Below the pieces are notes generated by a model, which saw only the letters and a list, made by a program, of their open reading frames with translations, did no database searches and was not told where the DNA came from. From NCBI GenBank assembly GCA_964620045.1, contig CAZUJL010000001.1, positions 522,592-586,591 on the forward strand: a stretch of DNA of 64,000 nt. Reading direction: 5' to 3'. Made by a program: the position numbers and the translations under genes. This document shows, piece by piece, positions 1-64,000 of this stretch. Numbering within the stretch: the first letter of the stretch is position 1; every line of letters starts with the position of its first letter. This DNA is from an uncultured Nitrospirales bacterium. Its GTDB lineage: Bacteria > Hydrogenedentota > Hydrogenedentia > Hydrogenedentales > GCA-2746185.

Positions 1-180
1 GCCGATGAAGTCGATCCGTCCATCTCGAAGTATTAACACGCGCGTGCGCGCGAACGAGCGGGTCTCGCCCGCGCAACGCATGCTGTCTGTTCGCGGCCCC
101 CGCACTGCGCGGGGGTCTTGCTCTATGGCGCCGGGCGTTTTCGGCGCACACAGGCCGTAACTGGAGAGGACTGGCTGACC

Positions 181-2127
181 ATGTCAGCGGGTGGCACATC
201 GCCGGCGGCGCCGGCACCGGGTGGGGGCGGTCGCACGCTCGGCCCGATCTCCGATCTCGAGCGGCACCTGCCTGCCGAGTGGTGGCGGACGCTGTTCAAC
301 GCCGTGTACCTGAAGACCGACGGCGATGTGGTGGAGAACCAACAAAACACGATTCAAGACGTGAGCCGTCTGCTCGAACTCACGGGTCTCTCCCCCAATG
401 CAGAAATTGTGGACCTGTGCTGCGGCCAAGGCCGCCACACGATTGAACTCGGCCGCCGTGGTTTCGCCAAGGTCACCGGCATCGATCGTTCGCGCTACCT
501 CGTGCGCCTTGCGCGGCGGCGTGGGCAAAAACTCGGCCTGCCGGTGAATTTCCGCGAAGGCGACGCGCGCAAGTTCCGGTACGCGCAAGCGTCCGCCGAT
601 TGCGTGACGCTGTTCGGGAATTCCTTTGGCTATTTCGAGCGCACGGAAGACGACGTGGCCGTGCTGGGTGCCGTAAAGCGCATCCTCAAGCCGAAGGGCG
701 TGTTGCTGCTGGATCTGGTCGACGGCGAATGGATGCGCAAGAACTACGAGCCGCGCACCTGGGAGTGGATCGACCAGAACCATTTCGTATGCCGCGAACG
801 CGCCATCGCGTCCGACGGGCACCGCCTGATCTCGCGCGAAGTGGTGACGCATGCGGAAAAAGGCGTCATCGCGGACCAGTTCTACGCCGAGCGCCTCTAC
901 ACCTACGAAGAAATCCGCGCGCTGCTGACGCGCATGGGCTTCACCGACATCCGCCGCGAAAAAGCGCCGAGTTCGCTGTCTGATCGCAATCAGGACCTCG
1001 GCATGATGGCGAACCGCATGTTCATCCTGTGCAAGGCGCCCGCCGCGCCGGCGACGAACGTGCGCCGCGGGCCGTATTTCCCGAAGGTGACCGTGATCTT
1101 CGGCGATCCCGGCCTGCCGGACATGGTGAAGCGGAACGGGCAGTTCAACGAAGAAGACTTCGACACGATCAACCGCCTGCAAAACGCGCTGGGCGAGCTG
1201 ACGGAGTACAGCTTTAGCTACTACAACGACCACGCGGGGCTGATCGATTTTCTGCGCAAGGAACGCCCGCAGTTCGTGCTGAACTTGTGCGACGAGGGCT
1301 ACCAGAACGACGCGTTCAAGGAATTGCATGTGCCGGCGCTCTTCGAGATGTTCGACATCCCTTATTCCGGCGCCGCGCCGGCGTGCCTCGGCCTGTGCTA
1401 CAACAAGTCCTACGTGCGCTCGATCGCGGAGCCGCTGGACATCCCCGTGCCACTGGAAACCTTCCACGGTTCGGACGATCAGGCCGCGACGCTGCCGTCG
1501 ATCTTCCCCGTGCTGCTGAAACCGAACGTCGGCGATTCGAGCCTGGGCATCACGAAGGATTCCGTCGTGAGCAATCAGCAGGAGTTCATGGCGTATTGGG
1601 AGCACTTGCGCGAGACGTTCCCCAACCGCGATATCCTCGTGCAGGAATTCCTCACGGGCCAGGAGTACACCGTCGGCATCATCGGCAACCCCGGCATGCA
1701 GATGACGGTGCTGCCGGTGCTCGAAGTGGATTACTCCGGACTGGATCAGGATCTGCCGCAGATCCTCGGTTATGAATCGAAATGGGAGCCGGATTCGCCG
1801 TACTGGTCCAAGATCAAATACCACCAGGCGAACCTACCGGAGCAGAAGCGCCGCACGCTGGTCGATCGCGCGCAGTTGCTGTTTGAACGGCTCGACTGCC
1901 GCGACTACGCGCGCTTCGATTTCCGCGCGGACGCGAACGGCGAGATAAAATTGTTGGAAGCAAACCCGAACCCCGGTTGGTGCTGGGACGGGAAGATGAA
2001 CATCATGGCGGGCTACGCGGGACTTACGTATACCGACATGATGCGGCTGATTCTGGAAGCGGCGCAGGCGCGGTATTCGCTTGCGTCCGCGGCGGCGCAG
2101 ACCGCACGGGCAGCCATCGCGAGTTAA
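181..2127 (+). CDS. Fusion protein: N-terminal SAM-dependent methyltransferase domain + C-terminal D-Ala-D-Ala-ligase-like ATP-grasp domain
   Basis: ORF 118..2127; start trimmed in-frame to ATG at 181, which has a GGAGAGGA RBS about 13 nt upstream. The N-terminal half has a class-I methyltransferase motif I (VDLCCGQGRHTIELGRRGF). The C-terminal half looks like a Ddl-type ATP-grasp (LLKPNVGDSSLGI..., EFLTGQEYTVGIIGN). Confidence 0.6.
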   Translation: MSAGGTSPAAPAPGGGGRTLGPISDLERHLPAEWWRTLFNAVYLKTDGDVVENQQNTIQDVSRLLELTGLSPNAEIVDLCCGQGRHTIELGRRGFAKVTGIDRSRYLVRLARRRGQKLGLPVNFREGDARKFRYAQASADCVTLFGNSFGYFERTEDDVAVLGAVKRILKPKGVLLLDLVDGEWMRKNYEPRTWEWIDQNHFVCRERAIASDGHRLISREVVTHAEKGVIADQFYAERLYTYEEIRALLTRMGFTDIRREKAPSSLSDRNQDLGMMANRMFILCKAPAAPATNVRRGPYFPKVTVIFGDPGLPDMVKRNGQFNEEDFDTINRLQNALGELTEYSFSYYNDHAGLIDFLRKERPQFVLNLCDEGYQNDAFKELHVPALFEMFDIPYSGAAPACLGLCYNKSYVRSIAEPLDIPVPLETFHGSDDQAATLPSIFPVLLKPNVGDSSLGITKDSVVSNQQEFMAYWEHLRETFPNRDILVQEFLTGQEYTVGIIGNPGMQMTVLPVLEVDYSGLDQDLPQILGYESKWEPDSPYWSKIKYHQANLPEQKRRTLVDRAQLLFERLDCRDYARFDFRADANGEIKLLEANPNPGWCWDGKMNIMAGYAGLTYTDMMRLILEAAQARYSLASAAAQTARAAIAS

Positions 2128-2183
2128 GGGAGGGTCGCGCGCCTGCGCGACCGCAGTAGCAAGTAGAACGAAAGGTGAGATTA

Positions 2184-4442
2184 ATGACGACGACGTGGAA
2201 AGAAAAACTGGCTTCGAAGATGGAACCCGATCTCGCGCGCGAGATCGAGATTTTCGAGGCGCAGATGGAGCTGCGCAAGCGCGGCGAACTCGACGAGAAG
2301 ATTTTCGCCGAGCAGCGCCTGCGCCGCGGGGCCTATGGCCAGCGGTATGACAACGGCCAGCGGCACGACGGCGTGCAGCAGCAGACGATCAATTTCGGCC
2401 GCGAGTTGACGAAGGGGCCCGAGACCTTCTTCGACGCGCCGGGCATGATGCGCATCAAGATCCCCTTCGGCGGACTCACGGTCGAGCAGCTCGAAGTGAT
2501 GGCCGATATCGCCGAGGAGTACTCGGTGAATAACCTGCACGTGACCACACGGCAGGACATCCAGATGCACTACATCCACATCGAATCGACGCCGGACTTC
2601 ATGCGCCGGCTCGCGGCCGTGGGCATCACCACGCGCGAAGCGTGCGGCAACTCCGTGCGCAACGTGACCGCGTGCCCCTATGCCGGCGTGTGCACGGACG
2701 AGACCTTCGACGTGACGCCGTACGCCAAGGCGCTGATGAAGTTCCTGCTGGGCCACCCGGACACGATGGACTTCGGCCGCAAGTTTAAGCCGGCATTCTC
2801 GGGCTGCGCGCACCATGCCTGCGGCCTCGTGAACATGCACGACTTCGGCGCGGTCGCCAAGGTGAAGGAAATCGACGGGAAGGACGTGCGCGGATTTAGC
2901 GTATACGTCGGCGGCGGCCTCGGCGCCGTGCCGCACGACGCGAAGCTCTTTGATGAGTTCATTCCCGAATACGAACTGCTGCCGACGGTGCAGGCCGTCG
3001 CCCGCGTGTTCGCGCGGCTCGGCGAAAAGAAAAACCGCGCGCGGGCGCGCATCAAGTTCGTGGTCGCGAAACTCGGCATCGAGAAATTCCGCGAGGAAGT
3101 GCTCAAGGAAAAGGCCACGATGCCCTTCGACCCGCGCTGGAAGGGTCTGATCGATCAGCACCGCGACGGCCTGCAGGACCAGCCGCTGCACCCCGGCAAG
3201 GCACTAAACGGCGCGCTGCCGCCGGATGGCTTCTCCGTGTGGCGCGCGACGAATGTATATAAACAGCGCCAGCCGGGTTATGTGGCGGCCGTGATCACGC
3301 TGCCACTCGGCGACTTCTCGTCGTGGCAGGCGCGCAAGCTGGCGGACATCGCGCGCAAGCATTGCGGCGACACCATCCGGGCGACCGTGGACCAGAACCT
3401 GCTCTTCCGTTTCATTCCGGAAGCGAACATCATTGAGTTCTACAAGGACCTCGCGGCCATCGGCCTAAACCAGCCGGGCGCGAAGACGATTGTGGACGTG
3501 ACGGCGTGCCCCGGCACGGACTCGTGCAAGCTGGGCATTTCGTCGAGCCGCGGACTCGCGGCGGAACTGCGCAAGCGGCTGATGCAGAAGAACGCGATGC
3601 TGGACGAGGCGATCGGCAAGCTGCACATCAAGATCAGCGGCTGCTTCAACTCCTGCGGCCAACACCACATCTCCGACATCGGCTTCTACGGCGTGGCCCG
3701 CAGCATCGAGGGGCACTCGGTCCCCCACTTCCAGGTAATCCTCGGCGGGCAGTGGACCGAGAACGCGAAGTCCTACGGCCTCGCGGTCGCGGCGATTCCG
3801 TCGAAGAACATCCCCGATGTGGTCGATCGCGTCACTGCGCGTTACGCGAAAGAGCGCACGCAGGGCGAATCGTTCCAGGCGTACATCAAGCGGCTTGGCA
3901 AGCGTGAGTTGAAGGAAATGTTCGACGACCTCAGCGAAGTGCCGTCGCACGACGTGAACCCCGACATCTATCAGGATTGGGGCGACACGCGCGAGTACAC
4001 GAACGGCGACCGCGGCAAGGGCGAGTGCGCGGGCGAAGTCGTGAGCCTCGTGGACTTCAACCTGGCCGAGTCCGAGCGCGAAGCGTTTGAAGCCTCCGTG
4101 CTGCTCGAGGAAGGCAAATATCCGCAGGCGGACGCGATGGCCTATCAGGCGATGCTGTCGGCCGCGCGCGCGCTGGTGAAGACGCAGTGGCTCGACGTGC
4201 CGGCGGACCCGGACACGGTCGTGAAGGAATTCAGCAAACGCTTCGTGGACACCAAACTGTTCTCGTCGCACCTCGCGGCGGTGAAGTTCCACGAGTACCT
4301 GTTCGTGCGGCACGAGCGCGGCGCGAACGGCGTGAACCAGGAAACCGCGCGGCAGCTCGTCGAAGAATCGCAGCTCTTCATCGAAGCGGCCTTCGATTGC
4401 CAGATGCGCATGCAGAAAACCATCAGCGGAATTAAGGTTTAA
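2184..4442 (+). CDS. Ferredoxin-dependent sulfite/nitrite reductase hemoprotein (siroheme, 4Fe-4S)
   Basis: ORF 2175..4442; ATG at 2184 is preceded by AAAGGTGAG. It has two nitrite/sulfite-reductase ferredoxin-like halves and the Cys clusters that ligate the siroheme-[4Fe-4S] centre (CGNSVRNVTACP; TACPGTDSCKLG ... CFNSCGQHH). Confidence 0.8.
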   Translation: MTTTWKEKLASKMEPDLAREIEIFEAQMELRKRGELDEKIFAEQRLRRGAYGQRYDNGQRHDGVQQQTINFGRELTKGPETFFDAPGMMRIKIPFGGLTVEQLEVMADIAEEYSVNNLHVTTRQDIQMHYIHIESTPDFMRRLAAVGITTREACGNSVRNVTACPYAGVCTDETFDVTPYAKALMKFLLGHPDTMDFGRKFKPAFSGCAHHACGLVNMHDFGAVAKVKEIDGKDVRGFSVYVGGGLGAVPHDAKLFDEFIPEYELLPTVQAVARVFARLGEKKNRARARIKFVVAKLGIEKFREEVLKEKATMPFDPRWKGLIDQHRDGLQDQPLHPGKALNGALPPDGFSVWRATNVYKQRQPGYVAAVITLPLGDFSSWQARKLADIARKHCGDTIRATVDQNLLFRFIPEANIIEFYKDLAAIGLNQPGAKTIVDVTACPGTDSCKLGISSSRGLAAELRKRLMQKNAMLDEAIGKLHIKISGCFNSCGQHHISDIGFYGVARSIEGHSVPHFQVILGGQWTENAKSYGLAVAAIPSKNIPDVVDRVTARYAKERTQGESFQAYIKRLGKRELKEMFDDLSEVPSHDVNPDIYQDWGDTREYTNGDRGKGECAGEVVSLVDFNLAESEREAFEASVLLEEGKYPQADAMAYQAMLSAARALVKTQWLDVPADPDTVVKEFSKRFVDTKLFSSHLAAVKFHEYLFVRHERGANGVNQETARQLVEESQLFIEAAFDCQMRMQKTISGIKV

Positions 4443-4444
4443 TC

Positions 4445-5014
4445 ATGAACGACTTGAAACAATTCGACATTCGGATCACTTCGAAGACCTGGCAAGGCGT
4501 GGACACCGAGGCCTTCATGGGCGTGCTGCAGCGCTGGATTCAGCAGCGTGCAATTCCCGGCGTGCTCATCGACGTCGCGGACTACGGCCACATCCACCAC
4601 GGCCACGGCACGATTTTGGTCGGCCACGAGTACAACTTCAGCGTGGATTACGCGGACGGTACGCTGTCCGTGCTGGTGCGCACGAAACGTCCGGCCGAAG
4701 CGACACTCGCGGCGCGGATTGAAAACGCGCTGCGCCTGGCGCTGAAGGGGTGTCGCTTGCTCGAACAGGAACCGGAGTTCTCGGGCAAACTGACCTTCGA
4801 TCCGTCGACGTTTACCTTCGTGGCGAACGACCGCCTGCTCGCGCCGAACACCGACGCGACCTACGCCGCATTGAAGCCGGCCATCGAAGCGGCGGCCAAG
4901 GCCGTGCTGGGCGGAGGCTCGGTTGAGCTTGTGAAAAACGACCCCCGGGAGCGGATGACAGCCCGCGTTACGGCCGGAAAACCGGTGGCGCTGGCGGTCC
5001 TGGTCGGGGTGTAA
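4445..5014 (+). CDS. Hypothetical protein (189 aa), His-rich motif, coupled to the sulfite reductase
   Basis: ATG at 4445, 2 nt after the sir stop (TAATCATG). Contains HIHHGHGTILVGHEY, which could be a metal-binding site. I recognise no family. Confidence 0.5.
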   Translation: MNDLKQFDIRITSKTWQGVDTEAFMGVLQRWIQQRAIPGVLIDVADYGHIHHGHGTILVGHEYNFSVDYADGTLSVLVRTKRPAEATLAARIENALRLALKGCRLLEQEPEFSGKLTFDPSTFTFVANDRLLAPNTDATYAALKPAIEAAAKAVLGGGSVELVKNDPRERMTARVTAGKPVALAVLVGV

Positions 5015-5095
5015 ACGCCGGGCGGAAAGCTATTGCACCGCCCGGTGCGCATGTGTTACCTTGTATACGCACGTACATTTGAAGCCTCGCAAGTT

Positions 5096-5222
5096 GCTTA
5101 TCAAGAGCGGTGGAGGGACTGGCCCTGTGAAACCGCGGCAACCACGGCTTTTTCTTCGGAAAAAGACGAAGGTGCTAACTCCGACCCACCCCGTATACGC
5201 GGGGGTGCGGGAGAGATAAGTG
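5096..5222 (+). promoter_or_regulatory. SAM-I (S-box) riboswitch
   Basis: The sequence matches the S-box consensus. P1 is gCTTATCAAGAG ... AGATAAGt. The core reads GGTGGAGGGACTGGCCCtgtGAAaCCgcGGCAACC ... GGTGCTAAcTCC. There is an extended P4 insertion. Confidence 0.8.
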
Positions 5223-5250
5223 GCAGACCGCTGATACGTATAGCGTTGTT

Positions 5251-5290
5251 CGCCTCGCATCCCTCCCTGGGTTGCGAGGCGTTTTTGTTT
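5251..5290 (+). terminator. Rho-independent terminator, the expression platform of the SAM riboswitch
   Basis: Hairpin cgcctcgca-tccctccctgggt-tgcgaggcg followed by tttttgtttt, 37 nt upstream of the next start codon. Confidence 0.7.
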
Positions 5291-5326
5291 TAGCCCCCAA
5301 CGGGGCGTTGGAAAGGCTGCAACGCA

Positions 5327-6628
5327 ATGGCGGCAGGCAAGCGGTATTTCACTGCACTGAAGGGTCGCGAGAGCGGCAAAGAATACTCGCCGGACGAAGT
5401 GCGGTACGTGTGCGAATTCGACTTCGGCCCGCTGGAAGTCAAATACGACTACGAAGCGATTGCGCGCGATCTGACCAAGGACGTCATCCAGTCCCGCCGC
5501 CCGAGCATGTGGCGTTACAAAGAATTACTACCGATCGAAGGCGAGCCGACCGTGGGCGCGCAGGCGGGCTTCACGCCGCTCGTAAAAGCGGACCGTCTCG
5601 CGAAGCGTCTCGGCGTGACCGGCGAGCTGTACGTGAAGAATGACAGCGTGTGTTACCCGACGCTCTCGTTCAAAGACCGCGTGGTCAGCGTCGCGCTCTC
5701 GCGCTCGAAAGAATTTGGATATAAGACCGTGGCCTGCGCGAGCACGGGCAACCTGGCCAACTCCGTCGCGGCGAATGCGGCGGCCGCCGGCCTCGAATGC
5801 TTCGTGTTCATCCCGCACGACCTCGAACCGGGCAAGGTGCTGGGTTCGCAGGTGTTCGGCGCGAACGTGATTCGCATCGACGGGCCTTACGACAAAGTGA
5901 ACCGCCTGTGCAGCGAAGTGGCGGACAAATACAAGTGGGCGTTTGCGAATGTGAACATGCGCCCGTACTACGCCGAAGGCAGCAAGACGATGGGCTTCGA
6001 GATCGCCGAGCAGCTTGGCTGGCGCCTGCCGGATCAGGTGGTCGTGCCGATGGCGAGCGGCTCGCTCATGTGCAAAATCGAAAAGGCCTTCAACGAGTTC
6101 AAGAAACTGAAGTTCGTCGAAGACCATCACGTGAAAATTTACGGCGGCCAGGCGGAAGGCTGTTCGCCGATTACCGAGGCCGTGAAGAAGGGCATCGACC
6201 TGATTAAGCCGGTGGAGAAGCCGGACACGATCGTGAAGTCGCTGGCGATCGGCAACCCGGCGGACGGCTTCTACGCCGCGCGCTGCATTCAAGATTCCGG
6301 CGGCTACAGCGAGAACCCGACGGACGCGGAAACGGTCGAGGGCATCCGCCTGTTGGCCGAGTGCGAAGGCATCTTCGCGGAGACGGCGGGCGGCGTGACC
6401 GTGGCCGCGGCGAAGCGCTTGTTCGAATCGGGCAAGCTCGATCGCAAGGGCTGTACGGTCATCTGCGTGACGGGCAATGGCCTGAAGACGAAAGAGTGCC
6501 TGGACGGGCAGTTCAAGACGCTCGACGCGATCGCGCCGAACCTCGGCGCGTTTGATACGCTGTACGACTCGTTGGGTTCGACCGGTCCCGCGGCGCGCGC
6601 GCCGAAGGCCGTGGCGGCGTTGGCTTAA
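5327..6628 (+). CDS. Threonine-synthase-like PLP-dependent enzyme (fold type II); candidate homocysteine-forming MetM-type enzyme
   Basis: PLP lysine motif SFKDRVVSVALSRSKEFGYKTVACASTGNLANSVAANAA. GAAAGG RBS. Sits downstream of the SAM-I riboswitch and upstream of the sulfur-carrier gene. Confidence 0.75.
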   Translation: MAAGKRYFTALKGRESGKEYSPDEVRYVCEFDFGPLEVKYDYEAIARDLTKDVIQSRRPSMWRYKELLPIEGEPTVGAQAGFTPLVKADRLAKRLGVTGELYVKNDSVCYPTLSFKDRVVSVALSRSKEFGYKTVACASTGNLANSVAANAAAAGLECFVFIPHDLEPGKVLGSQVFGANVIRIDGPYDKVNRLCSEVADKYKWAFANVNMRPYYAEGSKTMGFEIAEQLGWRLPDQVVVPMASGSLMCKIEKAFNEFKKLKFVEDHHVKIYGGQAEGCSPITEAVKKGIDLIKPVEKPDTIVKSLAIGNPADGFYAARCIQDSGGYSENPTDAETVEGIRLLAECEGIFAETAGGVTVAAAKRLFESGKLDRKGCTVICVTGNGLKTKECLDGQFKTLDAIAPNLGAFDTLYDSLGSTGPAARAPKAVAALA

Positions 6629-6678
6629 TTTTGTTGGGTGACACCGCCGGGAGGGCGGTGACGAAAGGATGCAAAAAC

Positions 6679-6957
6679 ATGGCTGTGAAGGTCCTGATTC
6701 CGACGCCGTTGCGCAACCTGACCGGCGGCAATGAGACGGTCGAAGCGAATGGCAAAACCATCGCGGAGATTTTTGTCGACCTCGAGCGCCGGCACCCCGG
6801 CATCCGCGAGCGCCTGTGCGACGACAAGGGCGAAATCCGCCGCTTCGTGAACGTCTATCACAATCAGGAAGACATCCGCTTCAAGGACGGCAAGCAAACG
6901 GCCGTGGCGGATGGCGACGACGTATCGATTGTGCCCGCAATTGCGGGTGGCTGCTGA
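6679..6957 (+). CDS. MoaD/ThiS/CysO-family sulfur-carrier protein (beta-grasp), C-terminus ...AGG-C
   Basis: ORF 6631..6957 trimmed to MAVKVLIP, which has AAAGGAT upstream. About 92 aa. Ends AIAGGC*, i.e. Gly-Gly plus one removable residue, like CysO/HcyS-type carriers. Confidence 0.6.
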   Translation: MAVKVLIPTPLRNLTGGNETVEANGKTIAEIFVDLERRHPGIRERLCDDKGEIRRFVNVYHNQEDIRFKDGKQTAVADGDDVSIVPAIAGGC

Positions 6958-6972
6958 GCGCGACCCATCCGC

Positions 6973-8631
6973 GTGATGCGCGCCGGAATGGATAGCCTCC
7001 GGCGCGCGGTCCGGCCGCTGGCGTGGGTGCTGGTGCCCGGAATTTTCTGGGTCATCTCGTGGAGCGAGTACCGCCTCCCCACGCTGCTCTTCCTTCCAGT
7101 TTTTCTCTTCTTCTCGGCGCCAATGCTCGCGGCGCTTCTTGCGCTGCACGTGGCGATGTTCGTGTTGGTCGCGTTTGCGCCTATACCGCGGCCGCCGGAT
7201 CTTTTGCTCGCGGTCAGCGCGATCCTGGGCCTGTGGTTTGGCCTGCGCGGCCAGCTTTTCACGGCGGGCCGGTTCGTCGCGCGCAGGGCCGGCTCCATAC
7301 GCGTCTTCGCGCTTTGCGCAGCGATAGTGTTGCCGCTCGTCGCACTCTTCCGAGGATTCCCGTGGTTCGCGTATCTGCTGCTCGGCGTGGGTTATTTCGC
7401 GCTGTATCGATTCCTGAAACCCTATGCGCCTGCTGCCGCGAAATCGCGTCGCGCGTTGGTCGTCAACATAACTTTGGCCGTTGTCGCCACTGCGTTCAGT
7501 CTCGGCGTGCTCGAACTCGGCGCGCGTTACCTCATTAAACTGCCGCCACCCAAACCGAATCTGGAAAACATGATGGTGGCGGACCCGAAGGCGCTGTGGG
7601 CGCCGCGTCCGAATTTCGAAATGGAAATGTCGTACCCCACGCCGACCGGCGAGCGCGTTCCGTTTAGGCTGCACCACTCGTCGCAAGGCCTGCGCGGCGA
7701 CGAAGTGCCGCCCAAGCAGCCGGGTGAATTTCGCGTGCTGATGCTGGGCGATTCGTTCACCTACGGCTGGAACGTGAGCCAGGGCGAGGATGTGCCGTCG
7801 CAATTGCAGGCGACCCTGCGTGCGGCGCACCCCGATCGCACAATCACGGTGATCAACCTCGGCGTACCGGCGTACGCGCCGTGGCAGGAACTCGAACTGC
7901 TCAAGGAACGCGGGCTCGCGTTCGCTCCGGATATAGTGATCCTGCAGCTTTTTCCGGCGAACGACATCACGGAGAGCCTGACGAAGTTTGGTCGCACATT
8001 GCCCACCTTTGGCCAGTGGGAAACGCACAAGATGTATCGGTGGAGGCAACAGCAGGATCGCGCGTATCGGCTGGAACGATGGCTACGCGCGCACAGCGCG
8101 GCGTACAACGTGTTTCGCGAATCAAACCACGGTGGACGCGGAATACCGGGCATGGTGTACCGCTTCCGCTTCACGCGCGGCACGGGCGCGATCAATGTCG
8201 ACACGGGCGCGGCGCGGACCTATTGGCTGGAAGCGCTGCGCACGGAGTGGTACCCCGAACTCACGGAATCGTGGACGGAATGCCAGAAGGATGTCGTCGC
8301 GATCGCCGATACCTGTAAGGCGAGCAACATAAAATTTCTCGCGTATGCGATCCCGCTCAATATCTTTTCCGATGCGGTGTGGCAATCCGCTTTTGATGAG
8401 TCGTCGCGCAAGGCCGGCGAATCGATCCCGTATGAGGCCTACAAGGACACGCGGCTCGCGCAAGAATTCCTGGAGGCGAACCAGTTGCCGTGGATGCCCT
8501 TGCTGGAACCGCTACAAGCCACCGGAAAACCCGACGCGTACTTCATCGCCGGGGACGGTCACCTCAATGCTGAGGGGTGCCGGTTGGTGGCGCGGTTGCT
8601 GGCGGAGCAGCTGGAATCGCAGGAGCTGTAG
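6973..8631 (+). CDS. Membrane-anchored SGNH/GDSL hydrolase (N-terminal ~6 TM helices + periplasmic SGNH domain)
   Basis: Hydrophobic N-terminal 190 aa. SGNH block I FRVLMLGDSFTYGW. Block V AGDGHLNAEG (D-x-x-H). Paralogous to 10604..11983. Confidence 0.7.
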   Translation: MMRAGMDSLRRAVRPLAWVLVPGIFWVISWSEYRLPTLLFLPVFLFFSAPMLAALLALHVAMFVLVAFAPIPRPPDLLLAVSAILGLWFGLRGQLFTAGRFVARRAGSIRVFALCAAIVLPLVALFRGFPWFAYLLLGVGYFALYRFLKPYAPAAAKSRRALVVNITLAVVATAFSLGVLELGARYLIKLPPPKPNLENMMVADPKALWAPRPNFEMEMSYPTPTGERVPFRLHHSSQGLRGDEVPPKQPGEFRVLMLGDSFTYGWNVSQGEDVPSQLQATLRAAHPDRTITVINLGVPAYAPWQELELLKERGLAFAPDIVILQLFPANDITESLTKFGRTLPTFGQWETHKMYRWRQQQDRAYRLERWLRAHSAAYNVFRESNHGGRGIPGMVYRFRFTRGTGAINVDTGAARTYWLEALRTEWYPELTESWTECQKDVVAIADTCKASNIKFLAYAIPLNIFSDAVWQSAFDESSRKAGESIPYEAYKDTRLAQEFLEANQLPWMPLLEPLQATGKPDAYFIAGDGHLNAEGCRLVARLLAEQLESQEL

Positions 8632-10534
8632 GCGCCAGATAACCTAGCGCTTCCAACTGCTGGCGCTGTTCAACGGTGAGACCGGCATCCGACGTATCCG
8701 TCGGCGGCGCGTGCGGCCATTCTTCGATGCGCTTGAAGTTCATGCGGCGCAGCGTCGGCGCTTCGAACCGCGCCTTGGTGCCTGGCGCGAGCGTGATGAC
8801 CAGCCGCGCCGTGTCCTTCAGCGGCACGATGGTGGCGGCAAGCGATTGATCCGCGCCGGGTTTCGCGCAGACGTGCTCCCAAATATCCAGCGCGCGGCCC
8901 GTGCCCGGCCAGCGATACTCGGCGGGCGCCAGCGACATATAAATCCGGCCGGTTTCGAGTGTGTATTTCATTTCCAGAAACAACGGCTCGTAGGGCGTGA
9001 GGCCCTCGGCCGTGTACGCCAGTTCCGAAACCGGTATCTCCACCTGCCAGCCGCCGTCGCCGGTCTGCGCAAGGGTTGAGGACGCGCTATCGGAAGTGGC
9101 GGATTTCAATACATTATCGCCGAGCAACGCGCGCTCATCACCGCCGCGAATATTTTCCGGCGTGTACTCTGCCCAGCGTGGATTGAACGCGCGCAGCCGC
9201 GCATTGAGATCATCGGCAATCGCGGTTTGCGTCCCGAGCAGATCCGTAAGGCCTTTGGTGTCCTCGCGATACTTGTACAGATTCTCTTCGTATGGCCACG
9301 CGTGCCACGGCTGGTGCTGGCTGCGATTGCCGACGAGCATGTACCAGTAGTCGCCGGAAATCAGCGCGGCATTGGCGCCATTCTGCAGCGCGCTCTCGGA
9401 GTACACGTCGTGTGGCGTCACCGCGCCGCCCGCGATCGCGGACATCAGGCTTGTGCCGCGCAGGCCTTCCGGCGGGGCGATTTCGAAGAGGTCCATAAAC
9501 GTCGGATAAAGGTCCATCAGGCTCACCGGCTCGCCGTGGTGCGCGGGCTTCAGGCCGGCGTAGTTCACAATCAGCGGCACATGGATTTCCGTCGGGCGCA
9601 GCGCGGCGAAGTGGCCCCACCATTGGTGTTCAAACATTGCTTCGCCGTGATCGGCGCTGATGATGAGCAGGTCCCGGCGCGGGTCCCAGTCGAGCGCCTT
9701 CAACAATTCCGGCAGTTGCGTGTCCGTGTATCGAATCGCGCCGTCGTAAAGTCCCGTCAAGAACTCGATGTCCGCCGGGCCGAGGTTGTGCAACTGGCTC
9801 CAGAAGGGATACAGGCTGCGCGCGTGCAGGCGGCGCGTTTCGATGTACGCGTCGCCCTCGACGACGGCGCTGCCTTCGTAGGGCTTCGTGAACATTGTGC
9901 CGTAGGGGTACGGCGGGCGATACGGGTTGTGCACGTCCATCGTGTGAATATAAATAAATTCGCGCTGCTTGGGTTCCCGTTTGTAGTTCGCGCGCAGGTC
10001 GGCGGTGACCTCGTCGATGCTCGCAAGAATTTTTCCCGGCGTCGAGATGATGCGGAAGTCCGAGAAGCCCTGTGCATAGCCGCGGTCGTGCCGCAGCGCG
10101 TAGTTGGCCGAATAGCCGCGGCACACCACGCCCGCGCCGCTGAGCGCCTCCGCGAGCGTAACGATGTCGTCTGGAATGATGTTGACGTTGGGATTGCCGC
10201 CGAGTTGTGTAAAGGGGCGTCCGGTGAAATAACCCGCCACAGAGTGCAGCGTCGCGTGAGACGGCGAGATCGCCCAGTCGAAGGTCGCGGACTGTTGTAC
10301 GAGGTTGTCCATCCAGGGCGAGGTGTCGCGTTCGTAGCCCCAGGCGCCCATGTGATCCGCGCGAAGGGAATCCACGGCGATCCAGATCACGCGCTTGGGC
10401 GGGCCGCCGCGCAGGTGGGTGGCCGAATCCCGCGAGCAGGTGGAGGCCAGCGCGGCGACGGCCAGCAGCGCGGCAATGCGTGCAAGACCACGGAGGCGAT
10501 GGCCGAAGGACGCGCGCAACTTCATTTCCTCCAC
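8564..10534 (-). CDS. Secreted sulfatase-family (alkaline-phosphatase superfamily) hydrolase/transferase, non-canonical active site
   Basis: Signal peptide, then IWIAVDSLRADHMGAWGYERDTSPWMDNL. The position of the C/S-x-P-x-R formylglycine motif reads AISPSHATLHSVAGYFTG, so the motif is absent. Pro/Ala-rich C-terminal tail. The 3' end overlaps the convergent SGNH gene by ~68 nt. Confidence 0.65.
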   Translation of the reverse strand: MEEMKLRASFGHRLRGLARIAALLAVAALASTCSRDSATHLRGGPPKRVIWIAVDSLRADHMGAWGYERDTSPWMDNLVQQSATFDWAISPSHATLHSVAGYFTGRPFTQLGGNPNVNIIPDDIVTLAEALSGAGVVCRGYSANYALRHDRGYAQGFSDFRIISTPGKILASIDEVTADLRANYKREPKQREFIYIHTMDVHNPYRPPYPYGTMFTKPYEGSAVVEGDAYIETRRLHARSLYPFWSQLHNLGPADIEFLTGLYDGAIRYTDTQLPELLKALDWDPRRDLLIISADHGEAMFEHQWWGHFAALRPTEIHVPLIVNYAGLKPAHHGEPVSLMDLYPTFMDLFEIAPPEGLRGTSLMSAIAGGAVTPHDVYSESALQNGANAALISGDYWYMLVGNRSQHQPWHAWPYEENLYKYREDTKGLTDLLGTQTAIADDLNARLRAFNPRWAEYTPENIRGGDERALLGDNVLKSATSDSASSTLAQTGDGGWQVEIPVSELAYTAEGLTPYEPLFLEMKYTLETGRIYMSLAPAEYRWPGTGRALDIWEHVCAKPGADQSLAATIVPLKDTARLVITLAPGTKARFEAPTLRRMNFKRIEEWPHAPPTDTSDAGLTVEQRQQLEALGYLAPTAPAIPAAPPATAPPTGTPQH

Positions 10535-10603
10535 GGGATCGCTCTATAGTTCCGGAAACACAGCCTAGCAAACGATCCACGGCGATTTCCGCCGGAGCAC
10601 CCG

Positions 10604-11983
10604 GTGCCAAGAATGAGTCCACGCATAGCCAAGCCCGTCCGCGCCGTGAGCACGTTGCTGGCTGTGGTGTTTTTCGTGGCGGCGTTCGTGCGCGGCGTGC
10701 CTGCCGTGCCGGCGGCGATTGGGGCCGTCCTGTTTGCCGCTGTCGCGGTGGTCGCGCACCGCAGCGCGCCGCGGACGCAGGGCGGCACGAAGCGTGCGTT
10801 CGGCCTTCTCGCGTTGGCGGCGATTTCGACGATCATCGCGCTGGTCATTCTCGAGATCGGCGCACGCGTGCTTATTCGCCGGCCCTTGCCCTCCCCCCAC
10901 CGCTCCATCCTGTGGGAGCACCATCCGCGCAGCTACTGGGCGCCCGCGCACAGCGTGCACGACAACGGCGTCGATCGAAAAAGTCCGACGGAATGGAACG
11001 TGTTCCACGTCGACCTCTCGTCGCAAGGCATGCGCGGCCCGGAGGTCGGCGTGAAGCAGCCGGGCGAGCTGCGCGTGCTGCTCGCGGGCGACTCGTTCAC
11101 CTTCGGCTGGGGCATGCCGGAAGGCAAGGACCCGGCCGCGCAACTGCGCGCGAAGCTTACGGAGAAAATGGGCGGGCGGCCCGTGAGCGTGCTGAACACG
11201 GGCACGATCGGTTTTGGACCCTGGCAGGAACAAATTTTAATGGAAGAACGCGGCCTGCCGCTCGATCCGGATGTTGTGATCCTGCAACTGTATCCGCCGA
11301 ACGATCTCGGCAATACGCTGGCGAAATTCGGCCGTGTGTTGCCGGCGTACTACCCGCGCGTCGAGGAGTTCCTTGCGTACTGGCGCGATTACGACCACTG
11401 GGCCGTGCGCACGGAGACCTGGCTGCGCGTGCACAGCCAGGCGTATCAGGCGTATCGGATCATTTGGCGCGACACCAGCGTCAGCCTGCCGGATATCCTC
11501 GGGCATCTGAAATTCGTCACGCCATATCCGGGACTGAACCTGCCGCCGCCGGCGAACCGCCCGCCGATCATCGAGTCAACGCTGACGGAGTGGTATCCCG
11601 ATCTCGATTTCGCGTGGGGCGAATTCACCGCGGATGTCCTGCAAATCGTCGAAGTGTGCCGCGTGAAAAACATTCCGATCATCTTGTACGCCGTGCCTTT
11701 CCGATTGATTTCGGAGAAAGGCTGGAACGACTACATGCGCGAAGTGGAGGCGCAGACCGGCGGCAGCGTGCACTACGAGCAGTTCAAGGACGTGCGCAAG
11801 ACCGAGGCGTTTTTTGCCGAGAACAACCTGAACTGGATCCCGCTGCTGGATGCGCTGCGCGCGCAGGTCGATCCCGATGCGCTGTTTCTGCCGTGGGACG
11901 GCCACTTCAACGAACCCGGCGGCGCGCTGATGACCGACCTGATCGTCGAACGCCTCGAAAAAGACGGCCTGCTGAAGCCGTAA
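10604..11983 (+). CDS. Membrane-anchored SGNH/GDSL hydrolase, paralog of 6973..8631
   Basis: TM N-terminus. LRVLLAGDSFTFGW (block I). WDGHFNEPGG (block V). Several blocks are collinear with the first copy (SSQGMRGPEVGVKQPGELRVL vs SSQGLRGDEVPPKQPGEFRVL). Confidence 0.7.
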   Translation: MPRMSPRIAKPVRAVSTLLAVVFFVAAFVRGVPAVPAAIGAVLFAAVAVVAHRSAPRTQGGTKRAFGLLALAAISTIIALVILEIGARVLIRRPLPSPHRSILWEHHPRSYWAPAHSVHDNGVDRKSPTEWNVFHVDLSSQGMRGPEVGVKQPGELRVLLAGDSFTFGWGMPEGKDPAAQLRAKLTEKMGGRPVSVLNTGTIGFGPWQEQILMEERGLPLDPDVVILQLYPPNDLGNTLAKFGRVLPAYYPRVEEFLAYWRDYDHWAVRTETWLRVHSQAYQAYRIIWRDTSVSLPDILGHLKFVTPYPGLNLPPPANRPPIIESTLTEWYPDLDFAWGEFTADVLQIVEVCRVKNIPIILYAVPFRLISEKGWNDYMREVEAQTGGSVHYEQFKDVRKTEAFFAENNLNWIPLLDALRAQVDPDALFLPWDGHFNEPGGALMTDLIVERLEKDGLLKP

Positions 11984-11990
11984 AAACGAA

Positions 11991-12011
11991 GGGCGGCCAC
12001 TGGGGCCGCCC
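11991..12011 (-). terminator. Hairpin terminator between convergent genes, mainly serving pepF
   Basis: gggcggccac-tg-gggccgccc, with a U-run on the minus strand (rc of taaaaacgaa). Confidence 0.4.
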
Positions 12012-12034
12012 CTACGAATCGATTTGGATCGATC

Positions 12035-13843
12035 TTAGTCCAGCAACTCTTCCAGCTCGTCCACGAGTTCGGAAAAGCGTTGCATGGCCGCCTGCACGGG
12101 GGCCGGCTTCCCGAGATCGACACCGGCATCGCGCAGCAGATCGAGCGGATACTTTGAGCAGCCGCCTTTCAGGAAGTTCAGGTAGCGGTCGCGCTCGGCG
12201 TTGCCGCCGTTCAGCACCATGCGGCTGAGCGCAATCGCCGCGCTGAGGCCGGTGGCGTATTTGTACACATAAAACGCGCGGTAGAAATGCGGAATGCGCA
12301 TGCCTTCCAGCTCGAGCGCTTCGTCGACGACGAACCCCGGGCCGAAGTAGAACTCCAGCAGCGCACGGTACTCGTTGCGCAGGCGCTCGACCGTGAGCGG
12401 CTCGCCGCGCTCGGCGATCTCGTGGATGATCTTTTCGTACTCGGCGAACATCGTCTGGCGGACGATGGTCCCGCGGATTTCGTCGATCTCGCGACAGACG
12501 AGCTGCGCCTTGCGCTTCGTGTCCTTCGCGCGCGCGAGCAAGTGCTGGCCCAGCAACTGTTCGTTGAAGGTGGACGCCACCTCGGCGACGAAAATCGTGT
12601 AGTTGTAGTACTGGAACGGCTGGTTCCGCGCGCTATAGTAGGTGTGCATCGAGTGGCCGGCCTCGTGCGCGAGCGTGAACATGCTGTCGAGCATCTCGGC
12701 CTTGTAGTTCATCAGAATGTAGGGCGGACCAAAAAAGCCGCCGCCCGAAAACGCGCCCGAGCGCTTGCCGCGGTTCTCGTAGCGATCGACCCAGCGGTCG
12801 CGCACGAGCCCTTCGTGCAGTGTCTTCGCGTAGTCGTTGCCCAGCGGTTCCACGGCGTCGCACACCTGCTTCGCCGCGTCCACATAGGCGATGTGCGACT
12901 TCGGCAGATCGACCAGCCCGCAGTACGTGTCGTAGTGATGAACGTCCTTCAGCTTCAGCGCTTTTTTGCGCAAGGCCATGTAGCGGTAGACCGTCTTGAT
13001 GTTCCCGCGCACGGCCTCGATCAGGCTGGTGTACACATTCGTGGGTACGTTGTCCGGGAACAACGCGGCCTCGAGCGCGCTGGGGTAATTTCGCGCGCGG
13101 GCGTGGTACACGTCCTGCAGCACGCTGGAGCTGAGCGATGCGGCGAGCGCGTTCTTGTGATCCTCGAACACGGTGTAAAACTTTTCGAAGGATTCCTGTC
13201 GCACGGAACGCTTGCGCGATTCGAGGAACACGCGGAAGGAGCCCTGGCTGAGTTCCACCTGCGTGCCGGTCTCGTCCTTCACCGTGCCGAATTTAAAATC
13301 CGCATCGGTAAGCTGCGAGAAAATCCGGCCGGCCGATCCCGCCACCTGGCCCTGCATCGCGAGGAGGCGCTCCTCCGCGAGACTCAGCACGTGTGGCTTG
13401 TATCGCGTGAGGCGTTCAAGCGACAGGCGATACGGCTTCAGCTCCGGCGCCTTCAGGTATGCGTCCAGCTTTTTCTTCGGTAGCGCCTGCAGTTCCGGCG
13501 CGATGTAGCTGGCCAGCTCCGCGGCGCGGGTCGACAGGAACGTGTATTCCTGCACCATGCCGGAGTAGGCGCTGTTGGCGATGTCTTCGGACTGCTTGAG
13601 GAAAGCATACGAGCCGACACGTTCGGAGAGCTGCTCGTACGTGACGTCGAAATCGAAGCACGCGCGCACGATCTTGGCCGAATCGCCGAGCTTGCCTTTG
13701 AACTTTTCGTAACCCGAAACTTCCTTTTCGAGCTTTTTGAACGCCGCGCGCCAGGCGGCGTCGTCCTTGAACAGCACGCTCAGGTCCCAAGTATCGGCAG
13801 CTTTCACTTTGCTGCGCGGCGGTAGTGTCTTCACGGCGGCCAT
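12035..13843 (-). CDS. pepF: Oligoendopeptidase F (M3B metallopeptidase)
   Basis: HEAGHSMH zinc motif; 602 aa PepF-like architecture. Confidence 0.85.
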   Translation of the reverse strand: MAAVKTLPPRSKVKAADTWDLSVLFKDDAAWRAAFKKLEKEVSGYEKFKGKLGDSAKIVRACFDFDVTYEQLSERVGSYAFLKQSEDIANSAYSGMVQEYTFLSTRAAELASYIAPELQALPKKKLDAYLKAPELKPYRLSLERLTRYKPHVLSLAEERLLAMQGQVAGSAGRIFSQLTDADFKFGTVKDETGTQVELSQGSFRVFLESRKRSVRQESFEKFYTVFEDHKNALAASLSSSVLQDVYHARARNYPSALEAALFPDNVPTNVYTSLIEAVRGNIKTVYRYMALRKKALKLKDVHHYDTYCGLVDLPKSHIAYVDAAKQVCDAVEPLGNDYAKTLHEGLVRDRWVDRYENRGKRSGAFSGGGFFGPPYILMNYKAEMLDSMFTLAHEAGHSMHTYYSARNQPFQYYNYTIFVAEVASTFNEQLLGQHLLARAKDTKRKAQLVCREIDEIRGTIVRQTMFAEYEKIIHEIAERGEPLTVERLRNEYRALLEFYFGPGFVVDEALELEGMRIPHFYRAFYVYKYATGLSAAIALSRMVLNGGNAERDRYLNFLKGGCSKYPLDLLRDAGVDLGKPAPVQAAMQRFSELVDELEELLD

Positions 13844-13975
13844 ACGATTGCGCTCCCCTCGTGCGGTTCAAAACAGGCGCAAAGTATACGTCGCAGGGCG
13901 TGGCCCGACAAAGCACGCATGCTTATTGGCCGCGATCTATTTTCGTTATACTGCCCGAATTCGTTTTGAGCCGGG

Positions 13976-15754
<1,779 letters not shown>

Positions 15755-15826
15755 CGCGTGGAACCCTTACAGAGTTTTGGTTTATAACCACAGCAACCAA
15801 ATCGCGGACTATAGGAGAAGAAAATC

Positions 15827-16396
15827 ATGAAGAAGCAATGGGTACGTTGGGGAATGGCAGCGGCGGCGGTGTGTGCGGTCGCGCTGGGCACCGTGCAAGT
15901 CGGTCTTGCCCAAGGCGGCAAGCGGCGCATCGATGCCAGCCCGGGCGCGTCGGTGTCGCAGCGCATCGGCCTGTCCGAAGTGAAAGTCACCTACGCGCGG
16001 CCGGGCGTGAAGGGCCGCGAAATCTGGAATACGCAGATCGTTCCGTACGGCGGCACGCCGACACCGTGGCGCGCGGGCGCAAATGAAAACACAATCTTCG
16101 AATGCGACGCGAACGTGAAGATTGAAGGCAAGGACCTGCCTGCGGGGAAGTATGGTTTCCACATCATCCCGACCGACAAGACCTGGACGCTGATTTTCAG
16201 CAAGGACAATGCGGGCTGGGGCAGCTTCCGCTATAAGCCGGAAAACGATGCGTTGCGCATTGACGTGACCCCCGGCGAAAGCCCGATGACCGAGTGGCTG
16301 ACCTACAGCTTCGACGACCTGACCGGCACCTCGGCCGTGTGCTCCCTTGCGTGGGAAAAGAAAAAGATTTCCTTCAAGGTCGAACTCGCGCAGTAA
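15827..16396 (+). CDS. Secreted protein, DUF2911-like
   Basis: Signal peptide; 189 aa. The WRAGANENT ... GFHIIPTDKTWTLIFSK pattern resembles DUF2911. AGGAG RBS. Confidence 0.45.
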   Translation: MKKQWVRWGMAAAAVCAVALGTVQVGLAQGGKRRIDASPGASVSQRIGLSEVKVTYARPGVKGREIWNTQIVPYGGTPTPWRAGANENTIFECDANVKIEGKDLPAGKYGFHIIPTDKTWTLIFSKDNAGWGSFRYKPENDALRIDVTPGESPMTEWLTYSFDDLTGTSAVCSLAWEKKKISFKVELAQ

Positions 16397-16414
16397 AACA
16401 TCAATATTTTTCAT

Positions 16415-16451
16415 GCCCGGCCCCGGTTCGCACCGGGGCCGGTTTCTTTTT
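16415..16451 (+). terminator. Rho-independent terminator
   Basis: gcccggccccggttcgcaccggggccgg followed by tttctttttg. Confidence 0.65.
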
Positions 16452-16576
16452 GTGCCGTCGATCCACCCCGGCCGGATTGGGTATAATTAGCCTGCGCACA
16501 CGGCCATATCGGCGCTGCCGCTGCGCCCCGCTTAGGGCTTCTTCAAGCAGCCAATCAAGGAAAGGATGCGACGCAC

Positions 16577-17605
16577 ATGCCCGTCGTGAATTTCGAGAAA
16601 TACTGTGAAATGCTGGATCGCGCAACCAAGGGAAAGTTCGCTTACCCCGCGATCAACGCTTCCAACATGGAAACGATCAACGCGGCGCTGGAAGGCTTCG
16701 CGGCGGCCAAGAGCGACGGCATCATCCAGATGTCCACGGGCGCGGGCGAGTTTGCCTCCGGCAGCGCGAAGAAAATGGCCGTTGGCGCGATTTCGCTGGC
16801 CGAGCACGCCCACCGCGTCGCCGGGTTGTACGACATCAACATCGCCCTGCACACGGACCACTGCGTGCCGGAGAAGGTCGAGACCTTCATGATTCCGCTT
16901 ATCGAAGAAACCGAGCGGCGCATCAAGGAAGGCAAGGGACCGCTGTACAACAGCCACATGTTCGACGGCAGCGAGCTTCCGCTGGACAAGAACATGGAGA
17001 CCGCCGTGGCGCTGATGAAGCGCATGCAGAAAAATAACCAGATGCTCGAAATCGAAGCCGGCGTCGTCGGCGGCGAGGAAGACGGCATCGACAATACCGG
17101 CGCGCCGAAAGAAAAATTGTACACGACCCCGGAGGACATGGTGGCGGTGTACGAAGCGATGTCCAAGGTGCCGGGCGCGAAATACATGTTCGCGGCGACC
17201 TTCGGCAACGTGCACGGCGTGTACAAGCCGGGCAACGTGAAGCTGAAGCCGGAAATCCTCAAGAACGGCCAGGCGGCTGTTACGAAGAAATACGGCGCGA
17301 ACGCCGCGTTCTGGCTCGTGTTCCACGGCGGTTCGGGCTCGACGCAGGAAGAGATTCACGAGACGCTGAACTACGGCGTCATCAAGATGAACGTCGACAC
17401 CGACTGCCAGTACGCCTTCACGCGGCCGATCGCGGACCACATGATGAAGAACTACGACGGCGTGCTGAAGATCGACGGCGAAGTGGGCAGCAAGAAAGCC
17501 TACGACCCGCGCGCCTACCTGAAGGCGGGCCGCTCGAGTATGGCCGCGCGCGTGAAGCAGGCGTGCATCGATCTGAAGTCCGACGGGAAGACCATGGGCC
17601 GCTAA
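16577..17605 (+). CDS. fba: Fructose-bisphosphate aldolase, class II
   Basis: N-terminus MPVVNFEKYCEMLDRATKGKFAYPAINASNMET; 342 aa. A TATAAT box lies upstream at ~16484. Confidence 0.9.
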   Translation: MPVVNFEKYCEMLDRATKGKFAYPAINASNMETINAALEGFAAAKSDGIIQMSTGAGEFASGSAKKMAVGAISLAEHAHRVAGLYDINIALHTDHCVPEKVETFMIPLIEETERRIKEGKGPLYNSHMFDGSELPLDKNMETAVALMKRMQKNNQMLEIEAGVVGGEEDGIDNTGAPKEKLYTTPEDMVAVYEAMSKVPGAKYMFAATFGNVHGVYKPGNVKLKPEILKNGQAAVTKKYGANAAFWLVFHGGSGSTQEEIHETLNYGVIKMNVDTDCQYAFTRPIADHMMKNYDGVLKIDGEVGSKKAYDPRAYLKAGRSSMAARVKQACIDLKSDGKTMGR

Positions 17606-17627
17606 GGCGCCCCGGAGTGCGTGCACG

Positions 17628-18548
17628 ATGAAGATATTGCTGGCCAAGCCGCGCGGGTTTTGCGCGGGCGTTGAACGGGCGATCGTCTGCGTGGAGCAGG
17701 CGCTCGAACGCTACGGCGCGCCGGTCTATGTGCTGAACGACATCGTGCACAACAAGGCGGTGGTGGACGACCTGAAAAGCAAGGGCGCCATCTTCGTCAA
17801 AAATCTCGACGACGTACCCGCCGGCGCGCACCTGCTGTTCAGTGCGCACGGCGTGGGCCCGGAGCGCTGGGCGCATGCCGAGCGCCTGAAGCTTGAAGTG
17901 ATCGACGCGACGTGTCCGCTCGTGGAGAAGGTGCACTACGAAGCGCGGCGCTTCGCGTCGAAGGATTTCACCATCGTCCTCGTCGGCGAAGAAGGCCACG
18001 ACGAAACCGTCGGCACGATGGGCTGGGCGCCGGAACACATCCGCCGTATCATGACCGTCGCCGAGGCCGAGGCGCTGCAGGTGCCCGACGAGAACAAAGT
18101 CGCCTTCATTACGCAGACCACGCTGAGCGTGGAAGACTGCGACGTCGTGGTGGCCGCGCTGCGCAAACGCTTCCCGAATATCCAGGGCCCGCCGAAGGCC
18201 GACATTTGCTATGCGACCTCGAACCGGCAGGCGGCCGTGCGCGCGCTCGTGCCGGATGTCGATCTCGTGCTGGTGGTGGGCGATCGCGAGAGCGCGAACA
18301 GCACGCGCCTGGCGGAGATTTCCGCGGAATATGGCAAGCCGAGCTTCCTCATCAGCAATGCCGCCTCGATCCGCGACGAGTGGATGCGCGGCGTGAATAC
18401 CGTGCTGGTGACTTCCGGTGCGTCGGTGCCGGAGCGGCTAGTAAAAGAAGTCCTCACGCATCTTGGACGTTTCGGCGCGACCGAAGTGCAGGAATGCGAG
18501 CTCGTTCAGGAAGACGTGCACTTCCGCCTGCCGGCGACCATCGCCTGA
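17628..18548 (+). CDS. ispH: 4-hydroxy-3-methylbut-2-enyl diphosphate reductase (IspH/LytB)
   Basis: MKILLAKPRGFCAGVERAI; three conserved Cys regions; 306 aa. Confidence 0.9.
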   Translation: MKILLAKPRGFCAGVERAIVCVEQALERYGAPVYVLNDIVHNKAVVDDLKSKGAIFVKNLDDVPAGAHLLFSAHGVGPERWAHAERLKLEVIDATCPLVEKVHYEARRFASKDFTIVLVGEEGHDETVGTMGWAPEHIRRIMTVAEAEALQVPDENKVAFITQTTLSVEDCDVVVAALRKRFPNIQGPPKADICYATSNRQAAVRALVPDVDLVLVVGDRESANSTRLAEISAEYGKPSFLISNAASIRDEWMRGVNTVLVTSGASVPERLVKEVLTHLGRFGATEVQECELVQEDVHFRLPATIA

Positions 18549-18583
18549 ATTCCCCGGCGACGTTCCTATGCTAGACTCGGTGC

Positions 18584-21415
18584 GTGTCGAATTCTCTGCC
18601 TGCCCTGCATGATCTCGCCGCGACCCGCGCGGATATTCGTTTCGACGCGCTGACGCGCCGGCTCTTCGCCACCGACGCCTCCATCTATCAAATTGAACCC
18701 AAGGGCGTAGCGTTTCCAAAGTCGTCCGCGGAGACCTCGGCCTTCGTGCAGGCGGCGGCCTCGGACAATGTCAGCGTGATTCCGCGCGGCGCGGGCACAG
18801 GTCTCGTAGGCGGAGCGATCGGCGACGGCCTTGTGATTGATCAGGCCCGGCACAATCGCCGCATCACGCGGCTGAACGTCGATGCGCGCACGGTGCATGT
18901 CGAAGCCGGCGTCGTGCTCGACCAACTCAATGCCTACCTGCGGCCGCACGGCTTGCGATTCGGGCCGGATGTCGCCACGAGTTCGCGCGCGACGCTCGGC
19001 GGCATGATCGCGAACAATTCCTCCGGCTCTCATGTGCCGGTGTATGGCACGACGATCGACCATGTGCGTTCGATCGATTTCGTGCTTGCCGATGGTCGTC
19101 AGGTGATCATCGGCTCCGAGGCCGGCGATCTCGAGTTCATTCATGCGCGCGCGGCGGCGATTCTGGAGCCCTGCCGCGCGGAACTGGACGCGCGCATGCC
19201 ACCCGGCCTGCTCAAGCGCTGGCCTGGCTATGGCATCGAAGACTGGTTGCGACGCGGCGCGGCATTGCCGTGGCTCATCGGCGGCAGCGAAGGCACGCTG
19301 GGCATCATTAGCGGCGCGGAACTTGCCCTGCATCCCCTGCCCACGCGCAAAGGCCTCGGCGCGATTTCGTTCGCGACCGTCGCCGACGCGATGCAGGCCG
19401 CCGTCGTGCTACTGGATTTGCACGCGGCCGCAATCGAGCACATCGATCGCGTGCTATTCGAACAAACGCGCGGCCAGCTCGCGTTTCGCAAGGGCCGTGC
19501 GTTGCTTGGGCTTGATGAGGCGCCGTGCGAAGCGATCTTGCTGGTGGAATTTTTCGGCGATGTCGACGCGCCGCTCGCCGAATTGCGACGCCGGAATCTC
19601 GGCCTGCGCACGCGCACCTTTACGGCAAACGACGACATGGACGCCATCTGGAACGTACGCAAGGCCGGGCTCTCGCTACTGTCCGGCTGCGTGGGCGCGG
19701 CCAAACCTGTGACGGGCATCGAAGACACCTGCGTGCGCCCGCAAGACCTGGCGGAATACGTACGGGCGCTGCAGGGCGTGCTGTGGCCGCTGGGACTAAA
19801 GGCGTCGTTTTACGGCCACGCGGCGGCTGGCTTGCTTCACGTGCGGCCGGTGCTCGATCTGCATTCGGCCGATGATCTGCGCAAATTCCGGAAACTCGGC
19901 GACGAAGTTTCGACGATTGTGAAACAGTTCAAGGGATCCATCTCGGCGGAGCACGGTGTTGGCCTTGCGCGCACGGAGTATATGGCCGCGCACCTGGGCC
20001 CGACGCTCACCGAGGCCATGCGCGAGATCAAAACCACCTTCGATCCGAAAAACGTGTTCAACCCCGGCAAGCTCGTGCACGACGGGCGGTATCGATTCGA
20101 CACGCGGTTGCGCTGGGGCGCGGGGTATCACCTCGAGTTGCCGTTCGCGCCGAAGCTCGAATTCGCATTTAAGGATCAGTCCTTCGTCGGCAATCTCGAA
20201 CAATGCAACGGCTGCGGCGGGTGTCGCAAGGACGCACCGACGATGTGCCCAACGTATATCGCGACGGGCGAAGAAATCATGTCCACACGCGGCCGCGCGA
20301 ACGTGATCCGCGCGGCGCTGGATGGCACGCTCGAGGGCGGTCTTGCGTCGGCGGAACTCGAAGCCGCGCTGTCGAATTGCCTGTCCTGTAAGGCCTGCAC
20401 GACGGAATGCCCGAGCAACGTAAACCTTGCGCTGCTCAAAGCCGAACTGAACCACGCAAAACATCGACAGTTAGGTTTGCCGTTGCGCGATCGTCTGCTG
20501 AGCCGCGTCGATCTGATCGGCGCGATGGGCAGCCGCGCGCCAACGCTGGCCAATGCGGCGTTGTCGTTCGGGCCTGCGCGTCGCGCGATGCAGGGCGCGG
20601 TCGGGCTTTCGGCGGAACGGCCACTGCCAAAATTCGCGCGCGAGCGCTTCGACGAATGGTTTGCGCGGCACAAGCCGAATCGCGTGCCCACGCGCGGACG
20701 CGTCGTGCTGTGGGACGATTGCTTCACGCGCTACTACGACCCGAAGATCGGCATGGCGGCCGTGCAGGTGCTGGAAGCGGCCGGATTCGAGGCGGTGTTG
20801 CCCAAGGATCGCGCGTGTTGCGGTCGACCGGCGTTCAGCCTCGGGCGGCTCGACCTTGCGGAAGAATGGGCCGAGCACAACGCGAATCTGCTCTCGCGCA
20901 TTGACGAAGATACACCCATCCTGTTTCTCGAACCGTCGTGTTTTTCGATGATGTACGACGACTATCGCGAGCTGGATGTGCTCGGCTCCGACAATCTCCG
21001 CGGCCGCGCGCGGCTCTTCGAGCAATTCCTGGCGGAGGTGTTGGATCGGGACCCCTTCGCCCTGCGCTTCAAGCCGATGTCCGCGCGGGCGGCCATACAC
21101 ACGCATTGCCATGCAAAAGCGCTCACCGGAACCGGCGCGACGCCGCGCGTGCTGGGGCGTGTGCCGGAGTGCGACGCGCGGGTGCTGGATACGGCGTGCT
21201 GCGGCATGGCCGGGGCCTTCGGCGCGCTGGCGGAGAAGCAGGAACTCTCGGGGAAACTGGGCGCGTTGTTGGCAGAAAAACTCGAAGACGCGCCCGCGGA
21301 TGCCTTTGTAATCGCGTCCGGTACAAGCTGTCGTCAACAGATCGAATACACAACGAATCGCCGCCCCTTGCACGTGGCGGAATTCCTGGCGATGGCGCTG
21401 GAGCCGACGCGGTGA
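18584..21415 (+). CDS. FAD-linked oxidase fused to 4Fe-4S and CCG cysteine-rich domains (YdiJ/GlcD-GlcF-like 2-hydroxyacid dehydrogenase)
   Basis: N-terminal FAD_binding_4 (RGAGTGLVGGAIG). Central ferredoxin motifs (CNGCGGCRKDAPTMCP; CLSCKACTTECP). C-terminal CCG motifs (ACCGRPAF; CCGMAGAFG). 943 aa. Confidence 0.8.
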   Translation: MSNSLPALHDLAATRADIRFDALTRRLFATDASIYQIEPKGVAFPKSSAETSAFVQAAASDNVSVIPRGAGTGLVGGAIGDGLVIDQARHNRRITRLNVDARTVHVEAGVVLDQLNAYLRPHGLRFGPDVATSSRATLGGMIANNSSGSHVPVYGTTIDHVRSIDFVLADGRQVIIGSEAGDLEFIHARAAAILEPCRAELDARMPPGLLKRWPGYGIEDWLRRGAALPWLIGGSEGTLGIISGAELALHPLPTRKGLGAISFATVADAMQAAVVLLDLHAAAIEHIDRVLFEQTRGQLAFRKGRALLGLDEAPCEAILLVEFFGDVDAPLAELRRRNLGLRTRTFTANDDMDAIWNVRKAGLSLLSGCVGAAKPVTGIEDTCVRPQDLAEYVRALQGVLWPLGLKASFYGHAAAGLLHVRPVLDLHSADDLRKFRKLGDEVSTIVKQFKGSISAEHGVGLARTEYMAAHLGPTLTEAMREIKTTFDPKNVFNPGKLVHDGRYRFDTRLRWGAGYHLELPFAPKLEFAFKDQSFVGNLEQCNGCGGCRKDAPTMCPTYIATGEEIMSTRGRANVIRAALDGTLEGGLASAELEAALSNCLSCKACTTECPSNVNLALLKAELNHAKHRQLGLPLRDRLLSRVDLIGAMGSRAPTLANAALSFGPARRAMQGAVGLSAERPLPKFARERFDEWFARHKPNRVPTRGRVVLWDDCFTRYYDPKIGMAAVQVLEAAGFEAVLPKDRACCGRPAFSLGRLDLAEEWAEHNANLLSRIDEDTPILFLEPSCFSMMYDDYRELDVLGSDNLRGRARLFEQFLAEVLDRDPFALRFKPMSARAAIHTHCHAKALTGTGATPRVLGRVPECDARVLDTACCGMAGAFGALAEKQELSGKLGALLAEKLEDAPADAFVIASGTSCRQQIEYTTNRRPLHVAEFLAMALEPTR

Positions 21416-23076
21416 GTGCGGACTCGGCCGAGGACAACCTCGCGCGCGTTATCCACTACCACGATCGCACGAAACACGACTTCAACCGTTCCGCGCGCGG
21501 GCCGGGGTATCTCGATTGGGCAAACCAGCCCGATCCGTTTCGGCGTTACGATGGCGCGCCGTTGTATTTGCTGCCGCTTGACGAAAGCGAGCCGGCGACG
21601 CCTTACGAAAGTCTGTATGCGCGCGCTGTGAAGCCGCGCGCGCTGGACGTCCATTCGCTCGGCTGGTTTTTGGAATGTTCGCTCGGGGTATCCGCGACAA
21701 AATCCGCGGGCGGTTCGACGTGGAAACTGCGGTGCAATCCTTCCAGCGGCAACCTCCATCCGACCGAGGGGTATGTGCTTGCGCCGGCACTTTCTGAATT
21801 GTCAGAGACCCCCGGCGTCTATCACTACCGCGCCGACGAGCATGCCTTGGAACAACGGTGCGCATTATCCGCCGATGCCTGGAATGCTCTCGCGAATGAG
21901 TTCCCGGCGGGCACATTTTTCGCCGGGCTAAGCTCGATTCACTGGCGCGAGGCATGGAAGTACGGCGAGCGTGCGTTCCGTTACTGCAACCACGATGTCG
22001 GCCACGCACTTGGCGCGCTGCGCTATGCCGCCGCGGCCCTTGGCTGGCGGTGCGTACTGCTGCGTGGATTGAGTGACGGCGACATCGCGTCGTTGCTGGG
22101 CCTTGCGCAGAACGACACGGCCGCGGAGCCGGAACATCCCGATCTGATGATCGCGATCGTAACCAGCGAGGACGATCATTCGACGCCTACAATGCTTGCA
22201 ACCGAAACCTATACCGCTGGAAGCGACTGGCGTGGCACGCCAAATGCCCTCAGCGATGAGCATGTCGACTGGGCCGTTATCGGCGAAACGGCCGCAGCCT
22301 GCATTAAACCGCGCACCGAGACTGCACCGCACACGATAACGACCAATACGCGCGCAATCACGGCATCTCACATCACGGAGATCACCGCGGGGCGAATCTT
22401 TCGCCAGCGGCGCAGCGCGATCGACATGGACGGAGTATCCACGCTTTCGCGCGAAGTGTTCTATACGATGCTGGAACGTGTGATGCCGCGCGATGGGCGG
22501 CCGCCTTTCGACGTGTGGAGGTACTCGCCGGAGATCCACCTTGGGCTGTTCGTGCATCGCGTCGAAAACCTTGCGCCGGGACTTTATTTCTTACTGCGCA
22601 ATGCCGCACACCAAGACGCGCTCAAATCGGAAATGCGGACAGACTTCATCTGGGCCGCGCCGCAGGACTGCCCCCCACACCTTCCGCTGTATCACCTCGC
22701 CAGCGGCGACGGCCGCGGACTCGCGGCGCAGTTAAGTTGCATGCAGAGCATCGCCGGGGCCGGCGCGTTCAGCCTGGGCATGATCGCGCGTTTCGAGGCG
22801 CCATTGCGCGAACACGGCGCCTGGTTTTATCCCCGCCTCTTCTGGGAGGCCGGCCTGATCGGGCAGGCGCTGTACCTCGAGGCGGAGGCCGTCGGCCTGC
22901 GCGCCACGGGCATCGGGTGCTACTTCGACGATCCGGTGCACCGCGTCTTCGGTCTGCGCGGCCATGCGTTCCAGTCGCTATACCACTTCACAATCGGCGG
23001 GCCCGTGGACGACCCGCGCCTGACGAATCTGCCGCCGTACAGCGCTGAGCGGCGCGCGCGGCGCGGTTGGGTGTAA
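21412..23076 (+). CDS. Tandem nitroreductase-fold protein, SagB/ThcOx-type dehydrogenase family
   Basis: The GTG start overlaps the upstream stop (GTGA). N-terminal YHDRTKH signature. Two nitroreductase-like halves, about 554 aa. The 20938 ORF start is an artefactual extension. Confidence 0.6.
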   Translation: MSADSAEDNLARVIHYHDRTKHDFNRSARGPGYLDWANQPDPFRRYDGAPLYLLPLDESEPATPYESLYARAVKPRALDVHSLGWFLECSLGVSATKSAGGSTWKLRCNPSSGNLHPTEGYVLAPALSELSETPGVYHYRADEHALEQRCALSADAWNALANEFPAGTFFAGLSSIHWREAWKYGERAFRYCNHDVGHALGALRYAAAALGWRCVLLRGLSDGDIASLLGLAQNDTAAEPEHPDLMIAIVTSEDDHSTPTMLATETYTAGSDWRGTPNALSDEHVDWAVIGETAAACIKPRTETAPHTITTNTRAITASHITEITAGRIFRQRRSAIDMDGVSTLSREVFYTMLERVMPRDGRPPFDVWRYSPEIHLGLFVHRVENLAPGLYFLLRNAAHQDALKSEMRTDFIWAAPQDCPPHLPLYHLASGDGRGLAAQLSCMQSIAGAGAFSLGMIARFEAPLREHGAWFYPRLFWEAGLIGQALYLEAEAVGLRATGIGCYFDDPVHRVFGLRGHAFQSLYHFTIGGPVDDPRLTNLPPYSAERRARRGWV

Positions 23077-23108
23077 AATCCCTGCGGGGAACGGGGGACG
23101 CTCGCCGC

Positions 23109-23690
23109 ATGACGCCGGATCAACTCAATGCTTACTGGACGCGCACGTTTCCAGAGTGTCCGCCCGTCGGGTTTCTGCTCAAGCACATCTACAAAGATCG
23201 CGTTGCGCGCTTCCGCAGCTTTGAGAATGGCAAGAAGCACGCGGCCGCCGAACCAGATTACGTCCAGGTGTGCGCGCGGCAAAACACGTTGCTCGATCAT
23301 TTGTTCGTCGGCGAGCCGCAGGTCGTGCTGATTACGACCATTCCATCGGACAACGAGATGCCACCGAAGAACGCGCCGTCGTTTCTGAACTTCGATCCGA
23401 ACGGCCGCTTCGTGCACAGCCTCGGCATGCACGAATTCCAACTGGAGTTTCAAACGCCGTCGTACTGGCATTTGTTTATGAGCAGCTCGGATTTCGCGCC
23501 CGGTTGTTTCGATCCCGTCCTGCGCGCGGCCGCGGAGGACATGGCGGTCGCGGGCGTGGTCAATGTGATTTTTCTCGGGCCGTCGTCGCGCCGATTGCTG
23601 CACGTCTACCCCGGCGGCGCGGACGCCATTCTCGAAAACGATATGAAGCGCGAACAAATCCAGTCGCGCTATGCGGACTGGTCCGCCTGA
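23109..23690 (+). CDS. Hypothetical protein (193 aa), third gene of the oxidase/SagB-like operon
   Basis: ATG at 23109, 33 nt after the SagB-like stop. No family recognised. Cys- and His-containing. Confidence 0.45.
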   Translation: MTPDQLNAYWTRTFPECPPVGFLLKHIYKDRVARFRSFENGKKHAAAEPDYVQVCARQNTLLDHLFVGEPQVVLITTIPSDNEMPPKNAPSFLNFDPNGRFVHSLGMHEFQLEFQTPSYWHLFMSSSDFAPGCFDPVLRAAAEDMAVAGVVNVIFLGPSSRRLLHVYPGGADAILENDMKREQIQSRYADWSA

Positions 23691-23693
23691 GCC

Positions 23694-24257
23694 TTACACG
23701 AAGAAGGGATTGAACCGCCGCTCGACGCCGATGGTCGAGCACGGTCCGTGCCCCGGGCACACGATAGTGTCGTCCGGCAAGGTAAACAGGTTCTTGCGCA
23801 CATTCTCGATTTGCCGCGCGGAGTCTTCCGGATTGGACGTGCCGCCCACCGAGCCCGCGAACAACGCATCGCCGGTGAACACAATCCCCGGGAAAATCAG
23901 GCTCAAGGCAACCGCCGTGTGCCCGGCGGTGTCCACCGTACGCCCCGCCAACCGGCCGATCTGCACCGTATCGCCGGGTTGCGCGACCATAGCGCTCGCC
24001 ACGCCACCCGGAGACGGAATCGCGCTAATCACGCGCGCGCCAAAATGTTTCGCGGCATCCGGGATGGCCTGGACATGGTCCCAATGCTCGTGCGTAACGA
24101 AAATGGTCGTGAGTTTCAGGTTGTGACGCTCGACATACTCCGGCAGGCGCAGATCGAAATCGCCGCAATCCACCAGCAGGGCCTCCCGCGTATCGGGGCA
24201 GGCGTAGATAAACGAATTTACTTCGATCGGATTGAGCCGGAAGTGGCCGAGCATCAT
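23694..24257 (-). CDS. Small MBL-fold metallo-hydrolase (glyoxalase-II/YcbL-like)
   Basis: HxHxDH motif VTHEHWDH. Trimmed to the MMLGHF start. That start ATG overlaps the upstream stop (ATGA). Confidence 0.75.
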   Translation of the reverse strand: MMLGHFRLNPIEVNSFIYACPDTREALLVDCGDFDLRLPEYVERHNLKLTTIFVTHEHWDHVQAIPDAAKHFGARVISAIPSPGGVASAMVAQPGDTVQIGRLAGRTVDTAGHTAVALSLIFPGIVFTGDALFAGSVGGTSNPEDSARQIENVRKNLFTLPDDTIVCPGHGPCSTIGVERRFNPFFV

Positions 24258-24748
24258 TGCTTGATCCCGTCCAGCTTCGCGTTCTCCACGTTCGGCTTTC
24301 CCGAAACGTCGCGCAAGTCCGCGCCGGTCAGGTTCGCGCGCCGCATGATCGCGCGATCGAGATTCGCCTCCCGGAAGTCCGCACCCTGAAAGTCCGCGTT
24401 GCCGGGCCGCGCGTAGTACAAATTCGCGCGGCGAAAATCGGCGCCGTGTGCGCGTGTCCCCACCAGATTGCAGCGGCTCAATTCCGCATCGGCGAACACG
24501 GCCCCATCCGCAATCGCGCCGCCCAGCACGGCGAATTCGAGGTTGGCGCCGGTGAAATCCGCGCCGGCGCAGTCGGCCCCATCCAGAAAACACCCAAACA
24601 AATTCGCGCCGCGAAACACCGCGCCGGCCAGCGACATGCCGGACAGCCGCGCATGGCGCAGATCCGCGCCGGAAAAATCAGCACCGGAAAGATCGTGGCC
24701 GCGCAGGTCTCGTCCGCGCAGATCTTCATTGGCAAACGACGCCGACAT
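24254..24748 (-). CDS. Pentapeptide-repeat protein (~165 aa)
   Basis: Nearly the entire protein is A(D/N)LxG pentapeptide repeats (ADFSGADLRHARLSGMSLAGAVFRGANL ...). The start overlaps the upstream stop (TGATG). Confidence 0.8.
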   Translation of the reverse strand: MSASFANEDLRGRDLRGHDLSGADFSGADLRHARLSGMSLAGAVFRGANLFGCFLDGADCAGADFTGANLEFAVLGGAIADGAVFADAELSRCNLVGTRAHGADFRRANLYYARPGNADFQGADFREANLDRAIMRRANLTGADLRDVSGKPNVENAKLDGIKQ

Positions 24749-25428
24749 CAATGCACGTCCTGCTTGGACAATTTCGCTTCGGCCCAGTCGGCATAAAACG
24801 CGACTTCCTTGATACAGGCGCGAAATTCCGCCGGCGTGGCCTTCTGCGCGCGCAAGGAATGCACCAGCTCGAACCACGCCTGGCCGTCCTCATCGACAAT
24901 CGCGAAGCTGGAATGCGGCAGGCGTTCGTTGGTGCGTAGCGCCCATTCAAAATGTTTCGCATCCACCGGGCCGCAACGGCTGCGCACACGGATCGTCTGC
25001 GCGCCGGCCTCGGAGGTGCCGTGCGAGGCAAATACCTTCTGCGTGCGCCCGTCCTTCAGCGTGACGATGATTTCGTAGCCGCCGTCGGCCGCGCGCGCAC
25101 TGCGTTTGCCCGGCCGTTCGATGGCCCGCACGAGTTCATCCAGCGTGAGCAATGCTTCCTTGCTGGTGCGCCCGGCATCGCGCCAGGTGGCATCGCCGAG
25201 CGCCCGCTGCACCGCGGCGCGCACATCGGTGTCCGTATCCTCGGCAAACATCGCCAGGGCACCGCGCGCACGCGAGACGACCTTGCCCAGAAAATCGGCC
25301 GCGTCGCGCCGGGTCACCCAAGTGCCGCCGCGGTTCGACAGTTGCGCCACCGCGCGATCGAGATCGTCTGCCATGCGCACCTCCTCCGGACCGGCCATTG
25401 TAGCGAACCCGCCCCCTTCATATACCAC
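24748..25428 (-). CDS. Hypothetical protein, N-terminal HEAT/PBS-lyase-like repeats + uncharacterised C-terminal domain
   Basis: VRAAVQRALGD-type repeat. C-terminal ~115 aa unknown. True start is probably MADDL (~25374). First gene of a three-gene minus-strand operon. Confidence 0.45.
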   Translation of the reverse strand: MVYEGGGFATMAGPEEVRMADDLDRAVAQLSNRGGTWVTRRDAADFLGKVVSRARGALAMFAEDTDTDVRAAVQRALGDATWRDAGRTSKEALLTLDELVRAIERPGKRSARAADGGYEIIVTLKDGRTQKVFASHGTSEAGAQTIRVRSRCGPVDAKHFEWALRTNERLPHSSFAIVDEDGQAWFELVHSLRAQKATPAEFRACIKEVAFYADWAEAKLSKQDVH

Positions 25429-25502
25429 GTATTCGGGCGGCGTATTCTTGACCCATCGCGAAGGCGCGCCCTATCATGCCCGCTCAAACTCCGGGGGCGC
25501 GC

Positions 25503-26396
25503 ATGGCGAAAATCATTGACGGCAACAAAGTGGCGGACGCGATCCGCGCGGGGATTGCCGCGGACATTCAGGCGCTGGCCAAGCGCGGCATTCAGCCGGG
25601 GCTCGCGGTCGTGCTCGTGGGCGAGGACCCGGCCAGCCAGGTGTACGTGCGCATGAAGCGCAAAGAGTGCGCGGAACTCGGCATGCTCTCCGTCGATCAC
25701 ACGCTGCCCGCGTCGACCTCTGAAAAGAAACTACTCGCGCTGATCGACAAGCTCAACGCAGATCCCAAAGTGCACGGCATTCTCGTGCAGCTTCCGTTGC
25801 CGAAACAGATCGACGAAGGCAAAGTGATCAACGCCATTTCGCCCGAGAAGGATGTGGATGGATTTCATCCGGTGAACGTCGGGCGGATGCTCGCGGGCGA
25901 GCCGGGATTCCTGCCGTGCACGCCGGCGGGCTGCCAGCAGTTGCTGCTGCATTATGGTTACGACCCCGCGGGCAAACACGTCGTCGTGCTGGGCCGCTCA
26001 AATATCGTGGGCAAGCCGGCGGCCGCGATTCTGATGCAGAAGGCGGCCGGCGCGAATGCGACCGTCACCGTCTGCCATTCGCGCACGAAAAATATCGCCA
26101 AGTACACCCGCGAGGCGGACATCCTCATCGCCGCGATGGGCTCGGCCAGGTTCGTGAAGGCCTCGATGGTGAAAAAAGGTGTGATTGTGATCGACGTGGG
26201 CACGAATCGCGTCGAGGACGCGACCAAGAAATCAGGATTCCGACTCGTCGGCGACGTCGATTACGATGCGGTCTCGAAGAAAGCCAAAGCCATCACACCG
26301 GTGCCGGGCGGTGTCGGCCCGATGACGCGCGTGATGCTGATGAAAAACACCGTGGAAGCGGCGAAGCGCACGGATTCCAAGGGCAAGCGCCGCTAG
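25503..26396 (+). CDS. folD: Bifunctional methylenetetrahydrofolate dehydrogenase/cyclohydrolase
   Basis: MAKIIDGNKVADAIRAGIAADIQALAKRGIQPGLAVVLVGEDPASQVYVRMK. Confidence 0.9.
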   Translation: MAKIIDGNKVADAIRAGIAADIQALAKRGIQPGLAVVLVGEDPASQVYVRMKRKECAELGMLSVDHTLPASTSEKKLLALIDKLNADPKVHGILVQLPLPKQIDEGKVINAISPEKDVDGFHPVNVGRMLAGEPGFLPCTPAGCQQLLLHYGYDPAGKHVVVLGRSNIVGKPAAAILMQKAAGANATVTVCHSRTKNIAKYTREADILIAAMGSARFVKASMVKKGVIVIDVGTNRVEDATKKSGFRLVGDVDYDAVSKKAKAITPVPGGVGPMTRVMLMKNTVEAAKRTDSKGKRR

Positions 26397-26842
26397 TTGT
26401 CGCCGGGCGGAAATTCACGCATCAAGCCCGCCACACTGTATGCGAGCATTCCGCCCGCCAGTGCGGGGATCATCTCTGCGATATAGATCGCAAATTCAAA
26501 CGGCCACAAATTGTGGGAACCTGGATTAACCATCATGTCCACAATCGCGATGACAAAGAATGACGCCATCGTGGCGCAACATTTGAGCGGCCAGTAACGC
26601 GGCGATTTCCACCCAATCAACATGCCAATGCCAAACAGCACGATCAGCGTCCAATACGTCTGCTTGTCGATCGCAAACTCAACGGCACCGAAGAAATCGA
26701 ACGGGGCCACTTCGCGGCTTTGCATATAGGGCGGCACCAGCAGGGCCAGGAAACCCAGGAACGCGGCAAACATGAACCAGAACACGGTGGTTCGCCGACT
26801 CTCGACTACCGGAGCGTCATTTTCTTCTAGATCGTCAGACAT
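26393..26842 (-). CDS. Hypothetical integral membrane protein (149 aa)
   Basis: Four predicted TM helices; no recognised family. Confidence 0.45.
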   Translation of the reverse strand: MSDDLEENDAPVVESRRTTVFWFMFAAFLGFLALLVPPYMQSREVAPFDFFGAVEFAIDKQTYWTLIVLFGIGMLIGWKSPRYWPLKCCATMASFFVIAIVDMMVNPGSHNLWPFEFAIYIAEMIPALAGGMLAYSVAGLMREFPPGDN

Positions 26843-26865
26843 CGGTCAACACCGCGCCGGCGAAA

Positions 26866-28185
26866 CTACGCCTTGAATATTTTGTCCCGCCCGTCGCGCA
26901 CATCCTTGGTCGCGTTGCGCGTATCGAGCACGAGTGTCGCGTGCTTCACGATGAAGGGATAATCGAATTTGTCGTGCGCGGTGACGATGAGCACGGCATC
27001 AAAAGAACCCACCGTTTTCTCGTCGAGCGTCACGGATTTCAGACCGAGATCGTATTTGCGCATGCGCGGCAGTGTGGGCACGAAGGGATCGCTATACGCC
27101 ACCTCGGCGCCGCGCTCCTGCAGCAATTCGATCAGGGTCAGCGCGGGAGACTCGCGCGGATCGCCGACGTTCGGCTTATACGCGACGCCCAGCACCAGCA
27201 CGCGCGCGCCCTTCAGCGCGCGGCCGCGATCGTTCAGCAGGTGCATCAACACGCCGACCACGTGCGCGGGCATGGCAGTATTGATCTCGCCGGCCAGCTC
27301 GATGAACCGCGTCGATACGCCGTATTCGCGCGCCTTCCAGGTGAGGTAGAAGGGATCGATGGGGATGCAGTGGCCGCCCAGGCCCGGGCCGGGATAAAAC
27401 GGCATGAAACCAAAGGGTTTCGTCTTCGCGGCTTCAATCACTTCCCAGATGTCGATGTCCATCTTCGTGTAAATGAGTTTCAACTCATTCACGAGCGCGA
27501 TATTCACGCCGCGAAAAATATTTTCAAGCAGCTTCACCGCCTCGGCCGTGCGCGCGTTCGACACGCGAATGGTGGACACCACCACGCCGCGGTACAAAGC
27601 ATCGGCAGCGTCGAGCGCCTCGGGCGTGCATCCACCGACGACCTTGGGGATCTTTCCGGTGGAAAAATCGGCGTTGCCGGGGTCTTCGCGCTCGGGCGAG
27701 TACGCGAGCAGGAAATCCTTACCGGCGCGCAGGCCGCCCTTTTCGAGTTCGGGCTGTAGGATTTCTTCCGTCGTGCCGGGATAAGTGGTGGACTCCAGCA
27801 CAACGATCTGCCCCGCGCGCAGGTGCGGCGCGAGCGATTTGCCGGTGTTCACAATGAAGGAGAGGTCCGGCTCGTGGTGCTCGGCCAGCGGCGTCGGCAC
27901 ACAAATCAGGATCGCGTCGGCTTCCTTCGTGCGCGCGAAATCCGCCGTCGCCTCGAACTTGCCGCTGCCGCGCAGTTGCTTCACTTCGGCGGCCGGGATG
28001 TGCCCGATATAACTCTCGCCACGGTTCAGCGATTCGGCCTTCTTGGGATCGATGTCGAAGCCGAGCACGCGAAATCCGGCGCGGGCGAACGTCATGGCGA
28101 GTGGCAGGCCGACATAGCCCAAGCCCACAATTCCCACAACGGCCTGGCGCGATTCGATGCGCTGGATGAGCTGGGCTGGATTCAC
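26866..28185 (-). CDS. Nucleotide-sugar dehydrogenase (UDP-GlcNAc/UDP-ManNAc dehydrogenase family)
   Basis: N-terminal Rossmann VGIVGLGYVGLPLA; UDPG/MGDP dehydrogenase central and C-terminal domains; 439 aa. Confidence 0.85.
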   Translation of the reverse strand: MNPAQLIQRIESRQAVVGIVGLGYVGLPLAMTFARAGFRVLGFDIDPKKAESLNRGESYIGHIPAAEVKQLRGSGKFEATADFARTKEADAILICVPTPLAEHHEPDLSFIVNTGKSLAPHLRAGQIVVLESTTYPGTTEEILQPELEKGGLRAGKDFLLAYSPEREDPGNADFSTGKIPKVVGGCTPEALDAADALYRGVVVSTIRVSNARTAEAVKLLENIFRGVNIALVNELKLIYTKMDIDIWEVIEAAKTKPFGFMPFYPGPGLGGHCIPIDPFYLTWKAREYGVSTRFIELAGEINTAMPAHVVGVLMHLLNDRGRALKGARVLVLGVAYKPNVGDPRESPALTLIELLQERGAEVAYSDPFVPTLPRMRKYDLGLKSVTLDEKTVGSFDAVLIVTAHDKFDYPFIVKHATLVLDTRNATKDVRDGRDKIFKA

Positions 28186-28252
28186 GCGCGGTTTTCCGGA
28201 ATCAAACGGCCGCCATTAGACCCGAAGCGGCAGGCCGGACACAACGGGGGCA

Positions 28253-29662
28253 CTAGGCGACGATCTCGGTGATCGGCTTGCCGAGGCCATCGCGCGTAAC
28301 GTAGAACGGGCGCTTCTCGATGACGTAGTTGTGCCGCGGGCTGATGCCCATGGCGCGGTAGATCGTTGCGTGCAGGTCTTCGATCACGACGCGTTTCTCC
28401 AACGTCTTGCACGGGCGCTCGTCGGCCGTTTTACCGTGGAGATACGCCTTGCGCGCGCCGCCGCCGAACATCAGCACGCAGCCGGCATCGGTGAAGTGGC
28501 GGTGCATGCCGTAGTGCTTGAGCTCGGTCATTACGTCCGGCACTTCGACCTGATCTGTTACCTTCTTGTCCGGCTTGCCCTCGGTGAGCATGTCGCGGCT
28601 GAACTCGCTGGCAAGCACGATCAACGTGCGATCGAGCAGGCCGCGTTCTTCGAGATCAAGCACCAACTGCGCGATGGGCCGATCGATACGCTGCTTCAAT
28701 TCCACAAGACGTGTGTGTCCGTTCTCGTGCGTGTCCCAATGCTCGAAGGGCACATATTCCGTGGTCACTTCGATGAACCGCGCGCCGTACTCCGTCAAGC
28801 GCCGCGCGAGCAGACATCCCTTGCCGAAACGGCTCGTGCCATAGGCTTCGAGCACTTCCGGTTTTTCGTCGGCCAGATCAAACGCCTTGGCCGCGTCGCT
28901 CGAGAGCAGGCGGTCGGCGCCTTCGAGCGAGTGCATCAGCGAATCGCGGTGATACTCGCTGCCGAGCTGCGCGATCGGGCTGGCGGCCACCATCTTGTTG
29001 TGCAGATCGCGGCGCCGGGCATAACGCGCGCCCGTCATGCCCGCGGGCGGGCGCACCGTCGCCTGCGCGGCGGACGGATCGGGCACGAAGAAGGGGCCGA
29101 ACTCCGAACCGAGGAAACCAGCCGTGTGGAAGGCTTTTAGCTCCTCGCTCTCCCCCACGCTCAGACTCTGGCCGATATCGATAAACGCGGGCACGTCCGG
29201 ATGCTTCGGTCCAAGCGTCCTGGCAATCACGGCGCCAATGTGCGGCGCGGCGACCGTAAGCGGCGGCGCATAGCCTGTGTGCCAGTTGTACTGATGGCGC
29301 GAATGCAGAATCGCGCCGAGGTCGCCGGCGGTGTACGTGCGGATCAGCGTACCGCGATCCATCACCTGGCCGATGTGTTCGAGGCCTTCGCTGAACTCGA
29401 TACCGTCCACAATCGTCGGCACGGGCTTAAATGTGCTGAGCACTTCGGAGCTGGCGAGTCCGGGTTCGAACGCGCGATAGCGCTTCGGATCGAAGGTCTC
29501 GGTGTGCGCCATGCCGCCGCCCATCCAGAGGATGATGAGTGTGTCGGCGGTGGCGGCGGGAACCGGCTCGGTGTCTTCCGCGCGGCCAATGACGGGCGCG
29601 CCGGACGCGAGCGCGCCCAGCGTGGCGGCAGTCGAGTATTTCAGGAAATCGCGGCGTTTCAT
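28253..29662 (-). CDS. DUF1501 protein (Tat-signal, sulfatase-like fold), PVC-type partner of PSCyt proteins
   Basis: Twin-arginine signal MKRRDFLKYSTAATLGALASG; DUF1501 architecture. Confidence 0.8.
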   Translation of the reverse strand: MKRRDFLKYSTAATLGALASGAPVIGRAEDTEPVPAATADTLIILWMGGGMAHTETFDPKRYRAFEPGLASSEVLSTFKPVPTIVDGIEFSEGLEHIGQVMDRGTLIRTYTAGDLGAILHSRHQYNWHTGYAPPLTVAAPHIGAVIARTLGPKHPDVPAFIDIGQSLSVGESEELKAFHTAGFLGSEFGPFFVPDPSAAQATVRPPAGMTGARYARRRDLHNKMVAASPIAQLGSEYHRDSLMHSLEGADRLLSSDAAKAFDLADEKPEVLEAYGTSRFGKGCLLARRLTEYGARFIEVTTEYVPFEHWDTHENGHTRLVELKQRIDRPIAQLVLDLEERGLLDRTLIVLASEFSRDMLTEGKPDKKVTDQVEVPDVMTELKHYGMHRHFTDAGCVLMFGGGARKAYLHGKTADERPCKTLEKRVVIEDLHATIYRAMGISPRHNYVIEKRPFYVTRDGLGKPITEIVA

Positions 29663-29754
29663 ATGTTCGTCATCGCGAGGAGCGGGGTTTGCGACGAAGC
29701 AACCTCTTCATCCAGCACCCACTCTTAAAAACCTCGCCAGCCTCCATTTAATGC

Positions 29755-31641
29755 CTAGTATATCAGTTGAAATTCCGGATGCATGAACAGGCTCCACAGG
29801 AAATCCTGCAGGTCTTCCGATTTGGAAAGGTCCAACCCCGCATCGGCCACGAGCTGCCGCTCGGCGGCGGACGGCTGCCGCTGCATTGCGCGGACGTATA
29901 ACTCGCCGACCGGATCGGTTAGCGGCGTTTTCAGCAGGTGGTTCGCCGCCTTGGCCAGGTACTTCGCCAGCGTCTCGCCGTTGGTCAACTCGATGCCTTG
30001 CAGGCGCGAATATTCCAGCGGGCGGCGCATGGTGACCATTTCGCGGTTCGGCCGGCCGAGCACCAGCGCGAGTTCATCCGCCGGCACGCGCCACGCGCGC
30101 ACGGTGCCCTCGGAACGCGAATCCTCCTGCGGCGCAGGCTCATACTTCGGCTCCGCCTGCCAGAATCCTGTCACGCGCGACATCGCGTCGTAAAATTGTT
30201 CCGCATCGATACGACGCACGGCGGGGCCGTGGAACACATACCCGCCTTCGCCTTCGATCGCGGTGTTGCTCACGAGTTGGTACGCCTGCGACGACGCAAT
30301 CTGGCCGAGCAATCGCTGCAAGTCATAACCATTCGCCGCGAAATCCGCCGCGAGCCAGTCAAGCAGATCCTCGGACCAGGGCGGATTCTCCAGCACGTCG
30401 GTCGGCTCGCTCATGCCGCGACCCATCAGCGCGCCCCACACGCGGTTGACCAGCATGCGCGTGAAGCGGCCGTTGTCCGGGGCGACGACGAGCTCGGCCA
30501 CACGCGCCTGCCGCTCCGGCAAGGTCACGGCGGCGTCGATCGCGCCGAGTTCCGGGAACAGAAAGCGCAGCTCGGCCGTCTTGCCGGTGGGCACGTCGCA
30601 GCGCACGAGTTCGAGGGGCGCCTCGGAGAACGCGCTCGCGAGGCCATAGGCGTCCGCGAGTTTCCAGTTGTCCACAAAGCTGTCGTGGCACGAGGCGCAT
30701 TTGAGGTTCACGCCCATGAACACCTGCGACACGTTGCGCGCGGCCTGCATCGGCGCGGTCTGGTTCGCTGTCGCCGCGCCACGCCACACGATGCCCTTGA
30801 TGAATCCGCCGGACCCGGCGGTGCCGCTGACGAGTTCGCGGGTGAACTGATCGTAGGTTTTGTTGTCGCGCAGCGACGAATACAGCCAGCCGGTAATCTG
30901 TTCGCGGCCGCCGTCAATGTAGCCCGTGCCCTGGAAGTCGTTGCGCAGCGTGTCGTTCCAAAACGTCATCCAGTGCTCGGCGTAGCTGCGGCGATCGGCG
31001 AGCAGGCTCTGTACAAGCTGTTCGCGCTTGTCTTTCTTCTTGGACCCAACAAAATCGGTGAGTTCCGAGTCCGTCGGCAGCAACCCGATCAGATCGAGAT
31101 ACGCACGCCGCGCGAAAACACGATCTTCAACGGTGGCCGGCACCTCAATCTTTCGATCGGCGAAATACGCCGCGGCAAACCGATCAATCGGCGCTTTCGA
31201 TCCATGAATACCCGGCACATTGGGCACGGCCACCTCGCGCGGCTTAAGCGGCGGCGTCCATGCCGGCGCGAGCGGCGTGGCGAGGTCCCAGTTCAGGCCC
31301 TCGTTAATCCAGCGGCGCAGAATGTTAATCTGCTCGGGCGTAAGCGGCTCGCCCTTGTTCGGCATCCGCTCTTCCTTGTCCGTGCTGGTGACCAGTTCAA
31401 TGAGCAGGCTCTCGTCCGCCTTGCCCAAGACGACCGCCGGCCCGAACTCGCCCCCCTTCAGCAGTTCTTCTCGTGACAACATGCTCAGCCCGCCGCGACG
31501 CTCTTCGAGGCCGTGGCACTTCAGGCACCGTTCGGCCAGGATCGTGTGCACGTCGCGGGAAAAGGAAATCGGCTGCTGGGCAGTCGCGCCGCCTGCAGCA
31601 ACGAGCACTAAAATTCCGGAAATCCATCGCATCATGGTCAT
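29755..31641 (-). CDS. PSCyt1/DUF1549/DUF1553 Planctomycete-type cytochrome-c domain protein
   Basis: Signal peptide. CxxCH heme motif (CLKCHG). DUF1549 and DUF1553 regions. 628 aa. Adjacent to the DUF1501 gene, as is typical. Confidence 0.8.
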   Translation of the reverse strand: MTMMRWISGILVLVAAGGATAQQPISFSRDVHTILAERCLKCHGLEERRGGLSMLSREELLKGGEFGPAVVLGKADESLLIELVTSTDKEERMPNKGEPLTPEQINILRRWINEGLNWDLATPLAPAWTPPLKPREVAVPNVPGIHGSKAPIDRFAAAYFADRKIEVPATVEDRVFARRAYLDLIGLLPTDSELTDFVGSKKKDKREQLVQSLLADRRSYAEHWMTFWNDTLRNDFQGTGYIDGGREQITGWLYSSLRDNKTYDQFTRELVSGTAGSGGFIKGIVWRGAATANQTAPMQAARNVSQVFMGVNLKCASCHDSFVDNWKLADAYGLASAFSEAPLELVRCDVPTGKTAELRFLFPELGAIDAAVTLPERQARVAELVVAPDNGRFTRMLVNRVWGALMGRGMSEPTDVLENPPWSEDLLDWLAADFAANGYDLQRLLGQIASSQAYQLVSNTAIEGEGGYVFHGPAVRRIDAEQFYDAMSRVTGFWQAEPKYEPAPQEDSRSEGTVRAWRVPADELALVLGRPNREMVTMRRPLEYSRLQGIELTNGETLAKYLAKAANHLLKTPLTDPVGELYVRAMQRQPSAAERQLVADAGLDLSKSEDLQDFLWSLFMHPEFQLIY

Positions 31642-31695
31642 GCCAGCATAATAACCGATTTCGGACGATCAACCGCCTCAATCGTCACAGACGGC

Positions 31696-34146
31696 CTAGA
31701 ACAGTCCATACGGATCGAGATCGGATTTTAATACAACGCTTTTCGGAATCGTCTCATCAAACTGCACACGCAACTGCCGGGCAAGTGCATTCAGTGTTTT
31801 CGCGGATCGGCAAAACGCGCCGAGGTTCCAGCGGTATTTGGTCTTGACGCGGTAAATCGTGGCCGGCGCGGGGCCGAGCAGTTCGACGGCCCGGAGATCC
31901 TGGGTTTCGAGCGCCTCGCGCGCCCACCCGACCAGGCGCATGGCGGCGCGCTCGGCGGCGGATTCGTCTTCGGATTCAATGGTGAATTGGACCATGCGGC
32001 GGAAGGGCGGATAGCCGGAGCGCTGGCGGTCGGCGATCTCGCGGCGGTAGAACGCGGCGTAGTCGTGGTGCTGCGCGGCCAGAATCGCGTAGTGGTTCGG
32101 CCGGCAGGTCTGGATCAGCACCTCGCCGGGGCGCTCGCCGCGGCCCGCGCGGCCGGCCACCTGCGTGAGCAACTGGAAAATATTCTCGGCCGCTCGGAAG
32201 TCGGGCATGGCGAGGCCGTTGTCGGCGTTCAGCACGCCCACGAGCGTAACGCCGGGATAGTCGTGCCCCTTCGCGATCATCTGCGTGCCCACGAGCACAT
32301 CGACCTCGTGCTTCGCGAAGCGTTGCAGAATTTTCGCGTGACCGTGCTTCGTCGCCGTCGTGTCGCGATCCATCCGCTCGATGCGCGCGTTCGGGAAACT
32401 GCGCAGCAGGTAGTCCTCCACCTTCTGCGTGCCCTGGCCGAGATAGGTCAGCGGCGCGAAGCCGCAGTCATCGCACGCCATCGGCACGCGCCGGCGCAAG
32501 TTGCAGTAGTGGCACGCGAGAAACTGTCCGCGCGCGTGATACGTCATCGTCACGTGGCAATCGGTGCACGCCGTGCACGATCCGCAGGCCGGGCACAGCA
32601 AGAACGGCGAATGTCCGCGCCGGTTGAGCAGCAGAATCACCTGTTCGCGCTCGGCGATCCGCGCGCCGACCGCATCCTCCAGCATGCGCGAGAGCACGAC
32701 CTCGCCCGCCTGCTCGCGCACTTCGGCGCGCATATCCACGAGCTTCACCTGCGGCAACGCGGCGCGGGTGGCGCGGCGTTTCAGCTCGAGCCGCACAGAC
32801 TTGCCGGTCTCGCTGTTGTGGTAGGACTCGATGCTCGGCGTGGCGGAGCCGAGCACGCACACGGCGTTGTTCATCTGCGCGCGCACGATGGCAGCGTCGC
32901 GCGCATGGTAGCGCGGCACTTCGCCCTGTTTGTATGAGCCGTCGTGCTCTTCGTCCACGATGATGATGCCGAGGTTTTGCAGCGGCGCGAAGATGGCCGA
33001 GCGCGCGCCGACCACAATGCGCACCTCGCCACGCTGCGCGCGCCGCCATTCGTCGTAGCGCTCGCCCGCGCTGAGGCCGCTGTGCAGCACGGCGATGTCG
33101 GTCTGGAACCGCGCGAGGAAGCGGCCTACGGTCTGCGGCGTCAGCGAGATTTCCGGCACGAGCACGATCGCGCTTTTCCCAAGCGCCAGCGCGCGTTCGA
33201 TCACCTGCAAATACACTTCAGTCTTGCCGGAACCCGTGATGCCGTGCATCAGGAATGTTTTGAACTCAGCGGTATCCAGCGACCGCGCGACGGCATCGAA
33301 GGCCGCCTGTTGTTCCTCGTTCAGCGGCAGTTTCTCGCGCGAGGCCGCGTCCGCATGCAACAACGGCGTCCGGTACATCTCGCGATCTTCGCGGCGGATA
33401 AGGCCTTTTTCTTCCAGCCCTTTCAGCGCTGCCGTGGTCGCGTCGTGTCGTGTGCACAGCGGCGCGGCCGCTTGCTCCGGATCGTTGCGAAGGAGGTCAA
33501 AATAAATCGCCGCCTGTTTAGGCGCACGGCGTTGCAGGGCCACTTGCTCTTCGATCGGCAGCACCGCCTCTTCAATGAGTACCGCCCACGCTTCGGTGCG
33601 CTCGGAGACCGTCGCCCGCGTCGCAACGGACGCCCGGGTGAGCGCGCCACGCCGTTCCAGCGCGGCCAGCGCGGATGCCAATTCCTCCTCGCCCAGCATG
33701 CGCTTGAGTTCGGCGTCGTCCAGCGGCCCGCGCGCGTGCAGCGCGGCAATCACTTCGCGCTGGCGCTCGGTGTAGCGACCATCCGGCAATGCAGACGCGA
33801 GACGATATTCTTTTTTCGTACGCTGGTTGATGCCGGGCGGCACGGCGCTCGGCAGCACTTCGCCCAGCGAGCAGCAGTAGTACTCCGCGATCCACGTGCA
33901 GAGCTTGATGATCTCCGGCGACAGCGCGGGCGTTTCGTCCGGCAGCTCGGCGATGTCGCGGACCTTCTCGATCTCGCTCTCGTCAGACAGCCCGACGATA
34001 TATCCTGTCTCGAGCCGGCGCTGCACCGGCACAAGCGCGCGCATGCCGATCGCGGCACGATCGGCATACGTCGGCGGAATGGAATAGGTAAAAGGGTGGT
34101 CGAGCGGTAGCGGCAGGGCCACCTGCGCGAAGCGGCGCCCCGGCAT
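31696..34146 (-). CDS. priA: Primosomal protein N' (replication-restart helicase)
   Basis: Walker A GITGSGKT; DEEHD box; Cys4 zinc-ribbon insert CPACGSCTACTDCHV ... CHYC ... CDDCG; 816 aa. Confidence 0.9.
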   Translation of the reverse strand: MPGRRFAQVALPLPLDHPFTYSIPPTYADRAAIGMRALVPVQRRLETGYIVGLSDESEIEKVRDIAELPDETPALSPEIIKLCTWIAEYYCCSLGEVLPSAVPPGINQRTKKEYRLASALPDGRYTERQREVIAALHARGPLDDAELKRMLGEEELASALAALERRGALTRASVATRATVSERTEAWAVLIEEAVLPIEEQVALQRRAPKQAAIYFDLLRNDPEQAAAPLCTRHDATTAALKGLEEKGLIRREDREMYRTPLLHADAASREKLPLNEEQQAAFDAVARSLDTAEFKTFLMHGITGSGKTEVYLQVIERALALGKSAIVLVPEISLTPQTVGRFLARFQTDIAVLHSGLSAGERYDEWRRAQRGEVRIVVGARSAIFAPLQNLGIIIVDEEHDGSYKQGEVPRYHARDAAIVRAQMNNAVCVLGSATPSIESYHNSETGKSVRLELKRRATRAALPQVKLVDMRAEVREQAGEVVLSRMLEDAVGARIAEREQVILLLNRRGHSPFLLCPACGSCTACTDCHVTMTYHARGQFLACHYCNLRRRVPMACDDCGFAPLTYLGQGTQKVEDYLLRSFPNARIERMDRDTTATKHGHAKILQRFAKHEVDVLVGTQMIAKGHDYPGVTLVGVLNADNGLAMPDFRAAENIFQLLTQVAGRAGRGERPGEVLIQTCRPNHYAILAAQHHDYAAFYRREIADRQRSGYPPFRRMVQFTIESEDESAAERAAMRLVGWAREALETQDLRAVELLGPAPATIYRVKTKYRWNLGAFCRSAKTLNALARQLRVQFDETIPKSVVLKSDLDPYGLF

Positions 34147-34149
34147 CGG

Positions 34150-34746
34150 CTACTCCCGCAGTTCGGCGTCCCAGTAAGCCGTGTCGAGGAAGCGCTGCCA
34201 GCTCGAGATGCGCCCGGCGGGCAGGCGCGTGCCGAGCGTCGGCAGCCACGCCGGCTTGTGCGGCCGGCGGATCAGCGGCATTTCGGCCTCGGGCGGCGTG
34301 CGATCGCCCTTGCGCACGTTGCACTGCACGCACGCAAGCACGAGGTTGTCCCACGTGTCGCGTCCGCCGCGCGACCGCGGCATGACGTGGTCAATGGTCA
34401 ATTCCGACTTCGCGAGTTTCTTCCCGCAGTACTGGCAGGTGCTCTTGTCGCGCTCGAAAATGCTGCGGCGCGAGAAGCGCACTTCCTTGTGGAAGAAGCC
34501 ATTGAATGCGTTGAGGATGATGATCTCCGGCACGCGCACTTTCATCGTCGGCGTGTGAATGAACCGGCCCTCTTCGCGCGCGAGCGACAACTCGCACCAG
34601 TCGGAGAAATCGTGTTGGCGGTAATCTGCCGGATCAACGGCGCGGGCGAGGTCCTGATAGAGCAGCGCAAGGGCGCGGCGGACGGACGCAACGTTCACGG
34701 CCACCCACGAGCGGTTCAGGACAAGTACCTGGCCCTCGATGTGCAT
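34150..34746 (-). CDS. HNH endonuclease
   Basis: CQYCGKKLAKSELTIDHVMPRSRGGRDTWDNLVLACVQCNVRKG. Trimmed to the MHIEGQ start. Confidence 0.75.
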   Translation of the reverse strand: MHIEGQVLVLNRSWVAVNVASVRRALALLYQDLARAVDPADYRQHDFSDWCELSLAREEGRFIHTPTMKVRVPEIIILNAFNGFFHKEVRFSRRSIFERDKSTCQYCGKKLAKSELTIDHVMPRSRGGRDTWDNLVLACVQCNVRKGDRTPPEAEMPLIRRPHKPAWLPTLGTRLPAGRISSWQRFLDTAYWDAELRE

Positions 34747-34881
34747 GCACGACCTCTCGGTGTGCCGCGCGCGCCGTGCGCCCGGCCCGTGCCACCCACG
34801 CCCATGCATACTACAAATCGCCTGTTAAACCTGCATGAGCAAGGGATAATGAGTATAGAAATCTCGCAAACCCCAGTTCAA

Positions 34882-35015
34882 CCTACCTTTTCTTTGGAGA
34901 AAGAAAAGGTAGGACCAAAAGAAACCATAAAGGGGTTTGGGAATGTGGGAGGGCGAGCGTCGTCGCGAGCTACAGTCGCCGGTAAATCCAAGCTCGCGAG
35001 GACGCTCGCCCTCCC
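34882..35015. repeat. Cluster of nested perfect inverted repeats (structured RNA or REP-like element) in a lower-GC intergenic region
   Basis: A 13-bp-stem hairpin cctaccttttctt-tggag-aagaaaaggtagg (34882–34913) is nested inside caaacccc ... ggggtttg. A second 15-bp-stem inverted repeat, gggagggcgagcgtc ... gacgctcgccctccc (34947–35015), carries an internal tcgcgagc/gctcgcga pair. Confidence 0.5.
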
Positions 35016-35077
35016 GCTGCGCCTGAGCTTGCTCCGGTAGATAGAATGGTGATCTCGACAACGGAAAGGGCGCGGCG

Positions 35078-35641
35078 ATGGGCGACGACTTTCTGGGCGG
35101 CCTGGCAAAGAGTATTTCCGACATTGAGCGTCGCGCACGGGAACATTTCGGCAAGCTGGACTACGAGACGTTCAACTGGAGCTCCGAGCCGGGCCGCTGG
35201 AGCATCGGACAGTGCCTTGAGCATCTGGTGAAATCGAACGAGCCCTACTTCGCCATTTTCGATCGTCTCGCGAACGGCACCCACCGCGCCACGATCTGGG
35301 AACAGATCCCAATCTGGCCGATGCTCTGGGGCAAGGCGCTCTACAACACCATCAAACCCGAAAACGCGCGCAAAGCCAAGGCACCCAAAATTTTCCAACC
35401 AACGATCGGGACGGTACTGCTCTCGACACTCGACGAGTTCTGCCGGCAACAGCCGCGGCTCATCGCCGCGATGAGCAACCTCAAACACCTCGACCTGGAG
35501 GCGACAATCATCACGTCGCCGGTCGCGAGAGTTATTACTTACAGCTTGAGAGACACCTTCGCGATTCTGGCCGCACATGAAGAGCGGCACATGCGCCAGG
35601 CGGAGCGGGTGTTGGTGGCAATGAGTAAGTTAAAGATCTAA
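35078..35641 (+). CDS. DinB/YfiT-family (DinB_2) metal-dependent protein
   Basis: WSIGQCLEHLVKSNEPYF ... ILAAHEERHMRQ, the His triad pattern of DinB_2. Confidence 0.6.
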   Translation: MGDDFLGGLAKSISDIERRAREHFGKLDYETFNWSSEPGRWSIGQCLEHLVKSNEPYFAIFDRLANGTHRATIWEQIPIWPMLWGKALYNTIKPENARKAKAPKIFQPTIGTVLLSTLDEFCRQQPRLIAAMSNLKHLDLEATIITSPVARVITYSLRDTFAILAAHEERHMRQAERVLVAMSKLKI

Positions 35642-35667
35642 GCGGCGGGACGCCGCTTCCACATTAA

Positions 35668-37455
35668 CTACTTCCCATTCGCCCGATTCGCCTGCAGTAC
35701 GCAGCGGAATCCCACCGTGGTGAGTTGGGCTTCGCGGAAGAGGCCTTTGCGGGCGCAGCAGCGGAGTTCGGGGGGCTGGGAGTGCCAAGAGCCGCCGCGG
35801 ACTACGCGGCGCGGTTCGCTGGGGACGTCGGTGTCGCCTCCCGTGCCGGGGTCGTAGGGCACGAAGGCGCCCGTGGTCCATTCGAACACGTTGCCGGCGA
35901 GATCGAAGACGCCGTCGGGCGTGGCGCCGGAGTCGTGCATGGTGACAATCGACGGCATGCCGAGGTAGTCGCCGTAGTTGCAGACGGCCGTGTCGGGTTC
36001 GAGCGTGCCCCAGGGATATTTGCGGCTGTCCTTGCCGCGCGCGGCGAATTCCCACTGGCGCTCGTTGGGAATTGCCTTGCCGCACCACTGCGCGTAGGCC
36101 TGGGCGTCGTCGAAGGTAACACCGACGACGGGCTGGCGCGGACCGTTCAGCTCAGGGTCGCGCCAATATTTCGGCTCGGCGTGGCCGGTGGCCTTTATGA
36201 ACGCGCCGTATTGGTCGTTCGTCACCGGGTACTTGTCGATGTAGAACGGCTCAATGCGCGTTTCGAATTCAGGCGCTTCCTCGCGGAAGTCGTTGCAGCC
36301 CATGAAAAAGCTGCCGCCGGGCAACAGGACCATGTTCTCCGTGGACACCTGCTTGCCGGACTGCGTCTGCACAGAGACGCCTTCGCGGGCCTTGTATGAC
36401 TTTTTGTAGGCGGTGCCGAGCGCGTCGCGGAACTCGCGCGCGGATTGCCAGCGGCGCTCGCGCTCCTTAAGCAACGCGCGGTCGAGCACCTCGACGACGG
36501 AGGGCGAGACATCCTGTCGCACTTCGAGCACGGTGACCGGGTCGTCAATCGGCGTGCGCAGCGTGAGCAACTCGTGCAGGATCAGGCCCATGCTGTAAAT
36601 ATCGGAGCGGAAATCGATCGGCAGGTGGCGGTGCTGCTCGGGCGAGGCGTACACCGCCGTACCCACGATGCGTTTGGGCTTCGGCTGCCCCGGCTGCAGG
36701 ACTTCCTGCTCGTCTTCCACGGCGACCGCGAGACCGAAGTCGAGCACCTTCGCGCGGTCGCCCGGCAGCAACATGATGTTTTCCGGCTTCAAGTCGCGGT
36801 GAACCACCATGCGGTGGGCGTAGTCGAGCGCGGAGAGCGACTGCAGCGTAAGGTCGATGGCGAGGTGCGCGTCCATCAGGCGGCGCTCGGCCCGGTGTTT
36901 CTTGAGGTACGCGCGCAGCGAGGCGCCCTTGAGCAGCTCCATCGTCAGGTACAGGATACCGTCGGGCGTGGTGCTCACGTCGTGGACGGACACGATATTC
37001 TCGTGGCGCAGGCGGCGCGCGATCTGGGCCTCTTTAATGAAAAGCTGCTGGCCACGCTGGGTGGCGAGCGCGCGGGGGTGCATGAACTTCAGCGCGACTT
37101 CTTCGTCGATCAGCGCGTCGTGCGCTTTATATACAACACCCATGCCGCCTTTGCCGATCTTGGCGTCGATAATGTACCGGTCGGCGATGCGGGTGCCGCT
37201 CTCGAAATTGAGGGCCTGTTCGGCGGGGCGCTGCTCGGTGGTGGGCACGCGGACGGCCGCGCCACAGCCGAAACACAGGCCGGGCCGCCCCTGGACCGTG
37301 TCCGGGACGATGATGCGAAGTCCGCAGCTCCCGCACGTGACATGGATCATCGGTGGTTTTCCCGCCCCAAGGAATCTGTCGGGAATCGTAGCACTGGTGC
37401 GCCGATCCGGCAAAATAGGACAGCGTTTCACCATTGACAAAGGCCTGATCGCCAC
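35668..37455 (-). CDS. Ser/Thr protein kinase fused to a C-terminal formylglycine-generating-enzyme (FGE-sulfatase) domain, with an N-terminal zinc ribbon
   Basis: CGSCG ... CFGCG ribbon. Kinase subdomains I–XI (GKGGMGVVYKA, HRDLKPEN, DFG). C-terminal RVVRGGSWHS ... FGE-type domain. Confidence 0.8.
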   Translation of the reverse strand: MAIRPLSMVKRCPILPDRRTSATIPDRFLGAGKPPMIHVTCGSCGLRIIVPDTVQGRPGLCFGCGAAVRVPTTEQRPAEQALNFESGTRIADRYIIDAKIGKGGMGVVYKAHDALIDEEVALKFMHPRALATQRGQQLFIKEAQIARRLRHENIVSVHDVSTTPDGILYLTMELLKGASLRAYLKKHRAERRLMDAHLAIDLTLQSLSALDYAHRMVVHRDLKPENIMLLPGDRAKVLDFGLAVAVEDEQEVLQPGQPKPKRIVGTAVYASPEQHRHLPIDFRSDIYSMGLILHELLTLRTPIDDPVTVLEVRQDVSPSVVEVLDRALLKERERRWQSAREFRDALGTAYKKSYKAREGVSVQTQSGKQVSTENMVLLPGGSFFMGCNDFREEAPEFETRIEPFYIDKYPVTNDQYGAFIKATGHAEPKYWRDPELNGPRQPVVGVTFDDAQAYAQWCGKAIPNERQWEFAARGKDSRKYPWGTLEPDTAVCNYGDYLGMPSIVTMHDSGATPDGVFDLAGNVFEWTTGAFVPYDPGTGGDTDVPSEPRRVVRGGSWHSQPPELRCCARKGLFREAQLTTVGFRCVLQANRANGK

Positions 37456-37495
37456 TTAGGCTTCCGCCACGGGGAATACCGCTCGGGGGACTCTC

Positions 37496-38620
37496 ATGGA
37501 GTCGATTACGCTGAATCCGCCTTCGCAGGCGTCGCAGGAAAACCGTCGCGCGGCGCGCGTGCGCAAGGTGCGGCCGGTGGCATTTGTGGCGCGAAGCGCG
37601 GACGCCGAACCGGCGATGCGCACAGTGACGGCGAACATAAGCCGCGGCGGAATGCTGCTGGTGACACGGCAGGATTCATTTCCGCCGGCGGGCTCAAGTG
37701 TATTGCTGATGCCGTTTGATGTTTCCGCGCAAAACTCGCCCGATGCCGGCGCGGCAATCCAGGGTCGGATCGTGTACACACGTTTTTCGCCGCGCGCGCA
37801 GTTACGCTTCGCGGGACTGAAGTTTGAGCAGGATCTTCCCGCGCGCGCCGCGCAGATTCTGGGGCTCGACGGGCGACCGGATTCCGTGTCCGACGCCGTG
37901 ACGACGCTGGAAGAATTGGAAATGCTTGCGACCGCGCCACGCGCTATCGCGCGGGCATCGTTTGACGATACCGCCCATGCCGCTCCCGAGCCGCGCATGG
38001 CCGAGATGCCGATCAGCGAACCGTATGGCGGCGGACCCGTCGGCCGCGTGCGCGAAGCGCTGGCCATCGCGCGCGTGGAATTTATTCGCGCGACGAGCGC
38101 GTTTATGGAAGCGTGGGGTGAATCTCAAATCCGCGATACTTTGGGCGCGCGCCATGCCTTGGCGCGCGCGAAAGGCGCGGACGGTCTGCGCGAAATGAAA
38201 CGCGAATGGATTGGGTTGCGCGGGAATTTCGCGGCGCTGGCCGAAGCGGAATTTGAAAAGAGCGGCGCGTGGCCCCGGGCCGGGTTCATGGATGCCGCCG
38301 AAAACCCCTATTACAACACCGAACAAGACCAGCCGCGCGCGGCCGTCATGCAGACACTGCGCATGCTGGCGGGCCAGGTGGGCCGGGTGCTCGTGCGGCA
38401 TGGCTTTGTCGATGTCGGCGCAGGTTCAGACTGGGCGCTGACCAACGAACGCAGCGGGTTAACGTTTACGGGCGCGATGGCGTTTTCTGACGCCATGCGC
38501 GATACGTTGATGCGCGCGGGCCAGTTGCAGGCGGAATTGTTGCGCTCGCTTGAACAGGCCACTCTGATGCGGGAAAACGAAGCGCGCGCCGAAGCCTTGC
38601 GGATATGGGATCGCGCATAA
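37496..38620 (+). CDS. PilZ-domain protein with a ~270-aa uncharacterised C-terminal extension
   Basis: The c-di-GMP-binding motifs RRAARVRKV (RxxxR) and NISRGGMLL (D/NxSxxG) lie in the first ~90 aa. Confidence 0.6.
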   Translation: MESITLNPPSQASQENRRAARVRKVRPVAFVARSADAEPAMRTVTANISRGGMLLVTRQDSFPPAGSSVLLMPFDVSAQNSPDAGAAIQGRIVYTRFSPRAQLRFAGLKFEQDLPARAAQILGLDGRPDSVSDAVTTLEELEMLATAPRAIARASFDDTAHAAPEPRMAEMPISEPYGGGPVGRVREALAIARVEFIRATSAFMEAWGESQIRDTLGARHALARAKGADGLREMKREWIGLRGNFAALAEAEFEKSGAWPRAGFMDAAENPYYNTEQDQPRAAVMQTLRMLAGQVGRVLVRHGFVDVGAGSDWALTNERSGLTFTGAMAFSDAMRDTLMRAGQLQAELLRSLEQATLMRENEARAEALRIWDRA

Positions 38621-38789
38621 CGCAATCCTAACGCGTAGGCGATTTCCAGCACAGGTTTTTCTTTACAGGATTTCGGCTGAGGCATATACTCGACTGTACG
38701 GATTCGGCACGCGGCGGGTTGTAGCGTGCGGTGGGCTGTCGGGGGTCTGCGCAGCAAACCATGGGCTTCGCGGTTAACACAGAGGGGAT

Positions 38790-40463
38790 GTGTCTATGTT
38801 CACGAAACGGGTAGGGATAGGTATGTGCGCGGGCGCCTTGGCGCTGGCGCTCGCGGTATCGGTTGGTCCGCTGCGCGCGGTATGGGCAGATCTGGGACTC
38901 TCCGGCGTCATCGATGTGGAGATTACCGATCCGGAAGATGTCGAACTGAATGTGTTCACGCCGGACGCCGACGTGCCGGACTCGCTGGAAGTGGGTATCT
39001 CTTCAACCGTCAGCCCGGAAGTGCGCGGTGGGTTGAGTGTGGATGACATCGACTCGGTCGTGACGGCGCTGGGCGGCCAACTGGACAACGCCGGCGTGAT
39101 CACGGACGAACTGGACGACACCGAAGCCACGCTCGTAAACGAATTCGGCGACATCTCCGAATACGTCGCGGTGCTGGATTTGGCGGAGCTGGATTACGAA
39201 AACATCAGCCGGGGCAATATTTCCGGCCTGATTGCCGAAGACGTGATCCGCACCGTGGCCATCGTGGACGGGTACTACGAATCGCGCGACGTGCGCGACA
39301 TCGTTGAAGCCGACGCGATCGACGTGGCCGTGCAAATTCGTGATTCGGCCGATATCGACGAAGACGGCAACGGCCTTCCGGATGCGACCGCGCTGCTGGA
39401 GAACGACGACTTCATCCTGATCGGCCGAAACGGAACGATCACGATTGTAAAGAACATCGGATCGACCGGACGCGGCGTGACCGAAGCGGTCGTGGATCAT
39501 TATTACGAAAGCCAGTTCGGTCCGACGCTCGTGACCGTGGAATCGCCGACGCTCGAAGCGTTGCAGTTGGCGGACAATTCCTTCGATGCGTTCGATACGG
39601 CGCGCCTGATCATCACGATTTCGGAAGACTCGAGCGACTTGGTCGATGAGCCTTCGAGCTTCAGCCCGGTTGCGGATTTCGATCTCGTGGACAGCAACGA
39701 CGATCCGCTTCCCGCGCCAGAGAACCTCTTCGTGCGCGTCGTGATCGCGGTGACGGATGCCGCGCGCGGTTCGATTCCCGACTGGACCTTCGTCGGCGAC
39801 TTGCCGGGCGGGTTGGAACTGATCGGCGAACTGAGCGGCCCTGGCATCGCCGAGAGCCTGGAAGACGGCACGGATGTGGATGCGTATTCCTACAGCCTCA
39901 CGATGGTGCAGGACAATGAGGAAATCACCGCCGAATCCGATAGTGACTCGGAGTGGGCGGAAGCCGATGATGTCAACGTGACCAACGAAGATACAGCGGA
40001 CGACGAAAACGATTCGCGCGACGTGGTCGAAGCCGATGACGGCGACGACACCGTGCGCGCGACCTTCCTGCTCGGCTCGGCGATCTTCGGCTCAAACGTG
40101 ACGCCGCGCGTGGGTGGCGGTGGCGGCGGTGGTGGTGGCAGCGGCTGCTTCATTGCGACCGCGGCCTACGGCACGCCGATGGCCTCCGAAATCCAGTCGC
40201 TGCGCGACGTGCGCGACGCGTACATGATGGATACGGCACTGGGTTCGGCGTTCGTCGATGCCTACTACCGCATCAGCCCGCCGATCGCGCGGATGGTGTC
40301 CGAATCCCCGGTGGCGAAGACCGCCGTGCGTGCGGCGTTGACGCCGGTGGTGACGGTCAGCGAATGGACGATGGAGTCGCCGGCGCTCGTGGCGATGGGC
40401 ATGATCGGTTCGATGTTGCTTGCGGCGGCCGCGGTGGCGCGCCTGCGACGCCGTGCGGTGTAA
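38790..40463 (+). CDS. Highly acidic secreted protein with a poly-Gly linker and a conserved Cys-containing C-terminal anchoring module (CFIATAAYG ... TM ... RLRRR)
   Basis: Signal peptide (AVWA|DL). Strongly acidic (Asp/Glu-rich) along its whole mature length. GGGGGGGGSGCFIATAAYGTPMASEIQSLRDVRD ... YYRISPPIA. Terminal TM helix followed by RLRRRAV. Confidence 0.6.
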   Translation: MSMFTKRVGIGMCAGALALALAVSVGPLRAVWADLGLSGVIDVEITDPEDVELNVFTPDADVPDSLEVGISSTVSPEVRGGLSVDDIDSVVTALGGQLDNAGVITDELDDTEATLVNEFGDISEYVAVLDLAELDYENISRGNISGLIAEDVIRTVAIVDGYYESRDVRDIVEADAIDVAVQIRDSADIDEDGNGLPDATALLENDDFILIGRNGTITIVKNIGSTGRGVTEAVVDHYYESQFGPTLVTVESPTLEALQLADNSFDAFDTARLIITISEDSSDLVDEPSSFSPVADFDLVDSNDDPLPAPENLFVRVVIAVTDAARGSIPDWTFVGDLPGGLELIGELSGPGIAESLEDGTDVDAYSYSLTMVQDNEEITAESDSDSEWAEADDVNVTNEDTADDENDSRDVVEADDGDDTVRATFLLGSAIFGSNVTPRVGGGGGGGGGSGCFIATAAYGTPMASEIQSLRDVRDAYMMDTALGSAFVDAYYRISPPIARMVSESPVAKTAVRAALTPVVTVSEWTMESPALVAMGMIGSMLLAAAAVARLRRRAV

Positions 40464-40504
40464 CGTCGAACCGCGATTGATACAATAAAAATCACTAACG
40501 CGGT

Positions 40505-40545
40505 GGCGTGGACTATAAAGTCCGCGCCGCCGCTTTTCTTTTGTC
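40505..40545 (+). terminator. Rho-independent terminator after the acidic-protein gene
   Basis: ggcgtggac-tataaa-gtccgcgcc then cgcttttcttttg. Confidence 0.5.
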
Positions 40546-40595
40546 TGGTATTGCAGACAATCTGCTAATTTTGCGGCGAATTGACAAGATATTTG

Positions 40596-40625
40596 TTGAC
40601 AACGATTTCCGCAAATCCTGATACT
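40596..40625 (+). promoter_or_regulatory. Sigma70-like promoter for the fliQ operon
   Basis: TTGACA, a 17-nt spacer, then TGATACT. A GGAG RBS lies 7 nt before the fliQ ATG. Confidence 0.35.
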
Positions 40626-40672
40626 GTTGGCGCGACCGGGGATTGGGGCTGACTCCCGGCGGAGATGCCGCC

Positions 40673-40942
40673 ATGACGATTGATGACGTCCTGTTTTTGG
40701 GACGCGACGCGATGATTGTGACGCTGCTCGTGTCCGCGCCCATGCTTCTGTCGGGGCTCGTGGTCGGCCTGATCATCAGCGTGTTCCAGTCGGTCACACA
40801 GATTCAGGAAATCACGCTGACCTTCGTGCCGAAAATCATCGTGGTGTTCGCCGCGTTCGTCATTTTCCTGCCGTGGATGAGCGAGACTCTGCTCGGATTC
40901 GTGGTGCCGTTGCTGGGGAACGCACACGAGTGGGCGCGCTAA
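40673..40942 (+). CDS. fliQ: Flagellar export apparatus protein FliQ
   Basis: MTIDDVLFLGRDAMIVTLLVSAPMLLSGLVVGLIISVFQSVTQIQEITLTFVPKI, a classic FliQ/SctS. The TTG-extended ORF was trimmed. Confidence 0.85.
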   Translation: MTIDDVLFLGRDAMIVTLLVSAPMLLSGLVVGLIISVFQSVTQIQEITLTFVPKIIVVFAAFVIFLPWMSETLLGFVVPLLGNAHEWAR

Positions 40943-40945
40943 CGA

Positions 40946-41716
40946 ATGGTGGCGGAGATTGAAATCCTCAAGCTGTTCATCCTCGTGATGGTGCGCTTTT
41001 CCGGTCTAATCGTGACGGCGCCCATCCTGAGTTCGAACAACTTTCCCGTGATGGGCAAGCTCGGCCTGATCGGCGGCCTCGCGATGGCGGTGACGCCCAC
41101 CCTACCGGCGCTCTCCACTCCCCTGCCGGCAGAGGCGATCCCATTCGCGATCGTGGCGCTGGGCGAACTTTTGGTGGGCATGGCGTTGGGGCTCGTGATG
41201 CAGATCGTGTTCGCGGCGATTCAAATCGCGGGCCAGGTAATGGACATGCAGTCGGGGTTTGGTCTGATCAACGTGTTTAATCCGGCCTTGGAAACACAGG
41301 TGCCGCTGTTTGGTTTTCTGTTCTTCATCATTGCCGTGCTGTACTTGCTCACGAGCTTTGGGCACCACATGATGATCCTGTCGCTGGTCTCGACCTTCGG
41401 CCGCGTACCCGTGGGCGGATTCGCGCCCGACACCTCGATGATGGGGCAGATGGCGGCGTGGGCCGGGCTGATGTTTAACGACGCGGTGCTGCTGGCCGCG
41501 CCAGTAGCGGGCGCGATGATGCTCGCCTACGTGACCATGGGCATCATGGGCCGCGCAGTGCCGCAGTTGAACCTTTTCGTAATCGGATTTCCGCTGACCA
41601 TCGCGGGCTCGCTCATCGTGGCCGCGTTGTCCATCGGGTACTACCTCGACCTGCTGGACAACATGTTCGGCGGGATGTTCCGCACCATTAACCAGATGAT
41701 CAACGGGCTGGGCTAA
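40946..41716 (+). CDS. fliR: Flagellar export apparatus protein FliR
   Basis: 256 aa with 6–7 TM helices, immediately after fliQ. Confidence 0.8.
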   Translation: MVAEIEILKLFILVMVRFSGLIVTAPILSSNNFPVMGKLGLIGGLAMAVTPTLPALSTPLPAEAIPFAIVALGELLVGMALGLVMQIVFAAIQIAGQVMDMQSGFGLINVFNPALETQVPLFGFLFFIIAVLYLLTSFGHHMMILSLVSTFGRVPVGGFAPDTSMMGQMAAWAGLMFNDAVLLAAPVAGAMMLAYVTMGIMGRAVPQLNLFVIGFPLTIAGSLIVAALSIGYYLDLLDNMFGGMFRTINQMINGLG

Positions 41717-41719
41717 GCA

Positions 41720-42814
41720 ATGGCCGACCAACCCGCGGGCGAAAAAACGTTACCGGCGTCGCAGCGCAAGCTGCAGATGGCGCGCGAGCGCGGGAACGTG
41801 GCCCGCAGCGGTGATCTGACGACCGGGGCACTGCTGCTCACCGCAGGCATCGCGCTGACGATCGTCGGCCCGATGGCCTTCAAGCAACTCCTCGGAATCA
41901 CGGCGCACTACTTCGGCGAGATCGATTCGCGCATCTATACCGTGGATGACATGCGCGTGTTGTCGATTCAGGCATTGCTGATGATGGCGCCGGCGGCATT
42001 GCCCCTGATGCTGATCCTCATGGGCATGGGCATTCTGATGAACGTGACGCAGTTCGGGATCGTATTTTCGAGCCAGGCCTTGCAACCGAAATTCGAGCGG
42101 CTCGATCCGATCAAGGGTTTCCAGCGCCTGTTCAGCCTGCGCTCGCTCGTGGAGCTGCTCAAATCCATCGTCAAGTTCGCCGCGATCGCCGCCGTCGTGT
42201 GGTTCGGTGTGCGCAACCGCCTGCCGGAACTGCTTGCGCTGATGGGCACGAACGCGTGGGGAGCCTCGGTGGGCACATGGAGCCTCGTGTGGGCCGTGTG
42301 GTGGCGCGTCGGCCTCACGATGCTCGCGATCGGAATTTTGGACTTCGCATTCCAGCGTTGGCAGTATTTGCAGGATCAGCGGATGACGCGCCAGGAAGCC
42401 GTCGAAGAGATGCGCCAATTGGAAGGCGATCCGCGGATTCGGCAGCGCGTCCGGCAGATTCAACGGCAGATGGCCATGCGCCGCATGATGGTGGATGTGC
42501 CGACGGCGGACGTGGTGATCACGAACCCAACGACATACGCCGTGGCGCTACGATACGAGGCGGATCGCATGCAGGCCCCCCGCGTGGTGGCGAAGGGCAT
42601 GCGGCTCGTGGCCGAGCGCATCCGCGAGACGGCGGTGAAGAACAATGTGCCGATCGTGGAGCGGCCGGAAGTGGCGCGGGCGTTGTATAAGGACGCGGAA
42701 ATCGGCGGCTTCGTGCCGGAGGGTTTGTTCCGCGCCGTGGCCGAAGTGTTGGCATATGTGTATCAAATCGATCGCCGGGCCGAGAAGTTGGCCGAGCGGC
42801 GTAAGACAGCCTAA
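41720..42814 (+). CDS. flhB: Flagellar export apparatus protein FlhB (autocleavage site reads NPTT)
   Basis: N-terminus ...LPASQRKLQMARERGNVARSGDL. Four TM helices. C-terminal domain has VVITNPTTYAVALRY where the canonical site is NPTH. Confidence 0.85.
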   Translation: MADQPAGEKTLPASQRKLQMARERGNVARSGDLTTGALLLTAGIALTIVGPMAFKQLLGITAHYFGEIDSRIYTVDDMRVLSIQALLMMAPAALPLMLILMGMGILMNVTQFGIVFSSQALQPKFERLDPIKGFQRLFSLRSLVELLKSIVKFAAIAAVVWFGVRNRLPELLALMGTNAWGASVGTWSLVWAVWWRVGLTMLAIGILDFAFQRWQYLQDQRMTRQEAVEEMRQLEGDPRIRQRVRQIQRQMAMRRMMVDVPTADVVITNPTTYAVALRYEADRMQAPRVVAKGMRLVAERIRETAVKNNVPIVERPEVARALYKDAEIGGFVPEGLFRAVAEVLAYVYQIDRRAEKLAERRKTA

Positions 42815-42830
42815 GAGGACGTAAACGAAG

Positions 42831-44909
42831 ATGGCGATTCCGGCCGAACGGATGCCGACGCAGCCGCGATTCCTGATGCGCAATCAGGACGTGGCGCTCG
42901 CGGTGTCTGTGGTCGCGATCCTCATGGTGCTCGTCATCCCCATCCCCACATGGATGCTGGACGTGTTGCTGTCGCTGAACATTTCCGCGTCGATCGTGGT
43001 GTTGCTGTCGACGATCTATCTGAAGAGCGCGGTGGAGTTTGCCGTGTTCCCCTCGTTGCTGCTGATGCTGACGCTGTTCCGGCTCAGCTTGAACGTGGCG
43101 GCGACACGCCTGATCCTCGCGCAGGCGGACGCCGGCTCCGTGATCAACGCCTTCGGCGGATTCGTGACCGCGGGCAGTCCCGTGGTCGGATTCATCATCT
43201 TCGCGATCCTGATCATCATCCAGTTCGTCGTGATCACGCGCGGTGCGGGACGCATCTCTGAAGTCGCCGCGCGGTTCACCTTGGACGCGATGCCCGGCAA
43301 GCAGATGGGTGTGGACGCCGACCTGAACGCGGGCCTCATCACCGAAGCACAGGCGCGCGAGCGGCGCTCGAAGATTGAGCGCGAGGCCGACTTCTACGGG
43401 GCCATGGACGGCGCCACGAAGTTCGTGCGCGGCGACGCGATCGCGGCCATCATCATCACGCTGGTCAACATCATCGGCGGCTTCATCATCGGCGTCGCCA
43501 TGCGCGGCATGAGCTTCCCGGATGCGCTGTCCACCTATACGCGCCTGACCGTGGGCGACGGCCTCGTGTCGCAGATCCCCGCGCTGATCATTTCCACGGC
43601 CGCCGCCATGATCGTGACGCGCGCCAGCTCAAACGAAAACCTCGGCGCCGACCTCACCGAGCAGCTCACGCGCTATCCGCGCGCCCTGATGAGCGCGGCC
43701 GCCATGCTGGCGCTAATCGGCATCGTGCCCGGCATGCCGCATCTCCCCTTCCTGATTGTCGCCGCCGCGCTCGGCGCGCTCGGCTGGCAGTCGCAGCGGA
43801 TGTCCGTGGAGCGCGTGCAGGTGGAAGCCGCCACAGCGCTGGAAGAGGCGAAAAAAGTCGAAGCGGCGCCGCCGAAAACCGAAGACTACCTTGTCGTCGA
43901 TACGCTGAAGATCGAATTGGGCTATGGCCTGATCGCGCTGGCGGACAAGAAACAAGGCGGCGATCTGCTCACGCGCATCCAGATTCTGCGGCAGCAGATC
44001 GCGAGCAAGCACGGGTTCATCGTGCCCGTGATCCGGATCGTGGACAACATGCGTCTGCGGCCGAACGAATACCGCGTGTTGCTGCGCGAGACCGAGATCG
44101 CGCGATACGAGATGCTGCCCGAGCACTACCTCGCCATGAACCCCGGCCTGGTGCGCGAAGAAATCGAGGGCGTGCCGACGACGGAGCCGGCCTTCGGCCT
44201 GCAGGCGATGTGGGTGCCGCGCCGGGATCGTGATCGCGCGGAGCGTCTCGGCTACACGATCGTGGAGCCGAGCGCCGTGCTCGCGACGCATCTCACCGAG
44301 TTGATCCTGTCGCACGCCGAAGAACTCGTGACGCGCGAAGACACGCAGGCGTTGCTGGACAATCTGAAATCGACGGCGAAAACCGTGGTGGCCGAATTGA
44401 TCCCGGCGCTCTTGTCGCTCGGCGAGCTGCAGAAGGTGATTCACAACCTGCTGCGCGAGCGCGTCTCCGTGCGAAACCTGCAGATCATCCTCGAGACACT
44501 GGCGGACTATGCCCCGCGCACCAAAGACACCGACATCCTCACCGAATACGTGCGCCATGCGCTGGCGCGGCAGATTTGCGCGGACTATAAGGACGAAGAG
44601 GGCGTGCTGCGCGTGGTCACCCTCTCCCCCACCCTGGAACAGGAGCTGAGCGAGGCCATTCAGAAAGCCGAGCCGGGCCGCTTCATTCCCGTGGACCCGG
44701 CCCGCGCGGACGCGATCGCGCAGGCCGCGGCGCGCGCCGTGCAGCCGATGGTGCGGGCGGGGTATGAAGGCATTGTGCTGACCTCGGCACAGGTGCGGCG
44801 GTATTTCCGGCGGATGGCGGAGAGCCGCACGCCGAAGATTGTGGTGATGTCGTATAACGAGGTCGACCCGGCCGTAAAACTCAATAGCGAGGGTACCGTC
44901 GCGCTATAA
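42831..44909 (+). CDS. flhA: Flagellar export apparatus protein FlhA
   Basis: 692 aa. N-terminal TM domain with the FHIPxG-region equivalents. Large cytoplasmic domain. Confidence 0.9.
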   Translation: MAIPAERMPTQPRFLMRNQDVALAVSVVAILMVLVIPIPTWMLDVLLSLNISASIVVLLSTIYLKSAVEFAVFPSLLLMLTLFRLSLNVAATRLILAQADAGSVINAFGGFVTAGSPVVGFIIFAILIIIQFVVITRGAGRISEVAARFTLDAMPGKQMGVDADLNAGLITEAQARERRSKIEREADFYGAMDGATKFVRGDAIAAIIITLVNIIGGFIIGVAMRGMSFPDALSTYTRLTVGDGLVSQIPALIISTAAAMIVTRASSNENLGADLTEQLTRYPRALMSAAAMLALIGIVPGMPHLPFLIVAAALGALGWQSQRMSVERVQVEAATALEEAKKVEAAPPKTEDYLVVDTLKIELGYGLIALADKKQGGDLLTRIQILRQQIASKHGFIVPVIRIVDNMRLRPNEYRVLLRETEIARYEMLPEHYLAMNPGLVREEIEGVPTTEPAFGLQAMWVPRRDRDRAERLGYTIVEPSAVLATHLTELILSHAEELVTREDTQALLDNLKSTAKTVVAELIPALLSLGELQKVIHNLLRERVSVRNLQIILETLADYAPRTKDTDILTEYVRHALARQICADYKDEEGVLRVVTLSPTLEQELSEAIQKAEPGRFIPVDPARADAIAQAAARAVQPMVRAGYEGIVLTSAQVRRYFRRMAESRTPKIVVMSYNEVDPAVKLNSEGTVAL

Positions 44910-44974
44910 CGCGGGCGAGGTACACCGGAACCCGAATAGGCTATTATAGGAGCCACGGGGGGAACCTCCAGGCC

Positions 44975-46369
44975 ATGCGCCAGCGCTTCCACAAATTTCG
45001 CGCGGGTACGCTCGACGAGGCGTATCTCGCCATGCGCGACAAGCTGGGCGACGAGGCCATCGTGGTGCGGACGGCGACGGTGCCGCACGGCGGGTGGCTC
45101 GGGCGGCTGATTGGACAAAAAGCAGTCGAGGTGACAGCTTCCGTGACGATTGATGACGACGGTCCCGTGCGCGCACGGCCGCTGAGCCCCGTGGAAAAGA
45201 AATACCGTAGCGGCGCATCGACTCCGGCCATGGCCTCCGCCAGTGAGTCCGTCGGCACCGACGCGACCGTGCGCGATACTGTGGACTTCTTCCGGAAAGT
45301 GGTGACCCAGGCCCAGCAAAAAGCGGGCATCGCCGGAGAAGATAAATCACGCGCCGCCACCGCGCCCACCGGCGCGCCGACGCCTCCGATCATGAACACC
45401 GGCAACGCCGTGCCGGCGGAGGTCATCCCCTTCGAAGCGCCGAAGCGCGCCGAGCCCGAGCCGCTTTCGCAAGAGGACATTCGCAAAGACCTGGCCGAAA
45501 TGCGCGAGATGCTCGGCATTTTGACGGCGGAGACGCCGGGCGCGGGACTCTCCCCGGAATTCGTGCCGCACTACCAGATGCTCATCAAGCAAGGCGTGTC
45601 GCGCAAGCGCGCGGCGGCGCTGGTGCAGGCGGCGGCGGGGCGCGGCGATCTGCGCGCGTTCCGCGATCCGCGCATCTTCCGCGAACGGTTGAAGATGGAA
45701 ATTCGCCGGCATGTGCAGGTGACGGGCGGCATCGCGCTCGAATCCGGAAAGCGCAAAGTGGTCGCGCTCGTGGGCGCGACGGGCGTCGGCAAAACGACAA
45801 ACCTCGCCAAGCTGGCGGCGCTGTATTCCGTGCAGGAACATGCGCGCGTGGGCGTGATCACGACAGACACCTACCGCGTCGCGGCGACGGACCAGTTGCA
45901 GGTCTACGCGAACATCATCAGCCTGGACATGAAAGTCGTGCATCAGGCGACGGAAATGCGCGCGGCCCTGCGGGCGTTTGCGGATCGCGATTTGGTGCTG
46001 GTGGATACGGCCGGCGGCAGCCCCTTCAACCGCGCGCAAATGACCGATGCGCGGGCGTTGGTGGAGGCAGCCGAGCCGGACGAAGTACATTTGCTGGTGA
46101 GCGCGAATGTGTCGCTAGAGGATCTGCGCGAGGTGGTCACGCATTTCTCGCTGCTGAAACCGAGCGCGCTGTTTTTCACGAAGTTGGATGAAACGCGCCG
46201 ATACGGGCAGTTGTTCAGCCTGGCGGCAGAGGCCGGCCTTCCGCTGAGTTATTTCAGCGTGGGCCAAAATGTACCCGACGACATCATGCCGGTAAGCGGC
46301 GGCACGGTGGCCAAACTCGTCGTGGACGGTGGGGACGACCTTGGCGGAACAAGCGCAAAATCTTCGTGA
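44975..46369 (+). CDS. flhF: Flagellar biosynthesis SRP-type GTPase FlhF
   Basis: G1 VALVGATGVGKTT; DTAG; NG-domain architecture. Confidence 0.85.
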   Translation: MRQRFHKFRAGTLDEAYLAMRDKLGDEAIVVRTATVPHGGWLGRLIGQKAVEVTASVTIDDDGPVRARPLSPVEKKYRSGASTPAMASASESVGTDATVRDTVDFFRKVVTQAQQKAGIAGEDKSRAATAPTGAPTPPIMNTGNAVPAEVIPFEAPKRAEPEPLSQEDIRKDLAEMREMLGILTAETPGAGLSPEFVPHYQMLIKQGVSRKRAAALVQAAAGRGDLRAFRDPRIFRERLKMEIRRHVQVTGGIALESGKRKVVALVGATGVGKTTNLAKLAALYSVQEHARVGVITTDTYRVAATDQLQVYANIISLDMKVVHQATEMRAALRAFADRDLVLVDTAGGSPFNRAQMTDARALVEAAEPDEVHLLVSANVSLEDLREVVTHFSLLKPSALFFTKLDETRRYGQLFSLAAEAGLPLSYFSVGQNVPDDIMPVSGGTVAKLVVDGGDDLGGTSAKSS

Positions 46370-47207
46370 ATTCGTCCGGAAGAACCAGGGCCTGGCGCGC
46401 GTCATCGCGGTGACGAGCGGCAAAGGCGGCGTTGGCAAGACGAACACGAGCGTCAATCTCTCGATCGCGCTGGCGCAAAAGGGCCAGCGGGTCGTGATCA
46501 TGGACGCCGACCTCGGGCTCGCGAACGTCGAAGTGTTGCTCGGGCTGAACTCGCTGTACAACCTGCAGCATGTCATCAGCGGCGAAAAAACCATGGCGCA
46601 GATCCTCGTGGAAGGCCCCGGCGGCATCGCCGTCGTGCCGGGCACGTCGGGTCTCGCGCGATTGGCCGACTTGTCCGAACAGGGCCGGCAGAATGTGATG
46701 GCGGGCCTGCGGCAGATGCAGGAGCGCGCGGATTTTGTCGTGGTGGACACGATGGCCGGTATCGGCAAGAGCGCGACGGCGTTTGTGCTCGCGGCGGATG
46801 AAGTGTTGCTGGTGTCCGCGCCGGAGCCGAGCTCGATCGTGGACGCGTACGCCATGCTGAAGACGATTTATCAGAAGCGCGACGACGCGATCGTGCGCCT
46901 GATCGCGAACATGGTCATGAACAAGAACCAGGCCTCGCTGGTGTATTCGAAACTCAGTGGCGCGGCGCAGCAGTACCTCGGACGCAAGCTGAGCTACCTC
47001 GGCATGGTGCCGCGCGACCCGCACGTAGGCCAGGCCGTCATGCAAAGCCATCCCTTTATGCTGCGTTATCCGTCCAGCCCGGCTGCGAAGAGCATCGAGG
47101 ACATCGCCGAGCGCCTGATCAGCCAGCGCGCGGTGACGCCCGGCACGGAAGGTTTCCTGCGGCGCTTCGCGCAGACGCTGGGCCTCGGCGGCGCGCGCAC
47201 GGCGTAA
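46329..47207 (+). CDS. flhG: MinD/ParA-family flagellar number regulator FlhG (FleN/YlxH)
   Basis: Deviant Walker A VTSGKGGVGKTNTSVNLS; follows flhF. Confidence 0.8.
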   Translation: MGTTLAEQAQNLREFVRKNQGLARVIAVTSGKGGVGKTNTSVNLSIALAQKGQRVVIMDADLGLANVEVLLGLNSLYNLQHVISGEKTMAQILVEGPGGIAVVPGTSGLARLADLSEQGRQNVMAGLRQMQERADFVVVDTMAGIGKSATAFVLAADEVLLVSAPEPSSIVDAYAMLKTIYQKRDDAIVRLIANMVMNKNQASLVYSKLSGAAQQYLGRKLSYLGMVPRDPHVGQAVMQSHPFMLRYPSSPAAKSIEDIAERLISQRAVTPGTEGFLRRFAQTLGLGGARTA

Positions 47208-47759
47208 ATGATCCGGCTAAACCTCGGGTGCGGGCGCGACTACCGGCCCGGATGGGTCAACGTCGATTTCAATAGCACCGTTCGCGCGGACGTGTATTCA
47301 ACGTTCACCGAGGGCCTGCCGTTCAAGGACAACTCCGTCGATCTGGTCGTGCTCGACAATGTGCTGGAGCACGTGCACCGAGATCGCTACTTCGCGTTTC
47401 TGGACGACGTCCACCGCGTGTGCAAACCGGGCGCGAGAATTCAGATCTGGGTGCCGCACGCGAGCGGCATGTGGGCGCTCAAGCACCCGACGCACTTCAA
47501 CTTCTTCGGCATCAGCAGCTTTTCGACCTTCCAGCCTGAGGCACAGTTCAACGGCGAACGCTACGGCGCGGCACGGTTCCATGTGCGCAGGGAGCGCCTG
47601 CTGTTCTTCCACCACAAGCTGATCAACGCGATGTTCCTGAGCCGCCTGCCGATCAACGGCCTCTTCAACTTCGGCGGCGTGCTCTGGCAGGAACTGATGG
47701 AGCGATTCCAGTTCTTCGGTTTCGACGAAATTTATTTCGAGCTGGAAGTGGCGAAGTAA
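47208..47759 (+). CDS. Class-I SAM-dependent methyltransferase (Methyltransf_11/23-like), last gene of the flagellar export operon
   Basis: Its ATG directly abuts the flhG TAA. Motif VVLDNVLEHV ... RVCKPGARIQIWVP. Confidence 0.65.
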   Translation: MIRLNLGCGRDYRPGWVNVDFNSTVRADVYSTFTEGLPFKDNSVDLVVLDNVLEHVHRDRYFAFLDDVHRVCKPGARIQIWVPHASGMWALKHPTHFNFFGISSFSTFQPEAQFNGERYGAARFHVRRERLLFFHHKLINAMFLSRLPINGLFNFGGVLWQELMERFQFFGFDEIYFELEVAK

Positions 47760-47769
47760 CGTTCACGCT

Positions 47770-50286
47770 CTAGTCGCGGAACATCCTATTTTCCAGAACC
47801 ACCAGTTCCCCTTCCAGCGTGGTCTCGGAAATGACGTCGCCGTCGTTGTCGTTGTCGAAGTCGCCAATAACCAGTTGGGTAAGGCCGCCGGTGTTGAAGT
47901 GGTAAGGCTGGCTGAAAGTACCGTCGCCCTGACCCGCTGCGATCGCCAGGCCGGTGCTCTCCGACCAAATGACCGCATCAGGGATGCCTTCTCCTGTGAC
48001 GTCAACAGCATCGGCGTCCACATCGCCAAACAGGCTTCCTATCATCGCCTGAAATCCTGCAGAAAGTTCGAACATCCCTTTGGCATTCAGAATCAGCGAG
48101 TGGCCAAACAGGCGAGCTTGCTGCGGGAAAACCGACAAGTCGTTTAACGTCACGGACCCGGTGAACACATCGAGATCATCATCGGAGTCTAAATCGACAA
48201 CGGTTGTGGAAAGGACGATCCAGGGCACATTAATGTCCTGCACGTGCTGCAACGATCCGTCGCTCTGCCCGTAGAGGAGTGACACGATGGTTCGCTGTGC
48301 CCCATTTCCATTGCCAATCTGATCCCGGAACCGGACCATGTCAACACGGCCGTCGCCGTCAAAATCAGCGAATTCGTGCGGAAACCCGCCTTGCAATATG
48401 ACGCCGCTCCCGCCAGGGAACACAGGGATTTCGGACGTTACAGCGGATTCGAAGGTGCGGTTGGGGCCGCCGGGCCGCACAATGAATTGATCCATTTCGC
48501 CTGCCCGCTGATTGGTGACAAGGTCTAGTAATCCGTCGCCCGTGATGTCCACCATACCGATCAGAAACTCATCGCCGATATTGGCGACGGTCACGATCGG
48601 TTCAAACTCCATATTGCCCCGGCCATACGTCACGCGAATATCGCTGTTGAAAAACCAATACACCGAGTCGAGCTCGCCGTCCGCATCCAGATCGACCGCG
48701 CCTTCAAATGAAAAGTCGGGCGCGTCGGAGATTTGAATCAACGGCAGTGTGCGCAGATCGGCGTCGCCATAGTTGCGCAAAATACCCAGGTAGCGTTGGG
48801 CGCTTCCACCGAAGAAATCGATATCGTTGTCTACGTCTAAATCGATGGTCTGGTCAATGCGCACGCCGTTCAACGGAATGCGGGTTTCCGGCGAGAAAGT
48901 CCCATCTCCATTGCCCAACAGTAGACTTAAGTCGCCAGAGTCGGTGCTGTTTCTGATAACCAAATCAAGGTTGCCGTCATTGTCGACGTCGAACGGTTCG
49001 GTTGTATGGTTTCCGGGGCGCGGCCTATTGGTAAGCAGATCTCCCTCTGGATCCATCTCAATGAGCGCCGGCGATTCCTCCCGAAACGTGCCGTCGCCGT
49101 TCCCAAAATAAAACCGGAGAAAAGGTGCTCCGTCCGTCACGGTGATGAGCAAATCGAGGTTGCCGTCGCGATCGGCATCCATCGTCAGCGCGCGATTGGA
49201 TGTGATTGCATCAATGACCTGTAGTGCTGGGCTGAACGTCCCGTCGCCGATCCCCATCGCCAGAGCCAACACCGGCTCCGCGGTTCCGCGCCGGGTCGCC
49301 CGCCCACCCGTGATCACCAAATCGGGGATCGTATCGTCATTAAAGTCGGCGACGGCCAAAATGTCCGCGCCAACGAGCGCAGGCTCCACGGCGGAGGCCA
49401 ATGCCGCGCCAAACGTGCCGTCTCCCGTTCCCAGAAATGCAAGAATACCCTCGTCGTTTGACCAGCCTGCGATGTCCACATTCCCGTCACCATTCATATC
49501 GGCCGGTGCCGCCAGTACGTCTCCCGAAACATCGATTTCGTCCACCATGGCGCCAAACGTGCCATCCCCATTGGACAGTGCAATCGCCACACCGTTGACG
49601 TAATAGAAAAGAATGTCGTCGAAGCCGTCGAGATTGAGATCTTCCCCGTATAACGTGCCGAAATTGGAAGGCGACTGAACGTCGGCCGCCGGCTCGAAGC
49701 TTCCATTACCCTGATTGACGAGCGGCAGAATCTCGCCCGTTGAGTACCCCAACGACAACAGATCCTCAAAGCCGTCGCCGTTGATGTCCGCCCCGGCGAT
49801 ATCAGTGGTCACATCTGCAATCCCGACCAACCCCAGCAACTCGGCCTCCGCAAAGGTGTTGTCGCCGTTGCCGCGCAGAAGCGACCAGTCGTATGACAAA
49901 GAACCACGTGTATCGAAGTAAAGGAACGATACAATGTCGAGATTACCGTCGCCGTCGAAATCAGCAATCGCGCTGTTCTCGCCGATGCCTGGCAATGTCT
50001 CCGGACCAAAGATGTCGGTCTCTGATCCCGGCGCCAAATGCAACGCAGAATCTTCCCCGCCAACCCGTTCCTCGTAAAAAAATTCCGGTAACCCATCGTC
50101 ATTGAAGTCCGCCAACTGCATATCGCCCGTGCCATAGATGCGCATCTGCGTACCGACGAACATCAGCGGACCCGAAAACAGCGCCGCATCGGGACCGGAC
50201 GCGCCACCTCCGCCTCTCCCGCTGCCGCAACCTGTTAGCCCGAAAGCGGTTATCAGCAGTGCGATTCCGGCCCGTCGCATGGTCAT
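47770..50286 (-). CDS. Lipoprotein with ~15 FG-GAP/VCBS (integrin-alpha-like) repeats
   Basis: Lipobox LTGC. Repeated D-x-D/N-x-D-G-x-x-D motifs (DFDGDGNLDIV, DMNGDGNVDIAGW, ...). Start trimmed to MTMRRAG. Confidence 0.7.
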   Translation of the reverse strand: MTMRRAGIALLITAFGLTGCGSGRGGGGASGPDAALFSGPLMFVGTQMRIYGTGDMQLADFNDDGLPEFFYEERVGGEDSALHLAPGSETDIFGPETLPGIGENSAIADFDGDGNLDIVSFLYFDTRGSLSYDWSLLRGNGDNTFAEAELLGLVGIADVTTDIAGADINGDGFEDLLSLGYSTGEILPLVNQGNGSFEPAADVQSPSNFGTLYGEDLNLDGFDDILFYYVNGVAIALSNGDGTFGAMVDEIDVSGDVLAAPADMNGDGNVDIAGWSNDEGILAFLGTGDGTFGAALASAVEPALVGADILAVADFNDDTIPDLVITGGRATRRGTAEPVLALAMGIGDGTFSPALQVIDAITSNRALTMDADRDGNLDLLITVTDGAPFLRFYFGNGDGTFREESPALIEMDPEGDLLTNRPRPGNHTTEPFDVDNDGNLDLVIRNSTDSGDLSLLLGNGDGTFSPETRIPLNGVRIDQTIDLDVDNDIDFFGGSAQRYLGILRNYGDADLRTLPLIQISDAPDFSFEGAVDLDADGELDSVYWFFNSDIRVTYGRGNMEFEPIVTVANIGDEFLIGMVDITGDGLLDLVTNQRAGEMDQFIVRPGGPNRTFESAVTSEIPVFPGGSGVILQGGFPHEFADFDGDGRVDMVRFRDQIGNGNGAQRTIVSLLYGQSDGSLQHVQDINVPWIVLSTTVVDLDSDDDLDVFTGSVTLNDLSVFPQQARLFGHSLILNAKGMFELSAGFQAMIGSLFGDVDADAVDVTGEGIPDAVIWSESTGLAIAAGQGDGTFSQPYHFNTGGLTQLVIGDFDNDNDGDVISETTLEGELVVLENRMFRD

Positions 50287-50297
50287 TCTCCAATTTC

Positions 50298-50330
50298 GTA
50301 TAAGCGTAAAATACAATATAACGCTTATAC
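50298..50330. promoter_or_regulatory. AT-rich perfect palindrome (putative operator) immediately upstream of the FG-GAP lipoprotein gene
   Basis: gtataagcgt-aaaatacaatata-acgcttatac, i.e. 10-bp arms. About 12–45 nt upstream of the likely start. Confidence 0.35.
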
Positions 50331-50603
50331 ATTAATGTCAAGGCTGCGAACAGAGCCTCGCGCAGAGCCGGAATACTGGCTAACTTTCCAAATGGTTCCC
50401 GATTACTCCCACGGAAAATCTTGCCCACCTTGTTTCGCACGGCGCGGATTTGTGGCAAACGGTTCGAATCTCCAAGTCCATCAGCGCTGTCCACCAAATC
50501 ACCCTTGTCTAGCAACCGCTCCACTCCGCGCCGGAGTGCAACAAGCCGCAGCATATATAGGAAGAGAGACACTTCGGGCGCGGGTGTCGCCGCGCAGGGG
50601 TGG

Positions 50604-52079
50604 TCAGGCGCCGGTGCTGCCCAGCGACTGGATGAGACTCGCCTTGGTGGCGCCAAGCTGCGCGGAGAGCTGGACGTTGTAGATTTCGGGATTGCGCAGG
50701 CGCTTGTACTCTTCGGGAATGGCGGCGATTTGGTCCAGCGCGCGTTTGCGCAAAGCGTGGATATCGGGCGCGGGTGCAGTGGCACGGCCGTTTTCGAAAA
50801 CGGTCTGCAGGATATCCTCAGCCCGCGCGGTGCCGCGCAGCGACGTGGGCAAGTGCGGCAGGGCGCGCTGGCGGGTGGGAATGGTGCCGGAATCAGGCCG
50901 GGTCTCGTCTACGTCGAAAAGCACATCGCCAATCGGCTCGTTGCGATCGTTGTAATAGCGGACAAGATTTTTGCGGCTGGGATCGGTGGCCTTCGACATG
51001 TTCGACGATATTTTTATTTTCGACTGCCACTCTCCCCCACTCTGGATGGCAACGAGTTTATAGACGCCGTTCAGCGCGGGGCTGTCGTGCGAGGTAATCA
51101 AATGCGTGCCGACGCCCCAGGCATTGATCTTCGCGCCTTGACGCTTGAGGTCGGCGATGAGGTCTTCTTCGAGATCGTTCGAGGCCACGATCAGCGGATC
51201 GTCGAAGCCGGCATCGACCATTTTCCGGTGCGCGATCTTGCTGAGCTTGGCCAGATCGCCCGAATCAAGCCGAATCGCCGGACGCACCTCCACCCCGCCC
51301 TCGCGCATTTCGCGGAACACGCGGATGGCGTTGGGCACGCCGCTCTCGATCGTGTCGTAAGTATCGACCAGCAAAATCGGATTCTGCGGATAAAGCTTCG
51401 TAAACGCGCGGAAGGCGTCCAGCTCATTCTCGAAACTCATGACCCAGGAGTGCGCGTGGGTGCCCGCGACGGGAACACCGTACACTTTGCCGGCAAGCAC
51501 ATTGGAGCTGGAGCCGCACCCGCCGATGTAGGCCGCGCGCGAACCACTCAGGCCGCCGTCGGGCCCGTGTGCGCGGCGCAGGCCGAACTCCAGCACCGGT
51601 TCGCCCTGCGCGGCAAGACAAATGCGCGCGGCCTTCGTCGCGATCAGGGTCTGGTAGTTCATGAAATTCAGCAGCGCGGTTTCAATGAGCTGCGCTTCGA
51701 CGATGGACGCCTCGATCTGTACGATCGGTTCGTGCGGAAAAATCAGCGTGCCTTCGGGAACCGCGCGGACCGTGGCGCGCGGACGAAATGCGCGCAGGAA
51801 ATCGAGCGTGGCGTCGTCAAAACGCTTCAACGACTTCAGGTACGCGATATCGTCGTCCAGAAACTGCAGATGCGTCAGATAATCCAGAAATGGCTGCAAC
51901 CCTGCGCACACGGCGAAGCCGGAATTGGGCGGCAACGACCGGAAGAAGTATTCGAAGCAAACGCGCGTGTCGGCGCGGCCTTCCTTCAGATAGCCGGCGA
52001 TCATGGTGAGCTGGTAGAAGTCAGTCAGCAGCGCGAGGCCCTGGCGATCGTACCAGGGCTGATTGCCGCCGGGCATCAT
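50604..52079 (-). CDS. pncB: Nicotinate phosphoribosyltransferase
   Basis: LLTDFYQLTM; LEFGLRRAHG; GTHAHSWV. Trimmed to the MMPGGN start; the rest of ORF 50604..52598 is an artefactual extension. Confidence 0.8.
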   Translation of the reverse strand: MMPGGNQPWYDRQGLALLTDFYQLTMIAGYLKEGRADTRVCFEYFFRSLPPNSGFAVCAGLQPFLDYLTHLQFLDDDIAYLKSLKRFDDATLDFLRAFRPRATVRAVPEGTLIFPHEPIVQIEASIVEAQLIETALLNFMNYQTLIATKAARICLAAQGEPVLEFGLRRAHGPDGGLSGSRAAYIGGCGSSSNVLAGKVYGVPVAGTHAHSWVMSFENELDAFRAFTKLYPQNPILLVDTYDTIESGVPNAIRVFREMREGGVEVRPAIRLDSGDLAKLSKIAHRKMVDAGFDDPLIVASNDLEEDLIADLKRQGAKINAWGVGTHLITSHDSPALNGVYKLVAIQSGGEWQSKIKISSNMSKATDPSRKNLVRYYNDRNEPIGDVLFDVDETRPDSGTIPTRQRALPHLPTSLRGTARAEDILQTVFENGRATAPAPDIHALRKRALDQIAAIPEEYKRLRNPEIYNVQLSAQLGATKASLIQSLGSTGA

Positions 52080-52669
52080 GCGAATTCTTTCGACGTCACC
52101 AGGTGCGCGCCGGCTTCCTTCATCGTTTCGAGGGCGGTAGCGGTTGAACCAAGCGGGACATCGATGCCGCGACACGCGTCCGTGATCACGACGACGTCGT
52201 ATCCGAGCTTGCGCGCGTCCAGTGTGGTGTGTTTGACGCAGTAATCGGTGGCCATCCCGGCCAGGAAAATGCGCCGCACGCCCCAGCGCTGCAGCCGTGA
52301 ATCCAGATCGGTGCCTTCGAAGCCGCTGTACGCCTCTTTGTCCGGATGCACGCCCTTGCTGACGATGGCCGCCGCGAGCCCCGTGCGCAAGTCGGGATGA
52401 AACTCCGCGCCCGGCGTGTCCTGCACGCAGTGCTCGGGCCAACTCTTGTCGACGAACTGTGGGGCGTCGTCGAAACTGATGTGATCGAAGGGATGCCAGT
52501 CGCGTGTAAACACGACGCGATCGAAGTGCGGCATGATGCGATTGACGATAGGGACGACGCGGTGACCGTCCTTCACCGGCAACGCGCCCCCGGGGCAAAA
52601 ATCATTCTGCACGTCGACTACGATGAGGGCGTCGGTGGGCTCGGTGGTCATGGGACACAATTCTAGCAA
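52076..52669 (-). CDS. pncA: Nicotinamidase (isochorismatase family)
   Basis: ALIVVDVQNDFCPGGALPV; catalytic Cys in TDYCVKHT. Its stop overlaps the pncB start (ATGA). Confidence 0.8.
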   Translation of the reverse strand: MLELCPMTTEPTDALIVVDVQNDFCPGGALPVKDGHRVVPIVNRIMPHFDRVVFTRDWHPFDHISFDDAPQFVDKSWPEHCVQDTPGAEFHPDLRTGLAAAIVSKGVHPDKEAYSGFEGTDLDSRLQRWGVRRIFLAGMATDYCVKHTTLDARKLGYDVVVITDACRGIDVPLGSTATALETMKEAGAHLVTSKEFA

Positions 52670-52677
52670 AAAAGAAA

Positions 52678-52706
52678 GGCGGCCCTAAGCACGCTTAGGG
52701 CCGCCC
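52678..52706 (-). terminator. Rho-independent terminator of ilvB
   Basis: ggcggccctaagcacgcttagggccgcc with a T-run on the minus strand (rc of aaaaaagaaa). Confidence 0.55.
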
Positions 52707-52717
52707 CGATTGACGAT

Positions 52718-54565
52718 TTAGAACATCGAGGTGTCGCCGGTTTTGGACGCGCTGGGCGGCGGGGTCTCGCGCGGCGTGATGTAATCGCCCACAAGCATGT
52801 CTTTGTAACTTTTCCCGGGGCCGACCATCGGCATCACCATCGCAAACTTGTCGATCATGACTTCAAGGAACGCGGGCCCGGGGAAATTCACGAAGTCCTC
52901 CAGCGCTTTCTGCAGCTTGTTGCGCTCGCTCACGCGCTTGGCGAACTTGTAGCCGTCGGCCTCGGCGGCTTTCACGAAATCCTTCTGGTGCAGCGACTTG
53001 TCGGTGCCGGAGTAGCGCTCGTCGAACATCAGCGTCTGCCACTGGCGCACCATGCCGTCGCCGAGGTTGTTCAGCAGCAGCACCTTCACGGGGATGCCGT
53101 AGGTCGTGCAGGTTTCCAGATCGCCGAGGTTCATGCGGATCGAACCGTCGCCGTCAACGTCGATGACAAGCTTGTCCGGGCACGCGAGCTGCGCGCCGAT
53201 GGCCGCCGGCAAGCCGAAGCCCATCGTGCCCATCGAGCCCGACGTAAGCCACGTGCGCGGATTCTTGAAGTCGAAGTACTGCGCGGCCCACATCTGGTGC
53301 TGGCCGACGCCGGTGCTCACGATCGCCTCGCCCTTGGTGATCTTGTTGAGCACCTCGATCACTTCCTGCGGCTGGATGTCTCCGTCGCGCTTGTAATTGA
53401 ACGCGTGCCGTTTCTTCAGCGCGGCAACATGGTCGTGCCAGGGTTTAAACGATTTCTTGAAGCCTTTTCCGAAGTCGATCAGCTCGCGCAGTGTGCGCTT
53501 GCAGTCGGCCGTGTGCGCCCAGGTGACCTTTTTCACTTTGCCGATTTCGGCCGCATCGATATCGAGGTGCGCAATATTCCGCGCGTTCGGCGCGAACTCG
53601 TGCACTTTGCCCGCAACGCGGTCGTCGAAACGCGAACCCACGGCGATCAGGAAGTCGCAATCCTCGACGGCGTAGTTGGCATAGGCCGCACCGTGCATGC
53701 CGAGCATGTGGAGGCAATTCGCTTCGGTCGTATCAAGCGCGCCGATGCCGAGCAGCGTGGTGACGCCCGGCAGGCCGAATTTTGTGCAGAACTCGCGCAG
53801 TTCTTCAGCCGCGTTGCCGCCAATCGCGCCGCCGCCCGCATACACCAGCGGGCGCTCGGACTGGGCAAGCATCTGGAAGAAGCGATCCGCCATATCCTTC
53901 GAAAGCTTCACCGCATCGCTTTCGGCCTTGCGCTCGTCATAGCCGCGGAATTCGACCAGGCCTTCGCCGCGGAAGATGCCAAGGTGCTGCTGCACGTCCT
54001 TCGGAACGTCGATCACGACAGGGCCGGGGCGTCCGCTCCGCGCAATGTCGAACGCCGAGCGCACGGTGGCTTCGAGCTGCGACTCGTCTTTCACGAGGAA
54101 CACGTGCTTGGCACACGAGGTCATAATGTTGAAGATTGGCGCTTCCTGGAACGCGTCCTGCCCGATGGCCGCGCGCGGCACCTGGCCGGAGATCATGATC
54201 ATTGGGATGGAGTCGGCCATGCAGTCGCGCACCGGGGTGACGCAGTTCGTGGCGCCGGGACCGGAGGTCACAAGGCACACGCCGACGCGGCCGGAGGCGC
54301 GAGAGTACCCCGCGGCCATGAAGCCCGCGCCCTGTTCGTTCGCCGGCACAACAAGGTTAATCTGCTCCTTCTTGCCATGCGACGCGTTCCATTTGAAGAT
54401 GGCGTCGTAGGTCGGAAGGATCGCGCCGCCGCTGTAGCCGAAGATCGTGTCCACGCCTTCGTCGGCGAGTACCTGGATGATCATGTCGGCGCCGTCCATT
54501 TGCTTGCCGGCCATGGAGTGGCTGCTTTTCTCGTGCAATTTCGCGGGCTTTCGTGCTGTCGCCAT
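52718..54565 (-). CDS. ilvB: Acetolactate synthase large subunit (ThDP-dependent)
   Basis: TPP_enzyme N, M and C domains; 615 aa. Confidence 0.85.
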   Translation of the reverse strand: MATARKPAKLHEKSSHSMAGKQMDGADMIIQVLADEGVDTIFGYSGGAILPTYDAIFKWNASHGKKEQINLVVPANEQGAGFMAAGYSRASGRVGVCLVTSGPGATNCVTPVRDCMADSIPMIMISGQVPRAAIGQDAFQEAPIFNIMTSCAKHVFLVKDESQLEATVRSAFDIARSGRPGPVVIDVPKDVQQHLGIFRGEGLVEFRGYDERKAESDAVKLSKDMADRFFQMLAQSERPLVYAGGGAIGGNAAEELREFCTKFGLPGVTTLLGIGALDTTEANCLHMLGMHGAAYANYAVEDCDFLIAVGSRFDDRVAGKVHEFAPNARNIAHLDIDAAEIGKVKKVTWAHTADCKRTLRELIDFGKGFKKSFKPWHDHVAALKKRHAFNYKRDGDIQPQEVIEVLNKITKGEAIVSTGVGQHQMWAAQYFDFKNPRTWLTSGSMGTMGFGLPAAIGAQLACPDKLVIDVDGDGSIRMNLGDLETCTTYGIPVKVLLLNNLGDGMVRQWQTLMFDERYSGTDKSLHQKDFVKAAEADGYKFAKRVSERNKLQKALEDFVNFPGPAFLEVMIDKFAMVMPMVGPGKSYKDMLVGDYITPRETPPPSASKTGDTSMF

Positions 54566-54713
54566 GACTATCTCTCCTGAACGACTCGAAGGTCGCTGAT
54601 CATCGTATCGGCGATGGGTCCAAACCCATCCTACGCTGCCTGTGTTTCCATAAAGTAAGAGCGCCGCCTAACCTGGCGGCGCTCCGTGGATTCGTTAGTA
54701 CTGGTACTTATGC

Positions 54714-56555
54714 TTACTGGCCCGGAGCGTCCGTCTTGGAGGGTCCTACACCCTCGCCTGGTTTTACCTGCTTTTCCGAAGCACGGACCGCCGCCATCAT
54801 TTCGTTGGCCGCATCGGCAAGCGTGCCGCCGGCGCTGAGCATCGAGGCCGGAAGGGCGTCGCCCACCGCGTCGCGAATGCTGACCGGGGTGTCGTCACCG
54901 CTCTTGCCATACTGCTCGCGCAGCTTCACTTCCTCATTTTCCTTGAACGCACGGATGCTGAGGCCGATCTTCCGCTCGACTGCGTCGATGCTGATGACGC
55001 GCGCGGTGGCCTTCTCGCCAACCTTGAGCACATCTTCCGGCTTTTGCACATCGCGTGCGATTTCCGAGACGTGGATGAGGCCTTCGATGCCGCCCTTCAA
55101 GCGCGCGAACGCGCCGAACGACACGAGCTTGGCGATCTCGACTTCAAGGTCGACGCCGACGCGAATCTCGTCGATCAGCTTCTGCCACGGATCCGGCTGA
55201 AGCTGCTTGTACCCGACGCTGATCTTCTCGTGCGCGGGATCGATGGCAAGAATCTTGACCTCGATCTCCTGACCCTTCTCGAGAATCTCGGAGGGGTGAT
55301 TGACCTTCTGCGTCCAGGAAAGGTCGCTGACGTGCAACAGCGCGTCGATGCCTTCTTCGATCTGGACAAACGCGCCGTAGTCGGCGAGGTTGCGCACGGT
55401 GCCCTTCACAATGGTGCCGATCGGGTACTTGCGCTCGATCGCCATCCACGGGTTCGGCATCGTTTGCTTGATGCCGAGCGCGATCTTCTCTTCTTCCGGC
55501 GAAACGTTCAGCACCATCACGTCGATCGGCTGATCAAGCTGGACGACTTCGCTCGGGTGGCGCACGCGGCGGGTCCAGCTCATTTCAGAGACGTGGACCA
55601 TGCCCTCGATGCCTTCTTCAAGCTGCACAAACGCGCCGTAGTCCGTCATGCTGACAACCTTGCCATGCACGACCGTGCCGACCGGGTAGCGGCGCTCGAC
55701 CGACTGCCACGGGTTCGGCGACTTCTGCTTCAGGCCAAGGCTGATGCGCTCGGACTCCGAATCGAAGTGCAGCACCATGACCTCGATCTTGTCGCCGACC
55801 GAAACGACCTGCGAGGGGTGCTTCACGCGGCCCCACGACATGTCGGTCACGTGCAGGAGACCGTCGATACCGCCGACGTCGACGAACGCGCCGAAGTCGG
55901 TGATGTTCTTCACTTCGCCGCGGATAATCTTGCCGATTTCGATCGTCTTGAGGAGCTGTTCCTTCTCGCCCTTGCGCTGCTCTTCGAGGAGCTTGCGGCG
56001 GGAGACGACGACGTTGCGGCGGCGCTTGGTGAGCTTGATGATCTTCATTTCCATGGTCTGGCCGATGTAGCGATCGAGATCGCCGGTCGGACGCCACGTG
56101 AGCTGGCTGGCGGGCATGAACGCGTCGATACCGATATCGACCTTGAGTCCGCCCTTGACGCGACGGACGATCTTGCCGTTGATGACGCCGTCCTTCTCGT
56201 AGATTTCCTGGATATGCGCCCAGTTACGAATACGATCGGCCTTCTGCTTCGAGAGGACCGGCATACCGTGTTCGTCTTCCGGCGCTTCAATGTAAACATT
56301 GATCTCGTCGCCGACCTTCAGGTCGCCGATGGAGCCGAATTCGTTAAGGTCAATCGCACCTTCGCTCTTGTAGCCGATGTCGACCAGCACGCGATCGGAC
56401 GCGATTTCAACGACGCGACCTTTAACGACTTCACCCTCGCGGAAATCTTCCAGCGAGGCTTGGTACAGTGACGCGAGTTCCGCATCGGTAAATTCCTCGT
56501 CGCGGCCGAGATCGAAGGCCATGTCGAGGATATTGCCCTCTTGTTGATTTGACAT
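54714..56555 (-). CDS. rpsA: 30S ribosomal protein S1 (six S1 domains)
   Basis: Repeated S1 motifs (G.V.G.V..I..FGAFV.L..G..GL.H.S); 613 aa. Hairpin terminator at ~54655–54685. Confidence 0.85.
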   Translation of the reverse strand: MSNQQEGNILDMAFDLGRDEEFTDAELASLYQASLEDFREGEVVKGRVVEIASDRVLVDIGYKSEGAIDLNEFGSIGDLKVGDEINVYIEAPEDEHGMPVLSKQKADRIRNWAHIQEIYEKDGVINGKIVRRVKGGLKVDIGIDAFMPASQLTWRPTGDLDRYIGQTMEMKIIKLTKRRRNVVVSRRKLLEEQRKGEKEQLLKTIEIGKIIRGEVKNITDFGAFVDVGGIDGLLHVTDMSWGRVKHPSQVVSVGDKIEVMVLHFDSESERISLGLKQKSPNPWQSVERRYPVGTVVHGKVVSMTDYGAFVQLEEGIEGMVHVSEMSWTRRVRHPSEVVQLDQPIDVMVLNVSPEEEKIALGIKQTMPNPWMAIERKYPIGTIVKGTVRNLADYGAFVQIEEGIDALLHVSDLSWTQKVNHPSEILEKGQEIEVKILAIDPAHEKISVGYKQLQPDPWQKLIDEIRVGVDLEVEIAKLVSFGAFARLKGGIEGLIHVSEIARDVQKPEDVLKVGEKATARVISIDAVERKIGLSIRAFKENEEVKLREQYGKSGDDTPVSIRDAVGDALPASMLSAGGTLADAANEMMAAVRASEKQVKPGEGVGPSKTDAPGQ

Positions 56556-56688
56556 GAAACGGTGAAACCCTTCTTTTTATTGGGATTTATCCCGAACAGC
56601 GGGATAGCGAACCAGAGTAGCATTCGGCGGGACGGCCTTGCAAGCTTGTGGGTGCGCTGGACTTAGGGCTCCCAGCCTCTTTTCGGGC

Positions 56689-57477
56689 CTATTTCGGCAG
56701 GCGGCGGACCGAAAAGCCGGCCGTAATAAACCAGCCCGGCGCCTCGGAGGTAAGGCCAACGCCCGCCGCGAGGTCGAACTGCATGTTGTCGCGCAGCAGC
56801 CAGGTGAGGCCGCCGTCGATGCTGTGGGCGGGGCCGAGATCGTCGCTCAGCGGCGTGTCCCCAAAGACTTCGATGAACGCGCCCCAGCGCTCGGCGAAGT
56901 CGTAGCCCAACGCGGCGGTGTATTCGAGGCGCGCGGTGGTGTCGCGGCCGGTGCCGTCGTCTTCCTCTTCTGTGGCCCACGCGACGCCAAGGTTGTAGCC
57001 AAAGGAAAAATCGCGCGGGAGCGTGTGGCCAAAGGAAAACCGGAACGCCGGATCAAAGCGCTTGCTCGAGATGTCGTTGGAGCCGATGGGAAGCGTCGTG
57101 CCGACCAGCAACGCGGCCTCGGGGCGCCAGCCGTCTTCAGACCAGAGGCCAACCTTCGCGCCGAGCGCGGGATCGGCGAAGTCGCTCTCCGCGCCGCCGG
57201 CGAACTGTGTGGTGAGCGTCGGGATCTCGAAGCGCAGTTCGAGACGCTCGATCAGCCCATAGCGCGCCAGCAACGCCGGCGCTTCGAGGACTTCGTCGTC
57301 CGGCGAATCTTCGGAATACGACATGCCGAATTCGAGCTGCAGATGCTGGTGCGGCACGAGCGCGCTGGATTCCGTCTGGTCGGGGCGATCGGTATCGATA
57401 GGACCGGGCGATTCTTCGGCGCGGGCGGCCTCCAGCAGGCCGAACAGAAACAGGACGGGCGCGAGAATGCGAGACAT
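56689..57477 (-). CDS. Outer-membrane beta-barrel protein, MetA-pathway/transporter family-like
   Basis: Signal peptide; TDRPDQTES motif; alternating amphipathic strands; C-terminal F/W-rich strand. Confidence 0.5.
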   Translation of the reverse strand: MSRILAPVLFLFGLLEAARAEESPGPIDTDRPDQTESSALVPHQHLQLEFGMSYSEDSPDDEVLEAPALLARYGLIERLELRFEIPTLTTQFAGGAESDFADPALGAKVGLWSEDGWRPEAALLVGTTLPIGSNDISSKRFDPAFRFSFGHTLPRDFSFGYNLGVAWATEEEDDGTGRDTTARLEYTAALGYDFAERWGAFIEVFGDTPLSDDLGPAHSIDGGLTWLLRDNMQFDLAAGVGLTSEAPGWFITAGFSVRRLPK

Positions 57478-57695
57478 GGACGGCTCTCTGGGTGTTGCAG
57501 GTTCACTAAGTTAGTGTATATTTTATAAATTAGTCAAGATTAACTTTTAATGCACCATTCTTCATGACCGGTCGCGGTGCGCGGAGAGGTCCCCGCTTTC
57601 GCGGGGATGACATGTGCAGGGGTTGCCTTTTATGTTTGCGCTGTCCCGCGAAGGCACCCCGGCGTGGCCATTAAGCCCTTGCAAAGGCTATACTT

Positions 57696-58577
57696 GTGGA
57701 ACGAGTGCATGGTTATCCGGATGAATACATGCCGTTAATTCCCACAATCCCGTTTTACCTCGCCGTCACCTGCTATCTGCTGGCGGCGGGGCTGGCGTTG
57801 CGCACCTTCCGCACGCCGGACGACCGCGCCCTCGCGCTGGCGCGGCACGCGGCCGGCGCGGGGAACACGCTGCTGCTGGCGGTGTTTGTGTATCGCTGGT
57901 GGCAGTTCGGCGCGGTCCCGTTCACGGGGATGGGCGATTCGCTGAACCTGTTTTTGGTGTTGTGCACGGGAATCATGTTGACGGTGCAGCGGCGGGCGGA
58001 GATGCGGCCGTTGCTCGTGTATTACTTCCCGGCGCTCGCCGTGATGGCGATCATCAGCGGACTCGTCGGCCCGCGTTATTTAAGCGACGCGCCGAAAGCG
58101 TTGAATGGATTGCTGCTCACCGTGCACGTCGGCCTCGTGTTCCTCTCCTTCGCGCTGTTCTTCGTCGCAAGCCTCACCAGCGCGGCCTACGCCGCAAAAG
58201 CACAGAAGCTGAAAAAACTCTCTACCGGCGGATTCACCAGTCGCCTGCCGTCGCTGGATCTGCTCGATGGGACGCTCTACAAACTGATCGCGGCCGGCTA
58301 TATCTCCTTCGTGCTCACCGCCGCGCTCGGTCTCGGCTGGGCCTTCAGCGCGCGTGACCTGCTGGGCGAGTACTGGTACATCTCGCCGAAAATTTTCCTC
58401 TCGTTCGCGATGGTGGCGCTCTACGCCGTGTGTTTCCACGGCCGTGGCCTGGGGCTGCTGCGCGGCCCAAACCTCGCGTATCTCGTGTCCTTCGGCTTCT
58501 TCTCCCTGCTCGCGATCTATCTCGTGATGAGCACCTTCCAGGTCGGCGGCGCTGAGTTCTGGGGGAACGCTTCATGA
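57696..58577 (+). CDS. Cytochrome-c-assembly-family membrane protein (HemX/CcsA-like) preceding hemA
   Basis: Eight predicted TM helices. Sits in the position of B. subtilis hemX. Its stop overlaps the hemA start. Confidence 0.55.
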   Translation: MERVHGYPDEYMPLIPTIPFYLAVTCYLLAAGLALRTFRTPDDRALALARHAAGAGNTLLLAVFVYRWWQFGAVPFTGMGDSLNLFLVLCTGIMLTVQRRAEMRPLLVYYFPALAVMAIISGLVGPRYLSDAPKALNGLLLTVHVGLVFLSFALFFVASLTSAAYAAKAQKLKKLSTGGFTSRLPSLDLLDGTLYKLIAAGYISFVLTAALGLGWAFSARDLLGEYWYISPKIFLSFAMVALYAVCFHGRGLGLLRGPNLAYLVSFGFFSLLAIYLVMSTFQVGGAEFWGNAS

Positions 58578-59848
58578 GCCTGATCGTCTCCGGCATGAAC
58601 CACCGCACCAGCGAGCTGGCGCTGCGCGAGCGCGTCGTGTTCGCGGCGGAGGCCTTGCCGAAAGCCGTCAAGACCCTGCGCGGCAATGTTGAAGATGCCG
58701 GCGTCGTAATCCTGAGCACGTGCAACCGCTCGGAGATTTACCTGAACCACGCGGGCGACGCGCCCTATCTGCACCACGAAGTGCGCAAGTTCCTGAGCAC
58801 GTGGCACGGCATTCCGGAAAACGAGATCGGCCCAGCGTTGTACGAATACGAAGGCCGCGAGACCGTGGGGCATTTGTTTCGCGTGGCCGCGAGCCTCGAC
58901 AGTCTCGTCGTCGGCGAGCAGCAAATCCTGGGGCAAGTGCACGACGCCTACCTGCTCGCGCACCAGGAACAAGCGACCGACAAAGTCATCAACGCGCTAT
59001 TCCAAAAGGCCTTCACCACCGCGAAGCGCGTGCGCACGCAAACCACCATCGGCGAAGGCAAGGTATCGGTGAGTTCGGTCGCGGTCGATCTCGCCGTGTC
59101 GATCTTTACCGATCTTTCCAGCGCGACCGTGGTCGTGATCGGTTCGGGCGAGATGAGCGAACAGACGCTGCAGCATCTGGTGCAGCAAGGCGTCGGCCGC
59201 GTCATCGTGGCGAACCGCACGATCGAAAACGCCCGCGCGCTGGCGCAACGTTTCGGCGGCGAGGCCATCGCGTTGGACGCGCTGGACGCGCGGCTGCACG
59301 AAGCGGACATCGTCGTCAGCTCGACCGGCGCGCCGGGCCTCGTGGTGCACGCGCACCAGTTGCAGGACGCGCTGTGGAAGCGCGGCCAGAAGCCGATGTT
59401 CCTCATCGACATCGCCGTGCCGCGCGACATCGACGCCGCCGCGAACCAGCTCGACAACATCTACCTCTACACCATGGACGATTTGCAGGTCGTCGCGGAC
59501 CGCAACGTCGAAGCGCGGCGCGAGGCGATCGAGCGCAGCCTGGAGCTGGTCGACGCCGGCGTGGAGCAATTCTGGCGCTGGATGCGCGGCCTCGCGGCCG
59601 AGCCGACCATCGTGTCGTTGTCCAAGGAACTCGACGACATCCGCCTGCGAGAACTCCAAAAAACGCTCTCGAACATGCCCGGCCTGACGCCGGAGCAACG
59701 CGAAGAAATCGAATACCTCACCAAGCGGCTCGTGAGCAATATCCTGCAGCGGCCCCTCACCGAAATTAAGCAACAGGCGCACACCGAAGAGCACGGCAGC
59801 GTGCTGCAGGCCGTGCGGCGGCTGTTCGGCCTGAAGGAAGGAACGTGA
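58574..59848 (+). CDS. hemA: Glutamyl-tRNA reductase
   Basis: VVILSTCNRSEIY active-site Cys; NADPH-binding GSGEM. Confidence 0.9.
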   Translation: MSLIVSGMNHRTSELALRERVVFAAEALPKAVKTLRGNVEDAGVVILSTCNRSEIYLNHAGDAPYLHHEVRKFLSTWHGIPENEIGPALYEYEGRETVGHLFRVAASLDSLVVGEQQILGQVHDAYLLAHQEQATDKVINALFQKAFTTAKRVRTQTTIGEGKVSVSSVAVDLAVSIFTDLSSATVVVIGSGEMSEQTLQHLVQQGVGRVIVANRTIENARALAQRFGGEAIALDALDARLHEADIVVSSTGAPGLVVHAHQLQDALWKRGQKPMFLIDIAVPRDIDAAANQLDNIYLYTMDDLQVVADRNVEARREAIERSLELVDAGVEQFWRWMRGLAAEPTIVSLSKELDDIRLRELQKTLSNMPGLTPEQREEIEYLTKRLVSNILQRPLTEIKQQAHTEEHGSVLQAVRRLFGLKEGT

Positions 59849-60804
59849 GGGATCGCGTCGTCATCGGATCGCGCGGCAGCAAGCTCGCGCTCGTGCAGTC
59901 CAACCACGTGGCGGATCTGCTGCGCGCCGCCGCACCGGGCCTGAAAGTCGACATCGAGATCATCTCGACCCGCGGCGATCGCATCATCGATCGTCCGCTG
60001 GCGGAGATCGGCGGTAAGGGCCTGTTCACCGAAGAACTCGAACGCGCGCTGCGCGACAAATCCATCGACATCGCCGTGCACAGCCTGAAGGATCTGCCTG
60101 TGCAGGATCCGCAAGGCTTGATAGTGGCCGCGATCCCGAAACGCGCGACCCCGAACGACGCGCTCGTGGCGCGCGAAGTGAAATCGCTCGGCGCGTTGAA
60201 ACAGGGCGCGCGCATAGGAACTTCCAGCCTGCGGCGCAAAGCACAGCTATTGCTGAAGCGTCCCGATCTCGAAATCGTCGATCTGCGGGGCAACGTCGAT
60301 ACGCGCATCGCAAAGGTCTTGGAGCGCGGCGAATTGGATGCCGCGGTGCTGGCCTGCGCCGGACTCGAGCGCATCGGCCGCGCGGATGTGATCGTCGAAA
60401 AATTGCCGCCGGACGTGATGCTGCCGGCGCCCGGTCAGGGTGCCTTGGGCATCCAATGCCGCATTGATGACGCGGACGTGCTCAGCCTGCTCGGGAAACT
60501 CGACCACGCCGACACACGCACGGAAGTGACCGCGGAGCGCGCGCTGCTGGAAGGCCTCGGCGGCGGGTGCCAGGCGCCGATCGGCGCGCTGGGCGAGGCC
60601 TCCCCCGCGGCGAACGGCATGACGGGCGTGACGCTGTTCCGCGTGACCTGCGGTGTGTTTTCCGTCGACGGCGGGCCCAGCGTGCGCATCGCAACCCATG
60701 CTGTTCCCGGCACGCCGCCGAGCCTTGTAACCGATGTTGTCGAAGTGGTTCTGGAAAAAATGCGCGCCGGCGGCGCAGACAAAATCATCGCGCAATACCG
60801 ATGA
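59845..60804 (+). CDS. hemC: Hydroxymethylbilane synthase (porphobilinogen deaminase)
   Basis: IGSRGSKLALVQ; cofactor Cys in LGGGCQAPIG. Confidence 0.9.
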   Translation: MRDRVVIGSRGSKLALVQSNHVADLLRAAAPGLKVDIEIISTRGDRIIDRPLAEIGGKGLFTEELERALRDKSIDIAVHSLKDLPVQDPQGLIVAAIPKRATPNDALVAREVKSLGALKQGARIGTSSLRRKAQLLLKRPDLEIVDLRGNVDTRIAKVLERGELDAAVLACAGLERIGRADVIVEKLPPDVMLPAPGQGALGIQCRIDDADVLSLLGKLDHADTRTEVTAERALLEGLGGGCQAPIGALGEASPAANGMTGVTLFRVTCGVFSVDGGPSVRIATHAVPGTPPSLVTDVVEVVLEKMRAGGADKIIAQYR

Positions 60805-61589
60805 ACGCGCCGCTCGAAAAACCGCTCACCGGCAAAAAAATCGTCGTCACGCGCGCCCGGGCGCAGTCCGACAAGCTCGCGAAAATGTTGGAAGACCTCG
60901 GCGCAGCAGTGATCGAGTTTCCCACAATCGAGATCAAACCCATCTCCCCTCCCCCGCCGATCCCGCCGTTGAGCGGATTCGACTGGATTGTGTTGACCAG
61001 CGTGAACGGCGTAACCACATTCTTGGATGCGCTGAACCGCGGACACGCGGATGGCGATCTGCGCAACTGCCGTGTCTGTGCCGTAGGCCCCGGCACGACG
61101 AGCGCGCTGCGCGATCGCGGCGTGAAAGTGGACGTCACCGCGAGCGACTACCGCCAAGAAGGCGCGCTCGACGTGTTGCAGGAAACCGATCCTCTGCTCG
61201 GCGGCAAACACTTCCTGCTGCCGAAGGGCGATCTGGCGCGCGAATTTCTGCCCGAAGAACTGCGAAAACTTGGCGCGCAGGTGACCGAGCTTGTCGTCTA
61301 TCAGACCGTCAGCGTCGCGACCGATCCGGCGAAAGTCCGCGCGATGATCGACGCCCGGCCGGACGCCGTTACCTTTACCAGCGGCTCCACGGCGCGCAAT
61401 TTCGCGCAGATCGTGGGCGCCGAAAACCTGCAGCGCATGAACGGCGTGCTCTTCGCCGCCATCGGGCCGGAGACGGCCGCCGCCGCGCGCGCCTGCGACA
61501 TTCCGGTGTACCTGGAGCCGGCGCAGCACGATCTGCAGGCTCTCGTGCGGGCGCTGGCGAAGGCCTTTACCGGCCGCGAACTGGAATGA
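60801..61589 (+). CDS. hemD: Uroporphyrinogen-III synthase
   Basis: Starts MNAPLEKPLTGKKIVVTRA and overlaps the hemC stop (ATGA). HEM4 fold, ~262 aa. Confidence 0.75.
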   Translation: MNAPLEKPLTGKKIVVTRARAQSDKLAKMLEDLGAAVIEFPTIEIKPISPPPPIPPLSGFDWIVLTSVNGVTTFLDALNRGHADGDLRNCRVCAVGPGTTSALRDRGVKVDVTASDYRQEGALDVLQETDPLLGGKHFLLPKGDLAREFLPEELRKLGAQVTELVVYQTVSVATDPAKVRAMIDARPDAVTFTSGSTARNFAQIVGAENLQRMNGVLFAAIGPETAAAARACDIPVYLEPAQHDLQALVRALAKAFTGRELE

Positions 61590-61644
61590 GTTTTTAAGCG
61601 GGTATTGCCTGCTATGATTTGGAGTTGAATAGAGCGAGGTCCCC

Positions 61645-62634
61645 ATGAATTTTCCGATTACAAGAATGCGCCGGATGCGGCGGAACGCGACCCTGCGGCG
61701 GATGGTGCGCGAAACGCGGCTGTCGGTGGACAACCTGATCCTGCCGCTGTTCGTGCGCGAAGGCCGCGATGTGAAGATCGCGATCAAATCCATGCCCGGC
61801 AACTACCAGTGGAGCGTGGACACGCTGACCGAGGAATGCCGCGCGGTACAGCAGCTCGGCATCCCGGCCGTGATCCTTTTCGGCATTCCCGATCACAAAG
61901 ACGCGGAAGGCACCTCGGCCCACGCGGACGACGCGATCGTGTGCCGCGCGGTGGAAAGCATCAAGCGCGCGTGTCCTGACCTGTGCGTGATCACCGACGT
62001 CTGCCTGTGCGAATACACGGACCACGGCCACTGCGGGATCATCGCCGAAAACCTCGACGGCAACCTGGATGTGGACAACGACGCGACCCTCGATGTGCTC
62101 GTGAAGGAAGCCCTGGCGCATGCGCGCGCGGGCGCCGATGTCGTCGCGCCGTCAGACATGATGGACGGCCGCGTAGCGGAAATCCGCGACGCGCTGGACG
62201 ACAACGGTTTCCAAAACCTGCCGATCATGGCCTACAGCGCGAAGTTCGCGTCGGCCTTCTACGGGCCCTTCCGCGACGCGGCGGAGTCGCCCCCGCAGTT
62301 CGGCGATCGCTCGAGCTACCAGATGGACCCGCCGAACCTGAAAGAGGCCCTGCGCGAGATCGCGATGGACATCGAAGAAGGCGCGGACGTGATCATGGTG
62401 AAGCCGGCGCTGCCGTACCTCGACGTGATCCGGCGCGCGGCGGACGAATTCGATCTGCCGCTGGCGGCGTACAATGTCTCGGGCGAGTTCTCGATGATCA
62501 AAGCGGCGGCCGCGAATGGCTGGATCGACGAGCGGCGCGCGGCGATGGAATGCCTGACGGCGATTCGCCGCGCGGGCGCAGACATGATCCTGACCTACTG
62601 GGCGAAGGATGCAGCGGGATGGCTAAAGGGATAA
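61645..62634 (+). CDS. hemB: Porphobilinogen synthase (delta-aminolevulinate dehydratase)
   Basis: Active-site lysines and Zn-site Cys (DVCLCEYTDHGHCG); 329 aa. Confidence 0.9.
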   Translation: MNFPITRMRRMRRNATLRRMVRETRLSVDNLILPLFVREGRDVKIAIKSMPGNYQWSVDTLTEECRAVQQLGIPAVILFGIPDHKDAEGTSAHADDAIVCRAVESIKRACPDLCVITDVCLCEYTDHGHCGIIAENLDGNLDVDNDATLDVLVKEALAHARAGADVVAPSDMMDGRVAEIRDALDDNGFQNLPIMAYSAKFASAFYGPFRDAAESPPQFGDRSSYQMDPPNLKEALREIAMDIEEGADVIMVKPALPYLDVIRRAADEFDLPLAAYNVSGEFSMIKAAAANGWIDERRAAMECLTAIRRAGADMILTYWAKDAAGWLKG

Positions 62635-63239
62635 TGCAGCGCGCAAGCGCCTGCGCAGTTCTCGCGCTAACACTTGCGTTCGCGCCGTTTACGTTTGCCG
62701 ATGATCCGTCCGACGGAACGGAAGCGTCGGTAAAACCTCGCACGCCTAAGGCGGCGCCTGCAGCAGCAGACGCCCCTGCACCCGCCGCGCCGGAAGCTGC
62801 TGAAGCCGCCACAACCGAAACCGCTCCGAACTTCACCTTGCCAAATACCCAGGCAGGCATGACGCGCATCAAGTGGCCGCGCGAAAAAGCCGTGTTTCTC
62901 ACCTTCGGTGAGCAGGCCAGCCAGACGGCGACGCAAGCGTGGAGCGGCAAGATGAAAGAGCACTACGCGGAGACGATGGAATTCGTCGGCATTGCGTGGC
63001 TCGCGCGGATTCCAAAGGAAATGCACGTCGCTGCCGAGACCATCATCAAGGCCTCATATCCGGATGTCCTGATGGACAAGAGCGGCTCGTGCGCGGAGCG
63101 CTACCAGTGCAAGCCCGGCATCGTAAACGCCTTCCTCATCGCGCCGGACGGCACGATCCTCAAGCGCATCCACGAGCCGATGACGGACGAAAACTTTGCC
63201 GAAGTCGAAAAACTGGTCGCACCGCACATAAAAAAGTAA
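62634..63239 (+). CDS. Secreted thioredoxin-fold (redoxin-like) protein, coupled to hemB
   Basis: Its ATG overlaps the hemB stop (TAATG). Signal peptide ...PFTFA|DD. C-terminal CAERYQCKPGIVNAFLIAPDGTILKRI, redoxin-like. Replaces the artefactual 61983..63239 ORF. Confidence 0.45.
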   Translation: MQRASACAVLALTLAFAPFTFADDPSDGTEASVKPRTPKAAPAAADAPAPAAPEAAEAATTETAPNFTLPNTQAGMTRIKWPREKAVFLTFGEQASQTATQAWSGKMKEHYAETMEFVGIAWLARIPKEMHVAAETIIKASYPDVLMDKSGSCAERYQCKPGIVNAFLIAPDGTILKRIHEPMTDENFAEVEKLVAPHIKK

Positions 63240-63259
63240 CAACCCTCACGGAGATCCAC

Positions 63260-63775
63260 ATGAATCACGACGAGCACATGAAGTCGCGGCGGGAAATTCT
63301 GATGGCGGGCGGCGTGATCGCGGCGAGCGCGGCGCTGGTCGGCAGCGCGCACGCGCAGGATGCCGTGCCGGATCTGAAGTATGAATACCTCTGCTCCGCG
63401 GAAGCGGAACTGGAGCCGGGCCAGCCTGTCGGCAAGTCGCCGCTGGGTACGCGCACCATCGTGTACGTGAAATCCGGCATCGTGAAGGGGCCGAAGATCA
63501 ACGGCAAAGTGCTACCGGGTGGTGGCGACTGGTACCTCACGCGGCCGGACGGCGTCGGCGAGGTGGATGTACGCGCGACGATCGAAACCGACGACGGCGC
63601 GCTGATTTACACGCACTACAAGGGCGTCATCGACGCGAAGAACGGCTACTTCCGCACCACGCCGCGCTACGAGACGAGCAGCGAAAAATACGCGTGGCTG
63701 AACAGCATTGTGGCAGTGGGCGTCGGCTCGAGCATTGCGAAGGGCGTCCGCTACGACATCTTCCGGATTCTGTAA
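63260..63775 (+). CDS. Tat-signal DUF3237-family protein
   Basis: SRREILMAGGVIAASAALVGSAHA Tat signal; LPGGGDWYLTRPDGVGEVDVRATIETDDGALIYTHYKGV, typical of DUF3237. Confidence 0.55.
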   Translation: MNHDEHMKSRREILMAGGVIAASAALVGSAHAQDAVPDLKYEYLCSAEAELEPGQPVGKSPLGTRTIVYVKSGIVKGPKINGKVLPGGGDWYLTRPDGVGEVDVRATIETDDGALIYTHYKGVIDAKNGYFRTTPRYETSSEKYAWLNSIVAVGVGSSIAKGVRYDIFRIL

Positions 63776-63807
63776 ACGCTTTACCGTCAGCAAACATTTC
63801 TCAGCCC

Positions 63808-63850
63808 CATGCGTCCGCGCGGATTCAACACCGCGCGGATTTTTCTTTGC
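63808..63850 (+). terminator. Rho-independent terminator
   Basis: ccgcgcgga-ttcaacac-cgcgcgg followed by atttttcttt. Confidence 0.5.
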
Positions 63851-63915
63851 GCGGCGGACTTGCGGGCGGCATTTTTACTTGGCATAGTGGCAACGACTGT
63901 CGGAGTCGGAGTGAG

Positions 63916-64000
63916 GGCTGTGTCATGTCGCGTGAAGATGTGATCAAGGAAATCGCGAAAGCGAAGCGGCACGTGAAGATGGTGATCTGCAACCGCAAGT
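63916..64000 (+). CDS. Partial CDS (5' end only), unknown
   Basis: Open frame MSREDVIKEIAKAKRHVKMVICNRK... continues past the window edge. Confidence 0.3.

Follow-up and report, generated by a model that had tools for sequence, protein, structure and literature searches.

An acidic CFI-box-CTERM gene paired with a PilZ-like gene upstream of the fliQ-to-flhG flagellar genes

Within the window, the whole 64,000-nucleotide stretch of DNA analysed, a gene for a PilZ-domain protein is followed by a frame for a strikingly acidic protein, and the flagellar export genes come directly after. The C-terminal end of the acidic protein carries a glycine run, a Cys-containing motif, a hydrophobic helix and an arginine-rich tail. 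This arrangement raises the question of whether the C-terminal end holds the protein in the membrane or passes it to a sorting pathway, and whether the protein has anything to do with the flagellum next door. Most likely, the acidic protein is a further case of a known, uncharacterised kind, the CFI-box-CTERM proteins.

Gene order around the acidic frame

The PilZ frame, the acidic frame, its terminator and fliQ, all located by an earlier sequence-only reading of this DNA, were confirmed in place. The genes are arranged as follows.

35668-37455, minus strand: Ser/Thr protein kinase with a fused FGE-sulfatase domain (Pfam Pkinase 145.9 bits, FGE-sulfatase 157.3 bits)
37496-38620, plus strand: PilZ-like protein, 374 aa, with an N-terminal PilZ domain and a conserved C-terminal region of ~250 aa
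38790-40463, plus strand: acidic CFI-box-CTERM protein, 557 aa from GTG 38790 or 555 aa from ATG 38796
40673-47207, plus strand: flagellar export and placement operon, fliQ to flhG
40673-40942, plus strand: fliQ (Pfam Bac_export_3, PF01313, 97 bits)
40946-41716, plus strand: fliR
41720-42814, plus strand: flhB
42831-44909, plus strand: flhA
44975-46369, plus strand: flhF
46329-47207, plus strand: flhG

Relatives have this gene order too, with Bac_export_1, Bac_export_2 and FHIPEP calls, and flhF and flhG are supported by SRP54 and ParA/MinD-type matches. The kinase-FGE gene is divergent from the PilZ gene and recurs as its divergent neighbour in every related locus; its true start is probably the methionine at 37350, giving a protein of 560 aa in agreement with the gene calls of relatives. 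The order kinase-FGE (minus strand), PilZ-like, acidic CFI-box, fliQ-fliR-flhB-flhA is strictly conserved in the window and in loci L001, L004, L005, L006, L008, L010, L091, L092 and L093, with pilT often inserted between the acidic gene and fliQ in relatives. An acidic CFI-box family member follows every PilZ-like homologue examined, and the two families are alike in size (~25 each). In Hydrogenedentota that lack the acidic passenger, another CFI-box protein fills the same slot. The content of the slot varies: it can hold one to three CFI-box genes, or c16 and lgt plus a CFI protein of 1,300-2,200 aa, with no PilZ gene.

The acidic protein and its C-terminal module

The acidic protein is composed of the following parts.

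38790-38888, plus strand: Sec-type signal peptide, aa 1-33, signal peptidase I cleavage predicted after VWA
38889-40106, plus strand: passenger domain(s), acidic and beta-rich, aa 34-439 (D+E 23 % vs K+R 3.6 %)
39351-39386, plus strand: DIDEDGNGLPDA, a conserved candidate Ca2+-binding loop of the DxDxNG type, with a helix after it
40110-40145, plus strand: Gly-rich tether VGGGGGGGGGSG, aa 441-452, called from sequence, pLDDT < 50
40146-40352, plus strand: CFI-box-CTERM domain, aa 453-521 (NCBIfam NF041770)
40377-40463, plus strand: C-terminal transmembrane (TM) helix (aa ~530-552; hydropathy at least 1.7 over aa 530-552) and tail RLRRRAV

Translation more probably starts at ATG 38796 than at GTG 38790, judging from the Shine-Dalgarno sequence GAGGGG at 38782-38787, 8 nt ahead of the ATG; the 555-aa gene calls in public assemblies are identical, on contigs that are identical too. 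The predicted signal peptide consists of an n-region with K6 and R7, a hydrophobic core spanning aa 8-27 and an RAVWA/D junction with cleavage before the Asp, and the closest relatives retain this junction as [AV]WA|[DE]L. A lipoprotein, i.e., an Lgt/Lsp substrate, was considered and rejected: the N-terminal Cys13, in IGMC, is not conserved in the family, so the signal peptide is taken to be without a lipobox, and no [LVI][ASTVI][GAS]C motif is present at its end. The single Cys of the mature protein is the CFI Cys, and no signal-peptide helix precedes it.

Asp and Glu make up 11.8 % and 7.0 % of the frame, and the mature part contains 23.2 % D+E vs 3.6 % K+R, bearing out the strong acidity along the mature length described in the sequence-only reading. 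Each 40-aa block of residues 41-440 has 6-13 D+E vs 0-3 K+R, and the bias is family-wide (D+E 11-24 % vs K+R 1-5.5 %). The 24 full-length members of the family align end to end at 28-85 % identity, with invariant positions across the passenger, and the identical acidic gene was assembled in independent sequencing runs. AlphaFold2 (AF2) folds the passenger into ~25 strands at pLDDT 80-95, the mean over the entire protein being 77. The gene codes for a genuine protein, folded, very acidic and predicted to be exported, and the proposal of a merely low-complexity product is contradicted by the folded passenger.

Foldseek returned nothing beyond generic beta-sandwich similarity for the passenger (TM-score <= 0.24), and passenger HMM matches are limited to loci L008-L013 and L091-L093; judged by these searches, the passenger family is small, separate and uncharacterised, and confined to one Hydrogenedentota-like clade. 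All sequences of the 24-member alignment share D190 of the DIDEDGNGLPDA loop, and conservation reaches at least 90 % for D185, D192, P197 and A199; the DxDxNG-type motif recurs in most family members and is followed by a helix predicted at 199-204. The loop and its following helix, with the invariant D190, resemble the DxDxDG loops of EF-hand-like, dockerin and thrombospondin-type-3-like proteins; in contrast to these, it occurs in a single copy rather than a repeat array, and the spacing of its distal acidic ligand is non-canonical. Pfam dockerin, TSP3 and EF-hand models gave no match in the acidic protein. The suggestion that the protein is a calcium-binding surface factor gains modest support in its first half, as the conserved loop may possibly bind Ca2+, while its surface placement stays an assumption.

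The glycine run of nine residues, CFIATAAYG (aa 453-461), LRDVRD (471-476), YYRISPPIA (492-500), the TM helix and the RLRRR tail are all present as first described. The sequence-only reading held this motif not to be among the standard ones, yet it is already catalogued: a profile search of the C-terminal end, which that reading had proposed, matches NCBIfam NF041770, CFI-box-CTERM, over model positions 1-69 of 69 (90.7 bits vs a cutoff of 40, E = 3.8e-26), and NCBI names proteins by it, the title "CFI-box-CTERM domain-containing protein" already standing on homologues (P0054, P0106). The domain runs CFIATAAYGTP, LRxxRD, FVDxYYRxSPPIA and VRxxLxPVV, with C, F, I, A, T, A, A, G, P, L, R, R, D, G, V, Y, Y, S, P, A, R, L and P invariant or nearly so, and is predicted as all-helical at pLDDT 84.5 (AF2, 46-sequence alignment).

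The module is no one-off. With the last 118 aa as query, 18,633 protein clusters were retrieved at E <= 1e-3, and 7,040 when the limit was E <= 1e-10. The proteins are 130-2,140 aa long, and almost without exception the match sits at their very C-terminal end. Its carriers, mostly from Hydrogenedentota and Dehalococcoidia, have many unrelated passengers (subtilisins, PKD, BACON, InlB B-repeats, beta-helix, FG-GAP and others), and there are several CFI-box genes per genome, also in tandem. Among 248 CFI-box proteins, a median of 106 aa separates the CFI Cys from the C-terminus (105 here, counting the Cys), the residue at position -1 is Gly or Pro and positions -12 to -1 are Gly/Ser-rich; a TM helix is found in 229 of 242, and the last 12 residues have a median K+R of 4. 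The acidic protein, with its signal-like N-terminus, helix 530-552 and basic tail, has this layout, sharing with other NF041770 members the C-terminal location, the Gly-rich linker before the domain and the TM helix and basic tail after it, and differs from them in its unusually acidic passenger of a small family, always paired with a PilZ-like gene.

A probable membrane anchor or a possible sorting signal

The explanation that we consider probable is a Sec-exported acidic envelope protein tethered by its C-terminal end to the cytoplasmic membrane. The signal peptide, aa 1-33, would be cleaved upon Sec export, and the beta-rich acidic passenger, aa 34-439, would then fold with its one conserved, putative cation-binding loop of the DxDxNG type. 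The Gly9 run would serve as a flexible tether between the passenger and the CFI-box module, the latter forming a short CFIATAAY helix, three more conserved helices and then one TM helix, and the Arg-rich tail would stay in the cytoplasm and fix the orientation. On many extracytoplasmic passengers of Hydrogenedentota and Dehalococcoidia, the CFI-box may likewise act as a portable module at the C-terminus, for anchoring or for recognition. Domain order, family membership, fold predictions, conservation and synteny are shown by the analysis; we infer the export, the cleavage site and the topology of the acidic protein. Since no publication on an experiment, function, structure or partner of the CFI-box was found, the anchor role is deduced from the architecture.

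Several features bear on how simple this tether would be. The polar residues C453, T457, R475, Y492 and Y493 are invariant, and R472, D476 and S496 are at least 90 % conserved; so many exceed the needs of a passive stalk, which hints at recognition, catalysis or processing. A helical-hairpin topology is possible because aa 508-529 are fairly hydrophobic and flanked by the conserved K/R510 and R514, and the simple type-I model offers no explanation for the extra hydrophobic stretch ahead of the Gly linker in ~25 % of family members. An outer-membrane-type PF13557 protein encoded in the window makes a diderm organism probable, and in such a cell an inner-membrane tether would hold the acidic protein in the periplasm, barring some further step. 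Surface exposure, proposed in the sequence-only reading, is therefore an assumption, the C-terminal TM anchor placing the protein on the inner membrane.

Alternatively, the CFI-box-CTERM could be a true sorting signal, in which a dedicated enzyme would recognise the helical CFI-box domain after Sec export and cut the invariant Gly/Pro-Cys junction; the passenger would be set free or become covalently joined to an envelope polymer or a lipid, or else the Cys would undergo modification, by analogy with PEP-CTERM/exosortase, PGF-CTERM/archaeosortase and MYXO-CTERM. The extreme conservation of CFIATAAYG(T/S)P across phyla speaks for it, as do the invariant Cys, usually the sole one of the mature protein, the flexible Gly-rich stretch immediately before the motif, the promiscuity in passengers, the presence of several CFI-box genes in one genome or in a tandem row, and a TM and basic-tail end typical of known sorting signals; surface display in a probable diderm would, moreover, require an extra step. 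With LPXTG/sortase, PEP-CTERM/exosortase, GlyGly-CTERM/rhombosortase, PGF-CTERM/archaeosortase and MYXO-CTERM, the module shares its place at the C-terminus, a conserved motif together with a hydrophobic helix and clustered Arg/Lys residues, as well as many unrelated passengers and several substrates per genome. Like MYXO-CTERM, the CFI-box has an invariant Cys close to Gly.

However, 77 aa separate the motif from the TM helix, a spacing not known from any described tripartite signal, and the intervening ~60-aa conserved four-helix domain is confidently predicted; because of this gap, the module is not a classic tripartite sortase/exosortase signal, and the likeness to that layout drawn in the sequence-only reading does not hold. 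In those signals the signature motif directly precedes the TM helix (0 to ~10 aa), which the Cys motif here does not. An NCBIfam scan (E <= 1) returned NF041770 alone and no known sorting-signal HMM. The cognate sorting enzyme that the sequence-only reading proposed to look for did not appear in the stretches covered: the 64-kb window contains no sortase, exosortase, rhomboid or CPBP-type gene, no such enzyme is recurrent beside 80 CFI-box loci, and no non-CFI neighbour family recurs around 38 Chloroflexota loci. The sole recurrent enzyme neighbour, Lgt (TIGR00544, 129.9 bits vs a cutoff of 118.9), is found at one orthologous Hydrogenedentota locus only and resembles a housekeeping gene. We regard a dedicated sorting signal as unlikely.

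The PilZ-like partner and the flagellar genes

Upstream of the acidic gene and between it and fliQ, the following elements were located.

37544-37558, plus strand: RRAAR, an RxxxR c-di-GMP-binding motif, aa 17-21 (R17, R18 and R21 invariant)
37634-37651, plus strand: NISRGG, a (D/N)xSxxG c-di-GMP-binding motif, aa 47-52 (N47, S49, R50 and G52 invariant)
38662-38690, plus strand: sigma-70-like promoter match TTTACA-17-TATACT (consensus scan, 10/12; pattern match only)
40500-40543, plus strand: intrinsic terminator after the acidic gene (15-bp stem with 11 GC pairs, 4-nt loop, TTTTCTTTT tail)
40596-40625, plus strand: sigma-70-like promoter match TTGACA-18-GATACT upstream of fliQ (10/12; pattern match only)

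The PilZ call of the sequence-only reading was right: PF07238 matches aa 16-121 (nt 37541-37858) above the Pfam gathering threshold, by a narrow margin (26.4 bits vs 22.5), and both c-di-GMP-binding motifs are invariant in seven orthologues, down to 45 % identity, in the forms RRAxR and NxSRxG. The 25 homologues are 346-394 aa long, except for two truncated ones (272 and 316 aa). In the C-terminal ~250 aa, a 7-sequence alignment reveals numerous invariant positions, and searches of this region gave no PDB match and no further Pfam match; the protein has no TM segment. Judging from its motifs, it may well bind c-di-GMP, and it may control the acidic protein. Like proteins of the YcgR and MotI/DgrA type, it combines a PilZ domain having intact RxxxR and (D/N)xSxxG motifs with a position beside flagellar genes; unlike them, it has the conserved C-terminal region described above, and it is conserved beside the acidic CFI-box gene, where they have a motor gene as partner. 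A YcgR-type flagellar brake was considered and rejected, as the PilZ domain is N-terminal (from aa 16) and Pfam found no YcgR-N (PilZN) domain.

The acidic gene and the gene of the PilZ-like protein, a presumed cytoplasmic c-di-GMP receptor, form a strictly conserved pair between the kinase/FGE gene and fliQ-fliR-flhB-flhA-flhF-flhG, and would be a transcription unit apart from the fliQ operon. The acidic gene indeed has its own terminator ahead of fliQ, as the sequence-only reading had noted (40500-40533, -42.5 kcal/mol, z = -6.4 vs shuffles, with a U tract), and the first promoter-like site falls within the 169 nt that separate it from the PilZ gene. The co-regulation with motility suggested in that reading finds no support here: a strong terminator and separate promoter-like sites divide the acidic gene from fliQ, and the synteny alone is conserved.

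A further alternative holds that the PilZ-like and acidic CFI-box proteins form a c-di-GMP-controlled adhesion or motility module in functional coupling with the flagellum. Such a module might, for instance, supply an envelope factor close to the export apparatus, or let the cell change from swimming to attachment and back. The strict pairing of two families of similar size, the intact c-di-GMP motifs, the conserved place directly upstream of the export genes (pilT often inserted) and the other CFI-box proteins that keep the slot in Hydrogenedentota without this passenger would fit such a module. Against it stand the transcriptional separation, the variable content of the slot in loci without a PilZ gene and the fact that synteny within a single clade can be inherited rather than selected; moreover, the PilZ-like protein lacks a TM segment, a type-I acidic protein exposes only ~7 cytoplasmic residues, and no Rfam element, including a c-di-GMP riboswitch, occurs in 37000-41000. 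Functional coupling to the flagellum is accordingly improbable in our assessment. We give similarly little credence to a bolder combination, in which Hydrogenedentota and Dehalococcoidia would have an undescribed pathway for sorting or anchoring proteins, with the CFI-box as its handle and a processed or modified Gly/Pro-Cys junction, and the acidic cargo would answer to a dedicated PilZ-like c-di-GMP receptor in a swim-or-stick switch beside the flagellar export genes.

That the acidic frame is low-complexity or non-functional and its tail a chance resemblance, as the biased composition (D+E 23 %) and the Gly9 run might suggest, has virtually no probability left, being already refuted by the conservation of 24 full-length homologues and the fold predicted across ~400 aa, with a GC3 of 0.78 like that of the neighbouring genes and typical of coding genes here, the curated HMM match and the assembly of the same gene from independent runs also against it.

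CFI-box-CTERM is very common, with > 18,000 protein clusters, most of them from uncultured members of the Hydrogenedentota and Dehalococcoidia; proteases, adhesin-like repeats and glycan-binding domains are among its passengers. Annotation pipelines today would already label the acidic protein a "CFI-box-CTERM domain-containing protein", beside ordinary flagellar genes. The locus is a compact test case, offering a single well-folded acidic cargo, one Cys and a conserved c-di-GMP-sensor neighbour, and deciding there between a passive anchor and a processed sorting signal would show how these environmentally abundant phyla display their envelope proteins.

The acidic gene and its product

Features around the acidic gene (window coordinates; PilZ-like, acidic, fliR, flhB and flhA genes from the ORF listing)
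35668-37455, minus strand: Ser/Thr protein kinase fused to a formylglycine-generating-enzyme-like (FGE) sulfatase domain (kinase-FGE), divergent from the PilZ gene; probable true start at 37350 (560 aa)
37496-38620, plus strand: PilZ-like ORF, 374 aa
38662-38690: promoter-like site of the acidic gene, by sequence pattern only
38790-40463, plus strand: acidic CFI-box ORF, 557 aa
40500-40533: intrinsic terminator of the acidic gene, 15-bp stem with 11 GC pairs and a U tract
40596-40625: promoter-like site of fliQ, by sequence pattern only
3' of the acidic gene: fliQ, first gene of the flagellar export operon
40946-41716, plus strand: fliR
41720-42814, plus strand: flhB
42831-44909, plus strand: flhA
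47770-50316, minus strand: 848-aa protein with ten FG-GAP-like repeats (PF13517, 163 bits)

The sequence-only reading had described the two ORFs upstream of fliQ, the acidity and C-terminal features of the second product and its terminator, all of which are borne out by our sequence analysis. The likelier start of the acidic ORF is ATG 38796, with GAGGGG 8 nt ahead; public assemblies made independently from this organism call a product of 555 aa, its DNA identical to the window sequence. This public protein (38796-40460) is clustered beneath a 51-aa fragment as representative, so that the homology search missed it and returned a best match of 85%. The GC3 of the gene (0.78) is similar to that of neighbouring genes, and the terminator folds with -42.5 kcal/mol (z = -6.4 versus shuffles). 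By eye, neither intergenic region shows a convincing sigma-28 or sigma-54 promoter; an Rfam scan of 37000-41000 matched no element, indicating that this interval contains no c-di-GMP riboswitch. A scan with PADLOC for defence systems gave no match.

A positively charged n-region followed by a hydrophobic core and RAVWA|D makes up the N-terminus of the acidic protein, which ends with VGGGGGGGGGSG-CFIATAAYGTPMASEIQSLRDVRDAYMMDTALGSAFVDAYYRISPPIA..., a hydrophobic helix (residues ~530-552) and RLRRRAV. It contains 11.8% Asp and 7.0% Glu, with 23.2% D+E versus 3.6% K+R in the mature part, and the acidic excess does extend along the mature length as claimed, being found in every 40-residue block of residues 41-440. 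Twenty-four full-length homologues (28%-85% identity) can be aligned over their whole length and share invariant residues throughout the passenger (residues 34-439), and AlphaFold2 (AF2) predicts ~400 passenger residues, chiefly of beta structure, with pLDDT of 80-95. By conservation and predicted fold, the passenger is thus a real domain family and not merely low-complexity sequence. A Foldseek search of the full model against the PDB returned only generic beta-sandwich, arrestin or Vps26 matches (TM <= 0.24, rmsd above 20 Å), and a PDB sequence search with the full-length family profile matched nothing. Acidity is family-wide (D+E 11%-24%, K+R 1%-5.5%), with the window protein and its closest relatives at the extremes. 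A conserved loop at residues 188-199, DIDEDGNGLPDA, is followed by a predicted helix; in this region D190 does not vary across the family, while conservation is 90% or higher at D185, D192, P197 and A199. The loop matches the DxDxNG type and is a candidate cation-binding loop, making divalent-cation binding by the acidic surface and this loop plausible.

An abundant C-terminal module

The C-terminal motif, previously thought not to be one of the standard ones, is in fact catalogued: a profile search of the C-terminal region against NCBIfam matched NF041770 ("CFI_box_CTERM") at 90.7 bits (curated cutoff 40), covering residues 453-521 and all 69 model positions. NCBI already labels homologues "CFI-box-CTERM domain-containing protein"; a Pfam scan found no model for the module, and a literature search on the CFI-box motif and NF041770 found no paper. 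Nor is the module unique to one protein: when the last 118 residues were run with phmmer against all 1.84 billion representative proteins, 18,633 of them matched at E <= 1e-3, of which 7,040 reached E <= 1e-10. In these proteins, 130-2,140 aa long, the match falls almost without exception at the very C-terminus, and the passengers are mutually unrelated (InlB B-repeats, subtilisins, PKD, BACON, beta-helix, FG-GAP, RCC1 and hydrolases). Two homologues, P0121 and P0122, carry two modules each, one internal; each resembles a pair of neighbouring CFI-box genes that were fused or wrongly called as a single gene, since a signal-peptide-like segment starts after the first TM helix and basic tail. The 21 "repeats" of the motif region in P0125 were rejected as a spurious poly-Gly match.

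In a set of 248 such proteins, the distance from the CFI Cys to the C-terminus has a median of 106 aa (90-125 aa in 239 of 248 proteins), 229 of 242 have a C-terminal TM helix, and the final 12 residues contain a median of four Lys or Arg. The residue preceding the Cys is Gly in 120 and Pro in 63 of the 248 proteins, with mainly Gly or Ser at positions -2 to -5. Because passengers of the acidic family usually lack Cys, the CFI Cys is usually the sole Cys of the mature protein there. About 25% of CFI-box proteins carry an extra hydrophobic stretch (approximate consensus LLLGLLxAxxGLAAGG) ahead of the poly-Gly linker and P/G-C junction, among them P0029, P0031, P0032, P0033 and the large CFI-box proteins of loci L014-L060; this stretch is at odds with a simple type-I topology.

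Given an alignment of 46 sequences, AF2 models the module (mean pLDDT 84.5) as a short helix on FIATAAY, three conserved helices and the TM helix, and Foldseek found no analogue in the PDB, with nothing below E = 5. In the module alignment, C453, A456, T457, A458, G461, R475, G485, Y492, Y493, P497, A500 and L517 are invariant, and F454, I455, A459, P463, L471, R472, D476, V489, S496, R514 and P519 are at least 90% conserved. Intein- or Hedgehog-like autoprocessing at G|C-F is unsupported, since the domain is ~70 aa, all-helical in the AF2 model rather than of Hint fold, and without a conserved His.

A conserved slot beside the flagellar export operon

Two strict peptide patterns scanned over one genome per species (185,579 species) yielded 479 confirmed CFI-box loci. 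Of the best 80, by our count of the labels, 24 are labelled Hydrogenedentota and 38 Dehalococcoidia or Chloroflexota, and the labels of the remaining MAG loci are mixed; in several cases two or three loci come from a single MAG. A passenger HMM found the acidic family in six of these 80 (L008-L013) and in three loci reached via the PilZ partner, and with matches limited to these nine loci, the family is confined to one clade, whose best-labelled members are Candidatus Hydrogenedentales and Hydrogenedentota.

The PilZ-like family, with ~25 members, is comparable in size to the acidic family. The protein belongs to the PilZ family by score and by motifs, RRAxR and NxSRxG being invariant in seven aligned orthologues, and since these binding motifs are intact it probably binds c-di-GMP. 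Its architecture is not of the YcgR type. The C-terminal 250 residues are conserved and match nothing in Pfam or in a PDB sequence search with the family profile. The strict pairing of PilZ-like protein and acidic cargo suggests a functional link.

In the window and every related contig of sufficient length, the gene order is kinase-FGE (-), PilZ-like (+), acidic CFI-box (+), optionally pilT (-) or more CFI-box paralogues, and fliQ-fliR-flhB-flhA-flhF-flhG, and this synteny persists down to 39% identity for the acidic and 41% for the PilZ-like protein. The kinase-FGE gene keeps its position in every related locus, even where the PilZ and acidic genes are replaced. In one relative (L001 10001-15410; also L002 and L003), three tandem CFI-box genes lie between the PilZ-like gene and fliQ, their products being 552, 556 and 471-526 aa, the last with a faint beta-helix match; tandem copies also occur in L013 and L008, showing that the slot gains and loses genes. 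A type-IV-pilus retraction ATPase of the PilT/PilU type (TIGR01420, 453 bits), absent from the window, is often encoded in reverse orientation between CFI-box gene and fliQ (L004 11769-12896, minus strand; also L010, L012, L018, L025, L070 and L091). In the window and all related loci, the export operon begins at fliQ with no fliP or fliO ahead; as fliP is also absent from the window ORFs scanned with Pfam, it must lie elsewhere in the genome.

In other Hydrogenedentota, the same slot lacks the PilZ-like gene and holds a CFI-box protein of 1,100-2,200 aa with no detectable homology to the window passenger, often with genes for an Fn3-containing membrane protein of 370 aa and for Lgt ahead of it. 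This three-gene content (~370-aa membrane protein with signal peptide, Fn3-like region and TM helix; lgt; CFI-box protein of 1,100-1,500 aa) is seen in L014, L018, L025, L033, L040, L052 and L066, and also in L019, L062 and L070. The slot lgt is bona fide (TIGR00544, 129.9 bits versus a cutoff of 118.9), and its adjacency to CFI-box genes is striking, yet limited to one orthologous locus. Hydrogenedentota-type synteny in L033 (Bathyarchaeia label), L008 and L017 (Rhodothermaeota), and L009, L010 and L066 (Nitrospirales) indicates that these labels are probably binning or classification errors; the archaeal label of L033, in particular, gives no grounds for ascribing CFI-box proteins to archaea. 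The lgt gene directly upstream of large CFI-box proteins in ~10 loci raised the idea that Lgt lipidates the CFI Cys. We rejected this as the main explanation because the gene passes the housekeeping Lgt equivalog model, all cases represent one orthologous Hydrogenedentota locus (including the identically syntenic Bathyarchaeia-labelled contig), lgt is absent from the window, and the junction not only has Pro at -1 in a quarter of members but also has no correctly oriented signal-type helix ahead of it.

Elsewhere in the window, the FG-GAP protein, downstream of flhG and a small methyltransferase-like ORF, has a GC3 of 0.66, below its neighbours, and is a probable further envelope protein. A PSCyt1/PSCyt2/PSD1 (DUF1549/DUF1553) protein (28253-31641, minus strand) adjoins a DUF1501 protein, a pair typical of Planctomycetota-like genomes; DUF1501, PSCyt and priA genes recur in the same order in L006, and priA and an HNH-endonuclease gene (31696-34809) recur in both L006 and L093. 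At the thresholds used, Pfam matched nothing in ORFs 4445-5014 (+), 10604-11983 (+), 23748-24389 (+), 24748-25428 (-), 26393-26842 (-) and 34258-35040 (+), all with coding-like GC3 except the last, which overlaps the HNH gene.

Probable tethering or possible processing of the acidic protein

We consider it fairly probable that the protein is an exported acidic cargo tethered at the cytoplasmic membrane by its C-terminus. It would be exported by Sec and presumably cleaved by signal peptidase I after VWA33, and the C-terminal helix and Arg tail would stop transfer, so that the acidic beta-domain would stay at the outer face of this membrane on a Gly9 tether and the helical, conserved CFI-box domain would lie at the surface of the membrane. 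The predicted cytoplasmic part, ~7 residues, would offer little for contact with the PilZ-like protein. Our confidence in tethering is limited because the invariant polar residues of the module exceed the needs of a passive stalk, residues 508-529 are themselves hydrophobic with conserved basic residues on their flanks, and roughly a quarter of CFI-box proteins carry the extra pre-linker hydrophobic stretch.

A possible but clearly less probable alternative is that the CFI-box is a processed sorting signal, in line with its invariant Gly/Pro-Cys junction, its promiscuous passengers and a probably diderm envelope, as the window encodes an outer-membrane-type PF13557 protein. Against this, no enzyme candidate was found. 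The cognate sorting enzyme that the sequence-only reading led us to seek did not emerge: among the other window ORFs, Pfam annotated housekeeping genes but neither a sortase nor an exosortase, rhomboid or CPBP-type enzyme, and neighbour-family clustering of the best 80 of 479 CFI-box loci gave no recurrent enzyme beyond the Hydrogenedentota flagellar locus. Moreover, the C-terminal architecture differs from every described tripartite signal, and the suggested likeness to sortase/exosortase-type signals fails on motif position and HMM matches. It is unlikely that the PilZ-like and acidic CFI-box proteins form a motility-coupled c-di-GMP module, for which synteny is the only basis. A spurious or low-complexity acidic ORF, excluded by the conservation and fold evidence, has a negligible chance of being correct.

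Matching NF041770 and not the sortase/exosortase types, the acidic protein is a member of a catalogued, functionally uncharacterised family. In the sources searched, three things appear to be without prior record: the acidic passenger family with its restricted distribution, the obligate pairing of this family with the PilZ-like gene, and, in Hydrogenedentota, the conserved slot for CFI-box genes that separates kinase-FGE from the fliQ operon. Little here will surprise a specialist; the CFI-box module is abundant and unexplained, and this locus provides a convenient entry point to it.
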